NCBI GenBank assembly: GCA_963668035.1
Contig: OY764073.1
Location: 4,743,308-4,807,307 of the forward strand
From: Candidatus Poribacteria bacterium
GTDB lineage: Bacteria > Poribacteria > WGA-4E > WGA-3G
DNA length: 64,000 nucleotides
Direction of reading: 5' to 3'
Every line of letters starts with the position of its first letter. Position 1 is the first letter of the stretch. The notes below the pieces were generated by a model that saw only the letters and a list, made by a program, of their open reading frames with translations, searched no databases and was not told the origin of the DNA. The translations under genes were made by a program, and so were the position numbers. Of the stretch, positions 1 to 64,000 are shown piece after piece.

Positions 1-307
1 GGAGCAGATCGCTCAACGATATACTTGGCAAAACGCTGCACAGGCACTTTGCCACGTGTTTGCGGAGAGCCTTGAACGGAAGCCGGACGATTTTGGCTCA
101 GAACAAGCGCTGTTCCCGCCAATTTTTTGTCGTCGGTATGAGCCGGAGACGGGGCGGATCGCGTCTTGTGTGTATCGTTTGGGGACGAACAGGTATGATA
201 ATCTTGAAACGGCTTTAGCGGAGGTACTGACAGAAGCGCATACGTCTGCTGAGGTGGAGGCAGTTTTCAAACATTTTCAGGAAAAAAATCATATCGCCGC
301 TGAATAA
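1..307 (+). CDS. 3' end of an upstream gene (partial, hypothetical protein)
   Basis: The frame is open from position 2 with no stop until the TAA at 305-307. The listed ORF 56..307 is only its C-terminal part. Confidence 0.35.
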   Translation, partial: EQIAQRYTWQNAAQALCHVFAESLERKPDDFGSEQALFPPIFCRRYEPETGRIASCVYRLGTNRYDNLETALAEVLTEAHTSAEVEAVFKHFQEKNHIAAE

Positions 308-321
308 AGGAAGATATTTGA

Positions 322-1221
322 ATGTTATATGCTGATTTTGAACGGGTGTTTGAAGCGCGTTTACAGACACGCGCCGACTCCTATGTGAACGCGGTGGAAT
401 ATCATCGCGGTCGATTTGTGCAAACGATTCAGTATCTGTTACACTCTATCTTGGAACAGACAGATACACTGGTTCAACAATCTGATGAGGATTGGGCACG
501 GACAGAAGAAGTTATCAGCGATATTCTCCACTGCACGGATGTAGATGTCCAGCAGCTCTTGACACTCAAAGTTCCGAACGAATTGACAGTGGATAGAGAT
601 TTTGAGGCGGTGAAGACGAAACTCTACGAAACGCAGTATTATCCTATTGGTGAACACCTGAACTATACTTCGTTTCCGCCTGCTCTGGAACGGAAGGCGT
701 TTATTGGCAAGCATTTCAACCGTTTCAGAGAGGATTCATATTTCTGTGATCTCGGTTTCGGCCCTGGGGTGCTAACTGCATTTATTTTACAACGGGACGC
801 TTCATGGCGCGCAGCGGGGGTTGATATTAGCAAGGATTGCCTGCGTCATGCACAGCGACTTTTGGAGAGAAAAGCGGTTTTAGGAAGGAGCGAGCTGTCG
901 GTTGCGGATGTGCGCAACCTCCCGTATCCTGACGATACTTTTGACGTGGTTGTTGCCGTTGAAGTACTTGAGCATATCCCCGACCCTGAAGTGGGTTTAG
1001 CGGAAGCGATGCGCGTGCTGAAACCGGGCGGATACGCGATTACAGCACTCCCGGTGCAATTGCCGCTGTTAATGCACCTCTACGATTTTGATACGCCTGA
1101 TGAGGTTTTAGCACTCTACGAAGAAGTTGGACTTGAGGTCATTGACTTTGAGACAAAGGAGTTTCAACTTCAAGCAGCGAATTCCTTTGTAGATACGTTC
1201 GCGTTGAGTATCAATCCGTGA
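322..1221 (+). CDS. Class I SAM-dependent methyltransferase with an N-terminal domain of unknown function
   Basis: Motif I DLGFGPGVLT and a downstream VLKPGGY motif are typical of Methyltransf_11/12. Length is 299 aa. Confidence 0.65.
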   Translation: MLYADFERVFEARLQTRADSYVNAVEYHRGRFVQTIQYLLHSILEQTDTLVQQSDEDWARTEEVISDILHCTDVDVQQLLTLKVPNELTVDRDFEAVKTKLYETQYYPIGEHLNYTSFPPALERKAFIGKHFNRFREDSYFCDLGFGPGVLTAFILQRDASWRAAGVDISKDCLRHAQRLLERKAVLGRSELSVADVRNLPYPDDTFDVVVAVEVLEHIPDPEVGLAEAMRVLKPGGYAITALPVQLPLLMHLYDFDTPDEVLALYEEVGLEVIDFETKEFQLQAANSFVDTFALSINP

Positions 1222-1242
1222 ACGAAAGGTTTTTATTGTCCA

Positions 1243-2379
1243 ATGTCAGTCTATGAATACTTTCTTATATCTTTAGCATTTATTTTTTGCGGTTATGCAA
1301 GTTGGACCGATCTGAAAACGCAGAAGATACGCAACGTCTGTTCGTTGGGGCTCCTCTATCTAGGAACCTTGAGCCAACTGATGGCATGGTATCTCGGCAC
1401 GACAACGCCGCTCTATATTTTAGTCCTTTTCTTCGGGAGCGGACTCATCGCTTTTGCCTTCTACTGGTTCGGCATCTTCTCACCGGGAGATTCTAAGCTC
1501 TTTTGGGGGTTGTGTCTGATTTTCCCACTATCGCTTTTCAGGGACCTGAGCGGTAGCCTGAGTTTTCCGCCCTTGATCCTTACGCTGAATATCATCATTC
1601 CGTATTCAATCGGTGTGCTTGGGTATCTGCTTTTCAAATTTGCGTCGATGCCAAATAAACTGGCACTCCTTCGCGGTTTTCTGATGTCAAACTTTCAGGG
1701 TGCGGCACTTTTTGAAAAACTGTTCAATCTGCTTATCTTCATCGGTATCGCGACGGCACTGACCTCCCTGCTGGAACTGATCGGATGGCAACCCGACCGG
1801 TTTCTAAGTCTCGTTTTGGTCTTAGCAGCGTTCGCGCTAATACAGAAGTTGCTATCGCCGATTCCGAAAACGCCGGTATATTATACAGTTGTCGGATTTG
1901 CGTGTGTATGGTTCTCAGTGCGGTCAGCACCTTCAGTGCCAGCATTTCTTTCCGGTTTCGCTTTTTTCTTAGGGTTATACCTCGTCGTTTTTCTTCTTGC
2001 GAAGCAGTTGGTTCTCGGTTTAGCGAGTATAGCGTTAGATAATGTCGTTGATGTGAACGGTCTCCAGGTCGGTATGATTCCAGCGGAGCAGATTATTCAG
2101 GTGACACAGCCAGATGGTAGTGTCCGTTATGAGAAAAAACAGGTCGGTTTTTCCAGTGGTCAAGCTGATAACATCATTGTTTCGCCGGATCCAGCGGGAC
2201 TTGATGCAGAGGAGATCGCGCAGTTGCAGCATCTCGCGGCGGCAGGCGCGCTTGCGGAATTTGAGAACCAGATACGGATTCAACCTTCTATCCGTTTCGC
2301 GCCGGTGATCGCTGTCGGTGCCCTGCTCACGGTTCTTTGCCAGGGACCGTTTTATCTAAAGTTGATGCAGCTGTTTTGA
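1243..2379 (+). CDS. Polytopic membrane protein with an N-terminal A24-family (prepilin peptidase CpaA/TadV-like) domain
   Basis: WTDLKTQKIRN resembles the D..T..IPN motif and GDSKLF resembles GGGDVKL, giving the two aspartate motifs of A24 peptidases. Multiple transmembrane helices are present, plus a C-terminal soluble extension. Confidence 0.5.
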   Translation: MSVYEYFLISLAFIFCGYASWTDLKTQKIRNVCSLGLLYLGTLSQLMAWYLGTTTPLYILVLFFGSGLIAFAFYWFGIFSPGDSKLFWGLCLIFPLSLFRDLSGSLSFPPLILTLNIIIPYSIGVLGYLLFKFASMPNKLALLRGFLMSNFQGAALFEKLFNLLIFIGIATALTSLLELIGWQPDRFLSLVLVLAAFALIQKLLSPIPKTPVYYTVVGFACVWFSVRSAPSVPAFLSGFAFFLGLYLVVFLLAKQLVLGLASIALDNVVDVNGLQVGMIPAEQIIQVTQPDGSVRYEKKQVGFSSGQADNIIVSPDPAGLDAEEIAQLQHLAAAGALAEFENQIRIQPSIRFAPVIAVGALLTVLCQGPFYLKLMQLF

Positions 2380-2380
2380 T

Positions 2381-4255
2381 TTGATTTGTCTTATGAAACG
2401 TGCAATTTTAGTCCTAATACTTTTAACGGTGGGTGTGACATTACCACCAATTTATTCACAGTGGGCAGAATCCCAAAGGCTTAAACAGATACAAGCCGTG
2501 AAACAACAGGCGCGCCCGATTGTCGGGGATCGGTGGGAGACGGTGCTATCAGCACTCGAAAGCGGTGTGCCACCTTCCGTAGTGATTTTATATACGGGTG
2601 GGACGCAGAGCCACTTGGAACCGTGTGGGTGTTATCAAGAAGAGTCCGGCGGATTGCCGAGACGTGCCTATGTTGTAGAGCAGTTTCGGAAGCATGGGTA
2701 CCCGACGCTTTTGGTGGATGCCGGGAACATCTTTGATGGGACAGCGGAAATAGATGCACGCCGCTGTGAAACGAATATGAAGACGTTGGCAGCGATAGGG
2801 TATTCAGCAGTAGCACTCAGCGAGTCGGATCTCGGTTATGATGACGCTTATCTGCATCGGCAGCGTGCTGTTGCAACATTTCCATTCTTAGCACCGCCTG
2901 TAGAGAACGCCGATTTCACAGAACCGTTTGTGATTGAGCAAGCTGGACGACACACCATTGCCTTTGTCGCAGGCGCAGCATCTGGAAAAGCAGTATCACA
3001 AGCACATATTGTTGTCGCTTTAGGGGAGCCTGCGGATCCCGAACATATTGATGTCGTCATCTGTCCTGATGAGATAGCGGTGCCGGTGTCTGAAGCTGGC
3101 GTGCTTTATGTCGGTTGTAAACCTGAAGGCAAAACGTTAGGCGTGTTGGCACTCTGGATAGATGCAAATGGAAAACTAACACGCCATTATACAACAGAAT
3201 TAGCGTTGACAGGCGAGGTCGGTGAATCTGAATCGGTGCGTCAGCTGCTAACAGATTTTTACCGAGATGTTGCCGCTGAAAGTCCGTCACAGGATCCACC
3301 GCTCTTTGCGAATCAGTTTTTAGAACAGCAGCACGGAAACGGGTATGTTTCGGCGACGGCGTGTCAGCGATGCCATGAGCAGGAATATCTTCAGTGGTCT
3401 GCGACGCGCCACGCCTTCGCTTACGAAACACTTCTGAAAAAGGAACGCTACTTTGACGCAGCGTGTGTCGCGTGTCATACGACTGGATTTGGTTATCCGA
3501 CAGGTTTTCAGATCGTCGACCCCGATTCAACGCTTAAAGGCGTGCAGTGTGAAACATGCCACGGGCCCGGCAAGCAGCATGTCGGCAACCCGAAAAAGAG
3601 CAATATCCGTAAAGGTGCAGACACATCGCTCTGTTTGCAATGTCACGACCCGAAACATTCGCCCGGCTTCGCGGAAGTGGTCGCACTGCATAGCAAAGAT
3701 GTTGATCACAGCCGCGCACCGATGAATTTGGAAGAACTCTTAGCGTCGCGCATCGCACGGATGGGAAAACCAACCGTAGAACTCTTTGTAATGAGTTATT
3801 GCCGGTTCGCCGTTAAAGCGGAAGAGAAGCTTGTTCCAATCGTGAAGAAGTTCGGTGACCAAATTGATTTCAAGCTGCAGTTTATTGCACAAGAGAAGGA
3901 GGCACCTTCCGCGCAGGATATAACACCCTTTACGAGTCTTCACGGTTACCCGGAAGTGGCAGAAAATATCCGGCAGCTGCTCATAGCACGGGAATACCCA
4001 AAACGGTATCTCGACTATATCTTGTGCCGCGGCAAGAAGTTGGATAAAAGCTGGGAGAAGTGTGCCGAGAAACTCGGTATGGATGTAGAGAGGATTCAAA
4101 AGTTGTTTGATGCACCCGAAGCGGAACAACTTTTCCGGGCAAACATCAAGCGCGCCGCAGAACTCGGGGTTAGAGCCTCTCCTACGATCTTGGTGGATGA
4201 ACATAAATTTAGAGCGAATCAGTTGTTACGGGCGAGTGGAACGCCGTGCCAATAG
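2381..4255 (+). CDS. Secreted multidomain protein: phosphoesterase-like N-terminus, tetraheme cytochrome c segment and a DsbA/thioredoxin-like C-terminus
   Basis: A signal peptide is followed by four CxxCH motifs (CQRCH, CVACH, CETCH, CLQCH). The C-terminal ASPTILVD and SYCRFA region is DsbA-like with a single Cys. The N-terminal YTGGTQSHLEP region resembles the metallophosphoesterase/5'-nucleotidase family. Confidence 0.55.
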   Translation: MICLMKRAILVLILLTVGVTLPPIYSQWAESQRLKQIQAVKQQARPIVGDRWETVLSALESGVPPSVVILYTGGTQSHLEPCGCYQEESGGLPRRAYVVEQFRKHGYPTLLVDAGNIFDGTAEIDARRCETNMKTLAAIGYSAVALSESDLGYDDAYLHRQRAVATFPFLAPPVENADFTEPFVIEQAGRHTIAFVAGAASGKAVSQAHIVVALGEPADPEHIDVVICPDEIAVPVSEAGVLYVGCKPEGKTLGVLALWIDANGKLTRHYTTELALTGEVGESESVRQLLTDFYRDVAAESPSQDPPLFANQFLEQQHGNGYVSATACQRCHEQEYLQWSATRHAFAYETLLKKERYFDAACVACHTTGFGYPTGFQIVDPDSTLKGVQCETCHGPGKQHVGNPKKSNIRKGADTSLCLQCHDPKHSPGFAEVVALHSKDVDHSRAPMNLEELLASRIARMGKPTVELFVMSYCRFAVKAEEKLVPIVKKFGDQIDFKLQFIAQEKEAPSAQDITPFTSLHGYPEVAENIRQLLIAREYPKRYLDYILCRGKKLDKSWEKCAEKLGMDVERIQKLFDAPEAEQLFRANIKRAAELGVRASPTILVDEHKFRANQLLRASGTPCQ

Positions 4256-4409
4256 CAATGCGCTAAGTGGATCAGTTTTTAGACATTTTCGGCGGGATAG
4301 CTCCATGCCCATTTGCGATACAATTCGTGCCGGAAGTAGTTTTCCTAACAACGATTTGGAAACCCATCTCGCTGGCGTGGAGCACCAGCAGAAAGGAGAA
4401 AACCTATAC

Positions 4410-4685
4410 ATGAAAAATAACATCCGTAGTAAAATCAGTGAATTCCTCAAATCCGAAGATGGACGCGTCGGTGCTAAATCGCCGTTAACGTTGGGTGTAG
4501 CAAGCGCGAGCTTGTTGTTAGCTCAGGCAATGGTTACGCCATCTACTCAGGCACACATGCTGTGTTATCCTTGGGCTGATGACTGTGCGGAAGGTGAGTT
4601 TTGTGTGGTTTGGTGTGAGGGAACATGGAATTTAGGAACCTGTATGGGCACATGGCATAGTCACTGTGAACCACTTGATCCTTGA
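4410..4685 (+). CDS. Small secreted cysteine-rich protein (91 aa)
   Basis: ATG at 4410 lies 11 nt after AAAGGAGAA. A hydrophobic segment LTLGVASASLLLAQAMV precedes a six-Cys C-terminus CYPWADDCAEGEFCVVWCEGTWNLGTCMGTWHSHC. The listed ORF 4107..4685 is this gene with an unsupported N-terminal extension. Confidence 0.4.
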   Translation: MKNNIRSKISEFLKSEDGRVGAKSPLTLGVASASLLLAQAMVTPSTQAHMLCYPWADDCAEGEFCVVWCEGTWNLGTCMGTWHSHCEPLDP

Positions 4686-4834
4686 TCAGGTTATCTAAGG
4701 AGATAATCCATCGGCGGTTCGTTGTCTTTGATGGGGAACCGCCATTTCGGCAATCTTGAAAGCATCTGAGGCAGGCAAGAAATAAGATTTCATAGGAGAC
4801 TGACAATTCTGTTCATTAATGATGGAGAATGCTA

Positions 4835-7774
4835 ATGGAAGACAATGATGTTCAGCTGATCTATAGGGTTTTATCGGGCGACGATGAAGCGTTTACTGCG
4901 TTGGTCCGAAAACACCAGAAAAGTGTCCACGCGCTTGTTTGGCGAAGGGTTGGTGATTTTCATTTCGCTGAAGAGATTACACAGGACGCGTTTCTCCGGG
5001 TATACAAGCAACTCCCAACGCTCAAGGATCCGAGTCAGTTTTTTGGGTGGCTGTATGTCATTACAGACCGGCTTTGTAAGGATTGGCTGAAAAAGAACAA
5101 ATCATTAATAAAATCCGTGGAGGATGTTCCCATGGTAGAAATGCAGCGAACGTCTTACGAACGTTATGTATCGGAGGAAAAAGAACAGGAGGCTCACGCG
5201 TTTCGTCAGGAACTTGTCAACAAACTTCTGGGAAAACTGCCGGAAAGCGAACGCACCGTGATGACGCTCTACTATCTCGGCGAAATGACAGCGAAGGAGA
5301 TTAGCAAATTTTTAGGGGTGTCGGTAAACACGATTACGAGTCGGCTCCAGCGAGCGCGGAAGCGTCTACAAAAAGACGAGGAGATGCTTGTTCAGGAGAC
5401 GCTCGGCGGAGTTCAATTGTCCGATAGTCTCACGGAGAACATCGCCCGGAAAGTGGCTGATGTGAAGTTGGCACCGCCTGTGAATTGGAAACCCTTCCTA
5501 CCATGGATCGCTTTTGGCATTGCATCGGTTTTGGTGCTGCTGTTAAGCGCAAGCAGTCAATACCTCCTCCGTTTCCAGAAACCGTATAGTTTTGAGGCAC
5601 AATCTGAACCGACAGTTGCAATTATTGACGCGCCTGTTGTGCTTGATGCCAACGTGAAACCGGCGGTGCGAAGTCAGGCGGGCCGCGCTGTTGTACCCAG
5701 CAAAAGCAGCGGTGATGACGTGCAGGTTTCTGAGTCGGTTTTAGATGCTAATGCACAAAATGAGTTGGTCAGATTTTCCGCGTCGCCGTGGGCACAGACA
5801 TCAGGCCCGCGAGGCGGTTCTGTCCATGATATATTTGCTACGGCTGCGGGAACGCTCTATGCTTTTTCGTCAACAGGGACCTATAGATTAGCGGCGAACG
5901 CGACGCGGTGGGTGCCAGTTGAGATTGATATGCCTATCGGAGCGTCGCGGGTACCTATGGCAGAGCATGAGGGGACGCTCTATCTTGTCTCTAACGATGC
6001 GATATTTGCCTCAACCGATGCCGGTGGGACGTGGAACACATTTTGCGACCGACCCGAGGGAAGTGCTGTTGGAATTGTTATCACGAGACAGCAAACGGGG
6101 CCTACGATGTATCTTGCCCTCCAAGAGAAAGGTGTATTCCAAACGACAGATGCTGGTGGGCAGTGGCGGCTTCTTAACGACAGATTGGTGGACAGGTCTA
6201 TTTCCGCTATAGCCGCGATTGGGGATACAGTATTTGCTGGGACAGACAAAGGGCTCTACCGCCTTGATTCGGGTGTTTGGGTACGGTTACTGGCGGATGT
6301 GCCCGGATCTATCTATTCCTTAGCGGTCTCTGAAGGCAATCTGTATGTTGGAACAGGTCCTGATTTCGTTACACTGCAACAAATTGGATCAAAACCGGCG
6401 AAGGCAGAGCAGGTAAGGTATGGCGAAAATTCAAGCGTGAGCAAAGTTTTCCACTCCGCCAACTTAGGAGCGTTTTGGACTGAGATAACGCCTACAGATG
6501 GATCTCGCCCTATAATAGCACCGGCGGGTATAAACCTGTTGGTGGCGGGGGAGACGATCTTAGCACAAGCGTTCAGCCAGTTTCAATCAAGAGATGGTGG
6601 TAAGACCTGGATTGACCTTAGATTTGGCATGACTTCGTCTATATTGGATCCTTTTCCATCTGTAGCCACAGACGAGTGGACATTTTACAAAGTAGGTCCG
6701 TCTGGTATTCATCGCACAACCGATGGCGGTGAATCGTGGCAGCTGTTCATGGATGGAATGGTGGGAACCGGAATACAGGATTTGGTCGCGATGAATAACA
6801 ACCTCTATACGTATACCAAGGAAGGCATCGTCCAATCGACAGATGGTGGGGAATCGTGGAAAGGTGTTCGGATTGATTTCGGTGAGCAAAAACCTGGCTC
6901 GGGAATAGCCAGAACGTCTCGCGGTAATTTTCCTCTTCATTCAAAATTAGTGGTCGACAGCAATGTTCTTTATGGGATTTGGGCTTCTGTAAAGGGCGAT
7001 CTGCGTATTTTCCGTTTGTCAGCTGATGACAATGTGATCGTTCCGGTACAAGGGTCCCCCGCTTTTGAAGTGGCTGTCCCATCTACAAATGACAAAGGAG
7101 CGAAACAGGTTCCCTTATCTGAGAGGCGTGAAAAAGGGGATGATTTATATGTAGCGTTCCGTAGAGAACATGAGAGAGTTGGTGCATTTGTTGTTAGTGG
7201 TGAGACGTTTTACGTCGAATATAAGCGGAAACTGTTCAGATGGCAGCCTGGCGATTTAAAGTGGAAAGACCTCGGATTGACAGATACCAGTGAACAGTCC
7301 GACCATGATTCAAAATTTGGGTTCAAGTTAGCGGTTTCAGGAGAAACTGTCTACGTCGGGAAACGGAGTGGCGATCTGTTCCAGTCGATTGATAGCGGAA
7401 ACAGTTGGAGAGACATTACGCTAACCCTTCCGCTTCGGTTTACCTATTTCAATGAGATTGTCTTTGCGGGTTCTACGGTTTACATTGCGACGGATGCCGG
7501 GGTCTTAGCCTCCGAAACCGGGGTGTATTGGCGCGTGATCAACGATAAAGTCGTTATAGACAGGTTTGCGGTAGACGGTGCCACGATTTATGGTGTTGGT
7601 GATACCGGTGTCTATCGTTTAGATATTGACGGCGACTGGGAACAGCTTTCGCCGGGTGTTCCGGGTAAAGTGCTTTCTTTCGTTGTGGATCGCAATAGAC
7701 TTTACGTTGCGACCGAACGGCGCGGAATGTTTCACATCTCGCTTGATGCAGAAAATTACCTCGCAAACGATTAA
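4835..7774 (+). CDS. ECF sigma-70 factor fused to one transmembrane helix and a large C-terminal BNR/Asp-box repeat beta-propeller domain
   Basis: Sigma-70 region 2 (DAFLRVYKQL) and region 4 HTH (LGVSVNTITSRLQRARKRL) are present. A transmembrane helix FLPWIAFGIASVLVLLLSAS follows. There are at least six S/T-x-D-x-G-x-T/S-W repeats (STDAGGTWN, TTDAGGQWR, SRDGGKTWI, TTDGGESWQ, STDGGESWK, SIDSGNSWR). ATG 4835 has better RBS spacing than ATG 4829. Confidence 0.7.
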   Translation: MEDNDVQLIYRVLSGDDEAFTALVRKHQKSVHALVWRRVGDFHFAEEITQDAFLRVYKQLPTLKDPSQFFGWLYVITDRLCKDWLKKNKSLIKSVEDVPMVEMQRTSYERYVSEEKEQEAHAFRQELVNKLLGKLPESERTVMTLYYLGEMTAKEISKFLGVSVNTITSRLQRARKRLQKDEEMLVQETLGGVQLSDSLTENIARKVADVKLAPPVNWKPFLPWIAFGIASVLVLLLSASSQYLLRFQKPYSFEAQSEPTVAIIDAPVVLDANVKPAVRSQAGRAVVPSKSSGDDVQVSESVLDANAQNELVRFSASPWAQTSGPRGGSVHDIFATAAGTLYAFSSTGTYRLAANATRWVPVEIDMPIGASRVPMAEHEGTLYLVSNDAIFASTDAGGTWNTFCDRPEGSAVGIVITRQQTGPTMYLALQEKGVFQTTDAGGQWRLLNDRLVDRSISAIAAIGDTVFAGTDKGLYRLDSGVWVRLLADVPGSIYSLAVSEGNLYVGTGPDFVTLQQIGSKPAKAEQVRYGENSSVSKVFHSANLGAFWTEITPTDGSRPIIAPAGINLLVAGETILAQAFSQFQSRDGGKTWIDLRFGMTSSILDPFPSVATDEWTFYKVGPSGIHRTTDGGESWQLFMDGMVGTGIQDLVAMNNNLYTYTKEGIVQSTDGGESWKGVRIDFGEQKPGSGIARTSRGNFPLHSKLVVDSNVLYGIWASVKGDLRIFRLSADDNVIVPVQGSPAFEVAVPSTNDKGAKQVPLSERREKGDDLYVAFRREHERVGAFVVSGETFYVEYKRKLFRWQPGDLKWKDLGLTDTSEQSDHDSKFGFKLAVSGETVYVGKRSGDLFQSIDSGNSWRDITLTLPLRFTYFNEIVFAGSTVYIATDAGVLASETGVYWRVINDKVVIDRFAVDGATIYGVGDTGVYRLDIDGDWEQLSPGVPGKVLSFVVDRNRLYVATERRGMFHISLDAENYLAND

Positions 7775-7839
7775 AATTGAGAGTTTTTCTTTACTTTTCA
7801 AAAAAATCAGAAAAAAGAATACCGCACTCGGAGGCGAAT

Positions 7840-8223
7840 GTGAAAGAATTACTGTTGGCAGATGCGAATAGGCTGTCCGACTCCCGATCTGAATACGAAG
7901 CAACCCGACAGCAGATAGATAGGGCAGACTACAAAACCCTTACGCTGAGTGAGGCAGACTTTTACGACCTCGTTTTCATGGAAGCGAATGACTCCGTCGC
8001 AACAAATCCAAACGCGATTTCTGCCATTTTTTATCAAAACTTTCTACTAAACCTCCGCCGAATTCATTCGGAGTCTGTCACGGCAGCGGTTCGCCTTCGT
8101 TGGCAGTCCGCTCGGCATAAAGTGCCTGCAGCCGAGTCGTTACGGGACCGATGCTTTCGTTTCCAATCTTTCTGCCGTCAACTTCAAGTACTGGACTCAG
8201 CTCACCGACAGTGCCGGTCGTGA
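7840..8223 (+). CDS. Hypothetical small protein; the 3' part runs antisense into ilvE
   Basis: GTG at 7840 lies 5 nt after GGAGG. The N-terminal ~80 aa look protein-like. The frame stays open about 145 bp into the convergent ilvE, so the true stop is uncertain. Confidence 0.25.
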   Translation: MKELLLADANRLSDSRSEYEATRQQIDRADYKTLTLSEADFYDLVFMEANDSVATNPNAISAIFYQNFLLNLRRIHSESVTAAVRLRWQSARHKVPAAESLRDRCFRFQSFCRQLQVLDSAHRQCRS

Positions 8224-8980
8224 AGACTTCATCTGCGGTGTAGACTTCGGTTAATGAAATATTCCGTTCCGTCACTGGGATCCCTGCTTCGCGCGCAATG
8301 CGGATGGCCATACCGCGCGTAATTCCGGGGAGGCAGCTATCGGCGTGTGGTGTCAGGACATGTTCACGTTTTATTACAAAGATGTTCGTCGCATTTGTCT
8401 CTGAAACATATCCGTGGATGTCGAGCATAATCGCATCGTCCACACCAGCGACGTTCGCCTCAATTTTGGCGAGAATGTTGTTAATCAGGTTGTTATGGTG
8501 GATTTTAGAGTCAATACACTGCGGCGGATTCCGTCGGATCGCGGAGGTGATTAAACGGACACCGCTTTTTGAATAGATGGGCGGCTTCCACTCCGCAAGC
8601 ACAATCAGACTCGTGCCGTACTGATTGACGCGCGCGTCCATGCTGGAGGTAACCTTTTTCCCACGGCTGAGCGTCAGGCGGATATGAACACCGTCGCGCA
8701 TGCCGTTGGCTTCAAGCGTCTCAAAAATCGCTTTTTTGACTTCCGCACGCGTCGGGATATTCGCGAACGCCATGGCGTGTGCGGAATCCATGAGTCTGTC
8801 AAGGTGTTCATCCAACGCAAAGATTTTTCCGTTGTAGACGCGCAAACCTTCCCATACGCCGTCTCCACCTTGCACGAGGCTATCAAATACAGAAATTTTT
8901 GCATCTTCACGCGGCAATAGCTCACCGTTGACGTGAATTAAAATGTTTTCATTCCTTACATCAGGTAATTTAGGTGCCAT
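8078..8980 (-). CDS. ilvE: Branched-chain amino acid aminotransferase (class IV PLP aminotransferase)
   Basis: The N-terminus NGELLPREDAKISVFDSLVQGGDGVWEGLRVYNGKIFALDEHLDRLMDSAHAMAF is colinear with IlvE. Length is 300 aa. Confidence 0.8.
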   Translation of the reverse strand: MAPKLPDVRNENILIHVNGELLPREDAKISVFDSLVQGGDGVWEGLRVYNGKIFALDEHLDRLMDSAHAMAFANIPTRAEVKKAIFETLEANGMRDGVHIRLTLSRGKKVTSSMDARVNQYGTSLIVLAEWKPPIYSKSGVRLITSAIRRNPPQCIDSKIHHNNLINNILAKIEANVAGVDDAIMLDIHGYVSETNATNIFVIKREHVLTPHADSCLPGITRGMAIRIAREAGIPVTERNISLTEVYTADEVFTTGTVGELSPVLEVDGRKIGNESIGPVTTRLQALYAERTANEGEPLP

Positions 8981-8992
8981 ATCTCCTCCATT

Positions 8993-9772
8993 CTACCATG
9001 TATCTCGGACGCTCACACCTTCATCCGTTAGATAAGTTTTGATGTTCTCAATCGTGAATTCGCCGTAGTGTGTGATAGAGGCCACGATCGCGGCATCGGC
9101 ACTGCTCTCAACAAAGACATCACGTAGGTGCTGTGGGTTTCCCGCGCCGCCAGAGGCGATCACCGGCACCGGCACCAGCTCCGCAATAGCTCCCGTCAAT
9201 TCCAGTTCATAGCCGGCTTTCGTGCCATCTGCATCGATGCTATTGACGACAATTTCACCCGCGCCAAGTTCAACCCCACGTGCCGACCATTCCAGGGCAT
9301 CCCAACCGACAGGTTTCCTGCCGCCATCTATGTAGATTTCATATCCGCTTGGGATCTGCTCACTTTTCGGGACGCGTTTGACTTGCATGCTCAACACGAC
9401 GCATTGGCTACCGAACGCTCGCGCCCCCTCCGCGATGAGTTCAGGATTCCGTACTGCACCGGAGTCTATACTCACCTTTTCTGCACCGGCGAGCAGGACG
9501 CGTCGCATATCTTCAAGCGTCCGCAGCCCCCCACCGACAGAAAACGGGATAAAGATTTCAGCGGCGACAGCGGAGACCACATCAATCATTATATCGCGGC
9601 GTTCATTGCTCGCCGTGATGTCGTAAAAGACGAGTTCATCGGCACCGCCTTCATAGTAAAAGCGCGCCATCTCAACCGGATCACCGACATCCACATTGCC
9701 CTGAAAAGCGATGCCTTTCGTGACCTTCCCGGCACGTACATCTAAGCATGGAATAATCCGCTTTGTTAGCAA
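8993..9772 (-). CDS. hisF: Imidazole glycerol phosphate synthase cyclase subunit
   Basis: [20 protein letters not shown]...[13 protein letters not shown] is a HisF hallmark; it is a 259-aa TIM barrel. Confidence 0.9.
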
Positions 9773-9795
9773 AATGTCCTCCTATGGGAAACTGA

Positions 9796-11448
9796 CTAAT
9801 TTCCGAATCGTCGTTTAAATATATTTAAAATGTCGTCAAATTCCGAGACCTTCAGAAGTCTATACATCGCCGCGAGTATCAGCAATCCCAGCCCTATAGG
9901 TGCAAAGACCCCGACGGTACGTGCGATGATGCCTTCCGTGCCGAGCCAATCGCTTTCAATGACCCCGTTTGTCAGCCAACAGATGAATCCCATTACCGCT
10001 GAAGCGATTAAGATTTTAAGCGTCAGTGGAACGACCGATCGTAACCCCAATCCCCCGACTTTTCGGCGGAGCAGCAACAATAGGATAGCACAATTGAGCG
10101 TTACCGTCAAAACTGTTGAGAATACCACGGCACGCGGATCCCAGAAGAATCCGCGAAGGATAAACAGATAGTTAAGGCAGATATTGAGCGCGACAGCACA
10201 GATACTAACGATAACAGGGGCGCGAATATCTCTGTAAGCGTAAAATCCATCTGTGACGATTTTTAGTGTTGAGAACCCGCATAGACCGAATGCATAGACG
10301 AACAGAAGTCCAGCTGTTCCGAGTGTGTCCTCTGCCACGGTTACACCCCATTCGTAAAGCAGCCGGCAGATCGGTTCCGACAATACCATTAACCCAATCG
10401 CAGCAGGGACTGTTAGAATCAACATTAAACGAAGTGCGTAAGAGAGGGCATTGCGAAAGTTCTCCGTTTCTCCGGCTGTCGCAAGCCGGGCAAGTTGTGG
10501 GAGTGCCACCGTTGAAATCGCGACACCGAATATCCCGATAGGGAGATGCATGACGCGGTATGCTCTACTAATCCATGTCAACCATCCGGAATCCGAGGTG
10601 ATAAAAAAGGTATTTGTCAGTAGGTTTACTTGCACCGCTGCGACCCCTAACACAGCAGGCCCCATGAGATGGATGACTTGAAGCACTCTCGGATCCCGCA
10701 GGCTGAGCAGCGGACGATAACGAAAGCCGACACGGGACATAGACGGTGCCTGAATTAGGAATTGCAGGATACCCCCTATAATTACGCCGAGTGCCATACC
10801 TGTTACAGGATGAATCTCTATCAGCGGACATAAGTAGTACCCGCCGATCCCGATAGCGAGAGAACTCACGTTAAAGAAGGCAGATGCACACGCAGGGATG
10901 CCGAATTTGTCTTTGCTGTTCAACAGTCCCATCGCAATTGCTGCAAACGATACGAACAGCAGATACGGGAACATCAACTGTGTGAGATAGATTGCCAACT
11001 CGATTTTGCTGTCAAATCCGAAATGTTCAGCAGCGTCTAAATGATTATCAAAATTATCGCGTGCCAATACATTAACAACAAGAGGTGCGAAAGCGATACC
11101 GAGTACGGTGATACCGATTAAGATGAGGAGCGTCAGATTAAAGATGCGGTTCGCAAGATTCCATGCTGCTGTTTCGCCGTCTTCGGCTTCCGTCGCGAGG
11201 AATGTCGTAATAAACGCCTTGCTCAAAATGCCTTCGCCGAACATATCCCGCAGAAAGTTCGGTATGCGGAAGGCGAGGTAAAACGCATCCGCACTGACTT
11301 TTGAAGGGAAGTAGTAACTTATCGCTGTTTCGCGGGCGAGACCCAATATCCGAGATACCATCACAGCGAGGCTGACAATGCCGGCTGCACGCGTGACGTT
11401 TTGATTTTGTTGCTCTACAGATTCCATTTGATTTGACATTTTATGCAT
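9796..11448 (-). CDS. murJ: Lipid II flippase MurJ (MviN family)
   Basis: The N-terminal signature is SRILGLARETAISYYFPSKVSADAFYLAFRIPNFLRDMFGEG. It is about 550 aa with multiple transmembrane helices. Confidence 0.85.
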   Translation of the reverse strand: MHKMSNQMESVEQQNQNVTRAAGIVSLAVMVSRILGLARETAISYYFPSKVSADAFYLAFRIPNFLRDMFGEGILSKAFITTFLATEAEDGETAAWNLANRIFNLTLLILIGITVLGIAFAPLVVNVLARDNFDNHLDAAEHFGFDSKIELAIYLTQLMFPYLLFVSFAAIAMGLLNSKDKFGIPACASAFFNVSSLAIGIGGYYLCPLIEIHPVTGMALGVIIGGILQFLIQAPSMSRVGFRYRPLLSLRDPRVLQVIHLMGPAVLGVAAVQVNLLTNTFFITSDSGWLTWISRAYRVMHLPIGIFGVAISTVALPQLARLATAGETENFRNALSYALRLMLILTVPAAIGLMVLSEPICRLLYEWGVTVAEDTLGTAGLLFVYAFGLCGFSTLKIVTDGFYAYRDIRAPVIVSICAVALNICLNYLFILRGFFWDPRAVVFSTVLTVTLNCAILLLLLRRKVGGLGLRSVVPLTLKILIASAVMGFICWLTNGVIESDWLGTEGIIARTVGVFAPIGLGLLILAAMYRLLKVSEFDDILNIFKRRFGN

Positions 11449-11492
11449 ATTCGTGTAAACTTAGAGAAACTATAACAGAAAGGAAACCAAAG

Positions 11493-11873
11493 ATGCAAGA
11501 AAAACGATATTTTACGGTCGAAGAAGCCAACGCATGTATCCCTGAATTAGTTGACGAGATTTCACTGTTAAGAGCCATCAGAAATGAACTCGCAGTCTAT
11601 CATGCAGAAATTACACCACTCTTAGAGGTGGTCTCCGCTAACGGGGGTAGTAAGCACACCGCCGCGCTCCTCAGAGCGACTGCCCGCTTCGAGGCAGTTT
11701 TGGAACGGATTGCGGCGCGTGGTTGTCACCTGAAAGGACTTGACCCCGGATTGGTCGATTTCCCACATCTCCGCGAGGGTAGAGAGGTCTATCTCTGCTG
11801 GCGAATCGATGAAAAGCGGATCCGCTATTGGCATGAAATCGAGGACGGGTTTGAGGGACGACAACCGTTGTAG
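11493..11873 (+). CDS. Conserved hypothetical protein (126 aa)
   Basis: ATG at 11493 follows AAAGGAAACC. It is protein-like and charged. The family was not confidently recognised. Confidence 0.4.
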   Translation: MQEKRYFTVEEANACIPELVDEISLLRAIRNELAVYHAEITPLLEVVSANGGSKHTAALLRATARFEAVLERIAARGCHLKGLDPGLVDFPHLREGREVYLCWRIDEKRIRYWHEIEDGFEGRQPL

Positions 11874-11896
11874 GGGACAGGTAACCCAGTCCCTAC
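11870..11896. terminator. Inverted-repeat hairpin between convergent genes (GTAGGGGAC...GTCCCTAC)
   Basis: A 7-8 bp stem lies between the end of the 11493..11873 gene and the end of thiD. It belongs to the recurring GTAGGG/CCCTAC hairpin family (see findings). Confidence 0.4.
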
Positions 11897-12675
11897 GTCT
11901 GGAAAAAAGGGTTTGTTGGACCGGGGCCGTGTCCGATATCCAAGGCGTGCTGAATAGCACCCGTAATATACGTCTTCGCTGTCCTAACAGCGTCAATTAG
12001 AGCTTTGCCGTGCCCCAGTTGTGTCGCGATCGCCGCCGAGTAGGTGCAGCCTGTGCCGTGCGTATTTTCTGTTTCGACGCGTTCCGACTGAAAACAGGTC
12101 CACTCGCCGTTGCAATAAAGCACATCGGTTGCGTCAGCTCCGATAAGATGTCCACCTTTGACGAGAACAGCGCGGCAACCGAGTTCCGCGATCGCTTTCG
12201 CAGCATTTTTTGCGTCATCTATGTTTCGGATATCCTGTTGTGTAAGCAATTCCGCCTCGTGGACGTTAGGTGTGATCACCGTGGCAAGCGGAATTAACGT
12301 TGTTTTCAGACTATCAATTGCCTCCACTTTTAAGAGCGGGTATTGACTTGTGGAGATCATCACAGGATCAACGACGATAGCTGGCGGCGAATATTCTTTC
12401 AACTTTCCTGCAACCGCCTCAACGATCCCTGACGAGGAGAGCATGCCTGTTTTGACACTGGCTACCTCAAAATCCGTGAAAACTGCGTCTAACTGTGCTT
12501 CAATCAGTGAAATCGGCAGATCAAACGCGTCGGTTACTGCTACCGTATTCTGCGCTGTAACCGAGGTAATCACGGACATCGCGTAGCCGCCATTTGCCGA
12601 GATCGCCTTGGTATCCGCCTGTATACCGGCACCGCCGCCTGAATCCGAACCCGCAATCGTTAAAATCTGTTTCAT
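11893..12675 (-). CDS. thiD: Hydroxymethylpyrimidine/phosphomethylpyrimidine kinase
   Basis: MKQILTIAGSDSGGGAGIQADTKA is a ThiD/PdxK ribokinase-fold signature. The gene sits beside thiE. Confidence 0.85.
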   Translation of the reverse strand: MKQILTIAGSDSGGGAGIQADTKAISANGGYAMSVITSVTAQNTVAVTDAFDLPISLIEAQLDAVFTDFEVASVKTGMLSSSGIVEAVAGKLKEYSPPAIVVDPVMISTSQYPLLKVEAIDSLKTTLIPLATVITPNVHEAELLTQQDIRNIDDAKNAAKAIAELGCRAVLVKGGHLIGADATDVLYCNGEWTCFQSERVETENTHGTGCTYSAAIATQLGHGKALIDAVRTAKTYITGAIQHALDIGHGPGPTNPFFQT

Positions 12676-12688
12676 AGTTCGTTTGCCG

Positions 12689-13309
12689 TTAGTCTAACGC
12701 ATCAAGATAGCGTCTCGCCTGTTCTCCTGCGTTTTTGGGAGTCATAACCCCGGACATTACAGCGACACCGAAAGCACCGGCAGCCAAGCATTCAGCAACC
12801 CGTGCCGGTGTAATTCCCGCTAACGCGAAGACGGGTATTTTAAGGGTTTCTGATACCTCGGCGAGGCACGCGACACCGACTGCTGGCCCGTATCCGGGCT
12901 TGCTTGCTGTCGGATAGATAGGACTATAGGTTACGAAATCTGCGCCTTCTGCCTCCCGTTTTTGTGCTGCAGCAAGTGAATGCACCGAGCATCCGACATA
13001 AAGGGTGTCCTTTGCCCGTGCTTTTACTGTCGCATTCGCTGGCAGATGAACGCCTGCAGCACCCCGCTGTAGGGGCGAGGTCACCTCGTCCTTACGATCA
13101 GATGTGTTGATGAAAAGTTTCGCCCCATAATTTCGACATAACTCGGCGATCGGTTGTGCCAATTCAATCAACGCGTTATCGTCTAAATCCTTCTCACGCA
13201 ATTGGATAGCCCTGACACCGGCATCTAACAGCTCAGAGACGACATCGGCTAACGGGGTAGGGGCACATCGGTGTCTATCCGTAATAGCATACAACTTAAA
13301 GTCGATCAT
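12689..13309 (-). CDS. thiE: Thiamine-phosphate synthase
   Basis: YAITDR...VRAIQLREKD...GADFVTYSPIYPT motifs of ThiE are present. It lies immediately downstream of rsmB and upstream of thiD on the minus strand. Confidence 0.8.
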   Translation of the reverse strand: MIDFKLYAITDRHRCAPTPLADVVSELLDAGVRAIQLREKDLDDNALIELAQPIAELCRNYGAKLFINTSDRKDEVTSPLQRGAAGVHLPANATVKARAKDTLYVGCSVHSLAAAQKREAEGADFVTYSPIYPTASKPGYGPAVGVACLAEVSETLKIPVFALAGITPARVAECLAAGAFGVAVMSGVMTPKNAGEQARRYLDALD

Positions 13310-14677
13310 CTATTTTGCTGCCCTGTGTCGAAGACGTGCCGCAAACGCGCCATCAACCTCGTGCTCGTGTGGAAAGGTCTGAACGAAACCTTGCGGTGTT
13401 ATCATATTTGGTAGCACATTGGGTAGAAAATCTTTGGCATTTTCTATCGTCCACATCGGGAAATCTGCCAAAAATCGCTGGATGACCGCCTCGTTTTCTA
13501 TCGGTTCGATACTACAGGTACTGTAAACGAGGATGCCGCCGGGTTTGATATGCTGCGCTGCGTTTTTTAATAAACTATATTGCATCTCGCTGAGGGCGCG
13601 TATCTGTTCAAAGGTTTTATTCCATCGGATGTCCGGATGCCGACGAAGTGTCCCGAACCCTGAACACGGTGCGTCAACCAACACGGCATCTGCAGTTTTC
13701 ATGAAATTGAGGTCCGCTTTTGTCGCGTCCAGCACCTGTGTTTCAACGTTACATGCCCCGACACGCCGGCAGTTTTCTTCTAACAGGGCGACCTTTTCGG
13801 CTGAGATATCCACGGCGATAATTTTTCCAGCATTCCCCATGAGATGCGCGAGATGTGTTGTCTTGCCACCCGGTGCAGCGCACAAATCCACGATGAATGT
13901 TGCGTTCTGCGGTGAGAGCAGGTGTGCTACTAACATTGCACTCTCATCTTGCACATAGATGTCCTCGCGATTGAGAATATCCTTTAACGTCCCTTCATCC
14001 GCATCATCAAAAGCGGTGATAGCACCCCTTTCAAGCACCAACCCCTCGGGTGCTATTTTAGATGGACTCGCGGCGATGCCGATTCTCTCTAACGGTTTGT
14101 GGACTTCTTGGGGACTCACGCGGAGCGCGAGCGGTGCGATCTGGTTACTTGCGCGACAGAACGCTAATGTCCACGAAACACCACGCATCTCAAGCCACCG
14201 CTTTACCAGCCACTTTGGATAGGACAACGAAAACGAGATATGGTCAATTGGGTTCGTATCGAGTGAGGGATAGGTAAGGATCGCGCCTTCGCGTTGCACG
14301 GATCGGAGAACGGCATTGATAAACCCTGTAGTTTTCCGTCCCCTGTTGCGGCGCGGGTGGGAAGCCGCGAGTTGGACGGTTTCAAAAATAGCGGCGTGTG
14401 CGGGTATGCCATCAAGATGTAGCAGCTGAAACGCGCCGAGTCGTAAGATATTACGGTGGCGCGCGTCTACTTGAAATCTCGGATTGATAAACTGATCTAA
14501 CACCCAATCCAGCTGTTTCTGCCATCGGATAACACCATAGACGAGTCCGTTGATCAAGCGGCGATCGCGACCGTCGACGCTGTATTTCGCGAATGCACTA
14601 TCAACGACAGATGTGATTGATGTGCTGCTGGAGGAGAGCGTTAGCAAACACTCTAAGGCGACTTCGCGTGCGTTCAT
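13310..14677 (-). CDS. rsmB: 16S rRNA (cytosine967-C5)-methyltransferase RsmB/Sun
   Basis: A NusB-like N-terminus is followed by the SAM motif DLCAAPGGKT and the catalytic DAPCSGFGTLRRHPD (PC and TC cysteines). Confidence 0.85.
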   Translation of the reverse strand: MNAREVALECLLTLSSSSTSITSVVDSAFAKYSVDGRDRRLINGLVYGVIRWQKQLDWVLDQFINPRFQVDARHRNILRLGAFQLLHLDGIPAHAAIFETVQLAASHPRRNRGRKTTGFINAVLRSVQREGAILTYPSLDTNPIDHISFSLSYPKWLVKRWLEMRGVSWTLAFCRASNQIAPLALRVSPQEVHKPLERIGIAASPSKIAPEGLVLERGAITAFDDADEGTLKDILNREDIYVQDESAMLVAHLLSPQNATFIVDLCAAPGGKTTHLAHLMGNAGKIIAVDISAEKVALLEENCRRVGACNVETQVLDATKADLNFMKTADAVLVDAPCSGFGTLRRHPDIRWNKTFEQIRALSEMQYSLLKNAAQHIKPGGILVYSTCSIEPIENEAVIQRFLADFPMWTIENAKDFLPNVLPNMITPQGFVQTFPHEHEVDGAFAARLRHRAAK

Positions 14678-14735
14678 AAATTTTTAAGTTTCGCAAGGTG
14701 TCCAATAACACGAAACGTCTAACAACAGCACTCGC

Positions 14736-15014
14736 CTAAGAGGCATCTGCTGCCGTAGTGATCGCATTCAATTTGTGGGTGAGGCGGGATTTTTGGCGAT
14801 TCGCTGTGCCTTTTTTAATAACGCCTTTACTGGCAGCTCTATCTAAGAGACTCGCCATTGTTTTACACAATTCTTGTGCGGTTTCAACATTGCCTTCAGC
14901 GAGCGCAGTTTCTGTTTGTTTCATGACTGTCCGCAGTGTTGATTTTCGGTGACGGTTGCGTATCTGTTTCGCTTTGTCCGCACGTGCATGTTTCTTTGCT
15001 GATTGTCGATGCAA
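14736..15014 (-). CDS. rpsT: 30S ribosomal protein S20
   Basis: HRQSAKKHARAD...LDRAASKGVIKK...RQKSRL matches S20. The true start is TTG at 15014, preceded by AAAGGAG with a 7-nt spacer. The listed ORF start at 15038 is an unsupported extension. Confidence 0.85.
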   Translation of the reverse strand: MHRQSAKKHARADKAKQIRNRHRKSTLRTVMKQTETALAEGNVETAQELCKTMASLLDRAASKGVIKKGTANRQKSRLTHKLNAITTAADAS

Positions 15015-15137
15015 AATGCTTACTCCTTTTGAAATCAAGGTATTGAATATCTTTACAACGTGTAACGTGTGTACTTAATGATACCACAAAATATCGGGTT
15101 TGTCCATATTTTTTCATATTCCATCCATATTTCCTCC

Positions 15138-16541
15138 TCAATCGTCGTCCCAATTTATGCGGTGGAAGGGGGTGCCTTCTGCTTTCGCTTTTCGGACTTT
15201 TTCAAGTTCGCGCCGAACAGTTTCATTCGGCCAAAGCTCATACTTTGCTTCGTAAAACCGGAGGAATTCATCTTCATCCTCTGGAAATCTAAAGCTGCCA
15301 GCCATCAATTTTTTCTTGCCCGCAATGACGGTAAAAACTTCAGGGAAAGGTCCATATTGTGCGGTGAGGTGGCTTTTGTATTCTCTTTCAAAAGTTTCGG
15401 GATCATCTGTCTTCTTCCAGAGTTCCATCAAGATAGCGTCTGCGTCTTTACGATACGCTTGATTCTCGGATTCTGTAGCGATGTACTGTAGATAAAGTTG
15501 CGCCCGTAGGAACTCGTCACGCTGAGCGTATACCAACCCTGATCGGAACAGGATCTCTTCAGCGGCCTGAATGTAATTTTCGTTCTTCCCATGTTTGATG
15601 ATCCATTGTAAACTCTCCGGTGACACGCTACCCCGGTAGTGGTATACCAACCCTAAGTAGAATCTGTATGTCTCACATTGGTAGATAATGTCCCCGTGCC
15701 GAACCATCTGATAATTATACGCACCCAATAGCTGAATAAGGAACTTGTTATTGCCGGCATAGAATCTTTCGTTATTCAAGACGTAAGCGTTTCCATCCCA
15801 CTCGTAGAGGGTCATCCATTCCAGATGCGGTGCGCCCGGGACATCTTCAATATGTATGCTGTATGGAATTTTAATTTCGTAGGTGCCATCGTTATCCAAG
15901 TCAACGTACTCGGCATCAGATAGAAATCCGGGAACCGTATAGCAGCTAAAGACTGTCTTGAACTCGCCGTTTTGAAAGGCGATCACAGCCACACCGTAGG
16001 TAGATTCGAACCATATATCTAAAATGCCATCGCCTGTCAAATCAAGTAGTCTAACACCTGCATCGCGAGACTTAAGCGCGCTTTTCGGGGGTTGTGTGAA
16101 GACGAAGGGTGGACTCTGAAGTTCAACGGTTTTCGCTGGCACCTGCAAATCACGAGTGCCTGTATCAAAAAGTTTGAAAGCGTCTTTTTTCTGCAGTGCC
16201 CCCGCTTCGTTCTTAGCAATGAAGAGAAACGCTTGGATCCAGTTCCCGGTGTCTGGGTATGTATGCTTTTCCATAATATCATCCACCAGCATTAGAACAA
16301 CGATCTCTTTTTCGAGGGTGTCGTCAATATTTGCGGTGGCTGTCATCCGGGTCAGGTAAAAGAGGCCTTCGGGTGCCGGATCAGGTAAAAACCTGTGATA
16401 CTTTTGTCCCTTATTTGAATAATACCGTTGATACTCGACATCAGGTGTTATCGTTTTAGCGGTATCCGCATTCGCTGGAAAAGAGGTGAGTATCAGCAAA
16501 ATAGCAAGTGCTAAAAGTGCGCCACGAATATGTTGATTCAT
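15138..16541 (-). CDS. Secreted hypothetical protein, paralog A (467 aa), with DxDxDG-like motifs
   Basis: It has a signal peptide. Conserved blocks shared with 16681..17709 include VDLTGDGILDIW, YVDLDNDGTYEIK and LEWxxLYEWDGxxYVLNNERFYA. Confidence 0.5.
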   Translation of the reverse strand: MNQHIRGALLALAILLILTSFPANADTAKTITPDVEYQRYYSNKGQKYHRFLPDPAPEGLFYLTRMTATANIDDTLEKEIVVLMLVDDIMEKHTYPDTGNWIQAFLFIAKNEAGALQKKDAFKLFDTGTRDLQVPAKTVELQSPPFVFTQPPKSALKSRDAGVRLLDLTGDGILDIWFESTYGVAVIAFQNGEFKTVFSCYTVPGFLSDAEYVDLDNDGTYEIKIPYSIHIEDVPGAPHLEWMTLYEWDGNAYVLNNERFYAGNNKFLIQLLGAYNYQMVRHGDIIYQCETYRFYLGLVYHYRGSVSPESLQWIIKHGKNENYIQAAEEILFRSGLVYAQRDEFLRAQLYLQYIATESENQAYRKDADAILMELWKKTDDPETFEREYKSHLTAQYGPFPEVFTVIAGKKKLMAGSFRFPEDEDEFLRFYEAKYELWPNETVRRELEKVRKAKAEGTPFHRINWDDD

Positions 16542-16680
16542 GTTTTTTCTCCGATTCGGTCTTAGAACTTATGCCTCGTATTCATACATCCCCGTGATAA
16601 ATCGTAGGGGTGAGGTCTCCTCGTCCGCTTTTCGCGTAAGTTCCGGGTTTGTTAGATGTCATACACAGTTGGTCTGTTCT

Positions 16681-17709
16681 TCAATAGGATGGGAGTTTTT
16701 TCAGGAGTGATTCAGCGGCTTGGATGTAAACTTGCTGCTCGGCATGTTCAACGACCCGCTGTAGGTGCCTTCGTGCCATTGAGGTGTCGCCTCGATAGTA
16801 ATATACCAACCCTACGTAGAAACTGTATGGTTCGTATTTTCCATACCAAATCAGTGCACTATTATACTGCTGCAATAACCCAATGAGGAACTCGTCATTC
16901 TTGGCATAGAACCTTTCGTTATTCAAGATGTATGTGGTGCCATCCCACTCGTAGAGGTTCGTCCATTCCAGATAGCGCACCCCAGGAATATCAATCATAA
17001 ATATGCTGCTTTGAAGCTTTATTTCGTAGCTGCCATCATTATCCAAGTCAATATACTCAGGAGCCTGCTCCCTGTAATACACGTAGCAGCTAAAAACTTC
17101 CTTGAATTCACCATCCTGAAAAGAAATAACAGCGACACCATAAGCATGATCAATCCAGATGTCTAAAATGCCATCGCCTGTCAAATCAACGAGGTCAAAC
17201 GAAATCCACTTGAACCCCCAAGACTCACCGCTCCACAATTCCCGGAAAACGAAGGGTAGGTTACGAAGTACAACGGTTTTCCCTGGCACATCCAAATCAT
17301 AGGTCCCCGCATCAAAAAGTTTGAAAAGGTCTTTTTGCTGCGGAAGCCCCCCCTCGGTCTCAGCTTCGGTGATGAGGAGAAACGCTTGGCACCATTCGCG
17401 CCATTCTTCGCCTGCTTCAGCTACCATCAGCACAATCGTCTCTTTTTCCTGCGTATTATCAATATTGGCTACGGCTTTCTGCCGGGTATTGTAAGAAACC
17501 CCTTGCGGTGCAGGGAAATGCAGAAACCGGTGATACTTTCGCCCTTCAGGATCAATCGGCAAATCAGGATACGCTTTATACTTGACATCAGAAGTTTCGG
17601 GGGTTAGTGGATTAGCATTCACCGCCAAACAACTCAGTATCAGCAAAATAGCAAGTCCTAAAAGGATGCTCTGAATGTGTTTCGCTACAATTTTTGTTTT
17701 CCTATACAT
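16681..17709 (-). CDS. Secreted or lipoprotein hypothetical protein, paralog B (342 aa)
   Basis: It has a signal peptide with a possible LSC lipobox. It is about 50% identical to paralog A across the shared region. Confidence 0.5.
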   Translation of the reverse strand: MYRKTKIVAKHIQSILLGLAILLILSCLAVNANPLTPETSDVKYKAYPDLPIDPEGRKYHRFLHFPAPQGVSYNTRQKAVANIDNTQEKETIVLMVAEAGEEWREWCQAFLLITEAETEGGLPQQKDLFKLFDAGTYDLDVPGKTVVLRNLPFVFRELWSGESWGFKWISFDLVDLTGDGILDIWIDHAYGVAVISFQDGEFKEVFSCYVYYREQAPEYIDLDNDGSYEIKLQSSIFMIDIPGVRYLEWTNLYEWDGTTYILNNERFYAKNDEFLIGLLQQYNSALIWYGKYEPYSFYVGLVYYYRGDTSMARRHLQRVVEHAEQQVYIQAAESLLKKLPSY

Positions 17710-17765
17710 TGATCAATCCTCCGGTTCGGGGCTCCGCTTGAATCCATTCCCAATGTGAGATGTGC

Positions 17766-19964
17766 TCAGTCCCACAGCAGCACTGTACGGTCCCGTCCGC
17801 CACTTGCGAGTGTCTTGCCATCCGGACTAAACGATACACTATAGACGCTACCCGTATGACCAGCAAGTTTTGCCTTGAGACTACCCGTCTCAACGTCCCA
17901 CAAAAGCACCGTATAATCTGGCCACGCATCTCCACTTGCGAGTGTCTTGCCATCCGGACTAAACGATACACTATAGACGCTACCCGTATGACCAGCAAGT
18001 TTTGCCTTGAGACTACCCGTCTCAACGTCCCACAAAAGCACCGCCTGGTCCCCGGCATCCCGACTTGCACTGACAAGTGTCGTGCCATCCGGACTAAACA
18101 ATACTTGCCTGATTTCACCCTTATGCGCGAGTGTCCTTGTGACCTCACTGGTCGTAACATCCCACAAAAGCACCTTATGTGTATTGTCTATCTCACTTCG
18201 ACTTGCACTTGCGAGTGTCTTACCATCCGGACTAAACAATACGTTGTAGACACTGCCCGTCCGGCTGGTGAGTTTCGCTTTCAGGGTGCCCGTCGTAACG
18301 TCCCACAAATGAAGAACCTTACTGTCCCGAACCGCACTTGCGAGCGTCTTGCCATCCGGACTAAACGATACATTCCAGACGACATCCGTATGCGGTGTCC
18401 TTTTGACCTTACCTGTCGCAACATCCCACAAAAGTACCGTATATTTATAACCCTCCCCATGAATTCGACTCATACAGGCAAGTGTCTTGCCATCCGGACT
18501 AAACGATACACTATAGACCTCCCCTGTACGACCGGTGAGTTTCGTTTTGAGGGTGCCCGTCACAACGTCCCACAAACGCACCTTACCGTCCCAACTTGCA
18601 CTGGCAAGCGTAGCCCCATCCGGACTGAACGACACACTCCTAACTTCACCCATGTGTTCGGTGAGAGTCGCTTTCACAGTCCCTGTCTCAACGTCCCACA
18701 AACGCACTTTATCTTTAGCTCCCCTCTGACTTTGACTCCAATAGGCAAGTGTGTTACCATCTGGACTGAACAACACACGCTTAACCGCATCCGTATGTCC
18801 GGTGAGAACCGCTTTCACAGTCCCTGTCGTAACATCCCACAAACGCACTATATCGTCCTGGTCTCCGCTCTTACTCACAAGCGTTTTGCCATCTGGACTG
18901 AACAACACACGCTTAACCGCATCCGTATGTCCGGTGAGAACCGCTTTCACAGCACCCGTCGTAACGTCCCACAAACGCACTGTTTTGTCTGCACTCCCAC
19001 TTGCGAGTGTTTTGCCATCTGGACTGAACACGATACTACTGACCACATCTGTATGTCCAATGAAGGTTGCTTTTACCGTACCGGTCCCAATGTCCCACAA
19101 ACGCATCCCATACTCTCGGTCCCACTTATTATTGTCGGCACTTGCGAGCGTTTTACCATCTGGGCTGAATGATAAACTATTGACCCAATCCCCAGGTTGA
19201 GTGAGGGTCACTTGTACCTCACCGGTTGCAACGTCCCACAAACGAATTGTTTTGTCATAACTACCTGCAAGCGTTTTGCCATCTGGACTGAACGATAAAT
19301 TCCGAATCGCGAAATCCTCTCCCATGAATTTCGCTTTCAGGGTGCCCGTCACAACGTCCCACAAATGAACCGTACTGTCATAACTCCAACCACCACTCAC
19401 AAGCGTCTTGCCATCCATGCTAAACCAGACACTACCAACCGCGTTCTCAGGCTCGGTGAATTTCGCTTTCAACGAACCCGTCGCAACGTCCCACAAACGC
19501 ACCGTACTGTCATAACTTCCGCTCGCAAGTGTAGCACTATCCGGACTGAACGATAAACTCCCGATCCGACTCGTATGTCCGATGAATGTACCTTTCATAT
19601 TACCCGTCGTAACGTCCCACAAACGCACCATACAGTCCATATCCGCACCGCCGCTGGCAAGTGTCTTACCATCCGGACTAAACGCCAAACTATAGACCCA
19701 ATCCATACCGCCCGCAAGAAATGCCTGTTCTTCGGATGTTTTCGTATCATACAGCCATATACCGATATTACTCCCTACCGCGAGCAACGCACCGTCCGGA
19801 GAATACGTTATTTCTCCTATACTGCCTTTACCGAGACGTGCTTTGGCACCCTCGGGTAAACTGAATTGGGTATATGCCACAGATTGTGCGAACCCCGGAA
19901 AAATACTGACGCTCGAAACTATCAGGAGCGTTAAGGTCAACAAAAACGTTCTTCTTACTTTCAT
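17766..19964 (-). CDS. Secreted WD40-repeat beta-propeller protein (732 aa, about 16 WD repeats)
   Basis: A signal peptide MKVRRTFLLTLTLLIVSSVSIFPGFAQS is present. The repeated units are SFSPDGKTLASG...VRLWDV.TG. The C-terminal repeats are identical at protein and DNA level. Confidence 0.85.
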   Translation of the reverse strand: MKVRRTFLLTLTLLIVSSVSIFPGFAQSVAYTQFSLPEGAKARLGKGSIGEITYSPDGALLAVGSNIGIWLYDTKTSEEQAFLAGGMDWVYSLAFSPDGKTLASGGADMDCMVRLWDVTTGNMKGTFIGHTSRIGSLSFSPDSATLASGSYDSTVRLWDVATGSLKAKFTEPENAVGSVWFSMDGKTLVSGGWSYDSTVHLWDVVTGTLKAKFMGEDFAIRNLSFSPDGKTLAGSYDKTIRLWDVATGEVQVTLTQPGDWVNSLSFSPDGKTLASADNNKWDREYGMRLWDIGTGTVKATFIGHTDVVSSIVFSPDGKTLASGSADKTVRLWDVTTGAVKAVLTGHTDAVKRVLFSPDGKTLVSKSGDQDDIVRLWDVTTGTVKAVLTGHTDAVKRVLFSPDGNTLAYWSQSQRGAKDKVRLWDVETGTVKATLTEHMGEVRSVSFSPDGATLASASWDGKVRLWDVVTGTLKTKLTGRTGEVYSVSFSPDGKTLACMSRIHGEGYKYTVLLWDVATGKVKRTPHTDVVWNVSFSPDGKTLASAVRDSKVLHLWDVTTGTLKAKLTSRTGSVYNVLFSPDGKTLASASRSEIDNTHKVLLWDVTTSEVTRTLAHKGEIRQVLFSPDGTTLVSASRDAGDQAVLLWDVETGSLKAKLAGHTGSVYSVSFSPDGKTLASGDAWPDYTVLLWDVETGSLKAKLAGHTGSVYSVSFSPDGKTLASGGRDRTVLLWD
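17803..18043. repeat. Near-identical tandem DNA duplication (about 130-bp unit, 2 copies) inside the WD40 gene
   Basis: The ~110-bp core CACTTGCGAGTGTCTTGCCATCCGGACTAAACGATACACTATAGACGCTACCCGTATGACCAGCAAGTTTTGCCTTGAGACTACCCGTCTCAACGTCCCACAAAAGCACCG occurs twice, starting at 17803 and at 17937. Confidence 0.8.
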
Positions 19965-20294
19965 GTGCTTATACCCCTTTCAGAGCGAGAGTTTTGGGTT
20001 AAATAACCCTACGGGAATCCGTAAGACAGAAGGGAATCGTTCACAAAAACACGGAACATATTTCTTCTGTTTATTAAAGACACAATTTTGGAGTGGAAAA
20101 CATGTATTTTGCGAAAAAAAATTGGATTTTTTTAGACATTGTCCGGCGAGTGTTGAGATAGACTTTACCGGTTTAGGACTCATCCGCTCAATCTAAATTA
20201 TAACACCCGCCTAAAACGCATTGCAAGAAAAAGTGCTTTCTATTTGATTTCTCCCCGAAAACGCGGTAGAATATACGACAAAGGAGACTTCTCT

Positions 20295-22052
20295 ATGAAA
20301 CTGTTCTCATTTCTACTCGTTTTCGCGATCGGCATCGGACTTTACACGGTTACAGCGGCCAACATACCCCCGTGGCAACCCATAGGAAAATACACACACC
20401 CCGATATCCGAGAGAGCTCCGGTATCGTTGCGAGTCGGCAGTTTGAAGGAGTCTATTGGACACTCAACGACTCCGGTAATCCCGCGACACTTTACGCCAC
20501 AAAACTGAACGGCGAATTGATCCAAGAAATCGCCGTAAAAGGTTCCGGAAACTTTGATTGGGAGGCACTCGGCATTGACGACAAAAATCAGCTCTGGATC
20601 GGCGAAATCGGCAACAATAGCAGACTGCGCTTCGATCTGAAAGTGGTTGTCGTCAAAGAACCGAACCCTTTTACTGAAACTGAAGCGGAAGTCACTGCGA
20701 GTTATCCGTATCGGTACCCGAACGAAAATGTGGATGCGGAAGGGCTCTTTATTGTTAGAGGTATCCCTTATATCGTCTCTAAAGAGAGAGAACGGGCGGT
20801 GCTTTATCGGTTCCCGACTCTGCAAGCCGATAAAAAACAGGTCTTAGAAAGTGTTGGCGAATTCAACAGTGCAAAATTTATCACAGGCGCGGGCGTGTCA
20901 GAAGACGGTGCGCGGCTTGCGGTTTGTACCTACGATGCCCTCTGGGTGTATCACGGCACAGCGGATAATTTAGCGAAAATGATTCAAGGCACGCCGTGGC
21001 ATTTACCTCACAATTTCGCGGGGGAAGCTGTCTGCTTTGATGGCTACACCCTCGTCTTGACAAACGAGGCGCGGGACCTCTATGCGGTACCGCAGTTTTG
21101 GTATGAGAAGGAGTGGACACTACCGCCAAAGAACGCCCAATCGGCAGCTGACCTATTACCTAAGACAGTCGCACACGGCGTAACGGTTCAGGTAGAAAGC
21201 TACCGGGACGAGGGTATTGATATAGGGGGCAGTTATGTGGTTTTCACACCGCAGACTGTTGGAGAGACGGGATCCTTAACCGTACCAATTGCGGCTCCTT
21301 ACAGAGATATTTATGAAATTCGCGCCGTTTTAACACAGGGCCCGGTGTATGGACGCGTTCAATTGTCTATCAACGGGACCGCCGTTGGTCCACCGTACGA
21401 TTGCTATGCTCCTGAGCCGATCGCTGGGACACTGGTTTCGTTTGGGACTGCCGCCTTGACTGCCGGTGAAAATCAGATAACGCTCAGCACCCTCGGGAAG
21501 GCCCCGGAAGCTACAGGCTCTAAAATCGGTGTCGATGCCTATCAGGTGTTACATGCCTCTCCATTCGTCAAACGTTACATGATTTTAGGTCCGTTCCCAA
21601 ATACAGATGTTGACACGATTGCTGAGCTGCTGCGCCTTGAAGGTCAACTGGATTTGAAAAAAGCGTACACGGGTATTGATGGCAAAGCCGTCCACTGGCA
21701 AGAAGCGACTGCCAGAGCCGACGGTTTTCTCGATTTACGTAGAGACCTCAGCCCTAGCCCAATGACCCTCGGATATACGGTGGTATATGTCCACGCCCCA
21801 AAAGCGACCGATTCTGTGATGTTGCTCGGCAGCGATGATGAGATCGCTGTTTGGTTAAACGGCACTGAAATTCACCGAAAGCGTATCAATGCTGGCGCGA
21901 GGGCAGATGCAGACGCAGTTCCGTGTCAGCTGAAAGCAGGATGGAATACGGTTTTATGCCAAAAAGTTGATCTCGGATGGTCATGGGGACTCTATTTGCG
22001 GTTCACGGATGCAGATGGGGTACTCAGATATGCCATCCACCCTGCAGAGTAG
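20295..22052 (+). CDS. Secreted hypothetical protein (beta-propeller-like N-terminus, lectin/jelly-roll-like C-terminus)
   Basis: ATG at 20295 follows AAAGGAGA. The signal peptide is MKLFSFLLVFAIGIGLYTVTAA. No confident family assignment. Confidence 0.45.
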   Translation: MKLFSFLLVFAIGIGLYTVTAANIPPWQPIGKYTHPDIRESSGIVASRQFEGVYWTLNDSGNPATLYATKLNGELIQEIAVKGSGNFDWEALGIDDKNQLWIGEIGNNSRLRFDLKVVVVKEPNPFTETEAEVTASYPYRYPNENVDAEGLFIVRGIPYIVSKERERAVLYRFPTLQADKKQVLESVGEFNSAKFITGAGVSEDGARLAVCTYDALWVYHGTADNLAKMIQGTPWHLPHNFAGEAVCFDGYTLVLTNEARDLYAVPQFWYEKEWTLPPKNAQSAADLLPKTVAHGVTVQVESYRDEGIDIGGSYVVFTPQTVGETGSLTVPIAAPYRDIYEIRAVLTQGPVYGRVQLSINGTAVGPPYDCYAPEPIAGTLVSFGTAALTAGENQITLSTLGKAPEATGSKIGVDAYQVLHASPFVKRYMILGPFPNTDVDTIAELLRLEGQLDLKKAYTGIDGKAVHWQEATARADGFLDLRRDLSPSPMTLGYTVVYVHAPKATDSVMLLGSDDEIAVWLNGTEIHRKRINAGARADADAVPCQLKAGWNTVLCQKVDLGWSWGLYLRFTDADGVLRYAIHPAE

Positions 22053-22188
22053 AGACAGCCAATCAAATTCCGCCACCCATAATCCTATCTGTACCCATTT
22101 CTGTCAATTCAACGTTAATCAAGTAGGTAAATATACCATCAAGGTTGAAATAGGACAAACAGACATATCATTAAGGTTGAAAACAGCA

Positions 22189-24156
22189 ATGGGGTGTAAT
22201 CCGATGCAATTCACTTTTCTTAGACGCAGCAGAAGAAACTTGCTGCTGCAAATTATACGAAAGCTCGTTTTAGTTGGCGTAATTTTAGCAGTCGTCCCTC
22301 TTAATGTCGGTGCTTCGAGCATAGTGCACCGTGATATTTTTGTCGGCGCGAGTGCACGTGCAGTCGGCATGGGGAGTGCTTTTACGGCGGGTCCCTCCGC
22401 AAACAACGGTTTCCTCTGGAACCCATCTTCATTAGGATTTATGGAGGGTGCGGAAGTGAACATGGGAGGGATGCCGTTTGCGCGAAGGACATCAAGTAGT
22501 GAGCAGGCGTTCTCTGTCGCCGCGAACCCGAATGCTCTCGGTATAACGGACAGAAATTTTGGGAACCTCTCCTTCGCGACATGGCTTGACGGTTGGGGTA
22601 GCAACATAACTGAATCCACACAGATCGTGCTTTTAGGATATGGCTTTGCGTTCGGACAAAACGCCTCGGCAGGCGCGAACCTACGCTACTATCAGAACAA
22701 CACACCCATCAGAACGAATTTTCTATGGAGCGTAGATTTAGGGATGCAGTTCGCCTATCCATTGGAAAAATGGGGCGATACGGTGCGCGTCGGTCTCAAC
22801 TTCTCCGAATTGAGTAACGGTATTCGGGAAGACGGCGTACTCCTTGAGAGTATCCCCTTAGCTGCACGCTTCGGCACGACGTACGAATTAGGCAAGCACA
22901 CCCTTTTTTCTGCTGATTTCGCTGTTCGAGGTGAGAACAACATAAACTGGGGCGAACGCCTCCGGTTCCATGTCGGTGCGGAACGCTGGCTTATCAATGG
23001 ACACTTCGGGTTACGCCTCGGTTATACCACTTTAACCGCTTATGATACATTCTGGAATGGCGAATTGGCACGCGGATTCAGCTTCCGAAATTCCATAGGA
23101 CAACTCGATTATGCTTATGTGACCGGCAGTGAATTAGAGCAAAATATCCACTGGCTCTCTGCGACTTTACGTTGGGGCGGAAGTGCCGCGAAACCTGTAT
23201 CGACAGCCACGCCGCCAGAAGTCGTTAAAACCGATGAAACGCCAGCGGCTCCGATCCTAATGCCGGCGACCCTTACACCGACTGTAACACCTGAGACGAG
23301 TGTGGTAGAATTACAACTTTCAGCACACACAATTTCACCCAATAACGACGGTATTGCCGATAACACGACCCTTCGCTTCGGTGACAATTCGCAACAGGTT
23401 TTAAAATGGCAGTTGAATATCCGTGATGAATATACCGAAAGTATCTGGGAGAAATCTGGGATAGGCGTCCCTACAGCGGGTATCGTCTGGGATGGCATCG
23501 CGAACACAGGCAGCTTGGTGCCTGATGGTAACTATGAGGTGGAACTACACGTGCTTGACGCGCAAGGGAAACCGCAGTTAAAAGATAGCGAGAAACTTGT
23601 GGTAGACCTCATGCCTACGACATTAGAACTCTCTCGGAAAACACCGACAACCGTCGGCGTGAAAACGTGGGATATGAGTCCGCTTGCCCATTGGAAACTT
23701 GAAATCTTTGACACGGCGAATACACTTATTGAACAGTTAGACGGAGAAGGCTCCCCACCTGATGAAATCGTTTTAAGTAAAGTGAAAACACAGCCAGTGG
23801 CGACTTACACCTGTAAGCTGCACGTTCAAGACATCGCTGGCAATCAGAGCACACAACAGGCGGAGCTACAACTCGGTACAGAGAGTCAACCGGCATCAGC
23901 ACCGACAACACCGACAAAAACATTGACGTTGATGGTCGGTTCTTTTGCAGAACCCCACAATGCCGAAATGATGGCTGAAAATTTGCGGCTTTTAATTCCG
24001 GACGAGAAGGTCGAGATATATACAGTTGACGTTGATGCAAGAACACTGCATCGGGTAACGATTGGGGAGTTCAAAGCGCGTGCAGAAGCGGCGGAGCTCA
24101 AGCAACATATCCAAGAGACACAAGGAATTGATCCGGTGTTGATTACGGTGCAATAA
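22189..24156 (+). CDS. Secreted multidomain protein: N-terminal barrel-like domain, FlgD-Ig/CHU_C-like domain and a C-terminal SPOR peptidoglycan-binding domain
   Basis: A signal peptide is present. ISPNNDGIADNTT is a FlgD-Ig-like motif. A T/P-rich linker follows. The C-terminal LMVGSFAEPHNAEMMAENLRLL...HRVTIGEFKARAEAAELKQHI is SPOR-like. The start is uncertain (22189 or 22204). Confidence 0.5.
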   Translation: MGCNPMQFTFLRRSRRNLLLQIIRKLVLVGVILAVVPLNVGASSIVHRDIFVGASARAVGMGSAFTAGPSANNGFLWNPSSLGFMEGAEVNMGGMPFARRTSSSEQAFSVAANPNALGITDRNFGNLSFATWLDGWGSNITESTQIVLLGYGFAFGQNASAGANLRYYQNNTPIRTNFLWSVDLGMQFAYPLEKWGDTVRVGLNFSELSNGIREDGVLLESIPLAARFGTTYELGKHTLFSADFAVRGENNINWGERLRFHVGAERWLINGHFGLRLGYTTLTAYDTFWNGELARGFSFRNSIGQLDYAYVTGSELEQNIHWLSATLRWGGSAAKPVSTATPPEVVKTDETPAAPILMPATLTPTVTPETSVVELQLSAHTISPNNDGIADNTTLRFGDNSQQVLKWQLNIRDEYTESIWEKSGIGVPTAGIVWDGIANTGSLVPDGNYEVELHVLDAQGKPQLKDSEKLVVDLMPTTLELSRKTPTTVGVKTWDMSPLAHWKLEIFDTANTLIEQLDGEGSPPDEIVLSKVKTQPVATYTCKLHVQDIAGNQSTQQAELQLGTESQPASAPTTPTKTLTLMVGSFAEPHNAEMMAENLRLLIPDEKVEIYTVDVDARTLHRVTIGEFKARAEAAELKQHIQETQGIDPVLITVQ

Positions 24157-24527
24157 TACCATTTTCATTTTCTCCGACGGGTTAGGGTCTGTTGGTTTAG
24201 GTTCGGGGTGCGACAGAATGTCGACCTTTCGTCAATTGAATAGCCCTGCTATTTTGCGTCCGTCCTATAATTGTTTTCCATCGCGTTGGAGGCGTCTATC
24301 CTACAGACGACGTAAAGTCTCCCTGAACCGGTGCGCAAAGGCACCAGTGGATGTGGGGGTTCAGTGCATCCGTATGGAGAGGCACTGAACAGTGTGGAAT
24401 GCAAGGCACAATAACGACCTTACGAATTCCCGTTTTACGAACTGGGAATGCAGACTTCGTGAAGCACGTTCGGGTTGAAAAATCCCTCTGCCACTATACG
24501 ATCCCGAGATCCTGCCGTGTCTCGGAA

Positions 24528-25125
24528 CCCTCCACGACTCAGTGAGATTTTAAACAGTCTTTTTACGTGGGCATCAAATCCGTCAGGTTGCTGTAAGACT
24601 GTTAGCACCAAACAACCTGCCCACGACTCTTTGAGATTTTGATGGAACCTTTTACAGACTACAGGAAAATCAACAGGTTGACGAGAGGGATACCTTTTTT
24701 ATTTTAAGAATAGATATCATACACCGCTTTTTCAGACGGGGTACACGATGCAAAAACTGTTCGTTGATGCAGGGTGCATGTTGATATGTATTGATTAAAA
24801 CGGTATGAGAACTTCGTTCCAGTGCAGGCAGATATGTGAACACTGCTCACTGAAAGAACCCCTGCTTTCCATTTTCCTGTAACGTAGGTGTTCGCTGATG
24901 CCATCAGTGTCAGTTCGACCTTCTGTACTCTGTGAGATTTTAGACGACATGTTCTTATGGGATAGTATCTATCGGTGGTTGTGTTGATGTCGACCAGCAA
25001 CTCCCACTCCCACGACCGTGTAGGTATTTACGCGACGTTCCTCCATGTTGGTATTTTTCCGTCTCCATTTGGTGTCGCGCGTTCCAAGGAGACTGCCCAC
25101 GGACTCTTATTTCGAGATTTCGAGC
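24528..25125. repeat. Degenerate dispersed repeat motif CCCACGACTC-n-TGAGATTTT(A/G) (4 copies) in a 1.6-kb non-coding stretch
   Basis: Copies lie at about 24531-24556, 24613-24640, 24925-24946 and 25094-25125. There is no convincing ORF between 24157 and 25800. Confidence 0.4.
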
Positions 25126-25803
25126 GACGGTTTGCGGTGTAAAAGTTGGGTTCCCGTGTTGTCGCTGCGTCAGGGAGCCGCCCGCACCTCTAAAGAGTAT
25201 CGCACCTCGCAAAAGTCGTATTGGGCGTTGCATTCTCAATCACGTGTTAATTATACGATATTTTTTGGGTGTAGGGAAATAGAAAATGCGTCAAAATATT
25301 GTGATTCTATTGTTTATCTATGTATGATTCAATTTTTGTGCATTTTTTTCGGCGGTCAGTTATCAGTAAGTTGGCTATCAGCAGAGAAAAAATATATTGT
25401 TGTCTGCGTTTCTGTGAAAGTTATGAAATTTCACAGTATTTCACAGTAAGGATTCAAAAAAGTGTTTCGGTTACGGCTACGAAGTAAGGTGTGGCAAGGG
25501 TTTTGAAGGGACTATGAACCTTATCAATTTTTTGCGTACCTGTGAAATTATGATTTTAATGTGCGGGTTGTTTTGCTGACAAACGCAGTGGCGGGACGGG
25601 TTTACGGGCGTTTCTATTTTTGACACTTAAAACGAGTTGCTGTGAAATGTTTGTTGATGTGTCTAAGGTTCTGGGATCGTTGTTTTGCGGCGCGTTGTTA
25701 TGTTGTTAGGATGTGGTGCACTGCACGTCGGATCGCTGCCAAAAACTTTACACACCCGCAGTGTTACGTTTCTTAGCCATTACGCCCCTCCCATAAGTTA
25801 GGT

Positions 25804-26523
25804 TTAAAGTGTTTCTGTCTTTAGATAGCGTTTTAGAAATTCATCCAGGTTGAAGCAACATTCTTTGTACTTCTTGCCGCTTCTGCACAGACACGAACTA
25901 TTTAGGCAGGACTTTATAGGTTCAACGTCGTTAAAGTGACATTTTTTGTATTTCTTGCCACTATCACAAGGACACAAGTCGTTTCTACCAAGGTCGTACC
26001 GCGCGTAATTGATCATTTCAGCGAGGTACTCTCTGATCCCTTCGTCACCATGTGAGTATTCTTCCCAACGATCATTGTTACTCACATCAGTACCGAATTT
26101 TTCCACGTAAGAAAGACGATAGAAAAATGGAATTACGCGTTCGTGCATAAAAGATTTAATTCTAAGAGTTTGGTTCTCAGGACGTTTTATGCCTAGACAA
26201 CAAGTATTATCCTCTGGATTGATATGCAAATCAATGATATTAACGTTGCATTTTTGGGCGATTTCACGGTGCCTTTTACCGACTTCATATACTTTTGGCC
26301 ACCCATTCATGTCCAAATCTTCTAAGCATATTTCAACCTCAAAAACATCGCGAATCAAGAAACCTATTTCATCAGCAAAATTGCCAATTATCACTTTTCT
26401 CGCCTTGTCATCGTACACAGCACAGAAGTCAAGTTCACCTATGATTTTCCGGCATTTTTCGTCATATTGCAGGTTGGGAAAATGTCTATTTAACCATTTG
26501 ATTTCATCGGTACTTATCTTCAT
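25804..26523 (-). CDS. E2 (UBC)-like protein with two C-terminal SEC-C zinc-finger motifs; candidate CBASS Cap2-short partner
   Basis: LHINPEDNTCCLGI resembles the UBC HPN...ICL catalytic motif. CPCDSGKKYKKCH and CLCRSGKKYKECC are SEC-C motifs. It lies 6 bp downstream of the SMODS cyclase gene. Confidence 0.45.
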   Translation of the reverse strand: MKISTDEIKWLNRHFPNLQYDEKCRKIIGELDFCAVYDDKARKVIIGNFADEIGFLIRDVFEVEICLEDLDMNGWPKVYEVGKRHREIAQKCNVNIIDLHINPEDNTCCLGIKRPENQTLRIKSFMHERVIPFFYRLSYVEKFGTDVSNNDRWEEYSHGDEGIREYLAEMINYARYDLGRNDLCPCDSGKKYKKCHFNDVEPIKSCLNSSCLCRSGKKYKECCFNLDEFLKRYLKTETL

Positions 26524-26529
26524 GGCACA

Positions 26530-27498
26530 TTACCTTGCGTAGAGTTTTGGAGGACTTACGATAACAGGAGCAACCCCTTTATTTCCGTTATTATCTTTAA
26601 GTTCTCCAAAATTGTCACCGAACAACTCTCTCCACTTTTTGACACTTGCATTATGTTCCTTGGCATCAAACGCTTCGTTTATCTTAGCGTTGTAAAGGTC
26701 GAACATTTCTCGAAAGTGACGATATTTGTCTTGGTCCCAGTGTCTTGTAAAACTTTCTGTGGATAAGACTGGATTGCAAATTTCCGGCATAAAGACATTA
26801 GACTGCAAAAAACTGTTTATCCTGTTTGAAACCGTTTTTAGGGACATTGGAATATCCTTAAAACCTTCGCTACCTTCATCGCTAGCATAAACACTGTTAC
26901 CAATCAGGGTGGTTAGAAGGATTGATTTTACAGAAAAGTTACCTTTGTGGTCACGGAGAAATTTTAACAACCGCGTAACCCGCTTTAGGTTTCCATTAGT
27001 CATTCTTGTTTTTTCATTGAACCAATCTCTATAGCCAGTGCCATCAGTGAGTTCAAATTCATTTTCCTTGTTATTACAGATGAAGTACTTTTCCTCTTGC
27101 GTGAGCCAATCTTGTTGGGTAATGCATGGGACAATATCTAAGTGGAAGTCACCAGCATAATCGATATAGACACATCTCGTTCTTCTATGTACCTTATCCT
27201 TATAATTGTCGTTTCCTTTCAAACAATTATAGACATCATTAATGTAATCCCTAGGTTCTTTGTCCTCATCGTACGTCATGTACAAGAGCAGATCCGCGTC
27301 ATATTCGCGCGTCCCGACTGGTTTGATAATTGTTTTCAAACCGTAAGATCCCTGTCGCTCCGTTTTTTCGTACAAATCTAAATTTCCACTGAGGAACGTA
27401 TTCACAGCCGAGGAACTATTATTCAATCTTTGAAGCCTACTCTCATTGAGGTTTACCTCTTGGGAAAGGAAGTCTTGGAAATACTTTATATGCTTCAT
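26530..27498 (-). CDS. SMODS-domain nucleotidyltransferase (second CD-NTase-like cyclase, 322 aa)
   Basis: The GS motif QGSYGLKT, the DxD motif YDADLLLYM and a third acidic residue in CVYIDYAGDFHLDIVP form a pol-beta-type NTase core typical of CBASS cyclases. Confidence 0.65.
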   Translation of the reverse strand: MKHIKYFQDFLSQEVNLNESRLQRLNNSSSAVNTFLSGNLDLYEKTERQGSYGLKTIIKPVGTREYDADLLLYMTYDEDKEPRDYINDVYNCLKGNDNYKDKVHRRTRCVYIDYAGDFHLDIVPCITQQDWLTQEEKYFICNNKENEFELTDGTGYRDWFNEKTRMTNGNLKRVTRLLKFLRDHKGNFSVKSILLTTLIGNSVYASDEGSEGFKDIPMSLKTVSNRINSFLQSNVFMPEICNPVLSTESFTRHWDQDKYRHFREMFDLYNAKINEAFDAKEHNASVKKWRELFGDNFGELKDNNGNKGVAPVIVSPPKLYAR

Positions 27499-27640
27499 TG
27501 ATTTGATTCTCCTTATCTATTAATTGAAAACTCAAAAAAGATCAATGCTGTGTGCCAATTTGCCACTTTTGGGAGGGGGCGTAAAGCCTTTGACACTAAA
27601 TTCGGCACGGCGTTTGTTTTCTAAGGCTCCTCACATAGCA

Positions 27641-27800
27641 CTCCGCTAGAGTGCAAGGAGGGTACCTGTCTTTTCTATAGACATATTGCTCCGCTGGAGC
27701 AAAGAGACCTCTTTACAGATAACGACTTCTTCACGCCAGAGGCGTGATATGTCTATAGAAATCAATATCATTCGTAGCTGCACTCCAGCGGAGCGCTATG
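27641..27800. repeat. Degenerate inverted-duplicate member of the MITE-like TCTATAGACATAT repeat family
   Basis: TCTATAGACATATTGCTCCGCTGGAGC and GTGATATGTCTATAGAAA...GCACTCCAGCGGAGCG form inverted repeats. It shares the CATAGCACTCC(GCT/TAC)GGAGTGC palindrome with the copies at 44226 and 46909. Confidence 0.55.
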
Positions 27801-27865
27801 TGTTGACGAAGGATCGATCGATGGAAACCCCTCTATAACGAGACACTGCCGAAATATTTACACCC

Positions 27866-29032
27866 TTACTTGATTTTGAGCACTGTTCTTAATCCATTCC
27901 GGTCATCATATTCACATGCGAAAATCTCGGGGTCTGATTTTGGCAGAAGAACTCGCCCACATTCAACTGCAATCGGTGCTGGAACTGCTGGGATAATGGA
28001 GATCTTGCAGGAGTCTCCATGGACAGTCTGAATTTCGTTCAGCAATTTCCTATATTCTCGACTGAATCCTTCCAACTGCTTACGAGATTTCAAAAAATAT
28101 ACAGAAGGTTCGTCAATGGTTATTTCATAAATGCTGAAATTCTCCGAAATCAACCCTTCGTATCGGGTGCTATCAATTTTGCCGCTTAGAGACAATACGA
28201 TTGCAACGTTCCCACCACTCTTGTTAATATGGAGAGGGTTCACAATATAACATGTTTCTGTACCTTTTTCTTCCTCGGGCCAGGACCAGGTATGGTTTGT
28301 GTCATCAATATTTCTGTGTGACTGGTACAAATCCGCTGGAAGAGTATCACCAATGCACTTTCCCAAGGACATTAATAGTGGCATGGGACCGATGGCGAAC
28401 ACAGAAAGATGTTTAATCTTTCCTTCATCTACTCCTTCCTCAAAGTGCCACTTGATTTTTTGCTGAATCTCGCTTGCAAAAATCTGCCAGTACTCTGAGT
28501 CTCTATGACCGTCAAAATTGTTATTAATGATGTTAATTCCTTTTTCATCAGTTGGGTATTTGGGAAACATTGCATTACGATATGTCTCGGAGTTAATCGG
28601 AACAATTCTATCGCCTATATTCACGGAGAATAATAGGACAGTAGATTTATGAATATCCTCTGGATGTCTGGTTTGAATTTCAATTCTGTCCTCATGCTTC
28701 CATTTCCACTCGCTCAACAACTCTGGTGGGTATTTATCGGGATTATCATCAATTTCCTTATGGCATCGTCGGCACAGCAGCATGAGATTAGAGAATTCAA
28801 TTTGTAGATTCGTAGACTCTTTGTTCCCTCTTGGGCCATCTTGACTCGCTGCGATAATGTGCGTTACCTCCCCAAAATTTCCATCGGTTAACGTCAGGTC
28901 ATTACGCCAAACGAGTTTGTTACAGCCGCTAAATTCACAACGTCCTGCCGACCTGCCGAATAATTTCAACTTAGTATGCAGCGGAACGTTTTTGCGCGTA
29001 ATTTTGGGTTCTGGTTTCTTATCCTTAGCCAT
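27866..29032 (-). CDS. cap5: Cap5-like CBASS effector: N-terminal HNH endonuclease fused to a C-terminal SAVED domain
   Basis: HNH motif GRCEFSGC...EVTHIIA...NLMLLCRRCHKEID is present. A ~250-aa C-terminal domain consistent with SAVED follows. The gene is immediately downstream of a CD-NTase gene. Confidence 0.65.
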   Translation of the reverse strand: MAKDKKPEPKITRKNVPLHTKLKLFGRSAGRCEFSGCNKLVWRNDLTLTDGNFGEVTHIIAASQDGPRGNKESTNLQIEFSNLMLLCRRCHKEIDDNPDKYPPELLSEWKWKHEDRIEIQTRHPEDIHKSTVLLFSVNIGDRIVPINSETYRNAMFPKYPTDEKGINIINNNFDGHRDSEYWQIFASEIQQKIKWHFEEGVDEGKIKHLSVFAIGPMPLLMSLGKCIGDTLPADLYQSHRNIDDTNHTWSWPEEEKGTETCYIVNPLHINKSGGNVAIVLSLSGKIDSTRYEGLISENFSIYEITIDEPSVYFLKSRKQLEGFSREYRKLLNEIQTVHGDSCKISIIPAVPAPIAVECGRVLLPKSDPEIFACEYDDRNGLRTVLKIK

Positions 29033-29223
29033 ATGTTCAATCTCCTTTTTTCTGTTGTGATAGGTTCAGAATTTGGTTGTTTAATACCTACTGATAATCC
29101 TTTTGAATGAAAGGCAATTCAAAAAATACTACTCTTCAAAAAAATGGCCATGGAAAACCAAAAGTTATGTGTTGCAGCAGATCCGTTAATTATCAAAGCG
29201 ATAGTCTACAAAGCGTCCCTAAA

Positions 29224-30783
29224 CTACTCGATATTTACAACGAATTCTCCACTCCGTGCACAGCATATACTGTCTTTGACAATAAAGCATTCAATCCAAT
29301 GGACACCTTTGTATCGGGTACTTTCTTTCCGTATCGCACCCTCTGTTTCAATAGTGCCTTGGTAGAAGCCTCCACGAAGCCCATTTTCTTTATATGCCTC
29401 GGGTCCAGTATTTACAACTTGCCAATGAACTTTGTAAGGTCTCGGGACATTCGTTTTTGCCTCAAACCGTAATGAACAGGACTTCGGTAATGGTGTTGAA
29501 TCACTTTTGATTTGCCATGGCCGGAATCCTTTTCGAGAAACTGTCCCTGTAATTGTTACTTGCCCATTTGGAATCACGGGCCATTTTGGTTTCTGCCGAT
29601 GAGACACATTAAAACGAGTCAATTCCCAAGAGAGGCTTGCGGCAAGCGTAGAACCATAGTGGATCTTTCCTTCAGAGAGATTTCGCATTGCTTTGTCGAC
29701 AATTTGTTCTCCCAAGTGCGGTTTTAGTGATTTCCTAACGCTCTGGATATCACTGATTTCTAACGCGTAGGTTAGATCTAACTGTGCCTGTTTAATCCAA
29801 TCCATGAAACACTCCTTTCGGATAGGATGTTCCTGCCATTTATCGGCAAAGTTCTCAAGTGGATTTACTGGATTGCGTATGAGAGTCATGCCATTATCAT
29901 CACGTTTAATATGCTTATGCATGTTACTTACGACATTTAACAGGGCTTCTTGAAGGTCGGCTTCGTTGTTGTAAGCAAGAGCGGCGAGTGTCGTAATGAT
30001 GATAGAAATCGGTTTAGCCTTTTCATCGTAATGAGATTTGTTTTCTTCAAACCAGATGTCACGGTGTCGTTTTAATATCTGAATTGTTCGCTGAAGTGGC
30101 GTTTTGATTTTATACTCCGGAACATCCTCAACTCGCAGTTGAATCGATTCAGCAAGAGACTTTCGGATCGCGTTGAATTGAATTTCCATACAATTTTTGA
30201 ACCATTCTGCATATCCCTTTGGATTACTACAAGGCCAGTCTGGATGGATTCGCATGTAATTAGGATAAGTCCTATCGGTGATGGCAATCGCGAAATCTGA
30301 CCAGTTAGACTTTGGATAACCTTTTGATTCAAGAAGTTGTCTGAATGACTCTGAGTCTGGAATCGCGGGCAAAATATCCATGTGGAATTGGACATCATCA
30401 GCGTAATGAAGCGTCCAACAACGTCGCCCTTCTTCTGCTGGCGAATTCATGTTGCGCGCGTTAGCATAAAGCTTGATTTCCTCACCAACTAAATTCTTTA
30501 GATATGCTTGGCTAATTGTGTTTTTCTGAAGACTCAACTCGCTGACAAGGTCTATGTCATACTCCTCGGCATCGGAAATAGGTTTAGTGACCGTACCAAG
30601 TAGGAACGAACCTTGGGGATAAACTTCGGGATTGTCCTGAACAACTCCAGATTTATCCCGTTCAAGCCAATCACCGATAGATTTATAGCGTTCTACGGCA
30701 CGTTCGTAATAACTTGTAGGGATATCCAATGCATCAGATATAGCTTCAAGCAGTGGACTGAACTGTTCTGAATAAATGTGCAT
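29224..30783 (-). CDS. cGAS/DncV-like nucleotidyltransferase (CD-NTase, 519 aa)
   Basis: PQGSFLLGT is the GS motif, EEYDIDLV the DxD motif and a later DVQFHMDILPA supplies the third Asp. The gene lies between capV and cap5. Confidence 0.65.
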   Translation of the reverse strand: MHIYSEQFSPLLEAISDALDIPTSYYERAVERYKSIGDWLERDKSGVVQDNPEVYPQGSFLLGTVTKPISDAEEYDIDLVSELSLQKNTISQAYLKNLVGEEIKLYANARNMNSPAEEGRRCWTLHYADDVQFHMDILPAIPDSESFRQLLESKGYPKSNWSDFAIAITDRTYPNYMRIHPDWPCSNPKGYAEWFKNCMEIQFNAIRKSLAESIQLRVEDVPEYKIKTPLQRTIQILKRHRDIWFEENKSHYDEKAKPISIIITTLAALAYNNEADLQEALLNVVSNMHKHIKRDDNGMTLIRNPVNPLENFADKWQEHPIRKECFMDWIKQAQLDLTYALEISDIQSVRKSLKPHLGEQIVDKAMRNLSEGKIHYGSTLAASLSWELTRFNVSHRQKPKWPVIPNGQVTITGTVSRKGFRPWQIKSDSTPLPKSCSLRFEAKTNVPRPYKVHWQVVNTGPEAYKENGLRGGFYQGTIETEGAIRKESTRYKGVHWIECFIVKDSICCARSGEFVVNIE

Positions 30784-30799
30784 ATTTCAAAATTCCTTC

Positions 30800-31735
30800 T
30801 TATTTATGGAAAGCATTGAAGGGTTCAGTGGGATTACGCAAAAAAACCTCGCGGAGTTTAGGCAACGCGTGCCGAGCTTGAAACGTCCCAAGACCTTTCA
30901 AGGAGTCAATTTCTTCTATTCCGTCCAAACTAAATTTCCCTTTGGACACATCTTCGTCAATTCTGATGATGTTATCGTGTCCTGCAAGAAGTTGTGCTGT
31001 TCCGAGAGACGCACTAGATTGTGCATGCATAAATACATCAAGAAGCTTAAATGCCCAATATGATTTACCGAGCGGACTTTTTCGTCCTCTGTTAACGTTC
31101 AATGGCTCAGTGGTACAACCTAAACTTAAGACCTTTAGAGAATCCCTCGGCCAGTCAAGCACCGTAATTGCCTCAACAACAGACATTCCAACAGGGTTAT
31201 TTGCCCATACACCGCCATCTATCAAAGGAGTTCCAACAGGAGAACGATGAGTGGGAAAGTAAGTTGGAGCGGCAGTGGCTGCTAGAGCTACATCAACTAC
31301 TTTTTCCTTGTAGTCTGTTTCTAATCGTGGATGATGGGCAGTTTTGTATATGCGAACTTTGCCGTTCTCAAGATTTAACGACGGAACAACGAGCCGATTC
31401 CTACTATCGCCCAGTTTCTTATCACCGAAACAGGTTTCTAATGCTTCCTTAAGCGGAGCACTACTATACTTAGTAGTCCCAGGCCACCTGAATTGACGGA
31501 TCCCACGGTTTCCACCAAAGATGACAGGGCCAAACTCCTCGTAAAAATTTAATAATTCCTTTGCAGACAACCCTAGACCTAGACCAAGGGCAATAATTCC
31601 ACCTGTTGAGGTGCCAACGATTAGGTCGAAATAATTCGCTACATTGTCCCCAATAGTATCTTCAACAGTAGCGAGAAAAGATGCGGGACACACGCCCTTA
31701 ATTCCACCACCGTCAATTGTTAGAATCCGTTTCAT
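30800..31735 (-). CDS. capV: Patatin-like phospholipase (CapV-like CBASS effector)
   Basis: DGGGIKG oxyanion motif, GTSTGG serine-hydrolase motif and DGGVWANNP (Asp of the dyad) are present. It sits 16 bp upstream of the CD-NTase gene, as in capV-dncV. Confidence 0.8.
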   Translation of the reverse strand: MKRILTIDGGGIKGVCPASFLATVEDTIGDNVANYFDLIVGTSTGGIIALGLGLGLSAKELLNFYEEFGPVIFGGNRGIRQFRWPGTTKYSSAPLKEALETCFGDKKLGDSRNRLVVPSLNLENGKVRIYKTAHHPRLETDYKEKVVDVALAATAAPTYFPTHRSPVGTPLIDGGVWANNPVGMSVVEAITVLDWPRDSLKVLSLGCTTEPLNVNRGRKSPLGKSYWAFKLLDVFMHAQSSASLGTAQLLAGHDNIIRIDEDVSKGKFSLDGIEEIDSLKGLGTFQARHALPKLREVFLRNPTEPFNAFHK

Positions 31736-31884
31736 CAGTTTACCTCCATTTACAGAGAGGTCATTTGGAAAAAACTAATTGATTTTCTTGCGATTTCATT
31801 AATTTTTGGAATCTTTAGTCAAGTGTCACAAGAGCCGGATATGGTCCCGCTCTTCCAACGACGAAAACCAACTGGCTCTGATTG

Positions 31885-32193
31885 TTAAGGTTTCCTTGGT
31901 TTTGTGACAACCAATTCAAATTCTCTATTCTCTCGTTGAGCGGCACTACGTCTGAACGTGGAATGCTGCTCTTGATGAGCATCAACAGTACTGGGAGTTT
32001 CAACCTCAACAATCTTGGTTCGATTCCTTCGTGTTGCCAGAATGTCAGGAATTCTTCCATTGTTACCGATTGGATCCGGCTGATCGAAATTCGGTAGATC
32101 AGCCTGAACTTTCCACCCTTTTTCTTTAAGCTCTTTTGCAAGAGTCCGAACTCTATTATCATGGGTGGATTGGTTTCTACTTTGCCTCCTCAT
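31885..32193 (-). CDS. Small PD-(D/E)xK (Hjc/restriction-endonuclease-like fold) protein leading the CBASS operon
   Basis: ELKEKGWKV...RIPDILA...KIVEVET matches the Hjc-like motif order (PDI..A ... hEVE). The overlapping ORF 31815..32162 on the same strand looks non-protein-like. Confidence 0.35.
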   Translation of the reverse strand: MRRQSRNQSTHDNRVRTLAKELKEKGWKVQADLPNFDQPDPIGNNGRIPDILATRRNRTKIVEVETPSTVDAHQEQHSTFRRSAAQRENREFELVVTKPRKP

Positions 32194-32254
32194 TGCAAAT
32201 CCTCCTATTTGTAGGGTAAGATATATGTGTATATAATACCATTAATAAATTCAT

Positions 32255-32281
32255 GTGTCAAGGAAAATTTAAAATTTGACA
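32255..32281. promoter_or_regulatory. Palindromic candidate operator GTGTCAA-N13-TTGACAC in the AT-rich divergent promoter region
   Basis: A perfect 7-bp inverted repeat lies in the ~310-bp, very AT-rich gap between the CBASS operon start (32193, minus) and the HTH-peptidase regulator start (32507, plus). Confidence 0.4.
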
Positions 32282-32506
32282 CTTTTTAATTGGAAAATTA
32301 TTACTCTTATATTTTTGTATTATATTTTAATTTTAATATATATTTTAATTTTTATTTAAACAATTATAATATATATTAAAAAATATGTCAAAAAATTAGG
32401 TGAATTCCCTAAAAAAAACCGATGTGTTTTTTGTCTTTACTTAAAAGTGTGTTTTCTGATATATTATATTTGCATGTATATTATCATTTGGGAGGAAGTA
32501 ACTGTC

Positions 32507-33745
32507 ATGAAATTAGGAGAGCGTCTTCGTCTCATTCGTAAAGAGAAAAAGTTGACCCTGAAAGATTTGGGTGAACTCGCGGATCTATCCGTGCCTTATC
32601 TTTCAGGTATGGAGCGTGGTGTTGTTAACCCTTCTGTAGAAACCCTACACAAAGTTGCCAAAGCTTATAATATGACAGTCCAAGACCTTTTTAGTGGTGT
32701 GGAAGAATTAGGGGAATCGACACATACTACGTATCCTACAGGATTTGAATCCTTTCTAAGGGACTTCGAGTCTAGTTATGAGATTATTAGTGATGACTGG
32801 AAAGAATTACTGCTAAAAATCAACTTTCGCGGCAGGCGGCCGTCCTCTCAAACGGAATGGCTTGAATTATATCTTTCTCTCAGACGAATTCTTTCACCCA
32901 AGGAGGAAAAGGTGAACGATCCGAAAAAGCATGTTATCAAATTGGTTCAGGATACTGTGAAAGAATATAGTTCAACTCAGTTGCCTAATTTTGGCGAAAT
33001 ATGCACTGGCTTGGGGTTAGATGTACAAGAAGTCTCGTTACCAGACGGGATAGACGGGATGCATAGAGGAAGAATAATTTTTATTAATTCCCAGATTCAG
33101 AATGAAGAGCGTAAGCGATTTACCCAATTTCATGAAGTCACACATTATTTGATTGAGAAGGATGGAGATATAATCTCTGATCTTCACGATACTACTTGGA
33201 ACCAGGATGATGGATACGAAAGGCAATTAGAACAGTTTTGCAATATTGGTGCGGCTGAGTTTTTGATGCCTAGGAAAATATTCGCGGGACTCTATAAAGA
33301 AAGGGAGTTTAATATTGAACTGATACCATATGCTGCGCGTTACTTTGGGAGTTCGACAACAGCGACAACTATACAACTTGCTCAAGTTGCCCCAAATTCG
33401 TGCATTACTGCTGTTTGTGAATTAATAGATAGTGATGCAGAATCGTCGCAAACTCGTCTTTCTGGCGCAAAGGATAACTCCACCAAGCAAAAATTGCATG
33501 TAACCTATTCTGCCTCGGCCCCCTCAACTAAATATTTGTTAGCAAAATACACAGAGATTCCTGGGGACCATCTGATCAATCAAGCATTTTCGCAAAGCCA
33601 ATCGGTTGGAGGGGAGAGTTACGTCCCCTTTCGAAGCGGTAAGAAAATGCCTTGCTATTGTGAAGCTTTGGCAGATGGTGATAGGGTTTATGTATTATTT
33701 CATTTGACACCCCCACCGGACCCTAACCAAATGTCATTGTTGTGA
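32507..33745 (+). CDS. Fused XRE-family HTH plus ImmA/IrrE (M78) zinc metallopeptidase regulator (CapH-CapP-like)
   Basis: ATG 32507 follows GGGAGGAAG. The N-terminal HTH is LTLKDLGELADLSVPYLSGMERG. The central HEVTHY (HExxH) lies in an ImmA/IrrE-like context. It is divergent from the CBASS operon. Confidence 0.7.
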   Translation: MKLGERLRLIRKEKKLTLKDLGELADLSVPYLSGMERGVVNPSVETLHKVAKAYNMTVQDLFSGVEELGESTHTTYPTGFESFLRDFESSYEIISDDWKELLLKINFRGRRPSSQTEWLELYLSLRRILSPKEEKVNDPKKHVIKLVQDTVKEYSSTQLPNFGEICTGLGLDVQEVSLPDGIDGMHRGRIIFINSQIQNEERKRFTQFHEVTHYLIEKDGDIISDLHDTTWNQDDGYERQLEQFCNIGAAEFLMPRKIFAGLYKEREFNIELIPYAARYFGSSTTATTIQLAQVAPNSCITAVCELIDSDAESSQTRLSGAKDNSTKQKLHVTYSASAPSTKYLLAKYTEIPGDHLINQAFSQSQSVGGESYVPFRSGKKMPCYCEALADGDRVYVLFHLTPPPDPNQMSLL

Positions 33746-33792
33746 TCATATTCCACTACACTAGTAGATAGTCACAAATTACTCCCACTGAC

Positions 33793-36750
33793 TTAATCAA
33801 CATACCAACTCGGAAAAGGGGTACCCTTCAGTTTAAGCTTCGCCAACTCCGCGTCAAGATCACACTTAGACTTCTTCCCGCCGTGGATACTTGGTTCAGC
33901 ACAGAGCATCTCGCGTAGCGTTTGCATTGACTCCAAAACGTTAGCACTCGTAATTCCTAACACCTTAGTTAACAGACCGCGATCCAATTCTTTGCGTACA
34001 GGGTCGTGGTTACATTCGTTAAGAGGCAACATCCGCTTATATTTTAAGCGTTCAAAGAGTGCCTCAGCGTTTGCTAACGCTGCATCCGAAAGTTCACGCA
34101 CATCCAGTGTCGGCAGACTACTTAAGGTTTTTAACCTCAATTTCCCGCGTCCAGCAGTCTGTTTGCCGCTGTGCAACCAGTGGCAGAAGAGTCCTAAGGT
34201 TGAATTGCACCACAGGGTCCATGGAATTTCATGCCGTGGATTTTCAAAAGCCACGTTCGTTATTAGGGTTGGACCGATAGCAGGTTTCTCAGTGAAAAGA
34301 GCCATTATTGAACAAGCGGTGAATCGCGGCACCATGTTGTAATGTGCTTTGCTATTTCGATCCATTCGCTTTTGCACCGCGATTTCGGCTTTGGGAAGGG
34401 GAATCGCGCGTGAATCTGGGAGGACGAGCATTGAGCGTTGGACTTCACTGTTTGCATTCCAGATACAAGGATACCCGTCGCTGTCAGGTTTATATCCGTT
34501 CTCTTTACGAAAGACACCTCTCACCTCAGCGAGGCCCAAAGTCGCAATATCTCCCACACGACAGATAGGAATTTTAATAATCGTTTCTTGTCGTTTTTGC
34601 ATCGGTAATTCTAATCTACCCCTTTTCAGGCGTTGTGCAGATTGGAGGAGTGCCATTGACTTGACGCGCGTTGCAACCCAGCCTTCATCTGCCGGTAATG
34701 GGCAATCGAGTGTATGTCCGAGGGTCTCCTCGCCGATCTTCATCGCATCGCCGCCGCTGGGAGTATCTTCTAACCGGTACGCCCCATTACTTCGGATGAT
34801 TCGGTTTGTAATCTCAAAAGCCTCAAGTAGACTCTGTGGACGTTGATTTAGACAGACAAATTTGCCACGCCCTGTGCTATCGCCTTTCCCCTTTGTTGCT
34901 ACAATGATACACTCCGCCATGTCCGTATCGGCAGAAAAAGCACAGTCAGTACCTTTTGCTTCAGCGATAGTTATGACAACTACATCGTGATATTCTGTTG
35001 CCCATAGATCACGGACCTTTTGCGAAGTCGGTGAGGCGAGTACCGTAGCAGGTAATATAAAACCCATCGTTCCGTTTCGTTTAAGCATCCTATCCGCTAA
35101 TTCTATAAAGTATGCGCTCAGACCTGCTTGTCCATCGGCAACCTGTGTTTTTTTCTTCCTGAGTATTGTTTGCATGATTTTTGTATATTCTTGAGGTCGG
35201 TCGCTGCCTTGAAAGGGGGATTTCGCGCCATCTATACCAGCAGGGTATGCGCCTGGTTTCGTAAAAGGAGGATTTTGAATAACGACATCAAATTTTCCGT
35301 ACGGAAAAGCGCGTTGAAGGTCAACTATCCTGTTTTCTTCGCCGCCGATCTGTTCAGCATCCGTATCAAATAACTTTATATCATCAAGCAATTCAAGTGA
35401 ACCAACTGCGTAATCACCGTTGTCTAATTTACCATAAGGTGCGGTGAGAATACGTGTTCCTCCCAATTTCATATCGGCATACCTACTTGCTAGGGCAGCA
35501 GCCGTTAGGTGTGTGGCATTCGGCATAACATCTGCACCAGCGATGTTTTCCTCAAGCATCTTTTGATGGATATCCCTACCGTTTCCGCCTCGCTGTTCGT
35601 ATAGGGTTAAAATACGTTGATATACACCATTGAGAAGCGCGCCTGTTCCACAAGCAAAATCCGCCACTTTCGGAAGCTTGCCTTTCGGCAGTTCAGGCAT
35701 CACGAGGGTTGATAACAACACCGCGCTCTCTGGTAGCGTATAGTTCGCCTTGAGGTATTTCCTATCGGTGATCAATTTTTGAAAGACTATGCCCGCGAGT
35801 TCATGGATTTGCGCGATGCCGGTGTCAACGAGGTCTTTTGCAGCTTCACACAGGAGCATTAAGATAGGCTTAACCAGTCTATCGTCGGTAGCCAGTGCTT
35901 CAACGAGATTAAGAGCATCTCCAAAGATCGGACGATAGTTGACCTTGAGAATCGTATTCCAGTCCGCGATAACATCCGCGTAATCAATTGTAGGTAGGAG
36001 TTGGCGGAGTGAACGGACCGATCCCATCTCCACTTTACCGGCGAGAGAACTCTGAAATACAAAGGCATCGGTGATAATTAGGGCTGCCATGCGGAGGGTT
36101 TGGATGTTCAGTTTTTCTGCTGTATCGCCATCTTTTTTAGAGAAAACCTCTTGCTGCAGAATTGTCTCAATTTTCGTACCAACGGCACGGTGTTCAGTGA
36201 TAGCGTTTTCAAGTAAGTAGGCTGCCTTGTTGACACTTTTTTCCATCTCTTCTGCTGCCTGTTCCAATTGCGCGTTTGGCATTGCGCCGACGTAGAGTGG
36301 ATTGGCGATGTCTTCTACCGTGCCAGTTGCCCATCCATTTTTTGGAAAGTGTCCGATGATGTCTCCGAAGGTACTAATGAGTTTATATTGTAGGTCATCT
36401 GCGGTGTTTAGTTGTGGTGTAATATCTTTTCCGCGCAGTGTTTTAAAACGGTCAGGATATAGAATCGCCATAACATTGTCGAGGGTTTTCGCGGCGGTAA
36501 AGTACTCCGCTTCCAATTCGTAAACAAGTCTTGATTCTGCTTGTTCGATGAGTTTTTTGGCATTGGTAGCAGTAGCGAATTTAGCCTCAATCCCGATGGG
36601 TTCTCTACCTCGCTCGATCACAAGCGCGTCAAGTTCGCTGTTGCCTTTGATGAAGGCATGGATAGCCGTTTCGACTTCCCAGTCGTGGCGCATGTTTCGT
36701 AGGATATTCACCAAGTGATTTGTAATTGTGGTTTCGTGTTGACTCGGCAT
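33793..36750 (-). CDS. Type IIG/IIL-like restriction-modification fusion enzyme (N-terminal PD-ExK-like nuclease region, gamma-class N6-adenine methyltransferase, C-terminal TRD)
   Basis: SAM motif I VADFACGTGALLNG precedes motif IV VIQNPPF. The N-terminal DALVIERGREPIGIEAK is a putative D...ExK. It is a 985-aa single polypeptide. Confidence 0.65.
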   Translation of the reverse strand: MPSQHETTITNHLVNILRNMRHDWEVETAIHAFIKGNSELDALVIERGREPIGIEAKFATATNAKKLIEQAESRLVYELEAEYFTAAKTLDNVMAILYPDRFKTLRGKDITPQLNTADDLQYKLISTFGDIIGHFPKNGWATGTVEDIANPLYVGAMPNAQLEQAAEEMEKSVNKAAYLLENAITEHRAVGTKIETILQQEVFSKKDGDTAEKLNIQTLRMAALIITDAFVFQSSLAGKVEMGSVRSLRQLLPTIDYADVIADWNTILKVNYRPIFGDALNLVEALATDDRLVKPILMLLCEAAKDLVDTGIAQIHELAGIVFQKLITDRKYLKANYTLPESAVLLSTLVMPELPKGKLPKVADFACGTGALLNGVYQRILTLYEQRGGNGRDIHQKMLEENIAGADVMPNATHLTAAALASRYADMKLGGTRILTAPYGKLDNGDYAVGSLELLDDIKLFDTDAEQIGGEENRIVDLQRAFPYGKFDVVIQNPPFTKPGAYPAGIDGAKSPFQGSDRPQEYTKIMQTILRKKKTQVADGQAGLSAYFIELADRMLKRNGTMGFILPATVLASPTSQKVRDLWATEYHDVVVITIAEAKGTDCAFSADTDMAECIIVATKGKGDSTGRGKFVCLNQRPQSLLEAFEITNRIIRSNGAYRLEDTPSGGDAMKIGEETLGHTLDCPLPADEGWVATRVKSMALLQSAQRLKRGRLELPMQKRQETIIKIPICRVGDIATLGLAEVRGVFRKENGYKPDSDGYPCIWNANSEVQRSMLVLPDSRAIPLPKAEIAVQKRMDRNSKAHYNMVPRFTACSIMALFTEKPAIGPTLITNVAFENPRHEIPWTLWCNSTLGLFCHWLHSGKQTAGRGKLRLKTLSSLPTLDVRELSDAALANAEALFERLKYKRMLPLNECNHDPVRKELDRGLLTKVLGITSANVLESMQTLREMLCAEPSIHGGKKSKCDLDAELAKLKLKGTPFPSWYVD

Positions 36751-37190
36751 AATGTTCCTTAGAATTGCTTTTAATGGTGCGTGGATCAGGTGCGGCTAGG
36801 AATACAGATCGCATTTAGGCAAAACAGCATCATAGCGTCAATTTAGCAACTATAAATATAAACATGTCGCCCCAGAGACATTCAATTGTACAATTTGGAT
36901 CTTGGTTTTGCTTTACATAAGTGAACGTTCTTGGGAAAAAATCGCGAGCACAGCTCGCTCCTACAGGCGAAAAAATTCACATATATAAAGTGAATAGGTA
37001 CAATTGAATGGCTCTGCATGTCGCCCCTACAGGGCTTGATTCTTTGCTCACAGACGTTGCTATAAACATACCGTCCCTACGGGACTAAAAAAGAATCGAA
37101 AGATTTCTGCCTGAAACCAGGGACGGTTAGGCATACAGATTGTACCTTGGCAAGTCGGCCGCAAAACCACACCTGCCGGGCCGAAAGTTT

Positions 37191-38030
37191 CTATACCGAA
37201 TAGAATGCCGAGGCGTTTTCGTAAAAGAGCCTGTTTTTCTCCGCATCCGATACCTCTTCAATAGCCCATGAGAGTGCGTCTACCCACTCCTGATATGTAG
37301 CCGCCAGCGTGCAGACGGGCCAATCACTCCCAAACATCAGTCGCTCATAACCGAATGATTCCACGAGGTGTCGGATGTACGGTTTGAGCTCCTCGCGCGT
37401 CCAATTCTCGCTTGCAGTCGTTACGATTCCCGATACCTTGCAGTGGACGTTCTCAAAAGCGGCGAGTTCACGGATATGGGTCGCCCACGGCTCAAATTGC
37501 CTGCCTTTTATATCGGGTCCCCCGCAGTGATTGAGTGCGTGCCGTACATCCGGTGTCGCTTTGACGAGTGCGATCGCCGCGGGCAGCTGCGCTTGGTTTG
37601 CACACAATTCAAATGAGAGATCAAACTTCGTCAGCAATTTCACACCCTTAATCAGTTCAGGACTCGCGTAGAACTGCGGATCGGGATGATGCCACGCCAT
37701 CCGGCGTACGCCCACGACGAGTCCGAATCCGACGAGCTGCGCAAGGATCGTCTCGGCGTTCGGTTTTTCCAACGGTGCTGCTGCCGCGATCGCGCCAATC
37801 ATGCCATCTGTCTCGGCGATCTGCGTTAACCACGCGACCTCTTTGACGACCTCTGTTTCAGCGGGGTCACCTTCAACGTGGACAGACTTGACGACGTTAA
37901 GGTCGCCAATTGCTTCGCGATAGTCTTGCGCTGTATACTGCTTCCTCAGTAGGTCAAATCCGTCTAACCAAGGGTATTCCAAATTAGTGGTATCCCAGAG
38001 GTGTTGGTGTGTATCAATTATTTTAAGCAT
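37191..38030 (-). CDS. Amidohydrolase-2 family metal-dependent hydrolase (TIM barrel)
   Basis: The N-terminal IDTHQHLWD metal-binding motif is present. Length is 279 aa. Confidence 0.65.
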   Translation of the reverse strand: MLKIIDTHQHLWDTTNLEYPWLDGFDLLRKQYTAQDYREAIGDLNVVKSVHVEGDPAETEVVKEVAWLTQIAETDGMIGAIAAAAPLEKPNAETILAQLVGFGLVVGVRRMAWHHPDPQFYASPELIKGVKLLTKFDLSFELCANQAQLPAAIALVKATPDVRHALNHCGGPDIKGRQFEPWATHIRELAAFENVHCKVSGIVTTASENWTREELKPYIRHLVESFGYERLMFGSDWPVCTLAATYQEWVDALSWAIEEVSDAEKNRLFYENASAFYSV

Positions 38031-38220
38031 CTATCTTTCCTCATTTTCTGCAGGTTAGGCACGTTCTTACGGCAGAGTATAGCACGGGATAGCATAGATG
38101 TCAAATATAGTTAGCCGACGCTAAAAATGATTTGAATTTCACAGAAATATCTCGTATAATTTCCTTAAGCCAATAGATATTCAAGAACAAGAATAAAAAC
38201 AGAGTTTGGAGGTGTTTATC

Positions 38221-38919
38221 ATGTTTTGGGCTTTAATTGACCCGCTCTATATTATTATTCTCGCGCCCGGTCTGGCATTGTCTCTCTACGCGACGTTTCG
38301 CACAAAATCGACATTTTCAAAATATTCACAAGTTGGTTCGCTGAGTGGGATGACAGGTGCGCAAGCAGCTGCCCACATGCTAAAAAGACACGGCGTTACC
38401 GATGTTCGGATCGAACGTTCAAGCGGCTGGTTAAGCGACCACTACGATCCGAGCCAGAAGGCACTCAGGTTGTCTGACGATGTCTATTCCAGTCAATCGC
38501 TCTCTGCGATAGGAGTCGCCTGCCACGAGGCTGGACACGCGATGCAGGATGCACACGGCTATGCGATGTTAAGTCTACGGACTGCACTTGTGCCTGCAAC
38601 GAACTTCGGTTCAACTTTCGGGTATATTGCAATGATAGCAGGATTCATTCTCCAGGTGGCAAATCTGATTTTCGTAGGTGTATGCCTATTTGCGGTGGGT
38701 GTCGTTTTTTCGTTGATAACGCTGCCTGTTGAGTGGGATGCAAGCAGGCGTGCGAAAATCGCGATGGACGAAGCAGGAATGCTCACCCCTGAAGAGAATA
38801 AACACGCGAGTAAGGTACTCAACGCTGCGTTTCTGACGTATCTCGCGGCGGCAGTGACAAGTATCCTCACATTGGCGTATTACCTGATACGGATGGGTGT
38901 GTTAGGCGGGGACGAATAA
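38221..38919 (+). CDS. Membrane-associated putative neutral zinc metallopeptidase
   Basis: HEAGHAMQ (HExxH) is flanked by transmembrane helices. ATG 38221 follows GGAGGTG. Confidence 0.65.
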   Translation: MFWALIDPLYIIILAPGLALSLYATFRTKSTFSKYSQVGSLSGMTGAQAAAHMLKRHGVTDVRIERSSGWLSDHYDPSQKALRLSDDVYSSQSLSAIGVACHEAGHAMQDAHGYAMLSLRTALVPATNFGSTFGYIAMIAGFILQVANLIFVGVCLFAVGVVFSLITLPVEWDASRRAKIAMDEAGMLTPEENKHASKVLNAAFLTYLAAAVTSILTLAYYLIRMGVLGGDE

Positions 38920-38926
38920 TGATTTG

Positions 38927-38978
38927 GGCACCCGTTGGGGGTCCGTTTGGACCCCCAACGGGTGCCCGTAAGGGAAAC
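38927..38978. terminator. Perfect 16-bp-stem hairpin GGGCACCCGTTGGGGG-loop-CCCCCAACGGGTGCCC between convergent genes
   Basis: The perfect inverted repeat starts 8 bp after the metallopeptidase stop and is followed by another GGGGTAACCCAGCCCCTAC element. No U-tract follows, so it is either a bidirectional structural terminator or a REP-like element. Confidence 0.5.
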
Positions 38979-39003
38979 GGGGTAACCCAGCCCCTACAAA
39001 GGC

Positions 39004-39432
39004 TTAAGCCTTGCTTTCGATATCAACCCCGGGCCACTGATCATCTTGCTCGGTAATGTCCACGACGATGCCGTCTGGGTCTTCCACTTTGAAGGCTTCT
39101 GAAGGCAGTTCGTCTGAATTCGGGTCGTAAGGTTTGCTGCCGTCTAAGCCTTCCCAAACGATTTCGAAGCCGAGGTTTTCACACCGTTGTGCGGCTTCTC
39201 GCAAGTTCGGAACCCGAACACCGATGTGGAGGTAGTCTAACATTCCGCCGACATGCTCCGGCCGTTCGGGACCGCGGTGTTGAAATACACGGAAATTGTG
39301 ATAACCATCGGTGAGGTCATAGCAGCCGTTCATCGTCGAGAAGACGCGCAATCCGAGTGCGTCGCGCCAGAAACGGATGCTCTCCTCCAGATCGGTCGTG
39401 CGGACACCGATGTGTACAAGTGTTGTTGACAT
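39004..39432 (-). CDS. VOC family protein (glyoxalase / bleomycin-resistance fold)
   Basis: HIGVRTTDLEESIRFW and HIGVRVPNLREA are paired beta-alpha-beta-beta-beta modules. Length is 142 aa. Confidence 0.7.
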   Translation of the reverse strand: MSTTLVHIGVRTTDLEESIRFWRDALGLRVFSTMNGCYDLTDGYHNFRVFQHRGPERPEHVGGMLDYLHIGVRVPNLREAAQRCENLGFEIVWEGLDGSKPYDPNSDELPSEAFKVEDPDGIVVDITEQDDQWPGVDIESKA

Positions 39433-39515
39433 AAGAGATTTCCTTTTGTTACGTTGTTACGGTTACGGCACACGGCGCGTGCCTACTATGTTGTTACGGC
39501 ACACGGCGCGTGCTT

Positions 39516-40340
39516 TTAGATCCAAACAGTCGGTTCTCGGTTTTCTGCACGATGCTCGTAGAGTAACTTGACATCGTCCGGGAAATTATCAAACGTTTCA
39601 CCGGGAATCGTGGCAGTGTTGACACCGAAGAGTTCCAAGTTCAGCCACCACGGTGCGTATCTGACAACGACGGCTGTGCGTTTACCGGCACTCGGGTTTT
39701 CTGCGTTGGAATGCCAAATTCGGCTGTCCATGATAAGGACGCTCCCGGCACTTCCGATGGCTTGCATTTCACCCTCAATCGGGTTCCGGTCGCCGATACC
39801 GTCCGCTTTGCCTCTGGGGTTGCGAAGGTCTACATGCGTTTTAGGCACGATCCAAGTCCCACCGTTTTCCGTCGTAAACTCAGAGAGCATCCAGAGGGTT
39901 GTGATACCGATGACAGCAGTCGGGAACGGTTGCGGGATGTGCCACTTCTGGTTCAGGTCATAAGGGAAATCGGAGTGATACGCACGCACTAATTCATAAT
40001 GCGGGGGCCGAATCTTATATTCAGTCTGTGAGATACGCACCTGCGGTCCTAACAGTTGACAGATGGTAGCGAGGAGTCGCTCGTTGGCGAGATGCTCAGC
40101 AAACTTCGGCATGAAGCTAATAACATTGCGTTCCCATCTGCCGTGTTCTTTGCTGAATGCGTTATAGTCCGCTTCCGAGGTTTCGACCTCTTCACGCACT
40201 GCATCAACGACCTCGGCGGGAATAGCATTCTCCAAGACGCACCAGCCTTCTTCCCGCAACTGCGTAACATAAGGTTCAACTGTTTCTAACTTTTGTGTAG
40301 CAAGTTCTGGCTTGCAAGCTGTGCCAAAATTGTCTGCCAT
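39516..40340 (-). CDS. Phytanoyl-CoA dioxygenase (PhyH) family Fe(II)/2-oxoglutarate oxygenase
   Basis: AYHSDFPY (HxD) and a distal IWHSNAEN histidine fit the PhyH family. Confidence 0.55.
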   Translation of the reverse strand: MADNFGTACKPELATQKLETVEPYVTQLREEGWCVLENAIPAEVVDAVREEVETSEADYNAFSKEHGRWERNVISFMPKFAEHLANERLLATICQLLGPQVRISQTEYKIRPPHYELVRAYHSDFPYDLNQKWHIPQPFPTAVIGITTLWMLSEFTTENGGTWIVPKTHVDLRNPRGKADGIGDRNPIEGEMQAIGSAGSVLIMDSRIWHSNAENPSAGKRTAVVVRYAPWWLNLELFGVNTATIPGETFDNFPDDVKLLYEHRAENREPTVWI

Positions 40341-40358
40341 TAAGGTCTCCTTAGCATG

Positions 40359-40757
40359 TTAAGGCTTGCAACTGGTTTCTCGGTCACGATTATAGCGAAC
40401 TGCGGTCTTAATGAGCGGGGCAAGTCGCATCACCTTACCAAGGGAGCCGATGACACCAATTTCGCGCATAGTGATGGCAGCCATGACGTTGAGTTCGCCT
40501 GTCCAAAATTTGTAGGCAACATCACCGGTCATCGTGAGCTCAACATCCGGCGTTAGGTTATCACACGCACCATAGGTGATGCTATATCCGCCATTTGCCG
40601 CTGTGAGTGTCATCGTACAATCAGGCACAGTGTAGTTAAACTGAACACTAAGTGTCAAGGATTTGAGCGCCTCTTGTGTTTCCGGTAGCGTTGCGATTTC
40701 TGCAAACAGCTCACGCATATAACTATAGAGTTGTTCAGATGTTTCAAATATAGCCAT
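40359..40757 (-). CDS. SCP2 sterol-carrier-like domain protein
   Basis: KFWTGELNVMAAITMREIGVIGSLGKVMRLAPL is SCP2-like. Length is 132 aa. Confidence 0.5.
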   Translation of the reverse strand: MAIFETSEQLYSYMRELFAEIATLPETQEALKSLTLSVQFNYTVPDCTMTLTAANGGYSITYGACDNLTPDVELTMTGDVAYKFWTGELNVMAAITMREIGVIGSLGKVMRLAPLIKTAVRYNRDRETSCKP

Positions 40758-40789
40758 AGTTTACGGTATAGCATACCGTAATCATACTT

Positions 40790-41371
40790 ATGAAGTCAAG
40801 TAACTTTTTTGATAAAAAAATGAAAAAATCAAATCCTTCTGAACAAATGCACGATCAGCGTTTGAGAGAATTACCAGATGGTATTGGCATCTCTAATTTC
40901 TGTTATGAGTCCCCTATAGGATGGATAGACATTATCGCCGAGGGGAACGATCTTTTGCGGACTACTTTCAGCGAAGGGCCGCTTTTTGATTCGCTATCTC
41001 CGCCGGCTGCTCCCGTAGTCGTTGAAGTGATTGAACGCCTTGATCGCTATTTTGCTGCGGCACCGGTTAATTTTTCCGATATTCCGATGCAATTAACACA
41101 CAAAACAGACTTCCAAGAGCACGTCTGGCACATCATCGATCAGATTCCTTATGGAGAGGTGCGAAGTTATCTGTGGATTGCAGAACAGATGGGAAAACCG
41201 AAGTCAGTCCGTGGCGTTGGCAATGCCGTTGGTGCGAACCCCTTCTCTATTCTTAGACCGTGCCATCGTGTGATTAGGAGTAATGGTACATTAGGTGGGT
41301 ACGGCGGCGGATTAGACCGGAAACGTCAATTGTTAGCACTTGAAGGACACGATACCGAAAAATTTAAGTAG
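40790..41371 (+). CDS. ogt: Methylated-DNA-protein-cysteine methyltransferase (Ogt/MGMT family)
   Basis: Active-site PCHRVI and the downstream GGYGGGLDRKRQLLALEG are present. The start codon is uncertain (40790, 40820 or 40847). Confidence 0.75.
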   Translation: MKSSNFFDKKMKKSNPSEQMHDQRLRELPDGIGISNFCYESPIGWIDIIAEGNDLLRTTFSEGPLFDSLSPPAAPVVVEVIERLDRYFAAAPVNFSDIPMQLTHKTDFQEHVWHIIDQIPYGEVRSYLWIAEQMGKPKSVRGVGNAVGANPFSILRPCHRVIRSNGTLGGYGGGLDRKRQLLALEGHDTEKFK

Positions 41372-41418
41372 CGCAGGTCGCGAGTAAGACTCACGCCTAC
41401 AGAAAGAGGAAGCTCTTA

Positions 41419-42624
41419 ATGGCATCTGAAAAGAAATTAGGGAAAGCAACGCAAGCCATCCATGCGGGGGAGAGACCGACATCTGCCACTGAAAAAAGTG
41501 GCATACCCCTCCTACCGCCTATCTATCAAAACAGTACTTTCCGTTTCACGACAGCCGCTGAATGTGCGGAGGCGTTCGGAGACGAGGAGAGTGGTTATGT
41601 GTATACGCGTTGGGGTAACCCGACACAAACAGTATTAGAACAGAAACTTGCCGTCCTTGAGGCAGGTGAAGCGGCACTCGCGACAGGGTCAGGGATGGGA
41701 GCGGTAAGCACGGCACTGTTGACTGCCCTATCCGAGGGTGGACACGTTGTCGCCATGGAAAACCTCTATTCCGCGACGTTCCAGATACTTAATGAAGACC
41801 TCCGCCGCTTCGGCATTGAGACGACATTCGTTGATGCCACCGATCCCTCACAAATTGTGCACGCCATCAGAGCGGATACGAAGGTTCTCTACCTTGAAAG
41901 CCCAACAAACCCACTCCTAAAACTGATTGACTTACGGACAGCCGCCGAGATTGCGAAAACACACGGCTTAACCTCAATTATTGATAATACGTTCGCGACA
42001 CCGTGCGGGCAGCAACCGATCGCCCTCGGTATTGATGTCGTCGTCCACAGCATGACGAAATATTTGAGTGGTACGGGGGCAGTGATTGCCGGCGCGATTG
42101 TCGGGCAGAAAGAATTCATTACGGACGCTAAAACAGGGGCACTACGCAACTTCGGGGCAGTTATCAGTCCATTCAACGCGTGGTTAACACTACACGGGAT
42201 TACAACGCTGCCTTTGCGATTTGCGCGACACTGCGAAAACGCGATGCACGTTGCAGCGTTTCTGGAGACACACCCGGGGGTAGCGTGGGTCCGTTATCCG
42301 GGTCTGCCGAGCCATCCGCAACATGAACTCGCTAAACATCAAATGGAAGCGTTCGGGGGTATGATCACACTGGAACTGAAAGGCGGACGTGCCGCGGGCG
42401 AACACCTCGTCAACCGCCTCCAACGCTGCGCGCTTGCGGTCAGTCTCGGAGATGTGCGCACCCTCATCTGTCATCCGGCATCAACAACACATTCGCACGT
42501 GCCGGCAGAAATCCGTCAGCGGATCGGCGTTACAGACGGTTTGGTCAGAATCTCCGTCGGTCTGGAGGACGTTGAAGATATTCTTGCTGACCTTGAACAG
42601 GCGTTAGAGCCCTGTGCTCCTTAG
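41419..42624 (+). CDS. Cys/Met-metabolism PLP-dependent enzyme (cystathionine gamma-synthase/lyase or O-acetylhomoserine sulfhydrylase family)
   Basis: The PLP-lysine context VVHSMTKYLSGTGAVIAG is present. Length is 401 aa. Confidence 0.8.
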   Translation: MASEKKLGKATQAIHAGERPTSATEKSGIPLLPPIYQNSTFRFTTAAECAEAFGDEESGYVYTRWGNPTQTVLEQKLAVLEAGEAALATGSGMGAVSTALLTALSEGGHVVAMENLYSATFQILNEDLRRFGIETTFVDATDPSQIVHAIRADTKVLYLESPTNPLLKLIDLRTAAEIAKTHGLTSIIDNTFATPCGQQPIALGIDVVVHSMTKYLSGTGAVIAGAIVGQKEFITDAKTGALRNFGAVISPFNAWLTLHGITTLPLRFARHCENAMHVAAFLETHPGVAWVRYPGLPSHPQHELAKHQMEAFGGMITLELKGGRAAGEHLVNRLQRCALAVSLGDVRTLICHPASTTHSHVPAEIRQRIGVTDGLVRISVGLEDVEDILADLEQALEPCAP

Positions 42625-43839
42625 CGTTTGGATATGATTCTCATTGATATTATTTGACTGATGGGTTGCGTCGCTATGCGGTTCCGGGAATTCTGTGAGC
42701 AGTTTCTGGTATGCCGCGACTGCTAAATCCGTTTCACCATTGTCCTCATGAATTTTTCCGACTGAATATTGTGCCATCCGTCGCGTGTCATAATGGTAGG
42801 TCGCATTATCCGCCACTTTTTGAAACGCATCAACAGCAGTCGTTATATCCTTGTTTGCAAGGGCGATTTGTGCGATGTAAACCTGCGCGTTGGCAGCATT
42901 TTCGTTACGTGGAAATAGTTCAATTCCCTGTTCAAGTTGGGCAATGGCTTCGTCGTACTTCTCAAGCCGTTCATAAGCCCATCCCATATAAAAGTAGGCA
43001 TCTTCCCCGGCTTTGGTGTCTGGATAGAGGTCAATGACCTTTTGGTAACCGTCAAGTGCCTCCTGATATTTTCCCTCTGCGAGATAGGCTTGCGGGATCC
43101 CGAAACTTGCGAGGGGCGCGAGGGCTGGGTCCCCGGAGTCCACGACGTTCGTGAATTCCACGCGCGCATTTTCGTATTCATGCTTCTTGAGATATATTTC
43201 GCCGGTTACATATAGAATCTGATAGAGCAGCGGACTATCGCTGAAAGGGACTCGGAGTGTGTCAAAATGCGCGAGGGCGTTGTTCAATTCACCTTTTCCA
43301 TAGTAGCACATTGCCGTATTAAACTGTGATTGTTCGGACAGATCACTGCCAGGATAGGTTGTGATTAATTGATGGAAAAGCGCGAGGGCCCGGTCATAGT
43401 AAGCATCAATGGATTCAAGTGTGCCAGTCTTCTTCAACTCCTCAGCAATCTTATAGGAGGCGAAAGCGATAGCGTACATGGAATCGTCAGCCCACTCACT
43501 GTCGGGATAGTTGTTAATGAGTCGACGGAAGAGCGCGAACGCTTCTTCATCGGTGCGCGAGCGTAAGGCGAGCTGATAGATCGCATCATCTGCCCAGAGG
43601 CTGTCTGGATAGTTCTCGAAAACTTCACGGTATGCGGCTCGGACTTTGCGCAACAGGCTTTTATCGGGACTATCAATTTCTACGGGGGGTGAGTCGAGTT
43701 GTTTTACGGCTGTCCACGCCTTGTCTGCGTTGTCGTAGTAGTGTGCGAAGCTGGTGTTGTTCGCCGTGAGACGCCCCACCCAAAACCCACCAGCGAGCGC
43801 GAGCAGAACGCAGATTTCTGCGATTATGAACTTTTTCAT
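42604..43839 (-). CDS. TPR-repeat protein with an N-terminal membrane anchor/signal
   Basis: The ATG whose reverse complement CAT lies at 43837-43839 follows AAGGAGAAGAACA. The N-terminus is MKKFIIAEICVLLALAGGFWVG. Multiple TPR-like Y/A-rich repeats follow. Confidence 0.6.
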   Translation of the reverse strand: MKKFIIAEICVLLALAGGFWVGRLTANNTSFAHYYDNADKAWTAVKQLDSPPVEIDSPDKSLLRKVRAAYREVFENYPDSLWADDAIYQLALRSRTDEEAFALFRRLINNYPDSEWADDSMYAIAFASYKIAEELKKTGTLESIDAYYDRALALFHQLITTYPGSDLSEQSQFNTAMCYYGKGELNNALAHFDTLRVPFSDSPLLYQILYVTGEIYLKKHEYENARVEFTNVVDSGDPALAPLASFGIPQAYLAEGKYQEALDGYQKVIDLYPDTKAGEDAYFYMGWAYERLEKYDEAIAQLEQGIELFPRNENAANAQVYIAQIALANKDITTAVDAFQKVADNATYHYDTRRMAQYSVGKIHEDNGETDLAVAAYQKLLTEFPEPHSDATHQSNNINENHIQTLRSTGL

Positions 43840-44225
43840 TGTTCTTCTCCTTGCCAAGTATTTATTCGTAAGTATACTAACAAGACTTCTAAAATATGTC
43901 AAGTACAATAGGTTTGTTTGCAGAGCCATTCAATGCAAGGGGTTTCCGTGCGGTTAGGAAACCGCACCTACCGGGCCCGGGGGTGAAAATTTGATCGAAA
44001 AATGGACAATTGAATGTCTCTGGTTTGTTTGCCGGAGACATTCATATCAGCAAGTAGCAAGTTTTGTGCCAATTTGAAGTATTAAGTTCCGATGGGGTTC
44101 CGATGGGTTTTCTGCAAAGGACGCCTAAGGGTCCTGCACAAAATCGGGCAGATTTCCTTATCAGTTGCCCCCAATAGTGCGGAATTAACACATCGTTAGT
44201 GCTATGGCGCGTTCACACTTTAATT

Positions 44226-44380
44226 AACCTAAGTTGCCACCTATTGATAGACATAGCACTCCTACGGAGTGCGGTCGCTTAGATACACCGTTTCTATAGA
44301 CATATCACCCCGACGGGGTGAGGAAAGTGCCTGACAAGTTTTGTGAAAACGTTAAAAACTTGTTAGTAGCAACTTGGGTT
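44226..44380. repeat. 155-bp MITE-like intergenic repeat, copy 1 (upstream of the ABC transporter binding-protein gene)
   Basis: It is near-identical to 46909..47063, with 2 mismatches and 1 indel seen by eye. It contains the palindromes CACTCCTACGGAGTG and CACCCCGACGGGGTG, plus TCTATAGACATAT. Confidence 0.85.
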
Positions 44381-44571
44381 TAATTAATATCTTGACAATA
44401 TAAGGACAGACTGTTATAATGTATAAAAGACAATATGGACTTCTCTGATTGCCAGAGGGGCATAAATACAATATTGATATGTTATGTTAACAACGATAAC
44501 TAAATTGAATCATGTTGCCTTGTTGCAACGACCTTTTTAATAGAGGTCACATCATAAAGAGAGGGTTTTTC

Positions 44572-45588
44572 GTGCGTAAATACTTGTTTCAAACAGCCTC
44601 GTTAGTTTTAGCGATCTTATTGGTAACACCGTTTGTCGCGAACAGTCAAGAGAGTATATTGGACAAAGTTAAAAATAGAGGAAGATTGATCTGTGGTGCG
44701 AATAAAGAATTGCCCGGTTTCGGTTACCTCAGTCAGGATGGTACATGGAAAGGCTTTGACGTAGATTATGGTCGGGCGATTGCTGCCGCTGTTTTGGGCG
44801 ATCCGAACAAAGTCGAGTTCCGCCCCTTAAAGGCACCAGATCGTTTTCCTGCTCTTCAAACAGGTGAAATAGATGTTTTAATCCGCAACACCACTTGGAC
44901 GCTGACTCGTGATACCGACTTAGGTGCTGACTTCTGTCCGCCCACCTTCTACGACGGGCAAGGTTTCATGCTCCCCAAGGCCCTAGGGATAACATCACTC
45001 AAGGAGTTGGCTGGTGCAACTATCGGCGTTACTGCTGGCAGTACGACGGAGTTAAATCTCGCCGATACCACCCGCGCCTTAGGGATCGAAGTTGAACCTA
45101 TTGTTTTTGCAGAAACGGAGACGCTTTACCAGAGTTACGATCAGGGACGTTGCGACGCGGTGACAAGCGATAAGTCGCAATTGGTCTCCCGCCGCCAATC
45201 CTTAAAAAATCCGGACGACCATGTTATTCTTGACATAACGGTTTCAAAGGAACCTTTGGGGCCTGTCACTGTCCACGGGGATAACAAGTGGAATGATGTG
45301 GTGAGTTGGGTTGTATACGCCACGTTCTTTGCCGAAGAGCACGGTATTACGCAAGCCAACGTCAACACCTTTGAAACAGAGAACCCGGAAATCAAGCGTT
45401 TCTTGGGAGAGTCTGGAGATATAGGAGCGAAGCTCGGTTTACCGAAAGATTGGGCGCGTCAAGTTATTGCTGCTGTCGGCAACTATGGCGAGATTTTTGA
45501 ACGCAACCTGGCACCGTTAGGTCTACCGCGTGGGGTCAACAAACCGTGGACGCAGGGCGGTTTACTCTACGCAATACCATTCCGTTAG
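44572..45588 (+). CDS. Amino-acid ABC transporter substrate-binding protein (family 3, AapJ/BztA-like)
   Basis: GTG 44572 is followed by the signal peptide LFQTASLVLAILLVTPFVANS. It sits with the permease and ATPase genes downstream. Confidence 0.75.
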   Translation: MRKYLFQTASLVLAILLVTPFVANSQESILDKVKNRGRLICGANKELPGFGYLSQDGTWKGFDVDYGRAIAAAVLGDPNKVEFRPLKAPDRFPALQTGEIDVLIRNTTWTLTRDTDLGADFCPPTFYDGQGFMLPKALGITSLKELAGATIGVTAGSTTELNLADTTRALGIEVEPIVFAETETLYQSYDQGRCDAVTSDKSQLVSRRQSLKNPDDHVILDITVSKEPLGPVTVHGDNKWNDVVSWVVYATFFAEEHGITQANVNTFETENPEIKRFLGESGDIGAKLGLPKDWARQVIAAVGNYGEIFERNLAPLGLPRGVNKPWTQGGLLYAIPFR

Positions 45589-45612
45589 ATAGTCTTTGTG
45601 CGTGAGTAAAAT

Positions 45613-46797
45613 ATGGAAAATAATTCACTTACAACAGGATCGGGAAAAATCCCCTTCTGGCGAGATGTCCGAGTTTTGCGAGTGCTGTTTCAGGTTGTCT
45701 TCCTGTTCGGTGTGATTCTGCTGTTGGCTATTCTTTATAGGAACATGTTAGAGGGACTTCGTGGGCTTGGACTGACGTTGAATCTCAATTTCCTCCAAAA
45801 TGAAGCCGGGTTTGACATTTCAGAGGGGATCCCTTATGAACCTTCGGATACTTATCTCAAAGCATTCTGGGTTGGAATCCTGAACACCCTCAAAGTTAGT
45901 ATCATAGGGATCGTCTGTGCGACATTTATCGGTCTCCTTTTCGGTATCGCGCGATTGTCAACTAACTGGTTAATCCGGACGATAGCCGCTGCTTATGTGG
46001 AATGTTTCCGCAACATTCCCCTTCTACTCCAGATTATATTTTGGTATACTGCTGTAGTCGCACAACTTCCACAGGTCCGGGAGAGCATTTCGCTTTTTGA
46101 AGGCGTGTTCATTAACAACCGGGGGATATACCTCCCTTCGCCTGAACCGACTTCAAGTCTGAAAATTTGGCTATGGTTTCTCTGTGCCGGTTTACTCCTT
46201 GCTGTGTTCCTCTATGTGCTGCGGTGGCGACAGCTGCAACGATTGGATCGTCCCGGTTTTCGTGCGAAGTGGGCCCTACCTGCGTTCCTTATCGTTGCGC
46301 TCTGTGGATGGTTTTTAACACCCGGTAGACCTTTTACGCTGGATTTACCAGCATGGCAAGGCTTCAACTACCAAGGCGGGATGCGCTTTTCACCAGAGTT
46401 TTCTGCCCTTTTAATTGGACTCTTCATATATACAAGCGCGTTTATTGCCGAAGTCGTGCGAAGCGGTATACAATCGGTGGTCAAGGGACAACGGGAAGCC
46501 GCGAGAGCCGTCGGTTTGAAGGAGGGGCAGACCTTACGCTTAGTTGTTCTCCCTCAGGCGATTCCTATCATCGTGCCGCCGCTCACAAGTCAGTATTTGA
46601 ACCTCGCGAAAAATTCAAGTCTGGCTACTGCAGTTGCTTTCCCCGATCTATTTCACGTAGGAGATACTATGATGAATCAGACGGGACAATCAATTCCGGT
46701 TTTTGCGATGATTATGGTCAGCTATCTGGTGATGAGTTTAACGACATCAGCAGCCATGAATTGGTATAACCGTTGGATTACCCGAATCGGACGATGA
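45613..46797 (+). CDS. Amino-acid ABC transporter permease (AapQ-like)
   Basis: It is polytopic, and the EAA-like loop is REAARAVGLKEGQTLRLVVLPQAIP. Confidence 0.8.
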   Translation: MENNSLTTGSGKIPFWRDVRVLRVLFQVVFLFGVILLLAILYRNMLEGLRGLGLTLNLNFLQNEAGFDISEGIPYEPSDTYLKAFWVGILNTLKVSIIGIVCATFIGLLFGIARLSTNWLIRTIAAAYVECFRNIPLLLQIIFWYTAVVAQLPQVRESISLFEGVFINNRGIYLPSPEPTSSLKIWLWFLCAGLLLAVFLYVLRWRQLQRLDRPGFRAKWALPAFLIVALCGWFLTPGRPFTLDLPAWQGFNYQGGMRFSPEFSALLIGLFIYTSAFIAEVVRSGIQSVVKGQREAARAVGLKEGQTLRLVVLPQAIPIIVPPLTSQYLNLAKNSSLATAVAFPDLFHVGDTMMNQTGQSIPVFAMIMVSYLVMSLTTSAAMNWYNRWITRIGR

Positions 46798-46908
46798 CAG
46801 AGGAATGGCTATCGGAAACCATCGGTTTTCAGTTAATATCTTGTGGCAGTTACAACATATCTGCCTGCCACAAGGAGTCTCTTTAACGGACAACTGGAAA
46901 CTAATAAT

Positions 46909-47063
46909 AACCTAAGTTGCCACCTATTGATAGACATAGCACTCCTACGGAGTGCGGTCGCTTAGATACACCGTTTCTATAGACATATCACCCCTACGGG
47001 GTGAGGAAAGTGCCTGACAAGTCTTGTGAAAACGTTAAAAACTTGTTAGTAGCAACTTGGGTT
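46909..47063. repeat. 155-bp MITE-like intergenic repeat, copy 2 (between the two permease genes)
   Basis: It is near-identical to 44226..44380. Confidence 0.85.
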
Positions 47064-47088
47064 AATAATAAGAAAGGGACATCACACA

Positions 47089-48276
47089 GTGGAAGATCAA
47101 GAGCTCACACAAGAAATAGAAATTAAACCCCCCGCCAACACAAAAGGGGCAGTGCGATGGCTCAAGGACAACCTATTTAACACTTGGTACAATACGCTTT
47201 TGACCTGTTTGGCACTTGTGTTCCTATTCTTTGCTTTTAAAGGGTTTCTGACTTGGGCGTTCACCGAAGCGGAATGGGATGTGATTCCAGCGAATTTTCG
47301 GCTCTTTATGGTCGGATCTTATCCACAAGAACAGGTGTGGCGTGTATGGAACTCGATTTATATCTTAAGTGTGCTCATAGGTTTGAGTGCTGGGCTCTGG
47401 GGCGGTTTGGTCTTCCGATTTGCTGTTGCTCTCAGTGGTGTTTGGTTTATCAGCGCCCTTCTCCCCTTTGAACTCTCAACACGGGGATGGTGTTTAGGCG
47501 CGATCGCTATGATAGTGGTTTCGTTCTTCCTTGGACGCGGCAGAACAGGTTTACGACCTTGGATTTTGGGAGGGTGGATACTCTCTTTCCCAGTAATCAT
47601 GGTGGTGTTACGTGGGTTCGGGGAGAATGGCGTTCTGACAAGCAATTGGGGCGGACTGCTTCTCACGTTGATCTTAGCGGTCGTAGGTATCGTCGTCTCT
47701 TTCCCGCTTGGCGTATTTTTAGCACTCTGTCGCCAGAGCAATCTCCCCGCTATCCGATGGGTTTCAACGACTTACATTGAGACGGTTCGCGGGGTCCCGT
47801 TGATAACAATCTTATTCATGGGCAACGTCCTCATACCGATATTCATGCCGGGTCTTGATATTAACCAAGTTTTACGGATGATGATCGGCATAACCTTCTT
47901 TTCCGCCGCCTACATGGCGGAGAATGTGCGTGGCGGACTTCAAGGGATTCCAAGGGGACAACATGAAGCTGCACAAGCCGTAGGACTTAACTATGTGCAG
48001 ACGACGCTATTTATCGTCTTACCGCAAGCACTCCGATCCGTCATTCCAGCGATTGTTGGACAATTCATCGCATTGTTTAAGGACACCTCTCTCGTCTCTA
48101 TCATCGGACTCATTGATCTCTTGGGGGTCGCTAAAAGCGTCATCGCTAATCCGGACTGGCTCGGACTGCAAGCGGAAGTCTATCTGTTCGCCGCAGTTAT
48201 CTATTTTGTTTTCTGTTATGCGATGTCCTATGCCAGCCAAGACATTGAGACAGACTTGGGCGTTGGAAAGCACTAA
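47089..48276 (+). CDS. Amino-acid ABC transporter permease (AapM-like)
   Basis: It is polytopic, and the EAA-like loop is QHEAAQAVGLNYVQTTLFIVLPQALR. Confidence 0.8.
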   Translation: MEDQELTQEIEIKPPANTKGAVRWLKDNLFNTWYNTLLTCLALVFLFFAFKGFLTWAFTEAEWDVIPANFRLFMVGSYPQEQVWRVWNSIYILSVLIGLSAGLWGGLVFRFAVALSGVWFISALLPFELSTRGWCLGAIAMIVVSFFLGRGRTGLRPWILGGWILSFPVIMVVLRGFGENGVLTSNWGGLLLTLILAVVGIVVSFPLGVFLALCRQSNLPAIRWVSTTYIETVRGVPLITILFMGNVLIPIFMPGLDINQVLRMMIGITFFSAAYMAENVRGGLQGIPRGQHEAAQAVGLNYVQTTLFIVLPQALRSVIPAIVGQFIALFKDTSLVSIIGLIDLLGVAKSVIANPDWLGLQAEVYLFAAVIYFVFCYAMSYASQDIETDLGVGKH

Positions 48277-48288
48277 AGTTTGTAGAGT

Positions 48289-48308
48289 ACGGGCGAGGTG
48301 ACCTCGCC
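48289..48308. terminator. Hairpin GGGCGAGGTGACCTCGCCC flanked by GTAGAG...CCCTACAAGAG after the permease gene
   Basis: A 7-bp GC-rich stem lies 12 bp after the stop at 48276. No U-tract follows. Confidence 0.4.
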
Positions 48309-48340
48309 CCTACAAGAGTATCTAACAAGGAATAAAAAAA

Positions 48341-49102
48341 ATGGCAGCACAAGCAAACGCGTTGAACGATCCGATTATTATGTGCGAGGATGTACATAAA
48401 TGGTTTGACGATTTCCATGTCCTCAAAGGAATTACAACCTCGTTCCAAAAAGGCGAAAGGGCAGTAATATGCGGCCCTTCCGGATCAGGCAAATCCACAT
48501 TCATTCGGACCCTGAACCGTCTGGAAGAACATCAACGCGGCACAATTATCATTGATGGCGTAGAACTCACCGATGATCTCCGCAATATTAATCTTATTCG
48601 TCAAGAAGTCGGTATGGTGTTCCAACAGTTCAACCTATTCCCGCATCTGACGAACCTACAGAATATCACCTTAGGACCTATCCGCGTTAGGAAGATGACG
48701 AAAACTGAAGCGGAAGAGGTCGCTTTATCGCTTTTAGAGCGGGTGGATATTGCGGATCAGGCGTACAAGTATCCCGCAGAAATTTCGGGTGGACAGCAGC
48801 AGCGCGTTGCGATCGCAAGGGCATTGGCAATGGAACCTAAGATTATGCTCTTTGATGAACCGACAAGTGCTCTCGATCCGGAAATGATTTCGGAAGTGTT
48901 AGATGTGATGCGGGAGCTTGCACACTCCGGTATGACAATGCTCGTTGTTACACATGAAATGGGGTTTGCACGTGAAGTTGCTAATCGGGTCCTTTTCTTC
49001 GATGAGGGAATGATTGTAGAGGAGGCACCGCCTGCAGATTTCTTTGATAATCCGCAGCACGAACGCACAAAACTTTTCATCTCACAAACGCTGCAGCATT
49101 AG
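48341..49102 (+). CDS. Amino-acid ABC transporter ATP-binding protein (GlnQ/AapP-like)
   Basis: Walker [10 protein letters not shown], the [15 protein letters not shown] signature, Walker [12 protein letters not shown] and the H-loop VTHEM are present. Confidence 0.9.
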
Positions 49103-49246
49103 AAGATTATGATAAAATTGCGTATCTTCTGTAGATCAGATCCGTTGTGCGGCTGCCGCTTGCAAAAGCGTAATCGGTATCGTTTCGGAGATTGAGGGCG
49201 TGTATGATGAAAGCAAACTATGATTTTTCAAGATGTAGGACCAAAA

Positions 49247-50005
49247 ATGCGGTTGAATAACAAAACAGCCATTGTTACAGGAGGTGGACGCGGTATCGGT
49301 AGAGCAGTAGCTCTTCGGTTTGCCGAGGAAGGTGCTAAAGTCGTCGTTGATGACGTAAACGAGGCTATTGGAACCGGGACCGTTGCTGCGATCACCGATG
49401 CAGGCGGCGAAGCAATATTTGTTAACGCCGATGTCTCCAACACCGACGATGCCGAGAGACTAATCACGGAGACCCTTGACGCTTACGGCACAGTTGATAT
49501 TTTGGTAAACAACGCTATCTGTGCCACAGCCGATGTGTTGAACAATAATTGGGAAGCGAACTTAGCAGTCGCTCTGCGCGGCACCGGTAACTGTTCAGAT
49601 GCGGTTATTCCTGTGATGCAACAGGGGGGCGGGGGCAGTATCGTTAATATTGCCTCGGTCAACGGACTCATCGGATTGCAAGCGATTCACGCCTATTCTG
49701 CTGCAAAAGGTGGCGTTATCGCGTTGACGCGATCTATGGCAGTCGCGCATGGCAAAGACAATATCCGTATCAACTGCATCTGTCCGGGGACAATTCAGAC
49801 CGAAGTCTGGGAGCCGATGCTTGAACGTAACCCGCAGATCTTGGACGAAATCACGCCGTGGTATCCGCTCGGGCGGATCGGACAACCCGTTGACATCGCG
49901 AACGCTGCGCTCTTCCTCGCCTCCGATGAAGCCAGTTTTGCGACGGGTGCAGTTTTCGTCATTGATGGTGGATTGACTGCAGGCAATCACCAGTTTCCAA
50001 TCTAA
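49247..50005 (+). CDS. SDR family oxidoreductase
   Basis: TGGGRGIGRA cofactor motif, NAI and the catalytic YSAAKGGV (YxxxK) are present. Confidence 0.85.
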   Translation: MRLNNKTAIVTGGGRGIGRAVALRFAEEGAKVVVDDVNEAIGTGTVAAITDAGGEAIFVNADVSNTDDAERLITETLDAYGTVDILVNNAICATADVLNNNWEANLAVALRGTGNCSDAVIPVMQQGGGGSIVNIASVNGLIGLQAIHAYSAAKGGVIALTRSMAVAHGKDNIRINCICPGTIQTEVWEPMLERNPQILDEITPWYPLGRIGQPVDIANAALFLASDEASFATGAVFVIDGGLTAGNHQFPI

Positions 50006-50031
50006 CGGTTCGTAGGAAAGGAGGAAAACAG

Positions 50032-50661
50032 ATGGCATTTACGGATTTCACATCTATTGCACAGGTGCAGGAAACCTTTGACATCAAATATGTTGAAGAA
50101 GAATACATCCGATACGATGTTGATATTGAACCTTCCTCGGCGTTTTTGGAAGAGTTCACGTTTAGCCAGCAATATATTGACGTGTTGGCTTCAGAAACGT
50201 CCCGTTGTGAGAATGTTATCTATCCGATTCTCAGAGATGTTTACAAAAAATATGCTGACCGTTTTTCGCTGTGGAGCCATAAATCTATTGCTTACGACGC
50301 GCAACTCAGTGGTACCCCGGACTACCTCATTTCAACAAAATCAGCGTTGGGAAAAACGGTGCTTGGCACCCCCATCATTGTTGTTGTTGAGGCGAAACGA
50401 AATGACTTTATAGTAGGCTGGGGGCAGTGTTTAGCGGAACTCGTTGCGATTCAACGGATCAATGATGACGCTTTGCAGCCTGTTTCTGGTATTGTAACAG
50501 ATGGTGAGATGTGGCAATTCGGCAAATTAGCTGGGGACCTATTTACGCGAAACACGTCTCCTCTCGCTATCGGCGAGTTGCGGAAGGTATTTGGAGCGAT
50601 TGGGCATTTAATGCAAGCTAATTTACCTGAAACCGCAGAGCCAAATACCCACACAGCCTAA
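50032..50661 (+). CDS. Hypothetical protein with a PD-(D/E)xK nuclease-like motif
   Basis: GTPDYLIS...IIVVVEAKRND matches a PD..(D/E)xK arrangement. Length is 209 aa. Confidence 0.35.
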   Translation: MAFTDFTSIAQVQETFDIKYVEEEYIRYDVDIEPSSAFLEEFTFSQQYIDVLASETSRCENVIYPILRDVYKKYADRFSLWSHKSIAYDAQLSGTPDYLISTKSALGKTVLGTPIIVVVEAKRNDFIVGWGQCLAELVAIQRINDDALQPVSGIVTDGEMWQFGKLAGDLFTRNTSPLAIGELRKVFGAIGHLMQANLPETAEPNTHTA

Positions 50662-50760
50662 ATTCTCTCATATCAGTATAGAAAGGACATGACTCTATGT
50701 CAATAGCGGATGAGACGTTTGCGGTCAGTGAAGCAGATAAGGCGTTGAATAGGAAATTTC

Positions 50761-51606
50761 ATGGAGAATAAACAAACCTCAACTTCAACCCGTTACTATT
50801 TTGTAGATGAGGGCGGTGATAGCACCCTCTTTTCCCGTAAAGGAAAGGCGATTGTGGGTACAGAGGGATGTTCCCGGTTTTTTGTTCTCGGTTTACTGGA
50901 CGTATTGGATCCAATAGCACTAAAAGAGCGTTTTGATCGATTGCGGGCACAACTCATGGGTGATTCCTATTTCAAGAGTGTACCCTCTATGCAACCGTCC
51001 AATAGAAAAACTGCCCTTGCCTTTCATGCCAAAGATGACCTACCTGAAGTACGGAGAGATGTTTTCAGGCTTTTGCACGACACTGAGGGGTTACGCTTTT
51101 TCGCTGTCGTTGCGGATAAAATGAACGTGCTTGAATACGTGCGCCAACGCAACAAACGAGAACCCGATTACCGTTATCACCCTAACGAACTTTACGACTA
51201 TTTGACAGGATGTTTGTTCAAAAGAAGATTACGTCAGCATTGTAGATATGATATTATCTTCTCAAAACGCAGCAAATCTGGGCGCATCCATTCCTTGCGT
51301 CAAGCAATTGAAGCGGCACCGAACCTACTACAAAATCAGGACAATTTACAAAACCATATACTAACCGATGTGTCTCTGAATATATCTGCAGCAACGCCAA
51401 AAGAATATGCTGGTTTGCAAGCCGTTGATTATTTTATCTGGGCATTACAGAGGTTTTATGAACGAGATGAAGATCGATATTTAGCCTATCTATGGAAGGC
51501 TTTCGGGCTTGTACACGATATTGATGACACACGCGAGACAGATTATGGTGTTTATTATACACAAAACAAGCCGCTCACATTAGAAGCATTAAAGGGGAGA
51601 AAATAA
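50761..51606 (+). CDS. DUF3800-like hypothetical protein
   Basis: The N-terminal YYFVDEGGDSTLF resembles the DUF3800 YxFxDESG start motif. Length is 281 aa. Confidence 0.4.
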   Translation: MENKQTSTSTRYYFVDEGGDSTLFSRKGKAIVGTEGCSRFFVLGLLDVLDPIALKERFDRLRAQLMGDSYFKSVPSMQPSNRKTALAFHAKDDLPEVRRDVFRLLHDTEGLRFFAVVADKMNVLEYVRQRNKREPDYRYHPNELYDYLTGCLFKRRLRQHCRYDIIFSKRSKSGRIHSLRQAIEAAPNLLQNQDNLQNHILTDVSLNISAATPKEYAGLQAVDYFIWALQRFYERDEDRYLAYLWKAFGLVHDIDDTRETDYGVYYTQNKPLTLEALKGRK

Positions 51607-51983
51607 AAATGCCAGGGATATAGGATTGTTCTGGGCCGTAGCCTCCCAATCACGCGGCATGGAGCCGCATTTCGTCCCTGACAATTATATTATACTATAA
51701 AATAGTATAGATGTCAAGTAGAAGTCGAATAATTTTTTTCGGAGGCAGGCAAATTAGGAGACCCTTTTGAAGGTGCTCTCCCAAATTTTACAGATGTTGC
51801 GTTTTCGGTATAAGTTTGCCCGGAGTTTTCTCAACAATTGTTGATTTTTTGGCAATTTATGACGTTTTTTTCATTTTATGCACGAAATGGACTCAAAAAA
51901 GGAGTCTATATAAGATAGCGTTGGGCGAATGTTTAGACTTAAGTGTTCACTTGTGTGTTGTTGAAACAGCGGGGTTTTGATCA

Positions 51984-53720
51984 GTGGGTGAATTGTTTCA
52001 ATTTATTTTTAACCTTGACGATCCAGTGGGAAGGAACATCGTACGGATTATTCTTGTCTGCTTTATGGCCGGAGTTTTAAACTATCTTTGGCACATCGCA
52101 GTGAGGTTGCCGTGGGAATGGTGGAATCTCCACCAAGCCAAAACCTATATTGAAAAAAAATCAGGAATAGGTGATATATCGGATTTACTTCAGAATCTCC
52201 GCGACGCGGGGATCCGGGTCCGTAGCGTCATTTACCAGCGAATCGCAGATTTCGTTCGCATTAAACAGAGTGGGGGCCACATAGATAACGATGCTCTGGC
52301 TGACATCCTCACGGGTAGAGAAAGTAGAAAAGCGAGTCTGGCGAACCATACTTTGGGCATCCTAATTATTCTCGGTTTGATAGGAACGTTATGGGGATTA
52401 ATTACCGCGCTTATTAAAGTGCAACCGCTGCTAACAGGTATCCAAGATTTTGAGCAGCTCCCCGAAATTTCCGAAACCCTTAAGGCGACTGTTGCCAGTA
52501 TGAGCACGGCATTTGCGACAACACTAACAGGATTAGGAACATCGCTCCTTTTGGGTTTTTTCGGTTGGGGTTTTAATCGTTTCCAATCCACGTTTCTGAC
52601 GCGTTTTGAAACTTATATCTCAACGGTGCTCATACCCGAATTTACACAGAGGGCAGATACGTCCATTGAGTCCGCTGTTGAGCATCTTTCCGCGGCTGCC
52701 AATATGCTGGAATTTGCAACGAAAGAAAATGTAAGGGTTATACAACAGGCGATTCAGCAATTAACGGATACGTCATGGGGCGGACGGCTGGAGCAGCAGT
52801 ACATATTGGCAAATCAATTTGGCACCACTGCTGAGAGCCTCCTTAAGAGTTTGACAGGGATCAATGAATATCAGGTTCTCATCAAAACCGCCGTTGCGCA
52901 ATTTCAGGATTTGACCACAGAGTCAATGTCTCAGATTAAGGCGTATCAAGTAACACTGCGTCAAGGGTTGGAGGATTCGGTGCCAAAACTGCAAGAAGAG
53001 AGTGAGGCGTTAAAGGAAGCAATTAGCGCGTATCAGCAGTCACAATCCCGATTTATTGACGAACTTTCGGATACTTTACAACGGCAGCTACAATCTATCA
53101 CAGAAAATCAGCAGCACATGGTTCATGTGCTTACCGAATTGGCAAAGCAACTCCAGATTCTTCCGATCCTTGAGACACAGAACCAAATTTTCGAGCGGAT
53201 CGAAATCCAGTTAGCAGAAAATCAAGAAGAAGCGATCCATACTTTTAAACAATTAGAAGGTACATTCCAAAGCAGTCTTCGCTCGGCATTTGCGGCACAA
53301 AATGAGGTGTTTATGGATATACAGGCCCAATTGATAGAAAATCGACGGGAGACTGTTGAAGCTCTTACGCACTTAACAGGTGAGCTCCAGATTCGCTCTA
53401 CGCTTGAGGCACAAAATCAAGTTTTTGAACGTATTGAAAACCATTTGATTGGGCGTAGAGAATTGGATTCTGAACAGAGACAGCTCATGCAAACGCTCAT
53501 CACAAAAATTCAGCAATTGGCGGAAGTCCCCGCGGTGGAGATAAATTCGACCGCAGGGAGAGATGCATCACAGCAAATATCGCCACAGTTGCTCAGCCAG
53601 ATATCTCTTAAACTTGAGACATTGAATCAAAAATTTGATATACTTAACAACACGACGCGGCAGCCCGGCCTTTATCGTTGGTTTTCGGAAATCCGCCGCT
53701 GGTTCGGGGGTTCTCCTTAA
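51984..53720 (+). CDS. MotA/TolQ/ExbB-family proton-channel protein with a long C-terminal coiled-coil tail (ZorA-like)
   Basis: The GTG start at 51984 is tentative. The transmembrane signatures are LGLIGTLWGL and STAFATTLTGLGTSLL. A ~350-aa heptad-rich tail with internal repeats follows (QLQILPILETQNQIFERIEIQL versus ELQIRSTLEAQNQVFERIENHL). Confidence 0.6.
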   Translation: MGELFQFIFNLDDPVGRNIVRIILVCFMAGVLNYLWHIAVRLPWEWWNLHQAKTYIEKKSGIGDISDLLQNLRDAGIRVRSVIYQRIADFVRIKQSGGHIDNDALADILTGRESRKASLANHTLGILIILGLIGTLWGLITALIKVQPLLTGIQDFEQLPEISETLKATVASMSTAFATTLTGLGTSLLLGFFGWGFNRFQSTFLTRFETYISTVLIPEFTQRADTSIESAVEHLSAAANMLEFATKENVRVIQQAIQQLTDTSWGGRLEQQYILANQFGTTAESLLKSLTGINEYQVLIKTAVAQFQDLTTESMSQIKAYQVTLRQGLEDSVPKLQEESEALKEAISAYQQSQSRFIDELSDTLQRQLQSITENQQHMVHVLTELAKQLQILPILETQNQIFERIEIQLAENQEEAIHTFKQLEGTFQSSLRSAFAAQNEVFMDIQAQLIENRRETVEALTHLTGELQIRSTLEAQNQVFERIENHLIGRRELDSEQRQLMQTLITKIQQLAEVPAVEINSTAGRDASQQISPQLLSQISLKLETLNQKFDILNNTTRQPGLYRWFSEIRRWFGGSP

Positions 53721-53748
53721 TTCTACCTAAGTCATCGGAGGTATCGTA

Positions 53749-54426
53749 ATGGATCTGCGGATGCGGAAGACATCCGTTTTGAACGTCTGGCCCGCTTTTA
53801 CTGATGTCGCTATCACGATGCTCCTTATCCTGCTATTTTTCCTGTTCATTCAGTTCCTTTCTGACATCAAACCCATCCAACAGATGCGACGGGAAAAAAA
53901 ACAGGAAGTCATGCAACGTGAATTTGAGAAACGGTTTGCAGATGAGATAGAACGTGGTATCATCGGTATTAACGTCGATGGTAACTTACAAAGTTTCAGC
54001 TTTAGCGACCGGATCCTCTTTGAAACAGCGAAGGCAGAATTACAGCCTCTCGGACGTGCGACCCTCACCGATGTCGGGAGATTATTGTTGCAACGCTACA
54101 CCGAAGGCGACAAAGGGCAATGGCAACGTGCTACAGCAGCCGAAGGCGGCGAAATCTTGTATCAAAGCGTCCAAATCAACGGACATACAGACAATGTACC
54201 GATTGAGACCTTGCAATTCCCATCAAACTGGGAACTGTCATCCGCGCGTGCCATCGCTGTCTTACGCCTTTTCGTTGATGACTTACAAATGGATCCGCTC
54301 ACTTTGCTTGCGACAGGGTATGGCAAGTACCACCCTGTCGCTTCAAATGCGTCTGTGGCAGGACGTGCGAAAAACCGCCGAATTGAGATTATACTCGTTT
54401 ACTCCGAAACCGGTGAGACCGAATGA
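53749..54426 (+). CDS. MotB/OmpA-family peptidoglycan-binding membrane anchor (ZorB-like)
   Basis: The N-terminal transmembrane helix carries a conserved Asp (FTDVAITMLLILLFF). The C-terminal OmpA-like region is NGHTDNVPI...SNWELSSARA...GYGKYHPVASNASVAGRAKNRRIEI. Confidence 0.7.
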   Translation: MDLRMRKTSVLNVWPAFTDVAITMLLILLFFLFIQFLSDIKPIQQMRREKKQEVMQREFEKRFADEIERGIIGINVDGNLQSFSFSDRILFETAKAELQPLGRATLTDVGRLLLQRYTEGDKGQWQRATAAEGGEILYQSVQINGHTDNVPIETLQFPSNWELSSARAIAVLRLFVDDLQMDPLTLLATGYGKYHPVASNASVAGRAKNRRIEIILVYSETGETE

Positions 54427-55847
54427 ATTCAGAAACGGGGAACACAATGGATACTTGTCCGTTTACGCACGAAAATACTGCCTGTGATTTGCTATCAACC
54501 GAGCTCAAACGGGACATTGGACAGATGCCGAAAGCGGCTTATTGCCAACAATGTTCCGCGGTCGCCTTTCGGTGTTCTGATGGCCATTGGAACCGTACCT
54601 TTGCCCGTTTTTGCACACAATGTGGCGAAAAGCTTGAAAAACCGCGAGTATGGGAGATGGCTTCCGCGAATTCACAGCGCACAGCCACAGTTACATCGGA
54701 AGGGTTGGTGGATTCACTGTCCAGTGATTTCGGTTTCACTTCTTGGTCGCTGGACATACCGAGGGTGGAAACTCGCGAGAATTTGCCGGCTTTGTTGGCA
54801 ATTGATGGAATCGTTGTTGTACCAAATCCGGGTGCAGGTAGGCTTGATGTTTACCCGATTGCTAAATCATCTGCACAGCGGCGGATACGTCCGGAATGGA
54901 GCATCGAGCTTAATGCACCAGGGACATACGGTTCAACACCTATCTATCATGACCTCCATCTCTTTTACGTTATATCCGGCAGCATTCAGAAAAAGTCAAT
55001 TCTGGGCGGAGAGGCGGAACCTGTCCCGTTAGCAGGCGTGGATGCTGCAGAGATCGAACCCGCGCCCGAAGCCGCTCCTTTAAAATTTGAGATAGATGAT
55101 AAATATTTTATGCTTGCACCCATGAAACAACATGGGGTATTATTGTTTGACCTCACGGACTATAAAAAACTTTACATTAAGGATAAATTCTTTGCATCGG
55201 AGAACAGACCGATGTCGCCGACGATCTGTGGCAAGTACGCAATTTTCACATCTCACGAAGGCGGTATTTTTTCTCTCAACACGGAGACTCTTAAGTCGTG
55301 GTCCAAAACCTGGACGAGTTTGTCGTTTTCAGCCCCCGTTTCGCTTAACGGTTCGGTCTACTTTGAAGTCCTGGATAACAGCGGTGCCCGCAGCCTCGCG
55401 TGTTATGGACCCCAGAACAATGAATTATCGAAAATCTATGATTTAGATTGCGAACCACCAAACGCTTTAGACCAACGCAGGTCGCTTTTTATCCACCCGC
55501 CGCTCACAGATGGAAAGCGATTGTTTTTAGCCGATAGATTCGCAGAGACGGTCTATACCTATCATAGCGAGCATCGGTACGATGAAAAGAGACCGCTGCG
55601 TAAGGATAACCGTCAACCTTTATTTATCCCGCACCGATCGGTTGTAGTGGGCAATCAAATTTATTCCGCACATTCAGCGGGGTTGACTGTTATTGATGTC
55701 AATAGAGACTACACGCATTCATATCAATCGTTAGCGGTGGGGAGCCCGCGCAACCCGTCGCCTGTCGCTCCACCGATTCGTTATGGAGACAAGTTATTCA
55801 TCCTCTGTAAGGAGCAATTAGTTTGTCTGAATACCCGGAGAAATTGA
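54423..55847 (+). CDS. Zinc-ribbon-containing protein with a PQQ-like beta-propeller-like C-terminal region
   Basis: It overlaps the zorB-like stop (ATGA). The N-terminal Cys clusters are CPFTHENTAC and CQQCSAVAFRC...CTQCG. The remainder shows repeated G-x-hydrophobic blades. Confidence 0.4.
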   Translation: MNSETGNTMDTCPFTHENTACDLLSTELKRDIGQMPKAAYCQQCSAVAFRCSDGHWNRTFARFCTQCGEKLEKPRVWEMASANSQRTATVTSEGLVDSLSSDFGFTSWSLDIPRVETRENLPALLAIDGIVVVPNPGAGRLDVYPIAKSSAQRRIRPEWSIELNAPGTYGSTPIYHDLHLFYVISGSIQKKSILGGEAEPVPLAGVDAAEIEPAPEAAPLKFEIDDKYFMLAPMKQHGVLLFDLTDYKKLYIKDKFFASENRPMSPTICGKYAIFTSHEGGIFSLNTETLKSWSKTWTSLSFSAPVSLNGSVYFEVLDNSGARSLACYGPQNNELSKIYDLDCEPPNALDQRRSLFIHPPLTDGKRLFLADRFAETVYTYHSEHRYDEKRPLRKDNRQPLFIPHRSVVVGNQIYSAHSAGLTVIDVNRDYTHSYQSLAVGSPRNPSPVAPPIRYGDKLFILCKEQLVCLNTRRN

Positions 55848-55851
55848 AGTG

Positions 55852-57786
55852 ATGAAGCTTTCAAGAAATCCATTTATGATAGCGGTTTTACTTGCTTTTA
55901 TTTTTTTCGTGCCTGCTGTGAATGCCAAACACATCATCGTGACTTACGATGTGTCTGGCAGTATGTTGCGTCATCATAACAAAACGTATATGAGATCCGA
56001 GGATATCAGCAGGCTCAATACATACTTGACAAAACTGATTTTCACAGATATGTCGCACCCTTTGCTGGATAACAGTAAGGACAAATTCATCAAGGAATGC
56101 GATTCCGCGTACGCTGGCAGAAGCCTCTATCAGGCGGGTGATGTCCTCACCTACGCTGAGTATGCCGAGGATCGACGCGAGAAAATAAGCAGATCACCGG
56201 TGAACGCTAACGAATTTCAGGAACAGCTGCCTGATCCGACGAATTTAAGGCGGTCCTTTTATGGGATGGTATCTTACTTATTGCGCGCCGAAGTCGAGGT
56301 ATACGATGAATTGTTCAAAGAGGCGGATGACGAAACGTATTGGATCTTTGTGACGGACGGCGACATTGATCGTAGTGAAGAAAGTGATTCTGAAATCCGC
56401 CAAGTTTTACAGCGGCATGCGCAAATTGAAGAGGGATTCCATTCTCCGCTGATTTGCAGTATCCTTTTCAATGATCGTGTCAAAATCGAAGTGAGACGAA
56501 TCCAGAGGCGCGTAGTTATTGACACAATCTTCGTTGCCAATCAGACACACGCGAAGACAGAGATTCAAGACATCCAATTTGGAAGGGATGATACGGGACA
56601 ATTGGATGATATTGGACAGTTTACCAGCGAAACCTTGATTATTAACACGGAAAGCTCCGAAAAAACGGCATTCACATTGGGCAGTGTCACCGTTAAAGTT
56701 ACCGATAAAAACGGTAGCCCGCTTCAAATTGTTGGCGAGGATAATAGCACAAAGCCTCTACAGATTGCGCCTATCTCACTCCAAGGAAAATCACCACCGG
56801 CTATGTTCCGCATCTCACTCCCAGCATACTCCGAATTTACAGCACCTGAGAATTTATTGAGCCTTGAGGTCTTCTATAGTTATAACGGGGTTGACAGCGT
56901 GCATCAGGTACTGCCGGTCAGTTATACTGCGGTGATTGATAACATCTATTTGTCAGCGGGAACACTCCGCGTCCTATCTCCGGAAGACGCATCCATACCT
57001 TTCGGAGAACGCGGATGGCGAGGCGGAGAATTGGAACTATGGCTTCTGGACGACACTTACCTCGGAGAGCTTGTTGTTCAGAGCGAAAGCCGGAACAAAG
57101 CGGCTTTTCAGATCAAAGAAATTCTGTGTTATGTTCAAGATAAAGCCGGTCAAAAACTTTGCGATGCAAGTGTTTCAAATTCTCCAGAGAGTTTAGGGGA
57201 GCGGTTTCAAATTGCGGTTCCGAAACGCGAACGTTTGGATTGGTTTGGAAACAGTTTGACTTTGGAAATTAAATACCAATATGACGAGAAACCCAAAACT
57301 GTAGATGTTTTGATCCCCTTTAAACTCCGGTCAAACAGCGGTTTTCCGACATGGCTGCTGATTATTCTGCTATGTGTCGTGGTAATTCTTCTACTGTTTT
57401 TTGTGATCCGTGGGGTGCAAAGTTTGATAACACCGGATCCCGTGGAGATTAGGTTAGCTGAAGTTGGTGGAGATGGTATTGAGCGGAGTTTTAACCTCAC
57501 ACACAAGGCACATCTTGAATTTGGTCCCGGTGACGACGAGACATTGCGTTTTGATGTCGGCAGTTCTGCCCTCTTACGCTGCCGCCACGGAAGAATTTCG
57601 CTTTATGAAAACGCCCTTGCCGAGGAAGGAGAAGTATTAAGCACCAGTCAAACACTCACAGTGCGGCGCGACAGCGACGACGAACAGATTTCCATCAGTT
57701 TTGAAATTGTGGATGACGAACCGCAAGAAACCTTTGAGGATGACATCACCGAAGAGACTGAAGAGGATGACCCACTCCCTTATTAG
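55852..57786 (+). CDS. Membrane-anchored von Willebrand factor A (vWA) domain protein
   Basis: A signal peptide is followed by the MIDAS motif IIVTYDVSGSM (DxSxS). A late transmembrane helix FPTWLLIILLCVVVILLLFFVI and an acidic C-terminal tail EDDITEETEEDDPLPY follow. Confidence 0.55.
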   Translation: MKLSRNPFMIAVLLAFIFFVPAVNAKHIIVTYDVSGSMLRHHNKTYMRSEDISRLNTYLTKLIFTDMSHPLLDNSKDKFIKECDSAYAGRSLYQAGDVLTYAEYAEDRREKISRSPVNANEFQEQLPDPTNLRRSFYGMVSYLLRAEVEVYDELFKEADDETYWIFVTDGDIDRSEESDSEIRQVLQRHAQIEEGFHSPLICSILFNDRVKIEVRRIQRRVVIDTIFVANQTHAKTEIQDIQFGRDDTGQLDDIGQFTSETLIINTESSEKTAFTLGSVTVKVTDKNGSPLQIVGEDNSTKPLQIAPISLQGKSPPAMFRISLPAYSEFTAPENLLSLEVFYSYNGVDSVHQVLPVSYTAVIDNIYLSAGTLRVLSPEDASIPFGERGWRGGELELWLLDDTYLGELVVQSESRNKAAFQIKEILCYVQDKAGQKLCDASVSNSPESLGERFQIAVPKRERLDWFGNSLTLEIKYQYDEKPKTVDVLIPFKLRSNSGFPTWLLIILLCVVVILLLFFVIRGVQSLITPDPVEIRLAEVGGDGIERSFNLTHKAHLEFGPGDDETLRFDVGSSALLRCRHGRISLYENALAEEGEVLSTSQTLTVRRDSDDEQISISFEIVDDEPQETFEDDITEETEEDDPLPY

Positions 57787-58032
57787 TACCGATGTGATAG
57801 GGGTTCAGACTGTACGGAGAAGTCTGCTCCCCTTACGCGCTGCGAACACATTGACAAACTATTGACAATGTGATACTATTCATACAGTGCTTGCGATTGG
57901 AAGGACTACTGCTACGCATAAAGCGATGGAGTATGCAGTGTCCAAGTGTGAGCGTTCCAATAAACATTTGCTTTTGGTAAACGATTTAGCTTGTGCAAAT
58001 ATCGCCAACTTTGCCAAATTTAAGGAGATCAA

Positions 58033-58395
58033 GTGCAGAATTTTGACTTTCTTGCCAATTCGCTGGTTTGGCCGGTTTACTTCGGCCTCGTTACTTACAT
58101 TCTCGCGTGGGTTGGCGCGCGTTTCTTTGCCGGTATACTTGCAAAGCGAATCGGTAGTGAACGCGGCGGCACTGAACGCGGGACAATTCAAGCATGGCGC
58201 ATGATGATTATTCTGCATCTGATCGCGTCGGCAATTTTTGTCGGTTATCTCTGCTTTCGTGCACTCCCGCGGGTTGAGGAATGGACAGATACCCTCTGGC
58301 ATCTGGTTCCATTTCTACCGTTTCTCGTTTTGGATGTATGCTTGTTAATATCATTGGCGTCCCAGGGTCCGAAAAAGCAAAAGAAAAAACAATGA
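58033..58395 (+). CDS. Small 3-transmembrane membrane protein with a lysine-rich tail
   Basis: GTG 58033 lies 5 nt after AAGGAGA. Three hydrophobic helices are followed by the C-terminal GPKKQKKKQ. Confidence 0.45.
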   Translation: MQNFDFLANSLVWPVYFGLVTYILAWVGARFFAGILAKRIGSERGGTERGTIQAWRMMIILHLIASAIFVGYLCFRALPRVEEWTDTLWHLVPFLPFLVLDVCLLISLASQGPKKQKKKQ

Positions 58396-58413
58396 ATTTA
58401 GGAGGAGTATATT

Positions 58414-61400
58414 ATGGTGCAACCAACGTTGTTTATTGGCCTCGGAACAACCGGATTGAATATTCTTAAAACGCTCCGTCAGTTCATGTTTGAGGAATAT
58501 GCGACGGGCGGTTTGCCGGTGTTTCGCTATGTTGCGATCGAGACTGACGAAAGAAATACAGACTCACAACAGGGCGAAGCTTACGAGCAAATTGACGTGG
58601 TTCACGCTACGATTGGAAGCACTAACCCCATTGGCCTCAAACTGAATCGTGATGAGACATCTTATTACAACCCTGATTTGGAAGACTGGCTTGAGGCCTC
58701 CCTTCTAACTGAAATTACAAGCTTTCGAGAGGGGGCGCGCAACATTCGCATGGCCGGTAGGTTGTGTTTGTGGGAAAACTGGAACGACATGCGTGATACG
58801 ATCCATCGTGCCTATACGGATATGGTAGCAGACGAATCACGCCGTGAAACTGAGCGGATTTTGACCCAATACTATAACACCAAAGGTTTGGAGTGTCCTG
58901 CACAACTGGTAGATCTGGGAAATATTAATGCTTATGTCGTCGGTTCGCTTTGCGGTGGTTCTTGCAGTGGTATGCTCATTGAGGTCGCATACTTCCTCAG
59001 AAATCTTTTGGGTGACCCTAAAACTACCCAAATTTACGGTATGTTCACTATGTTCGACAAGGATCTAGTGATGGAACCGGGGAAAGATGCTGCGGTGCGT
59101 GCAGCCAATTGCTATGCCAGTCTTTGGGAACTCAATTACTACAGTCATATCGATACGACTTACAGCGTTACCACGCCGAATGGAGAACGGCTTGCCGAGG
59201 CGGCGCAGCGGCCTTTCAATTACACAATGCTGGTCTCTCGTACTGGGAAAAATCCTAACATCAAATTCACGAGACCTGGTATCTCTTTTGATGAGGAAGG
59301 TTTGAACCTGATGGTCGCTCTGAATCTCTTTGCCGAAACCGCCGGAGATACGGTTGAGACCAAGGGGGCTATCCGTACAGATTGGGCAGGTTTCGCCGGT
59401 TATGGCGAATTAAAATCTGGTGCAATGGGTGAAATTCCTGTCATGATAAGAGATATGGCGAGTTTTGGGTTAACCGCAGTATGGTATCCGAAATATAGGA
59501 TTGCCAATGCTGCTGCCTGCTTAGTTAGCAAAAGCTTATGTGAGAGTTGGTTGGACCAACATACATCTAAGGCTGATATTGCTGCAGATGTTGAAAAGGC
59601 ACAAGATACGATCATCCGCGGGAATCTGGGTATCCTCGCGCGTCCGGCAGTAGCCGGAAGACCCTCACTGGATTCAGAAATCGAAAATCTGCTTAACGAG
59701 GTGCGTACACGGTTTAGTCAGGCACCCTCCAATACATTGGAATCCGAGGTGCGTGCGTTTCCAAAGGGTGAAGGGGGTGCTTTCAGAGCCAGATTTGCCG
59801 AAGGCGGAACCTATTTCAAAGCGATGCAAGAAAATCTCGCTGCGTGCAAAGCCGCATTGCTTAATGAAATTGATGAGTCTTTCAACAACCAGTTAGCAAG
59901 GATTGATTTAGAGGGGACATACGGTTTAGGCGATGTGCGGGTCTTCTTTAGGGAATTAGCAGATGCTATCACCAGAACGAGGGACCAATATCCTGCGGAG
60001 CCGCCTACTTTAGAGTTCAGCCAACTTGATTTTGGACCGATGCGGGGTGCTGAAAAGAATTTTTGGACGAAAATTACCGGTAATCAAGAGGATGCCGTGA
60101 ACGAACACCGGGAAAATTTAATGCAGAGCTATAGGCAGTTGATTACCGGAGACCGGGGAATCTTCCGAAAACTCCGCGGTTACTTTCTGCGCCAAGCTTT
60201 GGATGCCGTGCTCGCTAAACTCGGTTTTCAGGTTCACACCGATGATTCATCTGAATCCACAATCCAACAGGAATTGGATGAACTTCAGAGAACGCTCAAT
60301 AATTGCGTTCAGACATTTGAGGAGACGTACCAAGATAGTGTGCAACCGCCAAGCTCTGAATGTGTCCGAATTGTGACGCTCAATCCTGAAAACGAAATTA
60401 GCAAGGATACCGAGGACCTGAGCAAAACCGTTAACGGAAATCGAGCGAACGCGGGATTGTTCGATCGAGATGGGACGGCCTCTTTCTTGAAGAAAGGGCA
60501 TGAGGACATCACATATCACCTGAGTGAAACCTATCGTCGTTCGGCGTTGCGCGAACTCGATCGGGGAGGCGCAGGAAGAGCACAAGTTGTTGCAAAGGCA
60601 CGGGAACTTTTAGATGCCGAGGGTAACCAGATTGAAGCGTTGGCTGTCCGATCCAATCCTTACCAAAAGTTTGCTGACACCTACCAACCCTTTAAATTGG
60701 CAGTAGAGCCGAAGATTATCTTTGGACATGACTCAACAGGTGAACATTTAGCACACCTCAGAGAACGTCTGCAGTTTGACCGTATCGGCAGTTCTCCTAT
60801 TGACCACCTTCTCTTTTTCTACGAGGAGGAAGCCGGTTTTGCCTTAGATGACTTGGATGCATACGCAGCCCTTAGATCTCAATTTGAGGCTTGCCCAGGG
60901 AAATACGGCCATTCTACGCATCAAGATGTGAACTTTTACGATTTGGAAATTCCGCACCGAAGCAAACGGTTAGAGCGTTGGTGTCAGGCACTCACGGCTC
61001 TTGTTCCTTTAATCTCGGCATCTGATCCGGAGGCGTTCGTAGGCGTATTTACGCAGACACCGAGCGACGATATCTTGTTTGAATACCAGATTGATGGCGT
61101 AAATAGAGCACTTTCTTTGTTCAATGAAGAAGGGATTAGGGAACTCTGCCAGGCAGAAAACGAGAGCACTTATGACAGGTTTTTTGAATCAGTAGAGGCA
61201 GCATTGAAACGACTGGGGCGTGAACGAATTGAAAAGGTCGTCAATGAAAGACTACTGACCAAAGTTGAAAATATTGAGGAACGGAATACGTTGTCCGTTT
61301 TCTACGCTGAGTTTTTGAAGGATGTCTATCCAGATGCTGGATTCGAGACACATGATAATGCAGGTTCACAAGACGATGCACATGCTAACGTTGAATCCGA

Positions 61401-61704
61401 GGCCCCGGCAGCTTCCGAAACTGAGGACAGTGCTTTTAAATTTGAAGACATACTCTATCTCCAAACGGTTGTCCAAAAGCCGATGGGAGATTGGACAACG
61501 GAAGAACAAGCGTTGATGCGGAACTTTACTTTTGAAGATGTGCTGCGGCTCCAAGCCGTTTTCCAAAAACCGATGGGAGAATGGACACCAGAGGATCAGG
61601 CGTTAATGCAGCGTTTTAAACAAAATTCTGCAAGCACCGAACCTTCAGATGGATATGACTCAGAGGGCACTGAAGGCACTGAGTCTCACGGCACTTTGGC
61701 GTAG
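58414..61704 (+). CDS. Giant (1096 aa) protein with an N-terminal tubulin/FtsZ-like GTPase-like region and a C-terminal tandem repeat
   Basis: A strong RBS AGGAGG precedes the start. LFIGLGTTGLNIL resembles the T1 loop IGVGGGGNN. GGSCSGM resembles the T4 loop GGGTGSG. The C-terminal repeat FKFEDILYLQTVVQKPMGDWTTEEQALM / FTFEDVLRLQAVFQKPMGEWTPEDQALM appears twice. Confidence 0.45.
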   Translation: MVQPTLFIGLGTTGLNILKTLRQFMFEEYATGGLPVFRYVAIETDERNTDSQQGEAYEQIDVVHATIGSTNPIGLKLNRDETSYYNPDLEDWLEASLLTEITSFREGARNIRMAGRLCLWENWNDMRDTIHRAYTDMVADESRRETERILTQYYNTKGLECPAQLVDLGNINAYVVGSLCGGSCSGMLIEVAYFLRNLLGDPKTTQIYGMFTMFDKDLVMEPGKDAAVRAANCYASLWELNYYSHIDTTYSVTTPNGERLAEAAQRPFNYTMLVSRTGKNPNIKFTRPGISFDEEGLNLMVALNLFAETAGDTVETKGAIRTDWAGFAGYGELKSGAMGEIPVMIRDMASFGLTAVWYPKYRIANAAACLVSKSLCESWLDQHTSKADIAADVEKAQDTIIRGNLGILARPAVAGRPSLDSEIENLLNEVRTRFSQAPSNTLESEVRAFPKGEGGAFRARFAEGGTYFKAMQENLAACKAALLNEIDESFNNQLARIDLEGTYGLGDVRVFFRELADAITRTRDQYPAEPPTLEFSQLDFGPMRGAEKNFWTKITGNQEDAVNEHRENLMQSYRQLITGDRGIFRKLRGYFLRQALDAVLAKLGFQVHTDDSSESTIQQELDELQRTLNNCVQTFEETYQDSVQPPSSECVRIVTLNPENEISKDTEDLSKTVNGNRANAGLFDRDGTASFLKKGHEDITYHLSETYRRSALRELDRGGAGRAQVVAKARELLDAEGNQIEALAVRSNPYQKFADTYQPFKLAVEPKIIFGHDSTGEHLAHLRERLQFDRIGSSPIDHLLFFYEEEAGFALDDLDAYAALRSQFEACPGKYGHSTHQDVNFYDLEIPHRSKRLERWCQALTALVPLISASDPEAFVGVFTQTPSDDILFEYQIDGVNRALSLFNEEGIRELCQAENESTYDRFFESVEAALKRLGRERIEKVVNERLLTKVENIEERNTLSVFYAEFLKDVYPDAGFETHDNAGSQDDAHANVESEAPAASETEDSAFKFEDILYLQTVVQKPMGDWTTEEQALMRNFTFEDVLRLQAVFQKPMGEWTPEDQALMQRFKQNSASTEPSDGYDSEGTEGTESHGTLA

Positions 61705-61727
61705 TCATAAAAGAGATAATTGATTAT

Positions 61728-64000
61728 GGCAAACACGATATGTCCGAAATGCAATGTCGATTGGGAAATTCTCGCGCAGGATCAATATTGCGGTTATTGC
61801 GGTCATAAAGTTTTTGATTTTTCGGTGGAATGGGATGGCAAGAAAGAACCGCTCTTTTATGAAAGTCAAAGTGGAGGCGAACAGTCACTGACACTTCTCG
61901 TAAAAAATACGGGTGTTGCCCCGATTACGTTTGAACCGCTTCAGATGCCCCCGGGAGAAGCGGTTCAGGTGTTAGGCGAGAATAAAAAATTTAAAGTCGC
62001 GGCTAACCAAGCCCGCGCGCTTGCACTTTCTATTAATTCCGGAAAGTTGACGAGCGAGCCGCTTCAGATGCTGACAGTGCGGCCACAAAAAACGTCCGCC
62101 GAACTTAAAGAGGCGCGATTGACATTTCGGGCGTTACGGCATCCCGACTTTAAGCTGACACCCAGTTTTCTCCCGATTCGTTATCACAAAAACACGAAAA
62201 CGAAGACAGTGGACCTGCGGCTTGAGGTCGCGCGCAGCGAATTTTATATCTACAAGATTGAATCCGCGCAGGCATGGATCAAAGACATTGCGTTTGTTGA
62301 CTTTACGCCGCAAGAGCGTCTTGGCGAAAAACAGACACCGAAAAGCATCCGCCTGGAGATTGATTGCAACGCTCTCAAAGACGGACTCAATAAAGCGATG
62401 TTAGTTGTTCAGCTGCGCGGGATTCCTGAGCCCATACAACAGGAAATTCGCTTCAATGCGGAGGTGCAACCTGACCCCCCGGCACTATCTGTCCAGCTGC
62501 CGACATCACATCTTGAAGTCCATCAGAACAGGAAAAAAAGTTACCCTTTGACGCTTAAGAATGAAGGGGAGCTGCGGTTGGACATTTCAAACATTAGTTT
62601 CAGCGATTCTCCGTACCTCGTCCAATTGGCGGATGTCGACCTTCCCATACATATTGAGGGAGGGAAAGAGCTGCAGCTGGACTTGATGGTATCTCCGGCG
62701 GACATTCAACCGCAAACGTACCCTATCGACTTCGTTGTTACCTCCAATTGTGAGCGCGCACAGCAGTATCAAGATGTGCTGCATGTAACAGTCAAACCCC
62801 AAGAAGTGTATCCACATCATCTCGCGATTGATTTTGGGACAACAAATTCCTGTTGTGCCTACATCGATACAGATTATAAAATAATACTTCTCCCACTCGA
62901 TAGCGAAGCGGATCCACCGGATATTATGCCTTCATCCATTATTTACCACGACCACCCTGAAAACGAAAAGACATACCAGGTTGGATACGACGCTGAGACG
63001 CAACGGACGGGTGCTGATAGTCCGTATTATGTCTCTTCTGTGAAAAGGTGGTTAGGGTATGGATGGCATCGGCAATTTCCGAACAACATGGCGTTGCAAC
63101 CGCGCGATGTGGTCTCGGATATCCTCAAACACATCATCAACACGGCAGCAGATTATCTGGAGCAACAACACCTCCCTTCGAAGGTTCAGAGATGTGTCGT
63201 TACATACCCGACGATGTTTACCCGACAGCAGCAGGACGACTTGAAAGAAGCTTTTAAGAATATCGGTATCTCCGAACTCATCCTTATTGATGAAGCTTCA
63301 GCAGCCTCCATGGAGATCATCTTTAAAAAACAGGAAACCTTACAAAATAACTACAGACTGTTGGTCTATGATTTCGGAGGTGGCACCATTGATATCGTTC
63401 TCTCTCAGGTAACAATTGATGACAACGATATCACCATTGAACCGATCGCCCGCGGCGGAAGTCGCAGATACGGCGGCGACGACGTAACACACGCAATCGT
63501 TGACTTTATCCTCCAGGAATTCAAGGCGCGAATCCAAAAGGCACATCCAGACCTCAATTTCGACATCCCATATTTTAAACCCAAGCAGATTGTGAAAATC
63601 ACTGGAAATGAGGAGATTGATAGAGCGACATACAGTAACGTCGCTAGCTTGTTCCGACGCGCGGAGGAGATGAAAAAAGAACTGAATACACAAACGGAGA
63701 CAGAATTCTTTTTTCCTTTGGAGGTTAGCATCGAAAATGAGGTACGTAGCTCTAATGAACTCACCCAAGACGTTTCAGGTGTGAAACTTTCAGCGGAACA
63801 ATTTCGAGCGTTTATTGAACCTGAACTCAAGGAAACTTTCGCAAATATTGATGCAATGCTTGCTGAAAATGACGAGCTTTTACCCGATACCGTAGTCCTT
63901 GCCGGTCAGTCATCCAGAATGCAATTAGTTAAAGATATGATGGCAACCCATTTCCAGGAAAAATATGGGAAAGCGGTTGAGATCGAACTTAATCAACAGC
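61728..64000 (+). CDS. Hsp70/DnaK-family ATPase with an N-terminal zinc ribbon and Ig-like region (3'-truncated by the window end)
   Basis: The N-terminal CPKC...CGYCG is a zinc ribbon. The phosphate-1 motif AIDFGTTNSCCAY, phosphate-2 VYDFGGGTIDIVL and adenosine motif VVLAGQSSRMQLVKDMM are all present. The ORF is open to position 64000, which is why it is not in the complete-ORF track. Confidence 0.75.

What the first reader, a model, noticed from the sequence alone, without database searches (positions are those of the whole stretch)
4835..7774. One-polypeptide ECF sigma factor, transmembrane helix and BNR beta-propeller
A complete ECF sigma domain (regions 2 and 4) is covalently linked through one transmembrane helix to an ~700-aa periplasmic or extracellular propeller built of SxDxGxTW repeats. 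The sigma factor, anti-sigma tether and sensor are fused. If the sigma domain must be released, this implies proteolytic activation.
Basis: seen in the sequence. Interest (0 to 1): 0.6.

Follow-up and report, generated by a model that had tools for sequence, protein, structure and literature searches.

The report
Membrane-tethered ECF sigma with propeller sensor
This gene of a sponge-symbiont bacterium (Candidatus Poribacteria) really does join a complete ECF sigma factor, one membrane helix and a large double beta-propeller in one protein. It belongs to a large family, apparently not described in the papers I could search, that reuses the same sigma-plus-membrane module with different outside sensor domains.

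Summary
An uninterrupted ORF (4829/4835-7774, +) encodes an RpoE/SigW-like ECF sigma (regions 2 and 4), two short cytoplasmic helices, a single hydrophobic helix, a conserved outside juxtamembrane motif, and a GH74-like tandem 7+7-bladed Asp-box propeller.

It is not a frameshift artefact: more than 120 full-length homologues (65-91% identity, about 980 aa) exist. All named or titled relatives come from Candidatus Poribacteria, often several per genome and in tandem.

The same sigma-TM-juxtamembrane module is also fused to WD40 and Kelch propellers. TM and juxtamembrane segments are more conserved than the sensor. The sensor core is mosaic between close relatives, which points to recombination.

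A strand-specific bipartite motif (TTATGCAC-N20-GTCTTTAA) precedes 34 of 91 sigma-module genes and neighbouring secreted-protein genes. It is a candidate shared, autoregulated promoter.

Proteolytic release is the most likely mechanism, by analogy with IutY and SCO4117, but it is inferred and not shown.

The A24-like peptidase is a genuine GxGD enzyme and is syntenic. An adjacent pilin-like Cys-rich peptide is its more obvious substrate.

Verdict: a new variant of a known kind (ECF sigmas with transmembrane C-terminal extensions); moderately interesting.

The parts
4835..7774 (+). Gene for the sigma-TM-propeller protein. An alternative in-frame ATG lies at 4829; residue numbers in this report count from 4829.
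   Evidence: Single ORF. Shine-Dalgarno GGAG at 4824-4827. Full-length homologues.
4901..5101 (+). Sigma region 2 (aa 25-91).
   Evidence: Pfam Sigma70_r2, E 3.6e-13. Nearest solved relatives are SigW, AlgU and RpoE.
5213..5368 (+). Sigma region 4 (aa 129-180). S165, R172 and R175 in this region are invariant in 111 family members; reading them as the recognition helix is an assumption.
   Evidence: Pfam Sigma70_r4_2, E 1.4e-15. Invariant columns.
5372..5491 (+). Cytoplasmic tail (aa 182-221). It has two helices (182-192 and 200-211, motif LTENI) and then K221-P222. It may be a minimal cis anti-sigma element.
   Evidence: AlphaFold2 with a 111-sequence alignment, block-mean pLDDT 71-84 over aa 181-210. 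Closed sigma2/sigma4 arrangement in the model. Conserved in diverse members.
5492..5563 (+). Single transmembrane helix (aa 222-245) with invariant P222 and P225.
   Evidence: Kyte-Doolittle peak 2.26, the only segment at or above 1.6. Invariant columns. Mean pairwise identity 0.49 against 0.35-0.37 for the propellers.
5564..5683 (+). Extracytoplasmic juxtamembrane motif (aa 246-285; RFQKPYSFEAxSExT[IV]EI[IV]DAPVVL..KPAVRNQxG). It is a candidate processing or regulatory site.
   Evidence: Conserved in the BNR, WD40 and Kelch versions. P252 and Y253 are invariant in 111 sequences. Identity 0.52.
5684..5803 (+). Variable, low-confidence spacer (aa 286-325).
   Evidence: Identity 0.26. pLDDT below 50.
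5804..7753 (+). Tandem Asp-box (BNR) beta-propeller, about 14 blades (aa 326-975). This is the presumed periplasmic ligand-binding sensor.
   Evidence: Pfam Sortilin-Vps10, PSII_BNR and DUF6242 hits. AlphaFold2 strands. Foldseek matches to GH74 enzymes (E 5e-19) and to the Bacteroides HTCS sensors BT4673 and BT4663 (E 1e-15 and 2e-13).
5885..7234 (+). Mosaic, fast-diverging core of the sensor (codons about 353-802).
   Evidence: Against the syntenic orthologue L081 this stretch is 77-93% nt identical, with pS up to 0.61. The gene ends are 95-100% identical and the flanks 96-98%. The same pattern appears in other pairs.
1243..2379 (+). A24-like GxGD intramembrane aspartyl peptidase (378 aa), in the conserved upstream cluster.
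   Evidence: Pfam Peptidase_A24, 26.7 bits. D23 (TDLKTQKIRN) and D83 (SPGDSKLF) are conserved in the 6 full-length members of the 8-sequence family alignment (window plus 5 loci; two rows are truncated). Synteny.
2381..4255 (+). Signal-anchored protein with four CxxCH haem motifs and a C-terminal DsbA-like domain. It is a recurrent neighbour of this sigma family.
   Evidence: Pfam Cytochrome_C554 and DSBA. Four CxxCH motifs. The single-linkage neighbour cluster that contains it (which also pulled in haem-less PqqD-glycosyltransferases) has 30 members in 16 loci; about 11 carry CxxCH motifs.
4410..4685 (+). Small Cys-rich peptide gene (91 aa). It has a conserved charged leader ending in G, a hydrophobic stretch, and a variable C-terminus with about 7 Cys.
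   Evidence: Family of 7 in the loci, plus two copies in L081 with near-identical leaders and divergent cores.
4713..4743 (+). Stem-loop between the peptide gene and the sigma gene.
   Evidence: RNA fold -27.8 kcal/mol, z -2.5. Conserved in L081. Not scored as a canonical terminator.
51864..51916 (+). The only copy in the window of the family-associated promoter-like motif (TTTTTTTCAtTTTATGCAC-N20-GTCTATAT). It lies about 70 nt upstream of a ZorA/ZorB-like operon.
   Evidence: PWM score 40.8 against at most -4.8 in shuffles. PADLOC ZorA3 and ZorB3 hits.

Best explanation
**What it is.** The gene encodes a one-polypeptide transmembrane signalling device of Candidatus Poribacteria.
- An RpoE/SigW-like ECF sigma factor sits in the cytoplasm.
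- A 38-residue two-helix tail and a proline-containing membrane helix tie it to the membrane.
- Outside, the chain continues as a conserved 40-residue juxtamembrane motif and a GH74-like double seven-bladed Asp-box propeller, which acts as the ligand-binding sensor. The ligand is probably a glycan or another extracytoplasmic molecule.

**How it most likely works.**
- In the resting state the sigma domain is unavailable to RNA polymerase. It is held at the membrane and possibly clamped shut by its own tail helices.
- Ligand-dependent change in the propeller exposes the juxtamembrane or membrane segment to regulated proteolysis.
- The freed sigma domain then directs RNA polymerase to a promoter type shared by the whole paralogue family (TTATGCAC-N20-GTCTTTAA). 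This promoter precedes many sigma-module genes and neighbouring operons for secreted propeller, lectin-like, ABC-2 and peptide-maturation proteins.

**Shown.**
- The architecture and its conservation.
- The modular reuse of the sigma-TM module.
- The fold of the sensor.
- The association of the motif with these genes.

**Inferred.**
- Topology.
- Ligand class.
- Cis-inhibition by the tail.
- Proteolytic release.
- That this sigma reads that motif.
For: **Architecture**
- Sigma regions 2 and 4.
- A single hydrophobic helix.
- A 14-blade model with GH74 and HTCS-sensor fold matches.

**A real gene and a family**
- More than 120 full-length homologues.
- The 78 best loci carry Poribacteria titles except one labelled 'uncultured bacterium'.
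- 216 clusters at 50% identity match the sensor at E<=1e-30, mostly with the match starting at about residue 245.
- 2255 proteins match the module profile at E<=1e-20.

**Modularity**
- The same module is fused to a Kelch domain (L065 1700-3661) and to a WD40 domain (L071 7273-10017).

**Constraint on the tether**
- Mean pairwise identity is 0.49 for the TM helix and 0.52 for the juxtamembrane motif, against 0.35-0.37 for the propellers.
- P222, P225, P252 and Y253 are invariant in 111 sequences.

**Closed sigma model**
- The best global fits are anti-sigma-bound ECFs: 4cxf_A (TM-score 0.71, rmsd 5.2 A) and 5wuq_A (0.63, 5.6 A).
- Holoenzyme-bound sigmas fit at 0.29-0.41 with rmsd about 27 A.
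- Tail helices have block-mean pLDDT of 71-84 over aa 181-210.

**Precedents for release by proteolysis**
- IutY, via Prc and RseP, and SCO4117 (PMC8999054).

**Promoter motif**
- 61 exact-pattern instances with fixed spacing.
- The PWM gives 104 hits in 1.02 Mb and none in shuffles.
- 34 of 91 sigma-module genes carry it, against 54 of 674 other genes (odds ratio 6.8, p 2e-12).
- In the syntenic orthologue L081 it heads the operon that ends with the sigma gene.
- S165, R172 and R175, which I take to lie in the sigma4 recognition helix (an assumption, not tested), are invariant, so the paralogues probably share promoter specificity.
Against: - No protease cleavage has been observed, and no site-1 or site-2 protease was found in the window ORFs scanned or in the flanks of 78 loci.
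- There is no recognisable anti-sigma domain.
- AlphaFold2 tends to give compact ECF models anyway. Contacts between tail and sigma could not be inspected, and the TM and juxtamembrane parts have pLDDT below 50.
- The link between this sigma family and the motif is by position only.
- The PWM was trained on the same loci it was then used to scan.
- The motif is absent in the 300 nt upstream of the window gene.
- The motif's spacing (about 20 nt between GCAC and GTC) is long for an ECF promoter.
- The ligand is unknown. Similarity to GH74 is at fold level only.
Confidence: 0.55

Rival explanations
1. Tethered but active. The sigma domain is never released. The 38-residue tail lets it bind RNA polymerase at the membrane, as ToxR and CadC bind DNA while membrane-anchored. 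The propeller controls activity through conformation or oligomerisation.
For: - No dedicated protease is conserved across the family.
- The TM helix and juxtamembrane motif are conserved, as expected for a signal-transmitting segment.
- The tail is long enough in principle (about 38 residues).
- Planctomycete ECF-WD40 proteins were recovered in detergent fractions (PMC8567305).
Against: - No example of a sigma factor that works while membrane-anchored is known to me (own knowledge).
- Fused sigma/anti-sigma proteins studied so far (IutY, SCO4117) are activated by truncation or proteolysis (PMC8999054).
- Invariant prolines at the cytoplasmic end of the helix suit a protease substrate.
Confidence: 0.2
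2. Single-step release by the neighbouring A24-like GxGD peptidase. The sigma domain occupies the position of a prepilin leader (N-in, C-out). It is cut off at the cytoplasmic face of the helix near the invariant K221-P222.
For: - The catalytic motifs D23 and G-D83 are intact and conserved.
- The gene order methyltransferase, A24-like peptidase, cytochrome c/DsbA, small peptide, sigma-propeller is conserved in part or in full (the A24-like gene always present) in the window, L003, L008, L009, L010, L029, L057 and L081. L002 carries a separate A24-like gene in another arrangement.
- In L081 the cluster lies on one strand behind one motif promoter.
- The substrate topology matches that of prepilins.
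Against: - An A24-like gene was seen in only 7 of the 78 loci scanned (plus the window and its orthologue L081).
- The other paralogue groups have different neighbours: a C39-like peptidase, ABC-2 permeases, or 3-keto-disaccharide hydrolase-like genes.
- There is no Gly at -1, which is nearly invariant in prepilin substrates (own knowledge).
- The adjacent small peptide, with leader ...GRVG followed by a hydrophobic stretch, is a better-fitting substrate.
Confidence: 0.12
3. The propeller is chiefly an enzyme or adhesin (for example a GH74-type glycanase), and the sigma domain is a degenerate anchor without a regulatory role.
For: - Top fold matches are GH74 enzymes.
- NCBIfam gives partial hits to a BNR glycosylhydrolase family (98.8 bits).
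- GH74 is reported as abundant in Poribacteria genomes (PMC6081418).
Against: - The sigma domains are the most conserved part of the protein (0.64-0.69 identity), with invariant sigma4 residues (S165, R172, R175) that I take to be DNA-reading.
- pN/pS in the sigma part is 0.09 or less in all four 50-codon blocks.
- No GH74 sequence matches at E<=1.
- The NCBIfam score is far below its cut-off of 175.
Confidence: 0.05
4. Artefact: two genes joined by a sequencing or assembly frameshift.
For: None found.
Against: The same uninterrupted architecture occurs in more than 120 independent clusters and in 79 further full-length genes from many assemblies, including closed long-read genomes.
Confidence: 0.01

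Closest known systems
ECF57 (which I recall includes the earlier ECF01-Gob group; not checked) of Planctomycetes: ECF sigmas with long C-terminal extensions rich in WD40-like repeats
   Same: - An ECF core is followed by a long beta-propeller extension.
- There are many copies per genome: 5.3 per planctomycete genome (PMC7826278).
- No separate anti-sigma gene is present.
- A Poribacteria paralogue of the window protein carries WD40 repeats on the same module (L071).
   Different: - The window protein has Asp-box/BNR blades, not WD40 repeats.
- The sigma core has one conserved Cys (C83). ECF57 is described as having two Cys linking sigma2 and sigma4 (PMC8999054).
- The phylum is different.
- The ECF57 model itself could not be scored here.
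IutY of Pseudomonas putida (ECF243): a sigma/anti-sigma hybrid
   Same: - It is one polypeptide with the sigma domain in the cytoplasm, one membrane span and a periplasmic sensor part.
- It is activated by regulated proteolysis through Prc and RseP (PMC8999054).
   Different: - IutY carries a FecR-type anti-sigma and periplasmic domain and works with a TonB-dependent receptor.
- No FecR domain is detected here, and the sensor is a double propeller.
SCO4117 of Streptomyces coelicolor (ECF52), and ECF48 and ECF53
   Same: - An ECF sigma is fused through transmembrane helices to an extracytoplasmic, carbohydrate-binding extension.
- Proteolytic activation has been proposed (PMC8999054).
   Different: - Those extensions contain a zinc-finger anti-sigma domain and a proline-rich region.
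- Here the tail has no Cys or His motif and is only 38 residues long.
- Those groups are from Actinobacteria.
SigW/RsiW, RpoE/RseA and AlgU/MucA two-protein systems
   Same: - These are the closest solved relatives of the sigma core (E 1e-20 to 1e-16).
- Their sigma is held by a single-pass membrane protein and released by site-1 and site-2 proteolysis (own knowledge).
   Different: - In those systems sigma and anti-sigma are separate proteins with a full anti-sigma domain of about 80 residues.
- Here they are one chain with a minimal tail.
Periplasmic sensor domains of Bacteroides hybrid two-component systems (BT4663, BT4673)
   Same: - A tandem beta-propeller of about 700 residues sits outside the membrane and is joined through a membrane span to a cytoplasmic transcription-control module in one protein. 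BT4663 senses heparin and heparan sulphate (PDB entry title).
- Fold matches are E 1e-15 and 2e-13.
   Different: - The output there is a histidine kinase, receiver and AraC-type domain rather than a sigma factor.
- The Pfam Reg_prop hit is only marginal (E 0.063).
GH74 xyloglucanases
   Same: They are the best fold match: two seven-bladed Asp-box propellers (2cn3_A, E 5e-19).
   Different: - Identity is 13-16%, and there is no sequence-level hit at E<=1.
- Catalytic residues were not assessed.
- GH74 enzymes are secreted enzymes, not membrane-tethered regulators.

Membership tests
ECF (group 4) sigma-70 family | Regions sigma2 and sigma4 are present, and sigma1.1 and sigma3 are absent. | tested here: met
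   Sigma70_r2 at aa 25-91 and Sigma70_r4_2 at aa 129-180. TIGR02937 scores 100.8 bits against a cut-off of 42.9. There is no r3 or r1 hit.
ECF57 (planctomycetal ECF with WD40-like extension) | C-terminal extension dominated by WD40-like repeats. | tested here: not met
   The window protein has Asp-box/BNR blades and no WD40 Pfam hit. A paralogue with the same module does have WD40 repeats (L071).
ECF57 (planctomycetal ECF with WD40-like extension) | Two conserved cysteines that could link sigma2 and sigma4 (PMC8999054). | tested here: not met
   The only Cys residues are C83 (invariant, sigma2) and C406 (propeller). There is none in sigma4.
ECF57 (planctomycetal ECF with WD40-like extension) | Score above threshold with the group's HMM of the ECF classification 2.0. 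| not testable with these tools
   The ECF Hub group models and the supplementary text are not available here.
ECF52, ECF48 and ECF53 (actinobacterial fused sigma/anti-sigma) | A zinc-finger (ZAS-like) anti-sigma domain between sigma4 and the membrane helix. | tested here: not met
   There is no Cys in aa 184-221 (no His in the translation), no zf-HC2 or RskA hit at E<=0.1, and the tail is only 38 residues long.
ECF243 IutY-like sigma/anti-sigma hybrids | A FecR-type anti-sigma and periplasmic domain. | tested here: not met
   No FecR-family Pfam hit.
Class I anti-sigma domain (RseA/RsiW type) | A helical bundle of about 80 residues that binds sigma2 and sigma4. | tested here: not met
   Only two short helices are present (aa 182-192 and 200-211). 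A profile of the tail, TM helix and juxtamembrane motif finds no anti-sigma protein in the PDB.
Substrate of regulated intramembrane proteolysis | A single-pass N-in/C-out helix with helix-destabilising residues. | tested here: met
   There is one hydrophobic helix. P222 and P225 are invariant and G240 is conserved in at least 90% of 111 sequences. Cleavage itself was not tested.
GH74 glycoside hydrolases | Sequence membership of the family, including the catalytic Asp pair in the inter-propeller cleft. | tested here: inconclusive
   The fold matches. No GH74 chain hits by sequence at E<=1. The related NCBIfam F510_1955 scores 98.8 bits against a cut-off of 175. The catalytic residues could not be aligned reliably at 13-16% identity, and the CAZy/dbCAN model is not available.
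Sortilin/Vps10 domain | A ten-bladed propeller followed by the 10CC module. | tested here: not met
   The Pfam hit covers only profile positions 2-58 of 446. The model has two seven-bladed units. The ectodomain has only one Cys.
Peptidase A24 (for the neighbour at 1243-2379) | Two catalytic Asp residues, the second in a GxGD-like motif, within a polytopic membrane protein. | tested here: met
   D23 and SPGD83 are conserved in the 6 full-length members aligned. There are at least six hydrophobic segments. The Pfam score is 26.7 bits against a cut-off of 26.5.

The most novel reading that the evidence does not exclude
Poribacteria run a 'many sensors, one promoter' network.
- Dozens of membrane-tethered sigma paralogues keep the same residues in sigma region 4 (invariant S165, R172, R175), which I take to read the promoter.
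- They swap and recombine their outside propeller cassettes (BNR, WD40, Kelch), so that many extracellular cues converge on one regulon.
- In the window's subfamily the sigma gene is the last gene of an operon. That operon also makes a leader-bearing Cys-rich peptide and its maturation enzymes: PqqD-glycosyltransferases, a methyltransferase, a DsbA-cytochrome and a GxGD peptidase.
- In this reading the propeller senses that peptide, and the GxGD peptidase frees the sigma in one cut. This would be a self-inducing circuit with a release mechanism not known for sigma factors.
Probability: 0.1. Interest if true: 0.85.

Novelty: new variant of a known kind. Interest (0 to 1): 0.55.

Why it matters
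- **Known class, new variant.** ECF sigma factors with transmembrane C-terminal extensions are known mostly from bioinformatics, and only a few have been studied experimentally.
- **A natural modular system.** One conserved sigma-tail-helix-juxtamembrane cassette is joined to interchangeable propeller sensors. That makes the question of how such one-polypeptide sigmas are switched on directly testable by domain swaps, truncations and protease co-expression.
- **Sponge symbiosis.**
  - The family is apparently confined to, and strongly expanded in, a dominant and uncultivated sponge symbiont phylum.
  - These proteins may therefore be a main route by which Poribacteria sense the host matrix.
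  - Some of the 'GH74' abundance reported for Poribacteria genomes may really be such sensors rather than enzymes. This was not tested.
- **Engineering.** The conserved promoter motif gives a handle for predicting the regulon and for building orthogonal sensor-sigma parts.

Tried and rejected
- **Paralogue in the window.** The 985-aa ORF at 33793-36750 is an Eco57I-type restriction-modification enzyme, not a relative. tblastn finds no second copy in the window.
- **First genome scan.** The scan with the single protein found nothing; the alignment-based scan succeeded.
- **Exact-sequence look-up.** The window protein is not on record.
- **Proteases in or near the window.**
  - Pfam, with PADLOC on ten proteins, was run on 41 window ORFs.
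  - No M50/RseP, DegS/PDZ, PrsW or Prc was found.
  - The only peptidases besides the A24-like one are Zn_peptidase_2 (38206-38919) and an M78/IrrE-like regulator (32447-33745).
  - A regex for HExGH plus NxxPxxxxDG found no M50-like ORF in the flanks of 78 loci.
- **Local promoter and terminator.** The consensus scan around the gene gave counts no higher than in shuffles. I therefore make no claim of a terminator at the 4713-4743 stem-loop.
- **Family promoter motif near the window gene.** There is none within 3 mismatches. The orthologue shows it at the head of the operon, beyond the left edge of the window.
- **Tail, TM helix and juxtamembrane profile against the PDB.** The only hit was a Notch3 TM peptide at E 0.054. 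I treated it as a composition match.
- **Literature.**
  - No paper in the library links Poribacteria with ECF sigmas.
  - Jogler 2012, Wiegand 2020 and Kamke 2013 are not held.
  - The supplements of the ECF classification are not held, so assignment to a numbered ECF group was not possible.
- **RNA genes.** There is no Rfam family or tRNA in the window.

Full report
**1.

The + strand carries one uninterrupted ORF from 4829 to 7774 (981 codons). It is the likelier start, because GGAG at 4824-4827 lies 7 nt upstream of it and orthologues begin MEDND.

- Pfam finds Sigma70_r2 (aa 25-91, E 3.6e-13) and Sigma70_r4_2 (aa 129-180, E 1.4e-15). It also finds partial Sortilin-Vps10, PSII_BNR and DUF6242 hits between aa 390 and 700.
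- NCBIfam's general ECF model TIGR02937 covers aa 20-182 at 100.8 bits (cut-off 42.9). No specific equivalog is reached.
- The only strongly hydrophobic stretch is aa 223-245 (Kyte-Doolittle 2.26).
- Seven Asp-box motifs lie at aa 395, 439, 543, 587, 630, 670 and 853.
- The protein has only two cysteines, C83 and C406.

**2. It is a real gene in a large family, not a frameshift**

- A search of 5.8 billion proteins returned more than 120 clusters of 938-995 aa (nearly all 967-995), 65-91% identical over 95-100% of the length, all with sigma plus BNR-type Pfam hits.
- An alignment of 30 of them is conserved end to end, with mean column identity 79%.
  - The 78 best loci carry Candidatus Poribacteria titles, except one labelled only 'uncultured bacterium'. 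The window is therefore from a sponge-symbiont poribacterium.
  - Several genomes contribute three or more copies, for example OX639973.1, OZ244804.1 and the WGA-3G single-cell genome.
- Within 6 kb of these loci, further copies often sit in tandem.
- A full HMMER scan with the ectodomain alone gave 216 clusters (50% identity) at E<=1e-30. Most are 950-1040 aa with the match starting at about residue 245, which is the same architecture. A few are stand-alone secreted or lipoprotein versions.

**3. Anatomy of the sensor**

- The full-length AlphaFold2 model has mean pLDDT 63, with the propeller part mostly 70-90. It shows about 56 strands between aa 332 and 971, which I counted as 14 four-stranded blades.
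- Foldseek against the PDB ranks GH74 xyloglucanases first (2cn3_A, E 5e-19). These are tandem seven-bladed Asp-box propellers.
- It also finds the periplasmic double-propeller sensors of the Bacteroides hybrid two-component systems BT4673 (E 1e-15) and BT4663 (E 2e-13).
- At sequence level only Ycf48 (E 3.6e-6) and one BNR protein match; no GH74 enzyme does.
- I therefore read the ectodomain as a GH74-like fold used as a binding domain. This is by analogy with the Bacteroides sensors and is not shown.

**4. A reusable sigma-helix-juxtamembrane module**

- In the related loci, the first 300 or so residues also occur fused to other domains. These residues comprise the sigma, the tail, the helix and the motif RFQKPYSFEAxSExTIEIIDAPVVL..KPAVRNQxG.
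  - In L065 1700-3661 (653 aa) they are fused to Kelch repeats.
  - In L071 7273-10017 (914 aa) they are fused to WD40 repeats.
- A profile of the module retrieved 2255 proteins at E<=1e-20.
  - The best 120 are 284-515 aa proteins carrying the module plus WD40, Kelch, DUF6242_C or no known domain.
  - Every hit to which a source gives an organism name is poribacterial.
- Across 27 diverse full-length members, mean pairwise identity by region is:

| Region | Identity |
|---|---|
| sigma2 | 0.64 |
| sigma4 | 0.69 |
| cytoplasmic tail | 0.45 |
| TM helix | 0.49 |
| outside juxtamembrane motif | 0.52 |
| spacer | 0.26 |
| propellers | 0.35-0.37 |

- In 111 module proteins P222, P225, P252 and Y253 are invariant. 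So are S165, R172 and R175, which I take to lie in the sigma4 recognition helix, and W74, Y76, I78 and W86 of sigma2.
- A membrane helix and flanks more conserved than the sensor argue that the tether has a function of its own.
- If those sigma4 residues do read the promoter, their invariance suggests the paralogues share promoter specificity. This is an inference.

**5. State of the sigma domain**

- The closest solved relatives are SigW, AlgU and RpoE (E 1e-20 to 1e-16). To my knowledge all three are released by proteolysis of a single-pass anti-sigma.
- Only 38 residues separate sigma4 from the helix, and no anti-sigma domain or zinc motif is present.
- With a 111-sequence alignment, AlphaFold2 gives helices at aa 182-192 and 200-211. 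Block-mean pLDDT across aa 181-210 is 84, 71 and 81.
- The model's sigma2/sigma4 arrangement superposes best on anti-sigma-bound ECFs: CnrH/CnrY 4cxf_A (TM-score 0.71, rmsd 5.2 A) and SigW/RsiW 5wuq_A (0.63, 5.6 A).
- It superposes poorly on holoenzyme-bound sigmas (0.29-0.41, rmsd about 27 A).
- This fits a minimal cis-inhibitory tail like the short CnrY. It rests on a model whose contacts I could not inspect.

**6. A candidate shared promoter**

- A strand-specific dyad search of 463 upstream regions found TTTTTTTCAnATTATGCAC-N14/15-AAAAnnnnGTCTTTAA.
- There are 61 pattern instances. The span from TTATGCA to TCTTTAA is 34 or 35 nt in 60 of them.
- A position weight matrix at 15 bits or more gives 104 hits in 1.02 Mb and none in 30 shuffled loci.
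- 34 of 91 sigma-module genes have the motif within 300 nt upstream, against 54 of 674 other genes (odds ratio 6.8, p 2e-12).
- The other downstream genes are mainly ABC-2 permeases, secreted PD40/Kelch propellers and Laminin_G_3 proteins.
- The matrix was trained on the same loci, so the counts are generous. The gene association and strand bias, however, are not built in.
- The window gene has no copy nearby.
  - In the syntenic orthologue L081 the motif sits at 55-89, at the head of a same-strand cluster that ends with the sigma gene. A second copy lies just downstream of the sigma gene.
  - The left edge of the window cuts this cluster.
- The single copy in the window (51864-51916, score 40.8 against at most -4.8 in shuffles) precedes a ZorA3/ZorB3-like operon.

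**7. Neighbours and the A24 question**

- In the window's subfamily the gene order is conserved in part or in full, with the A24-like gene always present. The full order is: methyltransferase (322-1221), A24-like peptidase (1243-2379), four-haem cytochrome with DsbA domain (2381-4255), small Cys-rich peptide (4410-4685), then the sigma-propeller gene.
  - This order recurs in L003, L008, L009, L010, L029, L057 and L081. A phosphoglucomutase or PD40 gene is sometimes inserted.
- The peptidase has both catalytic motifs, D23 and SPGD83, conserved in the six full-length members aligned.
- An A24-like gene was seen in only 7 of the 78 loci scanned.
- Other paralogue groups have different immediate neighbours:
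  - a C39-like peptidase directly downstream (13 loci);
  - ABC-2 permeases directly upstream (21 loci);
  - 3-keto-disaccharide hydrolase-like, Laminin_G_3, CBM9/DUF5916 and GFO/IDH/MocA genes.
- The small peptides have near-identical leaders (MKNNIRSKISEFLKSEDGRVG) followed by a hydrophobic stretch and divergent Cys-rich ends. This is the pattern of a prepilin-like or precursor-peptide substrate.
- PqqD-fused glycosyltransferases lie in the same clusters.
- The simplest reading is that the A24-like enzyme serves that peptide. A role in freeing the sigma factor cannot be excluded, because the topology would fit and K221-P222 is invariant. I rate it at about 0.12.
- No M50, DegS, PrsW or Prc gene was found among the 41 window ORFs scanned or in the flanks of the 78 loci.

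**8. A mosaic sensor**

- Pairs of family members are about 100% identical over the first 250-350 and last 100-150 alignment columns but only about 45-88% (mostly 57-75%) in between.
- Against the syntenic orthologue L081:
  - the flanks are 96-98% identical at DNA level;
  - codons 1-350 and 801-981 are 95-100% identical;
  - codons 351-800 are 77-93% identical, with synonymous divergence up to 0.61 and pN/pS of 0.17-0.53.
- Raised synonymous divergence confined to the sensor core points to recombination with other copies rather than to point mutation alone.

**9. Comparison with what is known**

- ECF sigmas with C-terminal extensions are the second most common regulatory type, with 19 groups (PMC7826278).
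- Transmembrane fused forms are described for IutY (ECF243; regulated proteolysis by Prc and RseP), for SCO4117 (ECF52) and for ECF48 and ECF53. ECF57 of Planctomycetes carries WD40-like repeats (PMC8999054).
- The present family works like these but fails their defining features where I could test them: it has no FecR domain, no zinc finger, and only one conserved Cys in the core, and the window member has Asp-box rather than WD40 blades.
- Group HMMs were not available, so a numbered ECF group cannot be assigned.
- I found no paper in the library that links Poribacteria with ECF sigma factors or describes this fusion. Public names are only 'RNA polymerase sigma factor'.
[quoted passage not shown] Whether such counts include these sensors is an open and testable lead.

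**10. Verdict**

The mechanism of sequestration followed by proteolytic release is the best-supported reading, at about 0.55, but it is inferred. This is a new variant of a known kind: a lineage-specific, strongly expanded, modular and recombining family of membrane-tethered ECF sigma factors with propeller sensors.

Noticed in passing
window 322-4685 (+); L081 149-9848: There is a conserved same-strand cluster upstream of the sigma gene. It holds a SAM methyltransferase, an A24-like GxGD peptidase, a four-haem cytochrome c fused to a DsbA-like domain, and one or two small peptides with near-identical leaders and divergent Cys-rich ends. In orthologues two PqqD-fused glycosyltransferases precede it. 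It looks like a maturation cluster for a modified, disulphide-rich peptide (glycocin-like).
   Followed up: partly
window 51984-61704 (+), motif at 51864-51916: This is a Zorya-like operon: ZorA3-like (578 aa), ZorB3-like/OmpA (225 aa), two proteins with no hits (474 and 645 aa), and a 1096-aa Tubulin_2 protein. It is preceded by the window's only copy of the promoter motif associated with the sigma family. A near-identical motif copy lies just downstream of the sigma gene in L081 (13014-13048).
   Followed up: partly
window 25804-33745: This is a CBASS-type defence island. It holds an E2-like/SEC-C protein, two SMODS cyclases (one with an AGS_C domain), a SAVED-HNH effector, a patatin phospholipase and a capH/capP-like HTH-M78 regulator. 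An Eco57I-type restriction-modification enzyme follows at 33793-36750 (-).
   Followed up: partly
window 17766-19964 (-): This is a 732-aa stand-alone WD40 protein with no sigma domain. Two FG-GAP-like proteins (15138-16541 and 16681-17709) lie next to it.
   Followed up: no
L016-L032 group, e.g. L027 8260-9024: In another paralogue subfamily, a 224-254 aa C39-like peptidase gene lies directly downstream of the sigma-propeller gene (within about 370 nt, in several loci overlapping its 3' end) on the same strand. This holds in 13 loci. DUF1573 and Laminin_G_3 genes follow. It is another candidate processing enzyme.
   Followed up: no
P0147 (731 aa): This is a stand-alone propeller protein whose N-terminus keeps only the LTENIM helix and the membrane helix of the module. 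It is either a split two-gene version or a truncated copy.
   Followed up: no
L002, L003, L006, L007, L010, L012, L029 and others, about 94-125 nt (up to 215 nt) upstream of the sigma genes: Most members of the closest subfamily also carry a sigma-70-type extended -10 element (TGGTATACT) between the family motif and the start codon. This suggests two promoters. The window copy lacks it.
   Followed up: partly
window 4713-4743: A conserved stem-loop (CGGCGGUUC...GGAACCGCC, z -2.5) lies between the small peptide gene and the sigma gene. It is also present in L081. It might set the ratio of peptide to downstream transcripts.
   Followed up: partly
window 7775-8077 versus L081 12944-18862: The orthologous locus has about 5.9 kb more between the sigma gene and the aminotransferase gene. 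The extra DNA includes a BglII-type restriction-modification pair, so the region around the sigma gene is an indel hotspot.
   Followed up: no

What the first reader, a model, noticed from the sequence alone, without database searches (positions are those of the whole stretch)
25804..33745. Composite CBASS locus with two cyclases and two different effectors plus an E2-like gene
Read 5' to 3' on the minus strand the operon is: Hjc-like small nuclease, patatin CapV, 519-aa CD-NTase, Cap5 (HNH-SAVED), a MITE-like repeat, 322-aa SMODS cyclase, then an E2-like/SEC-C protein. Single CBASS operons normally have one cyclase and one effector. Here a phospholipase and a DNase-SAVED effector flank one cyclase. 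A second cyclase with an E2-only partner (type II-short-like) follows without its own obvious effector. This may be a fused dual-effector system, two stacked systems, or cross-talk between cyclases. The region is visibly AT-richer than its surroundings.
Basis: partly seen in the sequence, partly recalled or inferred. Interest (0 to 1): 0.85.

Follow-up and report, generated by a model that had tools for sequence, protein, structure and literature searches.

The report
Two CBASS systems sharing one operon
A Poribacteria chromosome carries one damage-regulated operon that merges two anti-phage cyclic-nucleotide (CBASS) systems: two signal-making cyclases, a membrane-destroying lipase and a DNA-cutting nuclease. 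Related genomes suggest that the lipase is shared between the two cyclases, which is unusual but built entirely from known parts.

Summary
On the minus strand lie a Hjc-fold small protein, patatin CapV, a 519-aa clade-G cyclase fused to AGS-C, Cap5 (HNH-SAVED), a 172-bp palindromic MITE-like repeat, a 322-aa cyclase and an E2/SEC-C protein. The region is the lowest-GC stretch of the window.

The host is Candidatus Poribacteria. The locus sits in a chromosomal hotspot between an amidohydrolase gene and a SPOR gene. That hotspot holds at least 11 permutations of the same modules in related genomes.

The window's exact gene order recurs in two other lineages, L118/L119 and L125. Each pairing also occurs alone:
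- CapV + Cyc1-AGS-C (L124)
- Cyc1 + E2 + Cap5 (L005)
- CapV + Cyc2 + E2 (L032)
- Cyc1 + Cap5 + Cyc2 + E2 with no lipase (L029, L113)

Sequence remnants show that the ancestor had two CapV copies, one in front of each cyclase. Descendants kept one or the other.

Best reading: two stacked CBASS systems that now share a single CapV and one promoter. Signal cross-talk is likely but unproven.

All parts belong to known families, so this is a new variant of a known kind, of moderate interest.

The parts
32507..33745 (+). CapH-CapP fusion regulator: N-terminal XRE-type HTH plus M78/ImmA-type Zn peptidase, with HEVTH at residue 209 of the 412-aa form. The mechanical ORF starts at GTG 32447. ATG 32507 (MKLGERL...) matches the 412-414-aa genes called in related loci.
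   Evidence: Pfam HTH_3 4.8e-13 and Peptidase_M78 2.9e-15; PADLOC capP 6e-25 and capH 1.4e-8. It lies divergently upstream of the operon in every related locus. HExxH position and start codon.
32194..32506 (.). Divergent control region with two sigma-70-like promoters pointing at the operon. P1 is TTGACA-17-TATAAT at 32391..32363. P2 is TTGACA-17-TG-n-TATTAT at 32261..32233. An AT-rich palindrome at 32331-32381 is a candidate CapH operator.
   Evidence: Promoter scan and inverted repeats I2/I4. P2 and the P1 region are conserved in all six aligned loci. Function as promoter or operator is inferred.
31885..32193 (-). Small (102 aa) PD-(D/E)xK / Hjc-fold protein, the first gene of the operon. 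It belongs with the CapH-CapP module rather than with CBASS.
30800..31735 (-). CapV, a patatin-like phospholipase effector (GTS43TGG nucleophile, D173GG). It is the only intact CapV in the locus.
   Evidence: Pfam Patatin 1.8e-26; PADLOC phospholipase effector 4e-100; NCBIfam CBASS_lipase 262.8 against cut-off 200. Catalytic residues are invariant. dN/dS 0.03-0.12.
29224..30783 (-). Cyc1L, a clade-G CD-NTase (CdnG) fused to a C-terminal AGS-C Ig-like domain. Active site: G58 S59, D76, D78, D136.
   Evidence: PDB best hit VcCdnG 9woo, 1.8e-78 over residues 9-351; SmCdnG 2e-30; BdCdnG 4e-14. PDB identities taken from PMC12804361, PMC12948482 and PMC10442399. Pfam AGS_C 3.3e-32. PADLOC PDLC00770 full length.
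27866..29032 (-). Cap5, an HNH endonuclease (H58, N82, H91) fused to a SAVED cyclic-nucleotide sensor.
   Evidence: Pfam SAVED 2e-38 and HNH 4e-4; PADLOC endonuclease effector 7e-118. PDB Cap5 structures 8ysq 4e-59 and 7rwk 3e-40. Catalytic residues are invariant in 22 homologues. It lies directly downstream of a Cyc1-family cyclase (after the E2 where one is present) in about 20 of the fetched loci that carry a Cyc1-family cyclase.
27632..27803 (.). Palindromic MITE/REP-like element, a head-to-head dimer of an ~85-nt unit. It occupies the place where related loci carry a CapV gene or a CapV remnant.
   Evidence: Inverted repeats I1 and I6. RNA fold -87.3 kcal/mol, z -7.6. Unit copies at 44291 and 46974 in the window and in L009, L029 and L030. 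The same insertion lies at the same junction in L029, visibly near-identical in the alignment.
27499..27631 (-). Native leader of the Cyc2 gene, including the RBS. It is partly homologous to the spacer that follows CapV in loci where CapV sits directly upstream of Cyc2.
   Evidence: Alignments A3 and A6. blastn homology to L001 starts 22 nt upstream of the ATG.
26530..27498 (-). Cyc2, a short CD-NTase of a different family, clade unresolved (B/H-like). Active site: G50 S51, D67, D69, D121. The conserved C-terminal tail P-K-L-Y-A-R is the presumed E2 conjugation site.
   Evidence: Pfam SMODS 1e-30; PADLOC PDLC00793/00787. The family profile hits BcCdnD 4e-23, BfCdnB 2.5e-16 and EcCdnC 5e-13, with no close clade representative. 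Active-site residues are invariant. The K-x-Y-A-R tail is shared by the E2-linked cyclases of both families that keep their own stop codon. dN/dS 0.05-0.17.
25804..26523 (-). E2-only Cap2-like protein (H100, C108-C109 in an HxNPxDxxCCLG motif) with two C-terminal SEC-C zinc knuckles. It starts 6 nt after Cyc2.
   Evidence: PADLOC E2 PDLC00872 1.9e-26; Pfam SEC-C 2.3e-12, two stretches. His and Cys-Cys are invariant in 12 homologues. The first knuckle is present in all of them, the second only in the Cyc2-linked type.

Best explanation
The locus is one DNA-damage-regulated defence operon in a Candidatus Poribacteria chromosomal hotspot. It was made by stacking two CBASS systems that now share parts.

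System A is CapV + a clade-G cyclase fused to an AGS-C sensor domain + Cap5 (HNH-SAVED DNase). System B is an E2-type ('type II short') CBASS: CapV + a short cyclase with a K-x-Y-A-R tail + an E2/SEC-C enzyme.

The ancestor of the composite loci carried a CapV in front of each cyclase. In this window, as in L118/L119 and L125, the copy in front of Cyc2 was lost and here a MITE sits in its place. In L123 the front copy was lost instead.

Proposed working:
1. The CapH-CapP fusion represses two conserved promoters. DNA damage or ssDNA triggers self-cleavage and the whole operon is transcribed. No minus-strand terminator-like site was found.
2. Cyc1L is switched on through its AGS-C domain or an activation loop and makes a cyclic dinucleotide, most likely 3'2'-cGAMP as in VcCdnG and AsCdnG. 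That nucleotide oligomerises Cap5 to degrade DNA.
3. Cyc2 is primed by E2, which is expected to trim Arg322 and conjugate Ala321. Its product activates the one remaining CapV to destroy the membrane.
4. Because either CapV copy could be lost, and because the same CapV orthogroup serves Cyc1L alone (L124) or Cyc2-E2 alone (L032), CapV probably responds to both cyclases. That would make a two-sensor, two-effector network.

Shown: gene identities, intact catalytic residues, purifying selection, recurrence of this gene order, stand-alone occurrence of the sub-modules, and the CapV remnants.
Inferred: single transcript, regulator mechanism, nucleotide products, E2 chemistry, and effector sharing.
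For: Gene identities.

Host and hotspot: the flanks (amidohydrolase 37191-38030, SPOR 21967-24156) are shared with L029, L110, L113, L114, L116-L119 and L123.

The same gene order as the window occurs in L118/L119 (CapV 88%, Cyc1L 94%, Cap5 79%, Cyc2 89%, E2 84% aa identity) and in the more diverged L125 (71/71/80/87/76%).

Stand-alone modules in long contigs:
- L124: CapH,CapP | CapV-Cyc1L only
- L005: CapHP | Cyc1s-E2-Cap5 only
- L032: CapHP | CapV-Cyc2-E2 only

Two cyclases with Cap5 as the sole effector: L029 and L113.

The CapV-stop/RBS/Cyc1-ATG junction is homologous in the window, L118 (z 75) and L124 (z 40). It survives as a remnant in L123 (z 22.5), L003 (13.7), L004 (5.9) and L110 (5.1).

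Middle CapV copy: intact in L123, L001 and L031; a pseudogene fragment with an in-frame stop abutting Cyc2 in L118/L119; an apparent 3' end (read by eye, not scored) in the L125 gap; a MITE in the window and L029.

CapVs of composite loci form one 85-99% clade whatever their position.

dN/dS is 0.03-0.32 for all four gene families tested, including the lipase-less pair L029-L113 (Cyc2 0.09 at dS 0.85).

The K-x-Y-A-R tail is found only on E2-linked cyclases, and Cyc1L has AGS-C instead.

Promoters are conserved and no minus-strand terminator-like site was found.

Literature:
- CdnG-Cap5 uses 3'2'-cGAMP (PMC8568899, PMC12804361).
- E2-CBASS mechanism (10.1101/2022.05.25.493364, PMC12948482).
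- CapH/CapP, including 15 fusions (10.1101/2022.04.27.489752).
- AGS-C is confined to type I CBASS (10.1101/2023.05.21.541620).
Against: - No nucleotide product or effector specificity can be read from sequence.
- The two cyclases are 23% identical and Cyc2 is not near any characterised clade representative, so a common messenger is not predicted by homology.
- Characterised VcCap5 was not activated by 3'3'-cGAMP (PMC12804361).
- CapVs paired with different cyclases are only 72-77% identical and could differ in ligand specificity.
- The loci are mosaics. Window versus L029 has Cap5 dS 0.07 but Cyc2 dS 0.76. Lipase-less states may therefore be recent, and intactness of Cyc2-E2 there may not reflect selection in that state.
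- The cyclase tail has Ala-Arg, not the conserved Gly described for E2-CBASS.
- The E2 fold could not be confirmed structurally.
- Single-transcript status across the -87 kcal/mol hairpin is untested.
Confidence: 0.6

Rival explanations
1. Two fully independent CBASS systems that are merely interleaved. Cyc1L signals only to Cap5 and Cyc2(+E2) signals only to CapV. Gene order is irrelevant because the messengers diffuse. There is no cross-talk.
For: The closest stand-alone relatives give clean modules: Cyc1s-E2-Cap5 (L005) and CapV-Cyc2-E2 (L032, L002/L003). CapVs of at least 61% identity sit next to Cyc2-type cyclases in L031/62, L032, L035 and L036. CdnG-Cap5 is a characterised cognate pair (PMC8568899, PMC12804361). 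The cyclases are 23% identical.
Against: The CapV-Cyc1 junction is old and native. It occurs stand-alone in L124 and as remnants in L123, L003, L004 and L110, so Cyc1 has had CapV as an effector. L029 and L113 keep intact Cyc2-E2 with no CapV.
Confidence: 0.17
2. A dual-effector type I system (CapV-Cyc1L-Cap5) plus an orphaned remnant. After its own CapV decayed, Cyc2-E2 has no effector and is on its way to being lost, or it relies on an effector encoded elsewhere in the genome.
For: CapV is 16 nt from Cyc1L (3 nt in L118), joined by a junction shared with the stand-alone L124. The CapV next to Cyc2 is visibly decayed in L118/L119 and L125. In L117 an IS insertion has already removed Cap5, Cyc2 and E2 while CapV-Cyc1L survives.
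Against: Cyc2 and E2 are full length with invariant catalytic residues in the window, L118/119, L125, L029 and L113. dN/dS is 0.05-0.25. Three diverged lineages keep the pair after losing the adjacent CapV. The retained front CapV is 85-91% identical to CapVs that sit next to Cyc2.
Confidence: 0.15
3. The island is a decaying, non-functional patchwork of horizontally acquired fragments, with MITE and IS activity and low GC.
For: Low GC, a MITE in the operon, IS insertions and truncated genes in sister loci L001, L117 and L123, and a 1.65-kb ORF-poor stretch downstream.
Against: All seven genes in the window are full length compared with their homologues. Catalytic motifs are intact and there is strong purifying selection. 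Promoters are conserved.
Confidence: 0.03

Closest known systems
CdnG-Cap5 CBASS (Asticcacaulis sp., Lactococcus lactis, Vibrio cholerae; PMC8568899, PMC12804361)
   Same: A clade-G CD-NTase (Cyc1 matches VcCdnG at 1.8e-78) lies immediately upstream of an HNH-SAVED Cap5 with intact H-N-H residues. The expected logic is 3'2'-cGAMP, then Cap5 tetramer, then DNA degradation.
   Different: Here the cyclase carries a C-terminal AGS-C domain. A patatin CapV is translationally close upstream, and a second cyclase-E2 pair follows in the same operon.
E2-CBASS / type II short (Serratia marcescens SmCdnG-E2; 10.1101/2022.05.25.493364, PMC12948482)
   Same: An E2-only protein lies directly downstream of the cyclase with no E1 or JAB. 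It has conserved His and Cys-Cys in a UBC-like HxN...C motif. The cyclase has a conserved C-terminal tail with one residue after the presumed attachment residue. Cyclase::E2 fusions exist in sister loci, as already noted in the literature.
   Different: The cyclase is short (322 aa against 407) and not clade G. The tail ends Ala-Arg instead of Gly-X. The E2 carries one or two SEC-C zinc knuckles. The effector is a patatin rather than 2TM-SAVED, and in this window it is not adjacent.
Type I CBASS with CD-NTase-AGS-C fusions (10.1101/2023.05.21.541620)
   Same: AGS-C is fused to the cyclase and there is no Cap2/Cap3 partner for that cyclase. The paper notes that clade G has branches with and without AGS-C.
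   Different: In these Poribacteria the same cyclase family alternates between AGS-C and tail+E2. So does the Cyc2 family (L035, L036). This AGS-C system is embedded in a composite operon with a type II-short system.
CapH/CapP regulators of CBASS (E. coli MS115-1; 10.1101/2022.04.27.489752)
   Same: An HTH repressor plus an M78 Zn-peptidase (HExxH) is encoded divergently upstream of the immune operon. Fused forms are documented (15 systems).
   Different: It is fused here and split in some sister loci (L003, L113, L124). It is consistently followed by a small Hjc-fold gene that is not described as part of CapH/CapP modules in the CapH/CapP preprint passages I searched.
Myxococcus xanthus DdvS/DdvA defence island with two CBASS and a type III-B CRISPR-Cas (PMC11506125)
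   Same: Two CBASS of different types are under one regulator. The type II member is described with cyclase, E1/E2 and JAB but no effector of its own.
   Different: That island uses an ECF sigma/anti-sigma regulator and several promoters, and its systems are not interleaved. No sharing of effectors has been shown there either.
Vibrio cholerae CapV-DncV-Cap2-Cap3 (type II CBASS; own knowledge, and as summarised in PMC12804361)
   Same: A patatin CapV is encoded directly upstream of its cyclase. CapV passes the NCBIfam equivalog for the cGAMP-activated lipase.
   Different: The cyclases here are not clade A. The partner is E2-only, not E1-E2 plus JAB.

Membership tests
CBASS (general) | CD-NTase with the G-S ... 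D-x-D ... D active site | tested here: met
   Cyc1: G58 S59, D76, D78, D136 (sequence). Cyc2: G50 S51, D67, D69, D121, invariant in 9 homologues. Pfam and PADLOC hits.
CBASS (general) | Adjacent effector that carries or is a cyclic-nucleotide-activated killing domain | tested here: met
   Cap5 SAVED 2e-38 plus HNH. CapV NCBIfam CBASS_lipase 262.8 against cut-off 200.
CBASS (general) | Confers phage resistance through cyclic-nucleotide signalling | not testable with these tools
   Needs reconstitution and plaque assays.
Clade G CD-NTase (CdnG) | Closest sequence relatives are characterised clade-G enzymes | tested here: met
   VcCdnG 9woo 1.8e-78 over residues 9-351; SmCdnG 2e-30; BdCdnG 4e-14; no other clade matched. 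PDB identities.
Clade G CD-NTase (CdnG) | Product is 3'2'-cGAMP | not testable with these tools
   Inferred only from homology to VcCdnG and AsCdnG.
Type I CBASS with AGS-C fusion | AGS-C domain fused to the cyclase C-terminus, and no Cap2/Cap3/HORMA partner for that cyclase | tested here: met
   Pfam AGS_C 3.3e-32 at residues 392-519. In all 13 AGS-C-bearing Cyc1 genes seen, no E2 follows the cyclase directly. A stand-alone two-gene form occurs in L124.
E2-CBASS (type II short) | E2-only ancillary gene next to the cyclase, no E1 or JAB | tested here: met
   PADLOC E2 1.9e-26, 6 nt downstream of Cyc2. No E1 or JAB hit in the locus.
E2-CBASS (type II short) | Catalytic cysteine (and His) of the E2 | tested here: met
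   H100 and C108-C109 are invariant in 12 homologues. Yan et al. report two conserved cysteines in E2 orthologues.
E2-CBASS (type II short) | Conserved C-terminal glycine on the cyclase as the attachment residue | tested here: not met
   The tail is K-x-Y-A-R: penultimate Ala, terminal Arg. It is conserved in the E2-linked cyclases of both families here that keep their own stop codon. It is analogous in position to G406-E407 of SmCdnG.
E2-CBASS (type II short) | UBC/E2 fold of the ancillary protein | tested here: inconclusive
   The PDB profile search hit only SEC-C peptides. The AF2 model from a 3-sequence alignment had pLDDT 53 and was unusable.
Cap5 | N-terminal HNH nuclease with H-N-H residues plus C-terminal SAVED | tested here: met
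   H58, N82 and H91 are invariant.
CapV | Patatin fold with a GxSxG nucleophile and a DGG Asp, encoded in a CBASS operon | tested here: met
   G41-T-S43-T-G45 and D173-G-G are invariant. NCBIfam equivalog above cut-off.
CapH/CapP regulator | HTH repressor plus M78 metallopeptidase (HExxH), divergently upstream of the immune operon | tested here: met
   HEVTH at residue 209. Divergent position in all loci. Fusions are documented.
CapH/CapP regulator | ssDNA/DNA-damage-stimulated cleavage of the HTH part that de-represses the operon | not testable with these tools
   Inferred from Lau et al. (10.1101/2022.04.27.489752).
MITE / REP-like dispersed repeat | Terminal inverted repeats, small size, no coding capacity, multiple genomic copies | tested here: met
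   Target-site duplication could not be determined because no empty site with the same flanks was found.
Hjc / AHJR-like PD-(D/E)xK nuclease | Restriction-endonuclease-like fold | tested here: met
Hjc / AHJR-like PD-(D/E)xK nuclease | Pfam gathering score, and the canonical E...D...E-x-K catalytic set | tested here: not met
   25.5 bits against the 26.1 cut-off. The conserved residues are D32, P49-D50 and E63-V-E65-T66, with no Lys in the third motif. Nuclease activity is therefore uncertain.

The most novel reading that the evidence does not exclude
Two cyclases of different CD-NTase families have different activation logic: an AGS-C sensor domain on one, E2-mediated conjugation through an Ala-Arg tail on the other. 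They converge on a common or cross-activating cyclic nucleotide. Together they drive two effectors, a phospholipase and a DNase, from a single CapH-CapP-controlled operon. This would be a natural OR-gate, two-input/two-output CBASS network. Its existence is betrayed by reciprocal loss of duplicate CapV genes and by lipase-less loci in which both cyclases have only Cap5.
Probability: 0.4. Interest if true: 0.75.

Novelty: new variant of a known kind. Interest (0 to 1): 0.55.

Why it matters
CBASS is usually treated as one cyclase paired with one cognate effector. This hotspot is a natural experiment. The same two cyclases and two effectors appear in every pairwise combination, and duplicate lipase genes are lost reciprocally. 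That makes effector sharing between unrelated cyclases directly testable with four proteins.

It also shows AGS-C and tail+E2 as interchangeable regulatory modules on two cyclase families. It shows an Ala-Arg rather than a Gly conjugation tail. And it shows a small Hjc-fold gene that travels with CapH-CapP regulators. Each of these is a concrete lead on how CBASS is switched on.

If there is no cross-talk, the locus is simply two known systems in one operon.

Tried and rejected
- Source contig. Cyc1 has a 100% identical database entry (P0121, on a 5.24-Mb contig), but it could not be retrieved. Host assignment therefore rests on homologues.
- Rfam scan of 24-38 kb found no RNA family.
- My first reading, was 'Cap5 belongs to Cyc1, CapV belongs to Cyc2, clean nesting'. 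I abandoned it once CapV 3' remnants upstream of Cyc1 and the stand-alone CapV-Cyc1L locus L124 appeared.
- 'CapV moved by a simple local duplication' was rejected as the sole explanation. The CapV-Cyc1 junction is homologous to that of the stand-alone L124. Gene conversion between two copies fits better.
- Cyc2 clade. Single-sequence and profile searches against PDB gave scattered hits (CdnD-like, CdnB, CdnC, N-terminus of CdnG), so the clade is left unresolved.
- E2 fold. The PDB profile search hits only SEC-C peptides and the AF2 model had pLDDT 53.
- Patatin homologues of 50-56% identity from soil metagenomes (L037-L065) have no recognisable cyclase neighbour and were set aside as non-CBASS.
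- p284 (an HExxH protein downstream of E2 in L029) has no remnant in the window.
- Nothing recognisable was found in window 24157-25803.
- Millman et al. 2020 is not held in the library, so statements about how common multi-effector operons are rest on my own recollection.

Full report
**1. What is in the window**

- 31885-32193 (102 aa): AHJR-like, 25.5 bits, just under Pfam's 26.1 cut-off.
- 30800-31735 (311 aa): patatin CapV. NCBIfam 'CBASS cGAMP-activated phospholipase' scores 262.8 against a cut-off of 200.
- 29224-30783 (519 aa): DncV-like NTase plus AGS_C, 3.3e-32.
- 27866-29032 (388 aa): HNH plus SAVED, i.e. Cap5.
- 26530-27498 (322 aa): SMODS cyclase.
- 25804-26523 (239 aa): PADLOC E2, 1.9e-26, with two SEC-C motifs.

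The two cyclases are 23% identical. The region has GC 0.406 against 0.482 elsewhere and is the second-lowest of 281 equal-sized windows.

It is an XRE-HTH + M78 peptidase fusion that matches PADLOC capP (6e-25) and capH (1e-8). Its likely true start is ATG 32507, giving 412 aa with HEVTH at residue 209. Such CapH-CapP fusions are documented in 15 systems (10.1101/2022.04.27.489752).

**2. The repeat**

The 367-nt Cap5-Cyc2 gap contains a 172-bp nested palindrome at about 27632-27803. It folds at -87 kcal/mol, z = -7.6. Its ~85-nt half-unit recurs in intergenic DNA at 44.29 and 46.97 kb and in other Poribacteria loci. 'MITE-like' is therefore a fair description. The hairpin has no U-tract, and no minus-strand terminator-like site was found anywhere in 25-34 kb.

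**3. Identity of the parts**

Cyc1 is a clade-G enzyme. Its best solved relatives are VcCdnG (9woo, 1.8e-78 over residues 9-351), SmCdnG and BdCdnG (identities of the PDB entries from PMC12804361, PMC12948482 and PMC10442399). CdnG enzymes make 3'2'-cGAMP, which activates Cap5 (PMC8568899, PMC12804361).

AGS-C fusions are known only from type I CBASS. They are near-universal in clades B and H and patchy in F and G (10.1101/2023.05.21.541620).

Cyc2 has no close solved relative. A family profile hits BcCdnD, BfCdnB and EcCdnC at 1e-13 to 1e-23. Its AGS-C-fused cousins (L035, L036; PADLOC PDLC00793 full length) suggest clade B or H, but I leave the clade unresolved.

Catalytic residues are intact and invariant in all five enzymes.

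**4. Host and hotspot**

Homologues of Cap5, Cyc1 and the small gene are overwhelmingly from Candidatus Poribacteria MAGs. The window's flanks are an amidohydrolase (37191-38030) and a SPOR protein (21967-24156). The same flanks bracket the equivalent locus in L029, L110, L113, L114, L116-L119 and L123. This is a chromosomal defence hotspot with changing cargo. In L116 the cargo is AbiTii/CoiA_nuc rather than CBASS.

**5. Catalogue of architectures**

The catalogue comes from tblastn and HMM scans of 125 fetched loci.

- (a) CapHP | Cyc1short-E2-Cap5: L004, L005.
- (b) CapHP | (small gene) | Cyc1L-Cap5: L006, L114. Their contigs end soon after Cap5.
- (c) CapH,CapP | CapV-Cyc1L and nothing else: L124, on a 9.7-Mb contig.
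- (d) CapHP | CapV-Cyc2-E2 and nothing else: L032.
- (e) CapHP | Cyc1L-Cap5-Cyc2-E2 with no lipase: L029, L113.
- (f) Cyc1short-E2-Cap5-CapV-Cyc2-E2: L001, L031/L062.
- (g) small gene | Cyc1L-Cap5-CapV-Cyc2-E2: L123.
- (h) The window's order, small gene | CapV-Cyc1L-Cap5-gap-Cyc2-E2: L118/L119 (79-94% aa identity) and L125 (71-87%). L117, L120 and L121 are truncated versions.
- (i) Two separately regulated operons: L002/L003.
- (j, k) Further variants with a third cyclase: L028, L110-112.

The window's arrangement is therefore real, recurrent and kept across substantial divergence. It is assembled from units that also live alone.

**6. Remnants reveal the history**

The last ~70 nt of CapV, the RBS and the Cyc1 start form a junction that is homologous in the window, L118 (z 75) and the stand-alone L124 (z 40). 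The junction survives as a CapV-less remnant directly upstream of Cyc1 in L123 (z 22.5), L003 (13.7), L004 (5.9) and L110 (5.1).

Conversely, L123, L001 and L031 have an intact CapV between Cap5 and Cyc2. At that same position:
- L118/L119 carry a 56-codon CapV fragment with an in-frame stop abutting the Cyc2 ATG.
- L125 carries what looks by eye like a CapV 3' end, '...FEPFHK*'; I did not score it against shuffles.
- The window and L029 carry the MITE, at visibly near-identical sequence in the alignment.

The simplest history is an ancestor with two CapV genes, one ahead of each cyclase, followed by reciprocal loss.

CapVs of composite loci form one 85-99% clade regardless of position. The stand-alone L124 and L032 CapVs are each 73-77% identical to them. 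The front copies have an L124-type 3' end but an L001-type body, which points to gene conversion between the two copies.

**7. Selection**

Pairwise dN/dS is 0.05-0.17 for Cyc2, 0.10-0.25 for E2, 0.03-0.12 for CapV and 0.13-0.32 for Cap5. This includes the lipase-less pair L029-L113 (Cyc2 0.09 at dS 0.85).

The loci are mosaics, however. Window versus L029 has Cap5 dS 0.07 but Cyc2 dS 0.76. The time spent in any given architecture is therefore uncertain.

**8. Regulatory modules on the cyclases**

Every E2-linked cyclase that keeps its own stop codon, in both families, ends K-x-Y-A-R. AGS-C forms end ...GEFVVNIE and never have an E2 of their own.

In Serratia E2-CBASS, E2 removes the last residue and conjugates the penultimate Gly (10.1101/2022.05.25.493364). 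Here the equivalent positions are Ala321 and Arg322. That fails the 'conserved Gly' criterion but fits the same logic.

In L002/L003 and L110-112 the stop codon is lost and the cyclase is fused in frame to E2. Such fusions are already noted in the literature (PMC12948482).

All E2s here carry one SEC-C knuckle. The Cyc2-linked type carries two.

**9. Regulation**

Two sigma-70-like promoters face the operon: 32391..32363, a perfect consensus, and 32261..32233, with an extended -10. Both are conserved in six aligned loci. AT-rich palindromes lie between them.

The small Hjc-fold gene always comes first after CapH/CapP, even with non-CBASS cargo (L116, L122). I therefore assign it to the regulator module.

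**10. Interpretation**

In origin this is two stacked CBASS systems: a clade-G/AGS-C type I system with two effectors, and an E2-type system with its own CapV. What makes it more than a juxtaposition is the following.

- Exactly one CapV is retained in every composite locus seen, at either position.
- The same CapV orthogroup is the sole effector of Cyc1L in L124 and of Cyc2-E2 in L032.
- Two loci run both cyclases with Cap5 alone.

All four cyclase-effector pairings thus occur in nature. This argues for signal compatibility, but it is not proof. Effector specificity can drift at 72-77% identity, the cyclases are unrelated at the clade level, and characterised Cap5 is selective for 3'2'-cGAMP.

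I put about 0.6 on 'stacked systems now sharing CapV, with partial cross-talk'. I put about 0.17 on strict independence with CapV serving Cyc2, about 0.15 on CapV-Cyc1L-Cap5 plus an orphaned Cyc2-E2, and about 0.03 on a dead relic.

A precedent for two co-regulated CBASS, one without an effector of its own, exists in Myxococcus xanthus (PMC11506125).

**11. Verdict**

The locus is a new variant of known kinds: every protein family is already described. Interest is moderate (0.55), because the natural permutations turn 'do different CBASS cyclases share effectors?' into a four-protein experiment.

Noticed in passing
window 26530-26550 (C-terminus of Cyc2); L001, L003-L005, L029, L031, L032, L113: All E2-linked cyclases that keep their own stop codon, in two families only 23% identical, end in K-x-Y-A-R. 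The AGS-C forms do not. This looks like an Ala-Arg version of the Gly-X conjugation tail of E2-CBASS.
   Followed up: partly
L002/L003 7960-9822; L110 9001-10917 (P0156, P0225): The Cyc1-short cyclase is fused in frame to its E2 (620-638 aa) through loss of the stop codon after '...YA'. E2 would then have to self-process the fusion.
   Followed up: partly
L035 5278-6627; L036 6448-7773: The Cyc2 family also exists fused to AGS-C, next to a CapV of 61-65% identity. Both cyclase families therefore alternate between AGS-C and tail+E2, as if these were interchangeable regulatory modules.
   Followed up: partly
window 31885-32193; L116 10001-10309; L122 8001-8309: The 102-aa Hjc-fold gene follows CapH/CapP regulators even when the cargo is AbiTii/CoiA_nuc (L116), or when no CBASS is present next to a type I R-M system (L122). 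It lacks the catalytic Lys (E-V-E-T). Its role in the regulator module is unknown.
   Followed up: partly
window 33793-36750 (minus strand): A 985-aa Eco57I-like N6-adenine methyltransferase, possibly type IIG or MADS/BREX-like, lies between the amidohydrolase and the regulator. It is present in L001, L005, L029, L110, L114 and L123 but absent in L116-L119. It is therefore another variable cargo of the same hotspot.
   Followed up: no
window 24157-25803: A 1.65-kb stretch between the E2 gene and the SPOR gene has only short ORFs, with no Pfam, Rfam or locus homology apart from a 44-nt match to L029. Sister loci have a 276-284-aa gene or IS elements here.
   Followed up: partly
L029 12890-13744; L116 11485-12324: A conserved 279-284-aa protein with an HEFCH (HExxH) motif and no Pfam, PADLOC or PHROG hit follows E2 in L029. 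In L116 it sits between AbiTii and CoiA_nuc. It may be an uncharacterised defence-associated metalloprotease.
   Followed up: partly
window 44291-44305 and 46974-46988: Two further copies of the ~85-nt repeat unit (ACATAGCACTCC..GGAGTGC ... TTTCTATAGACATATCACCCC..GGGGTG) lie in intergenic DNA upstream of plus-strand genes. This is a genome-wide small dispersed repeat of this Poribacteria lineage.
   Followed up: partly
L001 7516-8622; L117 12478-14105; L123 12937-13767: IS elements (IS3-like, rve, IS630) interrupt or truncate CBASS genes in sister loci. Cyc1short is split in L001. Cap5, Cyc2 and E2 are lost in L117. This shows ongoing erosion of the hotspot.
   Followed up: no
L110 12896-14827; L123 14022-15560: A third module, an unannotated 206-aa protein followed by a 412-428-aa Cyc1-like cyclase, follows the CBASS genes in some loci. 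The 206-aa protein may be an unrecognised effector.
   Followed up: no
L007-L015, L019, L021 (about 9000-11160): Poribacteria Cap5 homologues of 61-66% identity are preceded by cyclases that match neither the Cyc1 nor the Cyc2 model. Cap5, like CapV, is therefore combined with several cyclase families.
   Followed up: no

What the first reader, a model, noticed from the sequence alone, without database searches (positions are those of the whole stretch)
25804..26523. E2-like protein with a non-canonical HxNP...CCLGI motif and tandem SEC-C zinc fingers
The candidate catalytic region LHINPEDNTCCLGI resembles the UBC HPN-x-ICL signature but has a Cys-Cys doublet. The C-terminus carries two SEC-C metal-binding motifs (CPCDSGKKYKKCH, CLCRSGKKYKECC) not typical of Cap2. 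This may be a variant E2 used for cyclase conjugation in an E1-less CBASS.
Basis: inference. Interest (0 to 1): 0.55.

Follow-up and report, generated by a model that had tools for sequence, protein, structure and literature searches.

The report
CBASS E2-like regulator with SEC-C zinc knuckles
This gene encodes a ubiquitin-E2-like helper protein of a bacterial anti-phage alarm system (CBASS "type II short"); it belongs to a large, already catalogued but biochemically untested subfamily, so it is a fairly ordinary new member.

Summary
Window 25804-26523 (minus strand) is a 239-aa ORF containing LHINPEDNTCCLGI and two SEC-C motifs.

The E2 reading also holds:
- It matches the PADLOC CBASS "E2" models nearly end to end (E 1.9e-26).
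- The AlphaFold2 model (pLDDT 82) has UBC topology.

The gene sits 6 nt downstream of a 322-aa CD-NTase, inside a low-GC CBASS island with no E1 or JAB gene.

The features flagged as odd are mostly family norms. Across 85 diverse relatives, H100, C109 and H158 are (near-)invariant. The first Cys of the doublet (40/85) and the Asn (37/85) are clade-specific. One SEC-C motif is the rule (110 of 150 representatives). The tandem second motif is a local duplication (26 of the 120 closest homologues).

One extra result: cyclases next to this E2 family end in P-x-K-x-[Y/W]-[A/G]-x (here PPKLYAR). Natural cyclase-E2 fusions keep this motif at the junction, and it resembles the SmCdnG tail.

Verdict: new member of a known kind. 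The likely mechanism is E1-independent attachment of the cyclase tail to C109. The role of SEC-C is unknown.

The parts
25804..26523 (-). E2-like CBASS ancillary protein, 239 aa (the finding)
25999..26523 (-). UBC-like (E2) domain, residues 1-175: helix 5-14, a meander of five beta strands between residues 18 and 80, an active-site loop, then long helices 122-143 and 159-174
26188..26229 (-). Active-site loop LHINPEDNTCCLGI (residues 99-112). H100 and C109 are the proposed catalytic pair; C108 is a clade-specific neighbour.
   Evidence: H100 85/85, C109 85/85, C108 40/85, N102 37/85 in alignment A2. C108 119/120 and C109 120/120 among the close homologues.
26050..26052 (-). H158, within the conserved W-x-E-Y-S-H-G motif. 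It is a candidate counterpart of SmE2 H152.
   Evidence: 84/85 conserved. It lies 49 residues after C109, compared with 51 residues between C101 and H152 in SmE2. The equivalence is inferred; no residue alignment was obtained.
25933..25992 (-). SEC-C zinc-knuckle 1 (residues 178-197, C184/C186/C195/H196)
   Evidence: Pfam SEC-C stretch 180-197. Alignments to SecA and YchJ peptides. The ligand residues are invariant in A1 and present in 76-77/85 rows of A2.
25855..25893 (-). SEC-C zinc-knuckle 2 (residues 211-223, C211/C213/C222/C223), a clade-specific tandem copy
   Evidence: Second Pfam stretch. Present in 26 of the 120 closest homologues and in 1 of 150 representatives. It shares 28/39 identical bases with motif 1. 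Model confidence here is lower (pLDDT 64-68).
26530..27498 (-). Cognate CD-NTase (SMODS), 322 aa. Its stop codon lies 6 nt upstream of the E2 start codon.
   Evidence: Pfam SMODS 1.1e-30 and PADLOC Cyclase 7.4e-118. The nearest solved relative is SmCdnG 8hsb_A, E 2.7e-12.
26533..26553 (-). CD-NTase C-terminal tail PPKLYAR, the proposed E2 recognition and attachment site (A321, with R322 as leaving residue)
   Evidence: The P-x-[KRQ]-x-[YWFH]-[AG]-x(0-3) ending occurs in 45/58 distinct E2-adjacent cyclase tails, in two cyclase types that are only 23% identical. It is retained at the junction of natural cyclase-E2 fusions. It is comparable to the SmCdnG tail P400 K401 ... Y405 G406 E407.
27866..29032 (-). 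HNH-SAVED (Cap5-type) nuclease effector
   Evidence: Pfam SAVED 2.1e-38 plus HNH. PADLOC endonuclease effector 7.2e-118.
29224..30783 (-). Second CD-NTase, with a C-terminal AGS-C sensor domain (519 aa). It lacks the E2-type tail.
   Evidence: Pfam AGS_C 3.3e-32 and PADLOC Cyclase 2.3e-197. Its C-terminus is ...GEFVVNIE.
30800..31735 (-). Patatin-like phospholipase effector (CapV-type)
   Evidence: Pfam Patatin 1.8e-26 and PADLOC phospholipase effector 4e-100. In most relatives it directly precedes the cyclase-E2 pair.
32447..33745 (+). Divergently transcribed HTH + M78 peptidase protein (CapH/CapP-like regulators fused in one ORF)
   Evidence: Pfam HTH_3 4.8e-13 and Peptidase_M78 2.9e-15. PADLOC capP 6.1e-25 and capH 1.4e-8. 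In related loci these are separate genes at the same position.
32363..32391 (-). Perfect sigma-70-like promoter match (TTGACA-17-TATAAT) facing the CBASS genes
   Evidence: 12/12 consensus match. This is a consensus match only; function was not shown.

Best explanation
The ORF is the ancillary E2-like protein of an E1-less ("type II short", E2-only) CBASS anti-phage operon. It pairs with the 322-aa CD-NTase encoded 6 nt upstream.

Proposed mechanism, by analogy with the Serratia marcescens E2-CBASS:
1. The E2 binds the cyclase's flexible C-terminal tail (...PPKLYAR).
2. The H100/C109 pair attacks the peptide bond after the small residue A321. This releases R322 and forms a cyclase~C109 thioester without ATP or an E1.
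3. The cyclase is then passed to a lysine, either on the E2 itself or on another cyclase molecule. This primes or activates cyclic-nucleotide synthesis.
4. The nucleotide signal switches on a killing effector. The island offers two candidates, a patatin phospholipase and an HNH-SAVED nuclease.

H158 probably assists catalysis near the active site, like SmE2 H152. The SEC-C zinc knuckle is a standard accessory module of this E2 subfamily, duplicated in this clade. Its role is not established. It may cap the active site or offer acceptor lysines, or it may dock to a partner.

Shown here: the fold, the family membership, the conserved residues, the gene context and the conserved tail. Inferred: all of the chemistry.
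For: - PADLOC CBASS E2 models match residues 6-205 (E 1.9e-26); six further PADLOC E2 or E1-E2 models also match.
- The AF2 model (pLDDT 82.1, pTM 0.73) has UBC topology.
- H100 and C109 are invariant and H158 is 84/85 across 85 relatives with 24% mean column identity.
- Gene order cyclase-E2 is conserved in 61 pairs over 72 genome loci, usually as patatin - cyclase - E2 with divergent CapH/CapP.
- At least 14 representatives, and several of the loci, are natural cyclase-E2 fusions.
- E2-adjacent cyclases of two types only 23% identical share a P-x-K-x-[YW]-[AG]-x C-terminus (45/58 by a strict pattern). The motif persists at fusion junctions. The E2-less AGS-C cyclase in the window lacks it.
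- Published biochemistry on SmE2 shows that C101 and H87 are needed for E1-free covalent linkage and for cleavage of residues after G406. G406A is tolerated. H152 and K159 in the C-terminal loop handle the isopeptide step (bioRxiv 10.1101/2022.05.25.493364; PMC12948482).
- No E1 or JAB domain was found in the ORFs examined around the gene.
Against: - No sequence-level link to the only biochemically studied E2-only enzyme. Neither phmmer nor two family profiles found 8hsb_B.
- The partner cyclase is short (322 aa). It has no room for the C-terminal helix plus beta-sheet that recruits SmE2 to SmCdnG, so recognition must differ.
- The residue after the aromatic in the tail is L or R in the most distant relatives, so the attachment residue is uncertain.
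- No lysine equivalent to SmE2 K159 could be identified.
- I could not inspect model coordinates. The proximity of H100, C109, H158 and the SEC-C is therefore unverified.
- Which of the two effectors this module controls cannot be told from sequence.
Confidence: 0.75

Rival explanations
1. The protein works only as a tail-processing cysteine protease for the cyclase. It removes an inhibitory C-terminal residue or linker, or separates fusion proteins, and makes no productive conjugate or cyclase chain.
For: The conserved His/Cys pair and the retained tail motif at fusion junctions fit a processing site equally well. SmE2 has demonstrable protease activity.
Against: In SmE2, processing and conjugation are the same reaction, via the acyl-enzyme intermediate. 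The UBC fold is a conjugation scaffold. No data here separate the two activities.
Confidence: 0.12
2. It is a Cap2-style E2 that depends on an E1 adenylation activity encoded elsewhere in the genome, and it conjugates the cyclase to other cellular proteins.
Against: No E1 or JAB domain was found in the examined ORFs of the window or in locus L001. The two-gene cyclase-E2 unit, and its fusions, recur across phyla. The closest structural match is the E1-independent SmE2.
Confidence: 0.06
3. It is a catalytically inert UEV/RWD-like adaptor. It uses its SEC-C knuckles to tether the cyclase to a cellular structure such as the ribosome, SecB or the membrane.
Against: An invariant Cys and two (near-)invariant His residues across 85 divergent members argue for catalysis. 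About one in eight full-length relatives lack SEC-C altogether yet keep the H/C/H residues.
Confidence: 0.05

Closest known systems
E2 of the Serratia marcescens E2-only CBASS (SmE2; PDB 8hsb chain B; Yan et al., bioRxiv 10.1101/2022.05.25.493364; Xiao et al. 2026, PMC12948482)
   Different: No detectable sequence similarity, even with family profiles. SmE2 is about 160 aa and ends in a loop carrying H152 and K159. This protein is 239 aa, with extra helices and two SEC-C zinc knuckles. SmCdnG is 407 aa with an E2-recruiting helix plus beta-sheet; this cyclase is 322 aa without it. Here the attachment residue is Ala rather than Gly.
PADLOC / Millman-2020 CBASS type II(short) 'E2' protein families (PDLC00872, 00865, 00871 and others)
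   Same: Near full-length HMM match, E 1.9e-26, residues 6-205 onto profile positions 6-195 of 216. The match therefore runs through the first SEC-C. The operon logic is the same.
   Different: The second SEC-C (residues 211-223) lies outside the profile match. These families are computational catalogue entries without biochemistry.
Cap2 (E1-E2 fusion of type II CBASS; PDB 7to3)
   Different: No E1 adenylation domain, no Cap3/JAB partner, and a SEC-C tail that Cap2 lacks.
SecA C-terminal zinc-binding domain / YchJ SEC-C motifs (PF02810; PDB 1sx0, 1ozb, 9l6b)
   Same: CxCx8C[HC] motif with flanking GRND and a GKKYKKC core. E about 2e-5 to the solved peptides.
   Different: Here it is appended, in tandem, to an E2 fold in a defence operon. 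No link to secretion is evident.

Membership tests
CBASS type II-short (E2-only) ancillary E2 | Match to curated CBASS E2 profile models | tested here: met
   PADLOC PDLC00872 E 1.9e-26 (residues 6-205), plus six further PADLOC E2 or E1-E2 models.
CBASS type II-short (E2-only) ancillary E2 | UBC-like fold | tested here: met
CBASS type II-short (E2-only) ancillary E2 | Conserved active-site cysteine (with histidine) | tested here: met
   C109 85/85, H100 85/85 and H158 84/85 in A2.
CBASS type II-short (E2-only) ancillary E2 | Encoded next to a CD-NTase and an effector, with no E1 or JAB | tested here: met
   The CD-NTase lies 6 nt upstream. Cap5-type and patatin effectors are in the same strand block. 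No E1 or JAB domain was found in the examined ORFs. The same module recurs in 61 pairs over 72 loci.
CBASS type II-short (E2-only) ancillary E2 | Partner cyclase has a conserved C-terminal small residue (Gly/Ala) near the end | tested here: met
   The window cyclase ends PPKLYAR. 45/58 distinct partner tails end [YWFH][AG]x(0-3), mostly Ala plus one residue.
CBASS type II-short (E2-only) ancillary E2 | Covalent cyclase-E2 or cyclase-cyclase linkage and anti-phage activity | not testable with these tools
   Needs biochemistry and phage assays.
SmE2-type E2-CBASS (Yan 2024 / Xiao 2026) | Sequence homology to SmE2 | tested here: not met
   phmmer and two profile searches of all PDB sequences returned only SEC-C peptides, never 8hsb_B.
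SmE2-type E2-CBASS (Yan 2024 / Xiao 2026) | Long clade-G cyclase with a C-terminal helix plus three-stranded sheet that recruits the E2 | tested here: not met
   The cyclase is 322 aa. Core profile matches run to about residue 305, leaving only a ~17-residue tail. SmCdnG is 407 aa. The cyclase fold itself was not modelled.
SmE2-type E2-CBASS (Yan 2024 / Xiao 2026) | C-terminal loop with a regulatory His and an acceptor Lys (H152, K159) | tested here: inconclusive
   H158 is conserved at similar spacing from the Cys. No equivalent Lys was identified, and no residue-level structural alignment was available.
Cap2 (E1-E2 fusion, type II CBASS) | E1 (ThiF-like) adenylation domain and a Cap3/JAB partner | tested here: not met
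   The protein is 239 aa with only SEC-C in Pfam. No neighbouring E1 or JAB was found.
Canonical UBC/E2 (Pfam UQ_con, HPN motif) | Match to the UBC profile and a conserved His-Pro-Asn | tested here: not met
   No Pfam UBC hit at E <= 0.1. His is invariant, but Asn is 37/85 and Pro 32/85.
SEC-C motif (PF02810) | CxCx8C[HC] metal-binding motif above the gathering score | tested here: met
   46.9 bits against a cut-off of 20.4, in two stretches. Metal binding itself was not tested.

The most novel reading that the evidence does not exclude
The SEC-C zinc knuckle may be a functional part of the conjugation machinery of a distinct E2-only CBASS lineage. It could replace both the acceptor-lysine loop of SmE2 and the E2-recruiting domain of the cyclase. 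For example, it could offer its conserved lysines as the first acceptors, or couple E2 activity to a cellular cue such as zinc or redox state, or ribosome or SecB binding. The tandem copy in this sponge-symbiont clade would then double that function. This would define a mechanistically separate route to E1-free cyclase conjugation.
Probability: 0.15. Interest if true: 0.6.

Novelty: new member of a known kind. Interest (0 to 1): 0.3.

Why it matters
E2-only CBASS is one of the simplest ubiquitin-like conjugation systems known, and only one enzyme (SmE2) has been studied. This protein represents a large, sequence-unrelated E2 subfamily: 354 clusters at the 50% identity level. It is widespread in sponge-associated Poribacteria, Latescibacterota and Chloroflexota, and also occurs in Campylobacter.

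The subfamily has a short cyclase partner, a sharply conserved K-x-Y-A-x cyclase tail and a SEC-C zinc knuckle. If the tail-to-C109 chemistry is confirmed, E1-free conjugation would be shown to be general across divergent E2s. It would also give a compact sequence rule (tail motif plus the H/C/H residues) for predicting which cyclases are E2-regulated. As it stands, the window adds a member, not a new principle.

Tried and rejected
- Sequence and profile searches of the PDB with the protein and with alignments A1 and A2 found only SecA/YchJ SEC-C peptides. I therefore could not align residues to SmE2.
- The afdb50 fold library was unavailable.
- An exact-sequence contig look-up for P0001 found nothing on record.
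- Burroughs et al. 2015 (PMC4678834) is not held. A full-text search for CBASS plus SEC-C found no paper linking the two.
- Model coordinates are not exposed. Distances between C109, H100, H158 and the SEC-C lysines could not be measured. For the same reason I ran no further search on a cyclase-E2 fusion.
- No tRNA and no Rfam family was found around the island.
- I considered and rejected a SecA- or YchJ-like housekeeping protein: context, HMM matches and fold all say CBASS E2.
- I considered and rejected the CC doublet as a di-cysteine active site: C108 is replaced by A, L, V or F in about half the family.

Full report
**Observation.** Window 25804-26523 holds, on the minus strand, an ATG-initiated ORF of 239 aa. 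The quoted strings are all present:
- LHINPEDNTCCLGI, residues 99-112.
- CPCDSGKKYKKCH, residues 184-196.
- CLCRSGKKYKECC, residues 211-223.

Pfam recognises only SEC-C (PF02810): E 2.3e-12, 46.9 bits against a cut-off of 20.4, in two stretches. The first motif aligns to solved SecA and YchJ zinc-binding peptides. The ORF is a genuine gene. It has 372 homologues at E <= 1e-3, including an identical protein from a 5.24-Mb genome.

**What the protein is.** Three lines of evidence point to a CBASS E2.
- PADLOC's CBASS "E2" models match almost end to end. The best is PDLC00872, E 1.9e-26, residues 6-205 on profile positions 6-195 of 216. Six further PADLOC E2 or E1-E2 models also match.
- An AlphaFold2 model built on 58 homologues (pLDDT 82.1, pTM 0.73) has UBC topology. 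It shows an N-terminal helix, a beta-meander up to residue 80, a loop carrying H100 and C109, then long helices.

Foldseek alone was not significant. Sequence and profile searches of the PDB never reached SmE2. The link to the studied enzyme is therefore structural and contextual, not sequence-based. Pfam's canonical UBC model does not match.

**Context.** The E2 start codon lies 6 nt after the stop codon of a 322-aa CD-NTase at 26530-27498 (SMODS 1.1e-30; PADLOC cyclase 7.4e-118). Further upstream on the same strand are:
- an HNH-SAVED (Cap5-type) nuclease, 27866-29032;
- a second CD-NTase with an AGS-C domain, 29224-30783;
- a patatin phospholipase, 30800-31735.

A divergent HTH + M78 protein (CapH/CapP-like, 32447-33745) and an Eco57I-like methylase (33793-36750) follow. 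None of the examined ORFs between 16.7 and 43.9 kb carries an E1 or JAB domain. The island has 35-44% GC, against about 46-53% in the flanks. A perfect TTGACA-17-TATAAT match faces the operon at 32391-32363.

**Family survey.** I searched 1.84 billion cluster representatives with the E2 domain alone (residues 1-175). It found 354 relatives at E <= 1e-3. Of the best 150:
- 110 carry one SEC-C motif, 1 carries two, and 39 carry none. Many of the 39 are fragments, but roughly one in eight look like full-length E2 domains without SEC-C.
- At least 14 are 525-607-aa proteins with the E2 at the C-terminus, apparently CD-NTase-E2 fusions. This was confirmed for the fusion ORFs found in the genome loci.

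Among the 120 closest homologues, 94 have one motif and 26 have two. The two motif-coding stretches share 28/39 bases. SEC-C is therefore the rule in this E2 lineage, and the tandem copy is a local duplication.

In an alignment of 85 diverse members (24% mean column identity), the invariant columns are G29, H100 and C109. H158 is 84/85. C108 is Cys in only 40/85, otherwise A, L, V or F. N102 is 37/85 and P103 is 32/85. C109 is thus the candidate nucleophile. The CC doublet and "HxNP" are clade traits. There is no conserved HPN-type Asn.

**Related loci.** Seventy-two genome loci were retrieved. Most are MAGs of Candidatus Poribacteria, Latescibacterota, Dehalococcoidia, Caldilineaceae and Entotheonella. 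A few are Campylobacter or Sulfurospirillum. The window therefore probably comes from a Poribacteria-like sponge symbiont.

The dominant layout is patatin - CD-NTase (about 315-330 aa) - E2, often with divergent CapH and CapP genes. Other layouts pair a second cyclase type with the E2 and Cap5. The window looks like a reshuffled combination of the two cassettes seen side by side in close relatives such as L002 and L009.

**The cyclase tail.** Cyclases directly upstream of this E2 end in a sharply conserved motif, typically V-T-P-R-K-P-Y-A-R. The window's cyclase ends S-P-P-K-L-Y-A-R.
- 45 of 58 distinct tails fit P-x-[KRQ]-x-[YWFH]-[AG]-x(0-3) at the C-terminus. 40 of them are Ala plus exactly one more residue. 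Most of the non-matching tails are near-variants.
- The motif occurs on two cyclase types that share only 23% identity.
- It is retained at the junction of natural cyclase-E2 fusions, about 10-20 residues before the E2's own N-terminus.
- It is absent from the window's E2-less AGS-C cyclase.

The published SmCdnG tail is P400-K401-...-Y405-G406-E407. There G406 is the attachment residue, E407 is removed by the E2, and G406A is tolerated. The resemblance (Pro/Lys, aromatic, small residue, one extra residue) supports the same chemistry here.

**Mechanism (inferred).** In S. marcescens, the E2 alone, without ATP, cleaves after G406 using C101 and H87. It forms a thioester, then an isopeptide to K159. 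It can reverse this with the help of H152, and it builds cyclase chains that activate cGAMP synthesis (PMC12948482).

By analogy, I propose the following for the window protein. H100/C109 attacks the A321-R322 bond of the 322-aa cyclase, giving a cyclase~C109 thioester. The cyclase is then transferred to a lysine, and H158 plays the H152-like role. The spacing is comparable: C109 to H158 is 49 residues, and C101 to H152 is 51.

There are real differences from SmE2:
- No detectable sequence homology.
- A cyclase 85 residues shorter. Its core profile match runs to about residue 305, so there is no room for SmCdnG's E2-recruiting helix plus sheet.
- An E2 about 80 residues longer, carrying extra helices and the zinc knuckles.

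The SEC-C module may compensate by supplying binding surface or acceptor lysines, or it may couple the system to another partner. Nothing here decides that. Which effector (Cap5 or patatin) answers to this cyclase also cannot be read from sequence. Gene spacing groups the block as [patatin - AGS-C cyclase], [Cap5] and [cyclase - E2]. In relatives, by contrast, patatin usually sits directly before this cyclase type.

[quoted passage not shown] It fails the tests for Cap2 (no E1, no JAB), for canonical UBC (no profile match, no HPN) and for sequence-level membership of the SmE2 type.

The family is already captured by PADLOC models, whose match runs through the first SEC-C. Within the held literature, I found no paper discussing SEC-C in CBASS E2s. 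It is therefore a new member of a known kind, from a biochemically unexplored subfamily. The features flagged as unusual are largely family norms.

**Scores.** Interest is 0.3. The most novel reading still open is that SEC-C is an integral part of a distinct E1-free conjugation route. I put its probability at about 0.15 and its interest, if true, at about 0.6.

Noticed in passing
window 25804-31735 (- strand); compare L002, L009, L023: The island carries two cyclases and two effectors in the order patatin - AGS-C cyclase - Cap5 - cyclase - E2. Close relatives instead have two separate cassettes, [cyclase(-E2) - Cap5] and [patatin - cyclase - E2], side by side. The window looks like a recombinant or nested arrangement. 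The pairing of effectors with cyclases is unclear.
   Followed up: partly
window 32447-33745 (+): The CapH-like HTH (residues 27-81) and the CapP-like M78 peptidase (188-307) are fused in one 432-aa ORF. Most related loci have them as two adjacent genes (about 133 and 280 aa). L003 and L012 also show the fused form (412 and 417 aa).
   Followed up: partly
L009 8-1750, L023 5789-7651, L031, L035, L041, L043, L050, L061; P0121, P0126, P0139, P0150 and others: These are natural CD-NTase-E2(-SEC-C) fusion proteins of 525-620 aa. They keep the P-x-K-x-Y-A motif, then a 10-20-residue linker, then the E2's own N-terminal sequence. This suggests self-processing at that site.
   Followed up: partly
window 32233-32391 (- strand): Two very strong sigma-70-like promoter matches (12/12 and 11/12) lie in the divergent region between the CapH/P-like gene and the CBASS block. 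This is the expected place for CapH-controlled transcription.
   Followed up: no
window 31885-32193 (-): A small 102-aa ORF between patatin and the regulator has a sub-threshold match to AHJR-like restriction-endonuclease fold proteins (E 1e-5, 25.5 bits against a cut-off of 26.1).
   Followed up: no
window 24157-25803: About 1.6 kb downstream of the E2 has no ORF longer than about 130 aa, no tRNA and no Rfam match. It may be the decayed edge of the island.
   Followed up: partly
window 33793-36750 (-): A 985-aa protein with an Eco57I-type N6-adenine methylase domain abuts the CBASS island. It is probably a further defence gene (type IIG R-M or BREX-like).
   Followed up: no
window 17766-19964 (-) and 17760-19172 (+): A 732-aa WD40 repeat protein with 11 WD40 repeat matches in Pfam. 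The 470-aa ORF on the opposite strand is most likely an artefact of the repeat periodicity. Large WD40 proteins and the related-locus taxonomy fit a Poribacteria-like sponge symbiont.
   Followed up: no
window 25000-34000: The defence island has 35-44% GC, against roughly 46-53% in the flanking housekeeping genes. This is consistent with horizontal acquisition.
   Followed up: no
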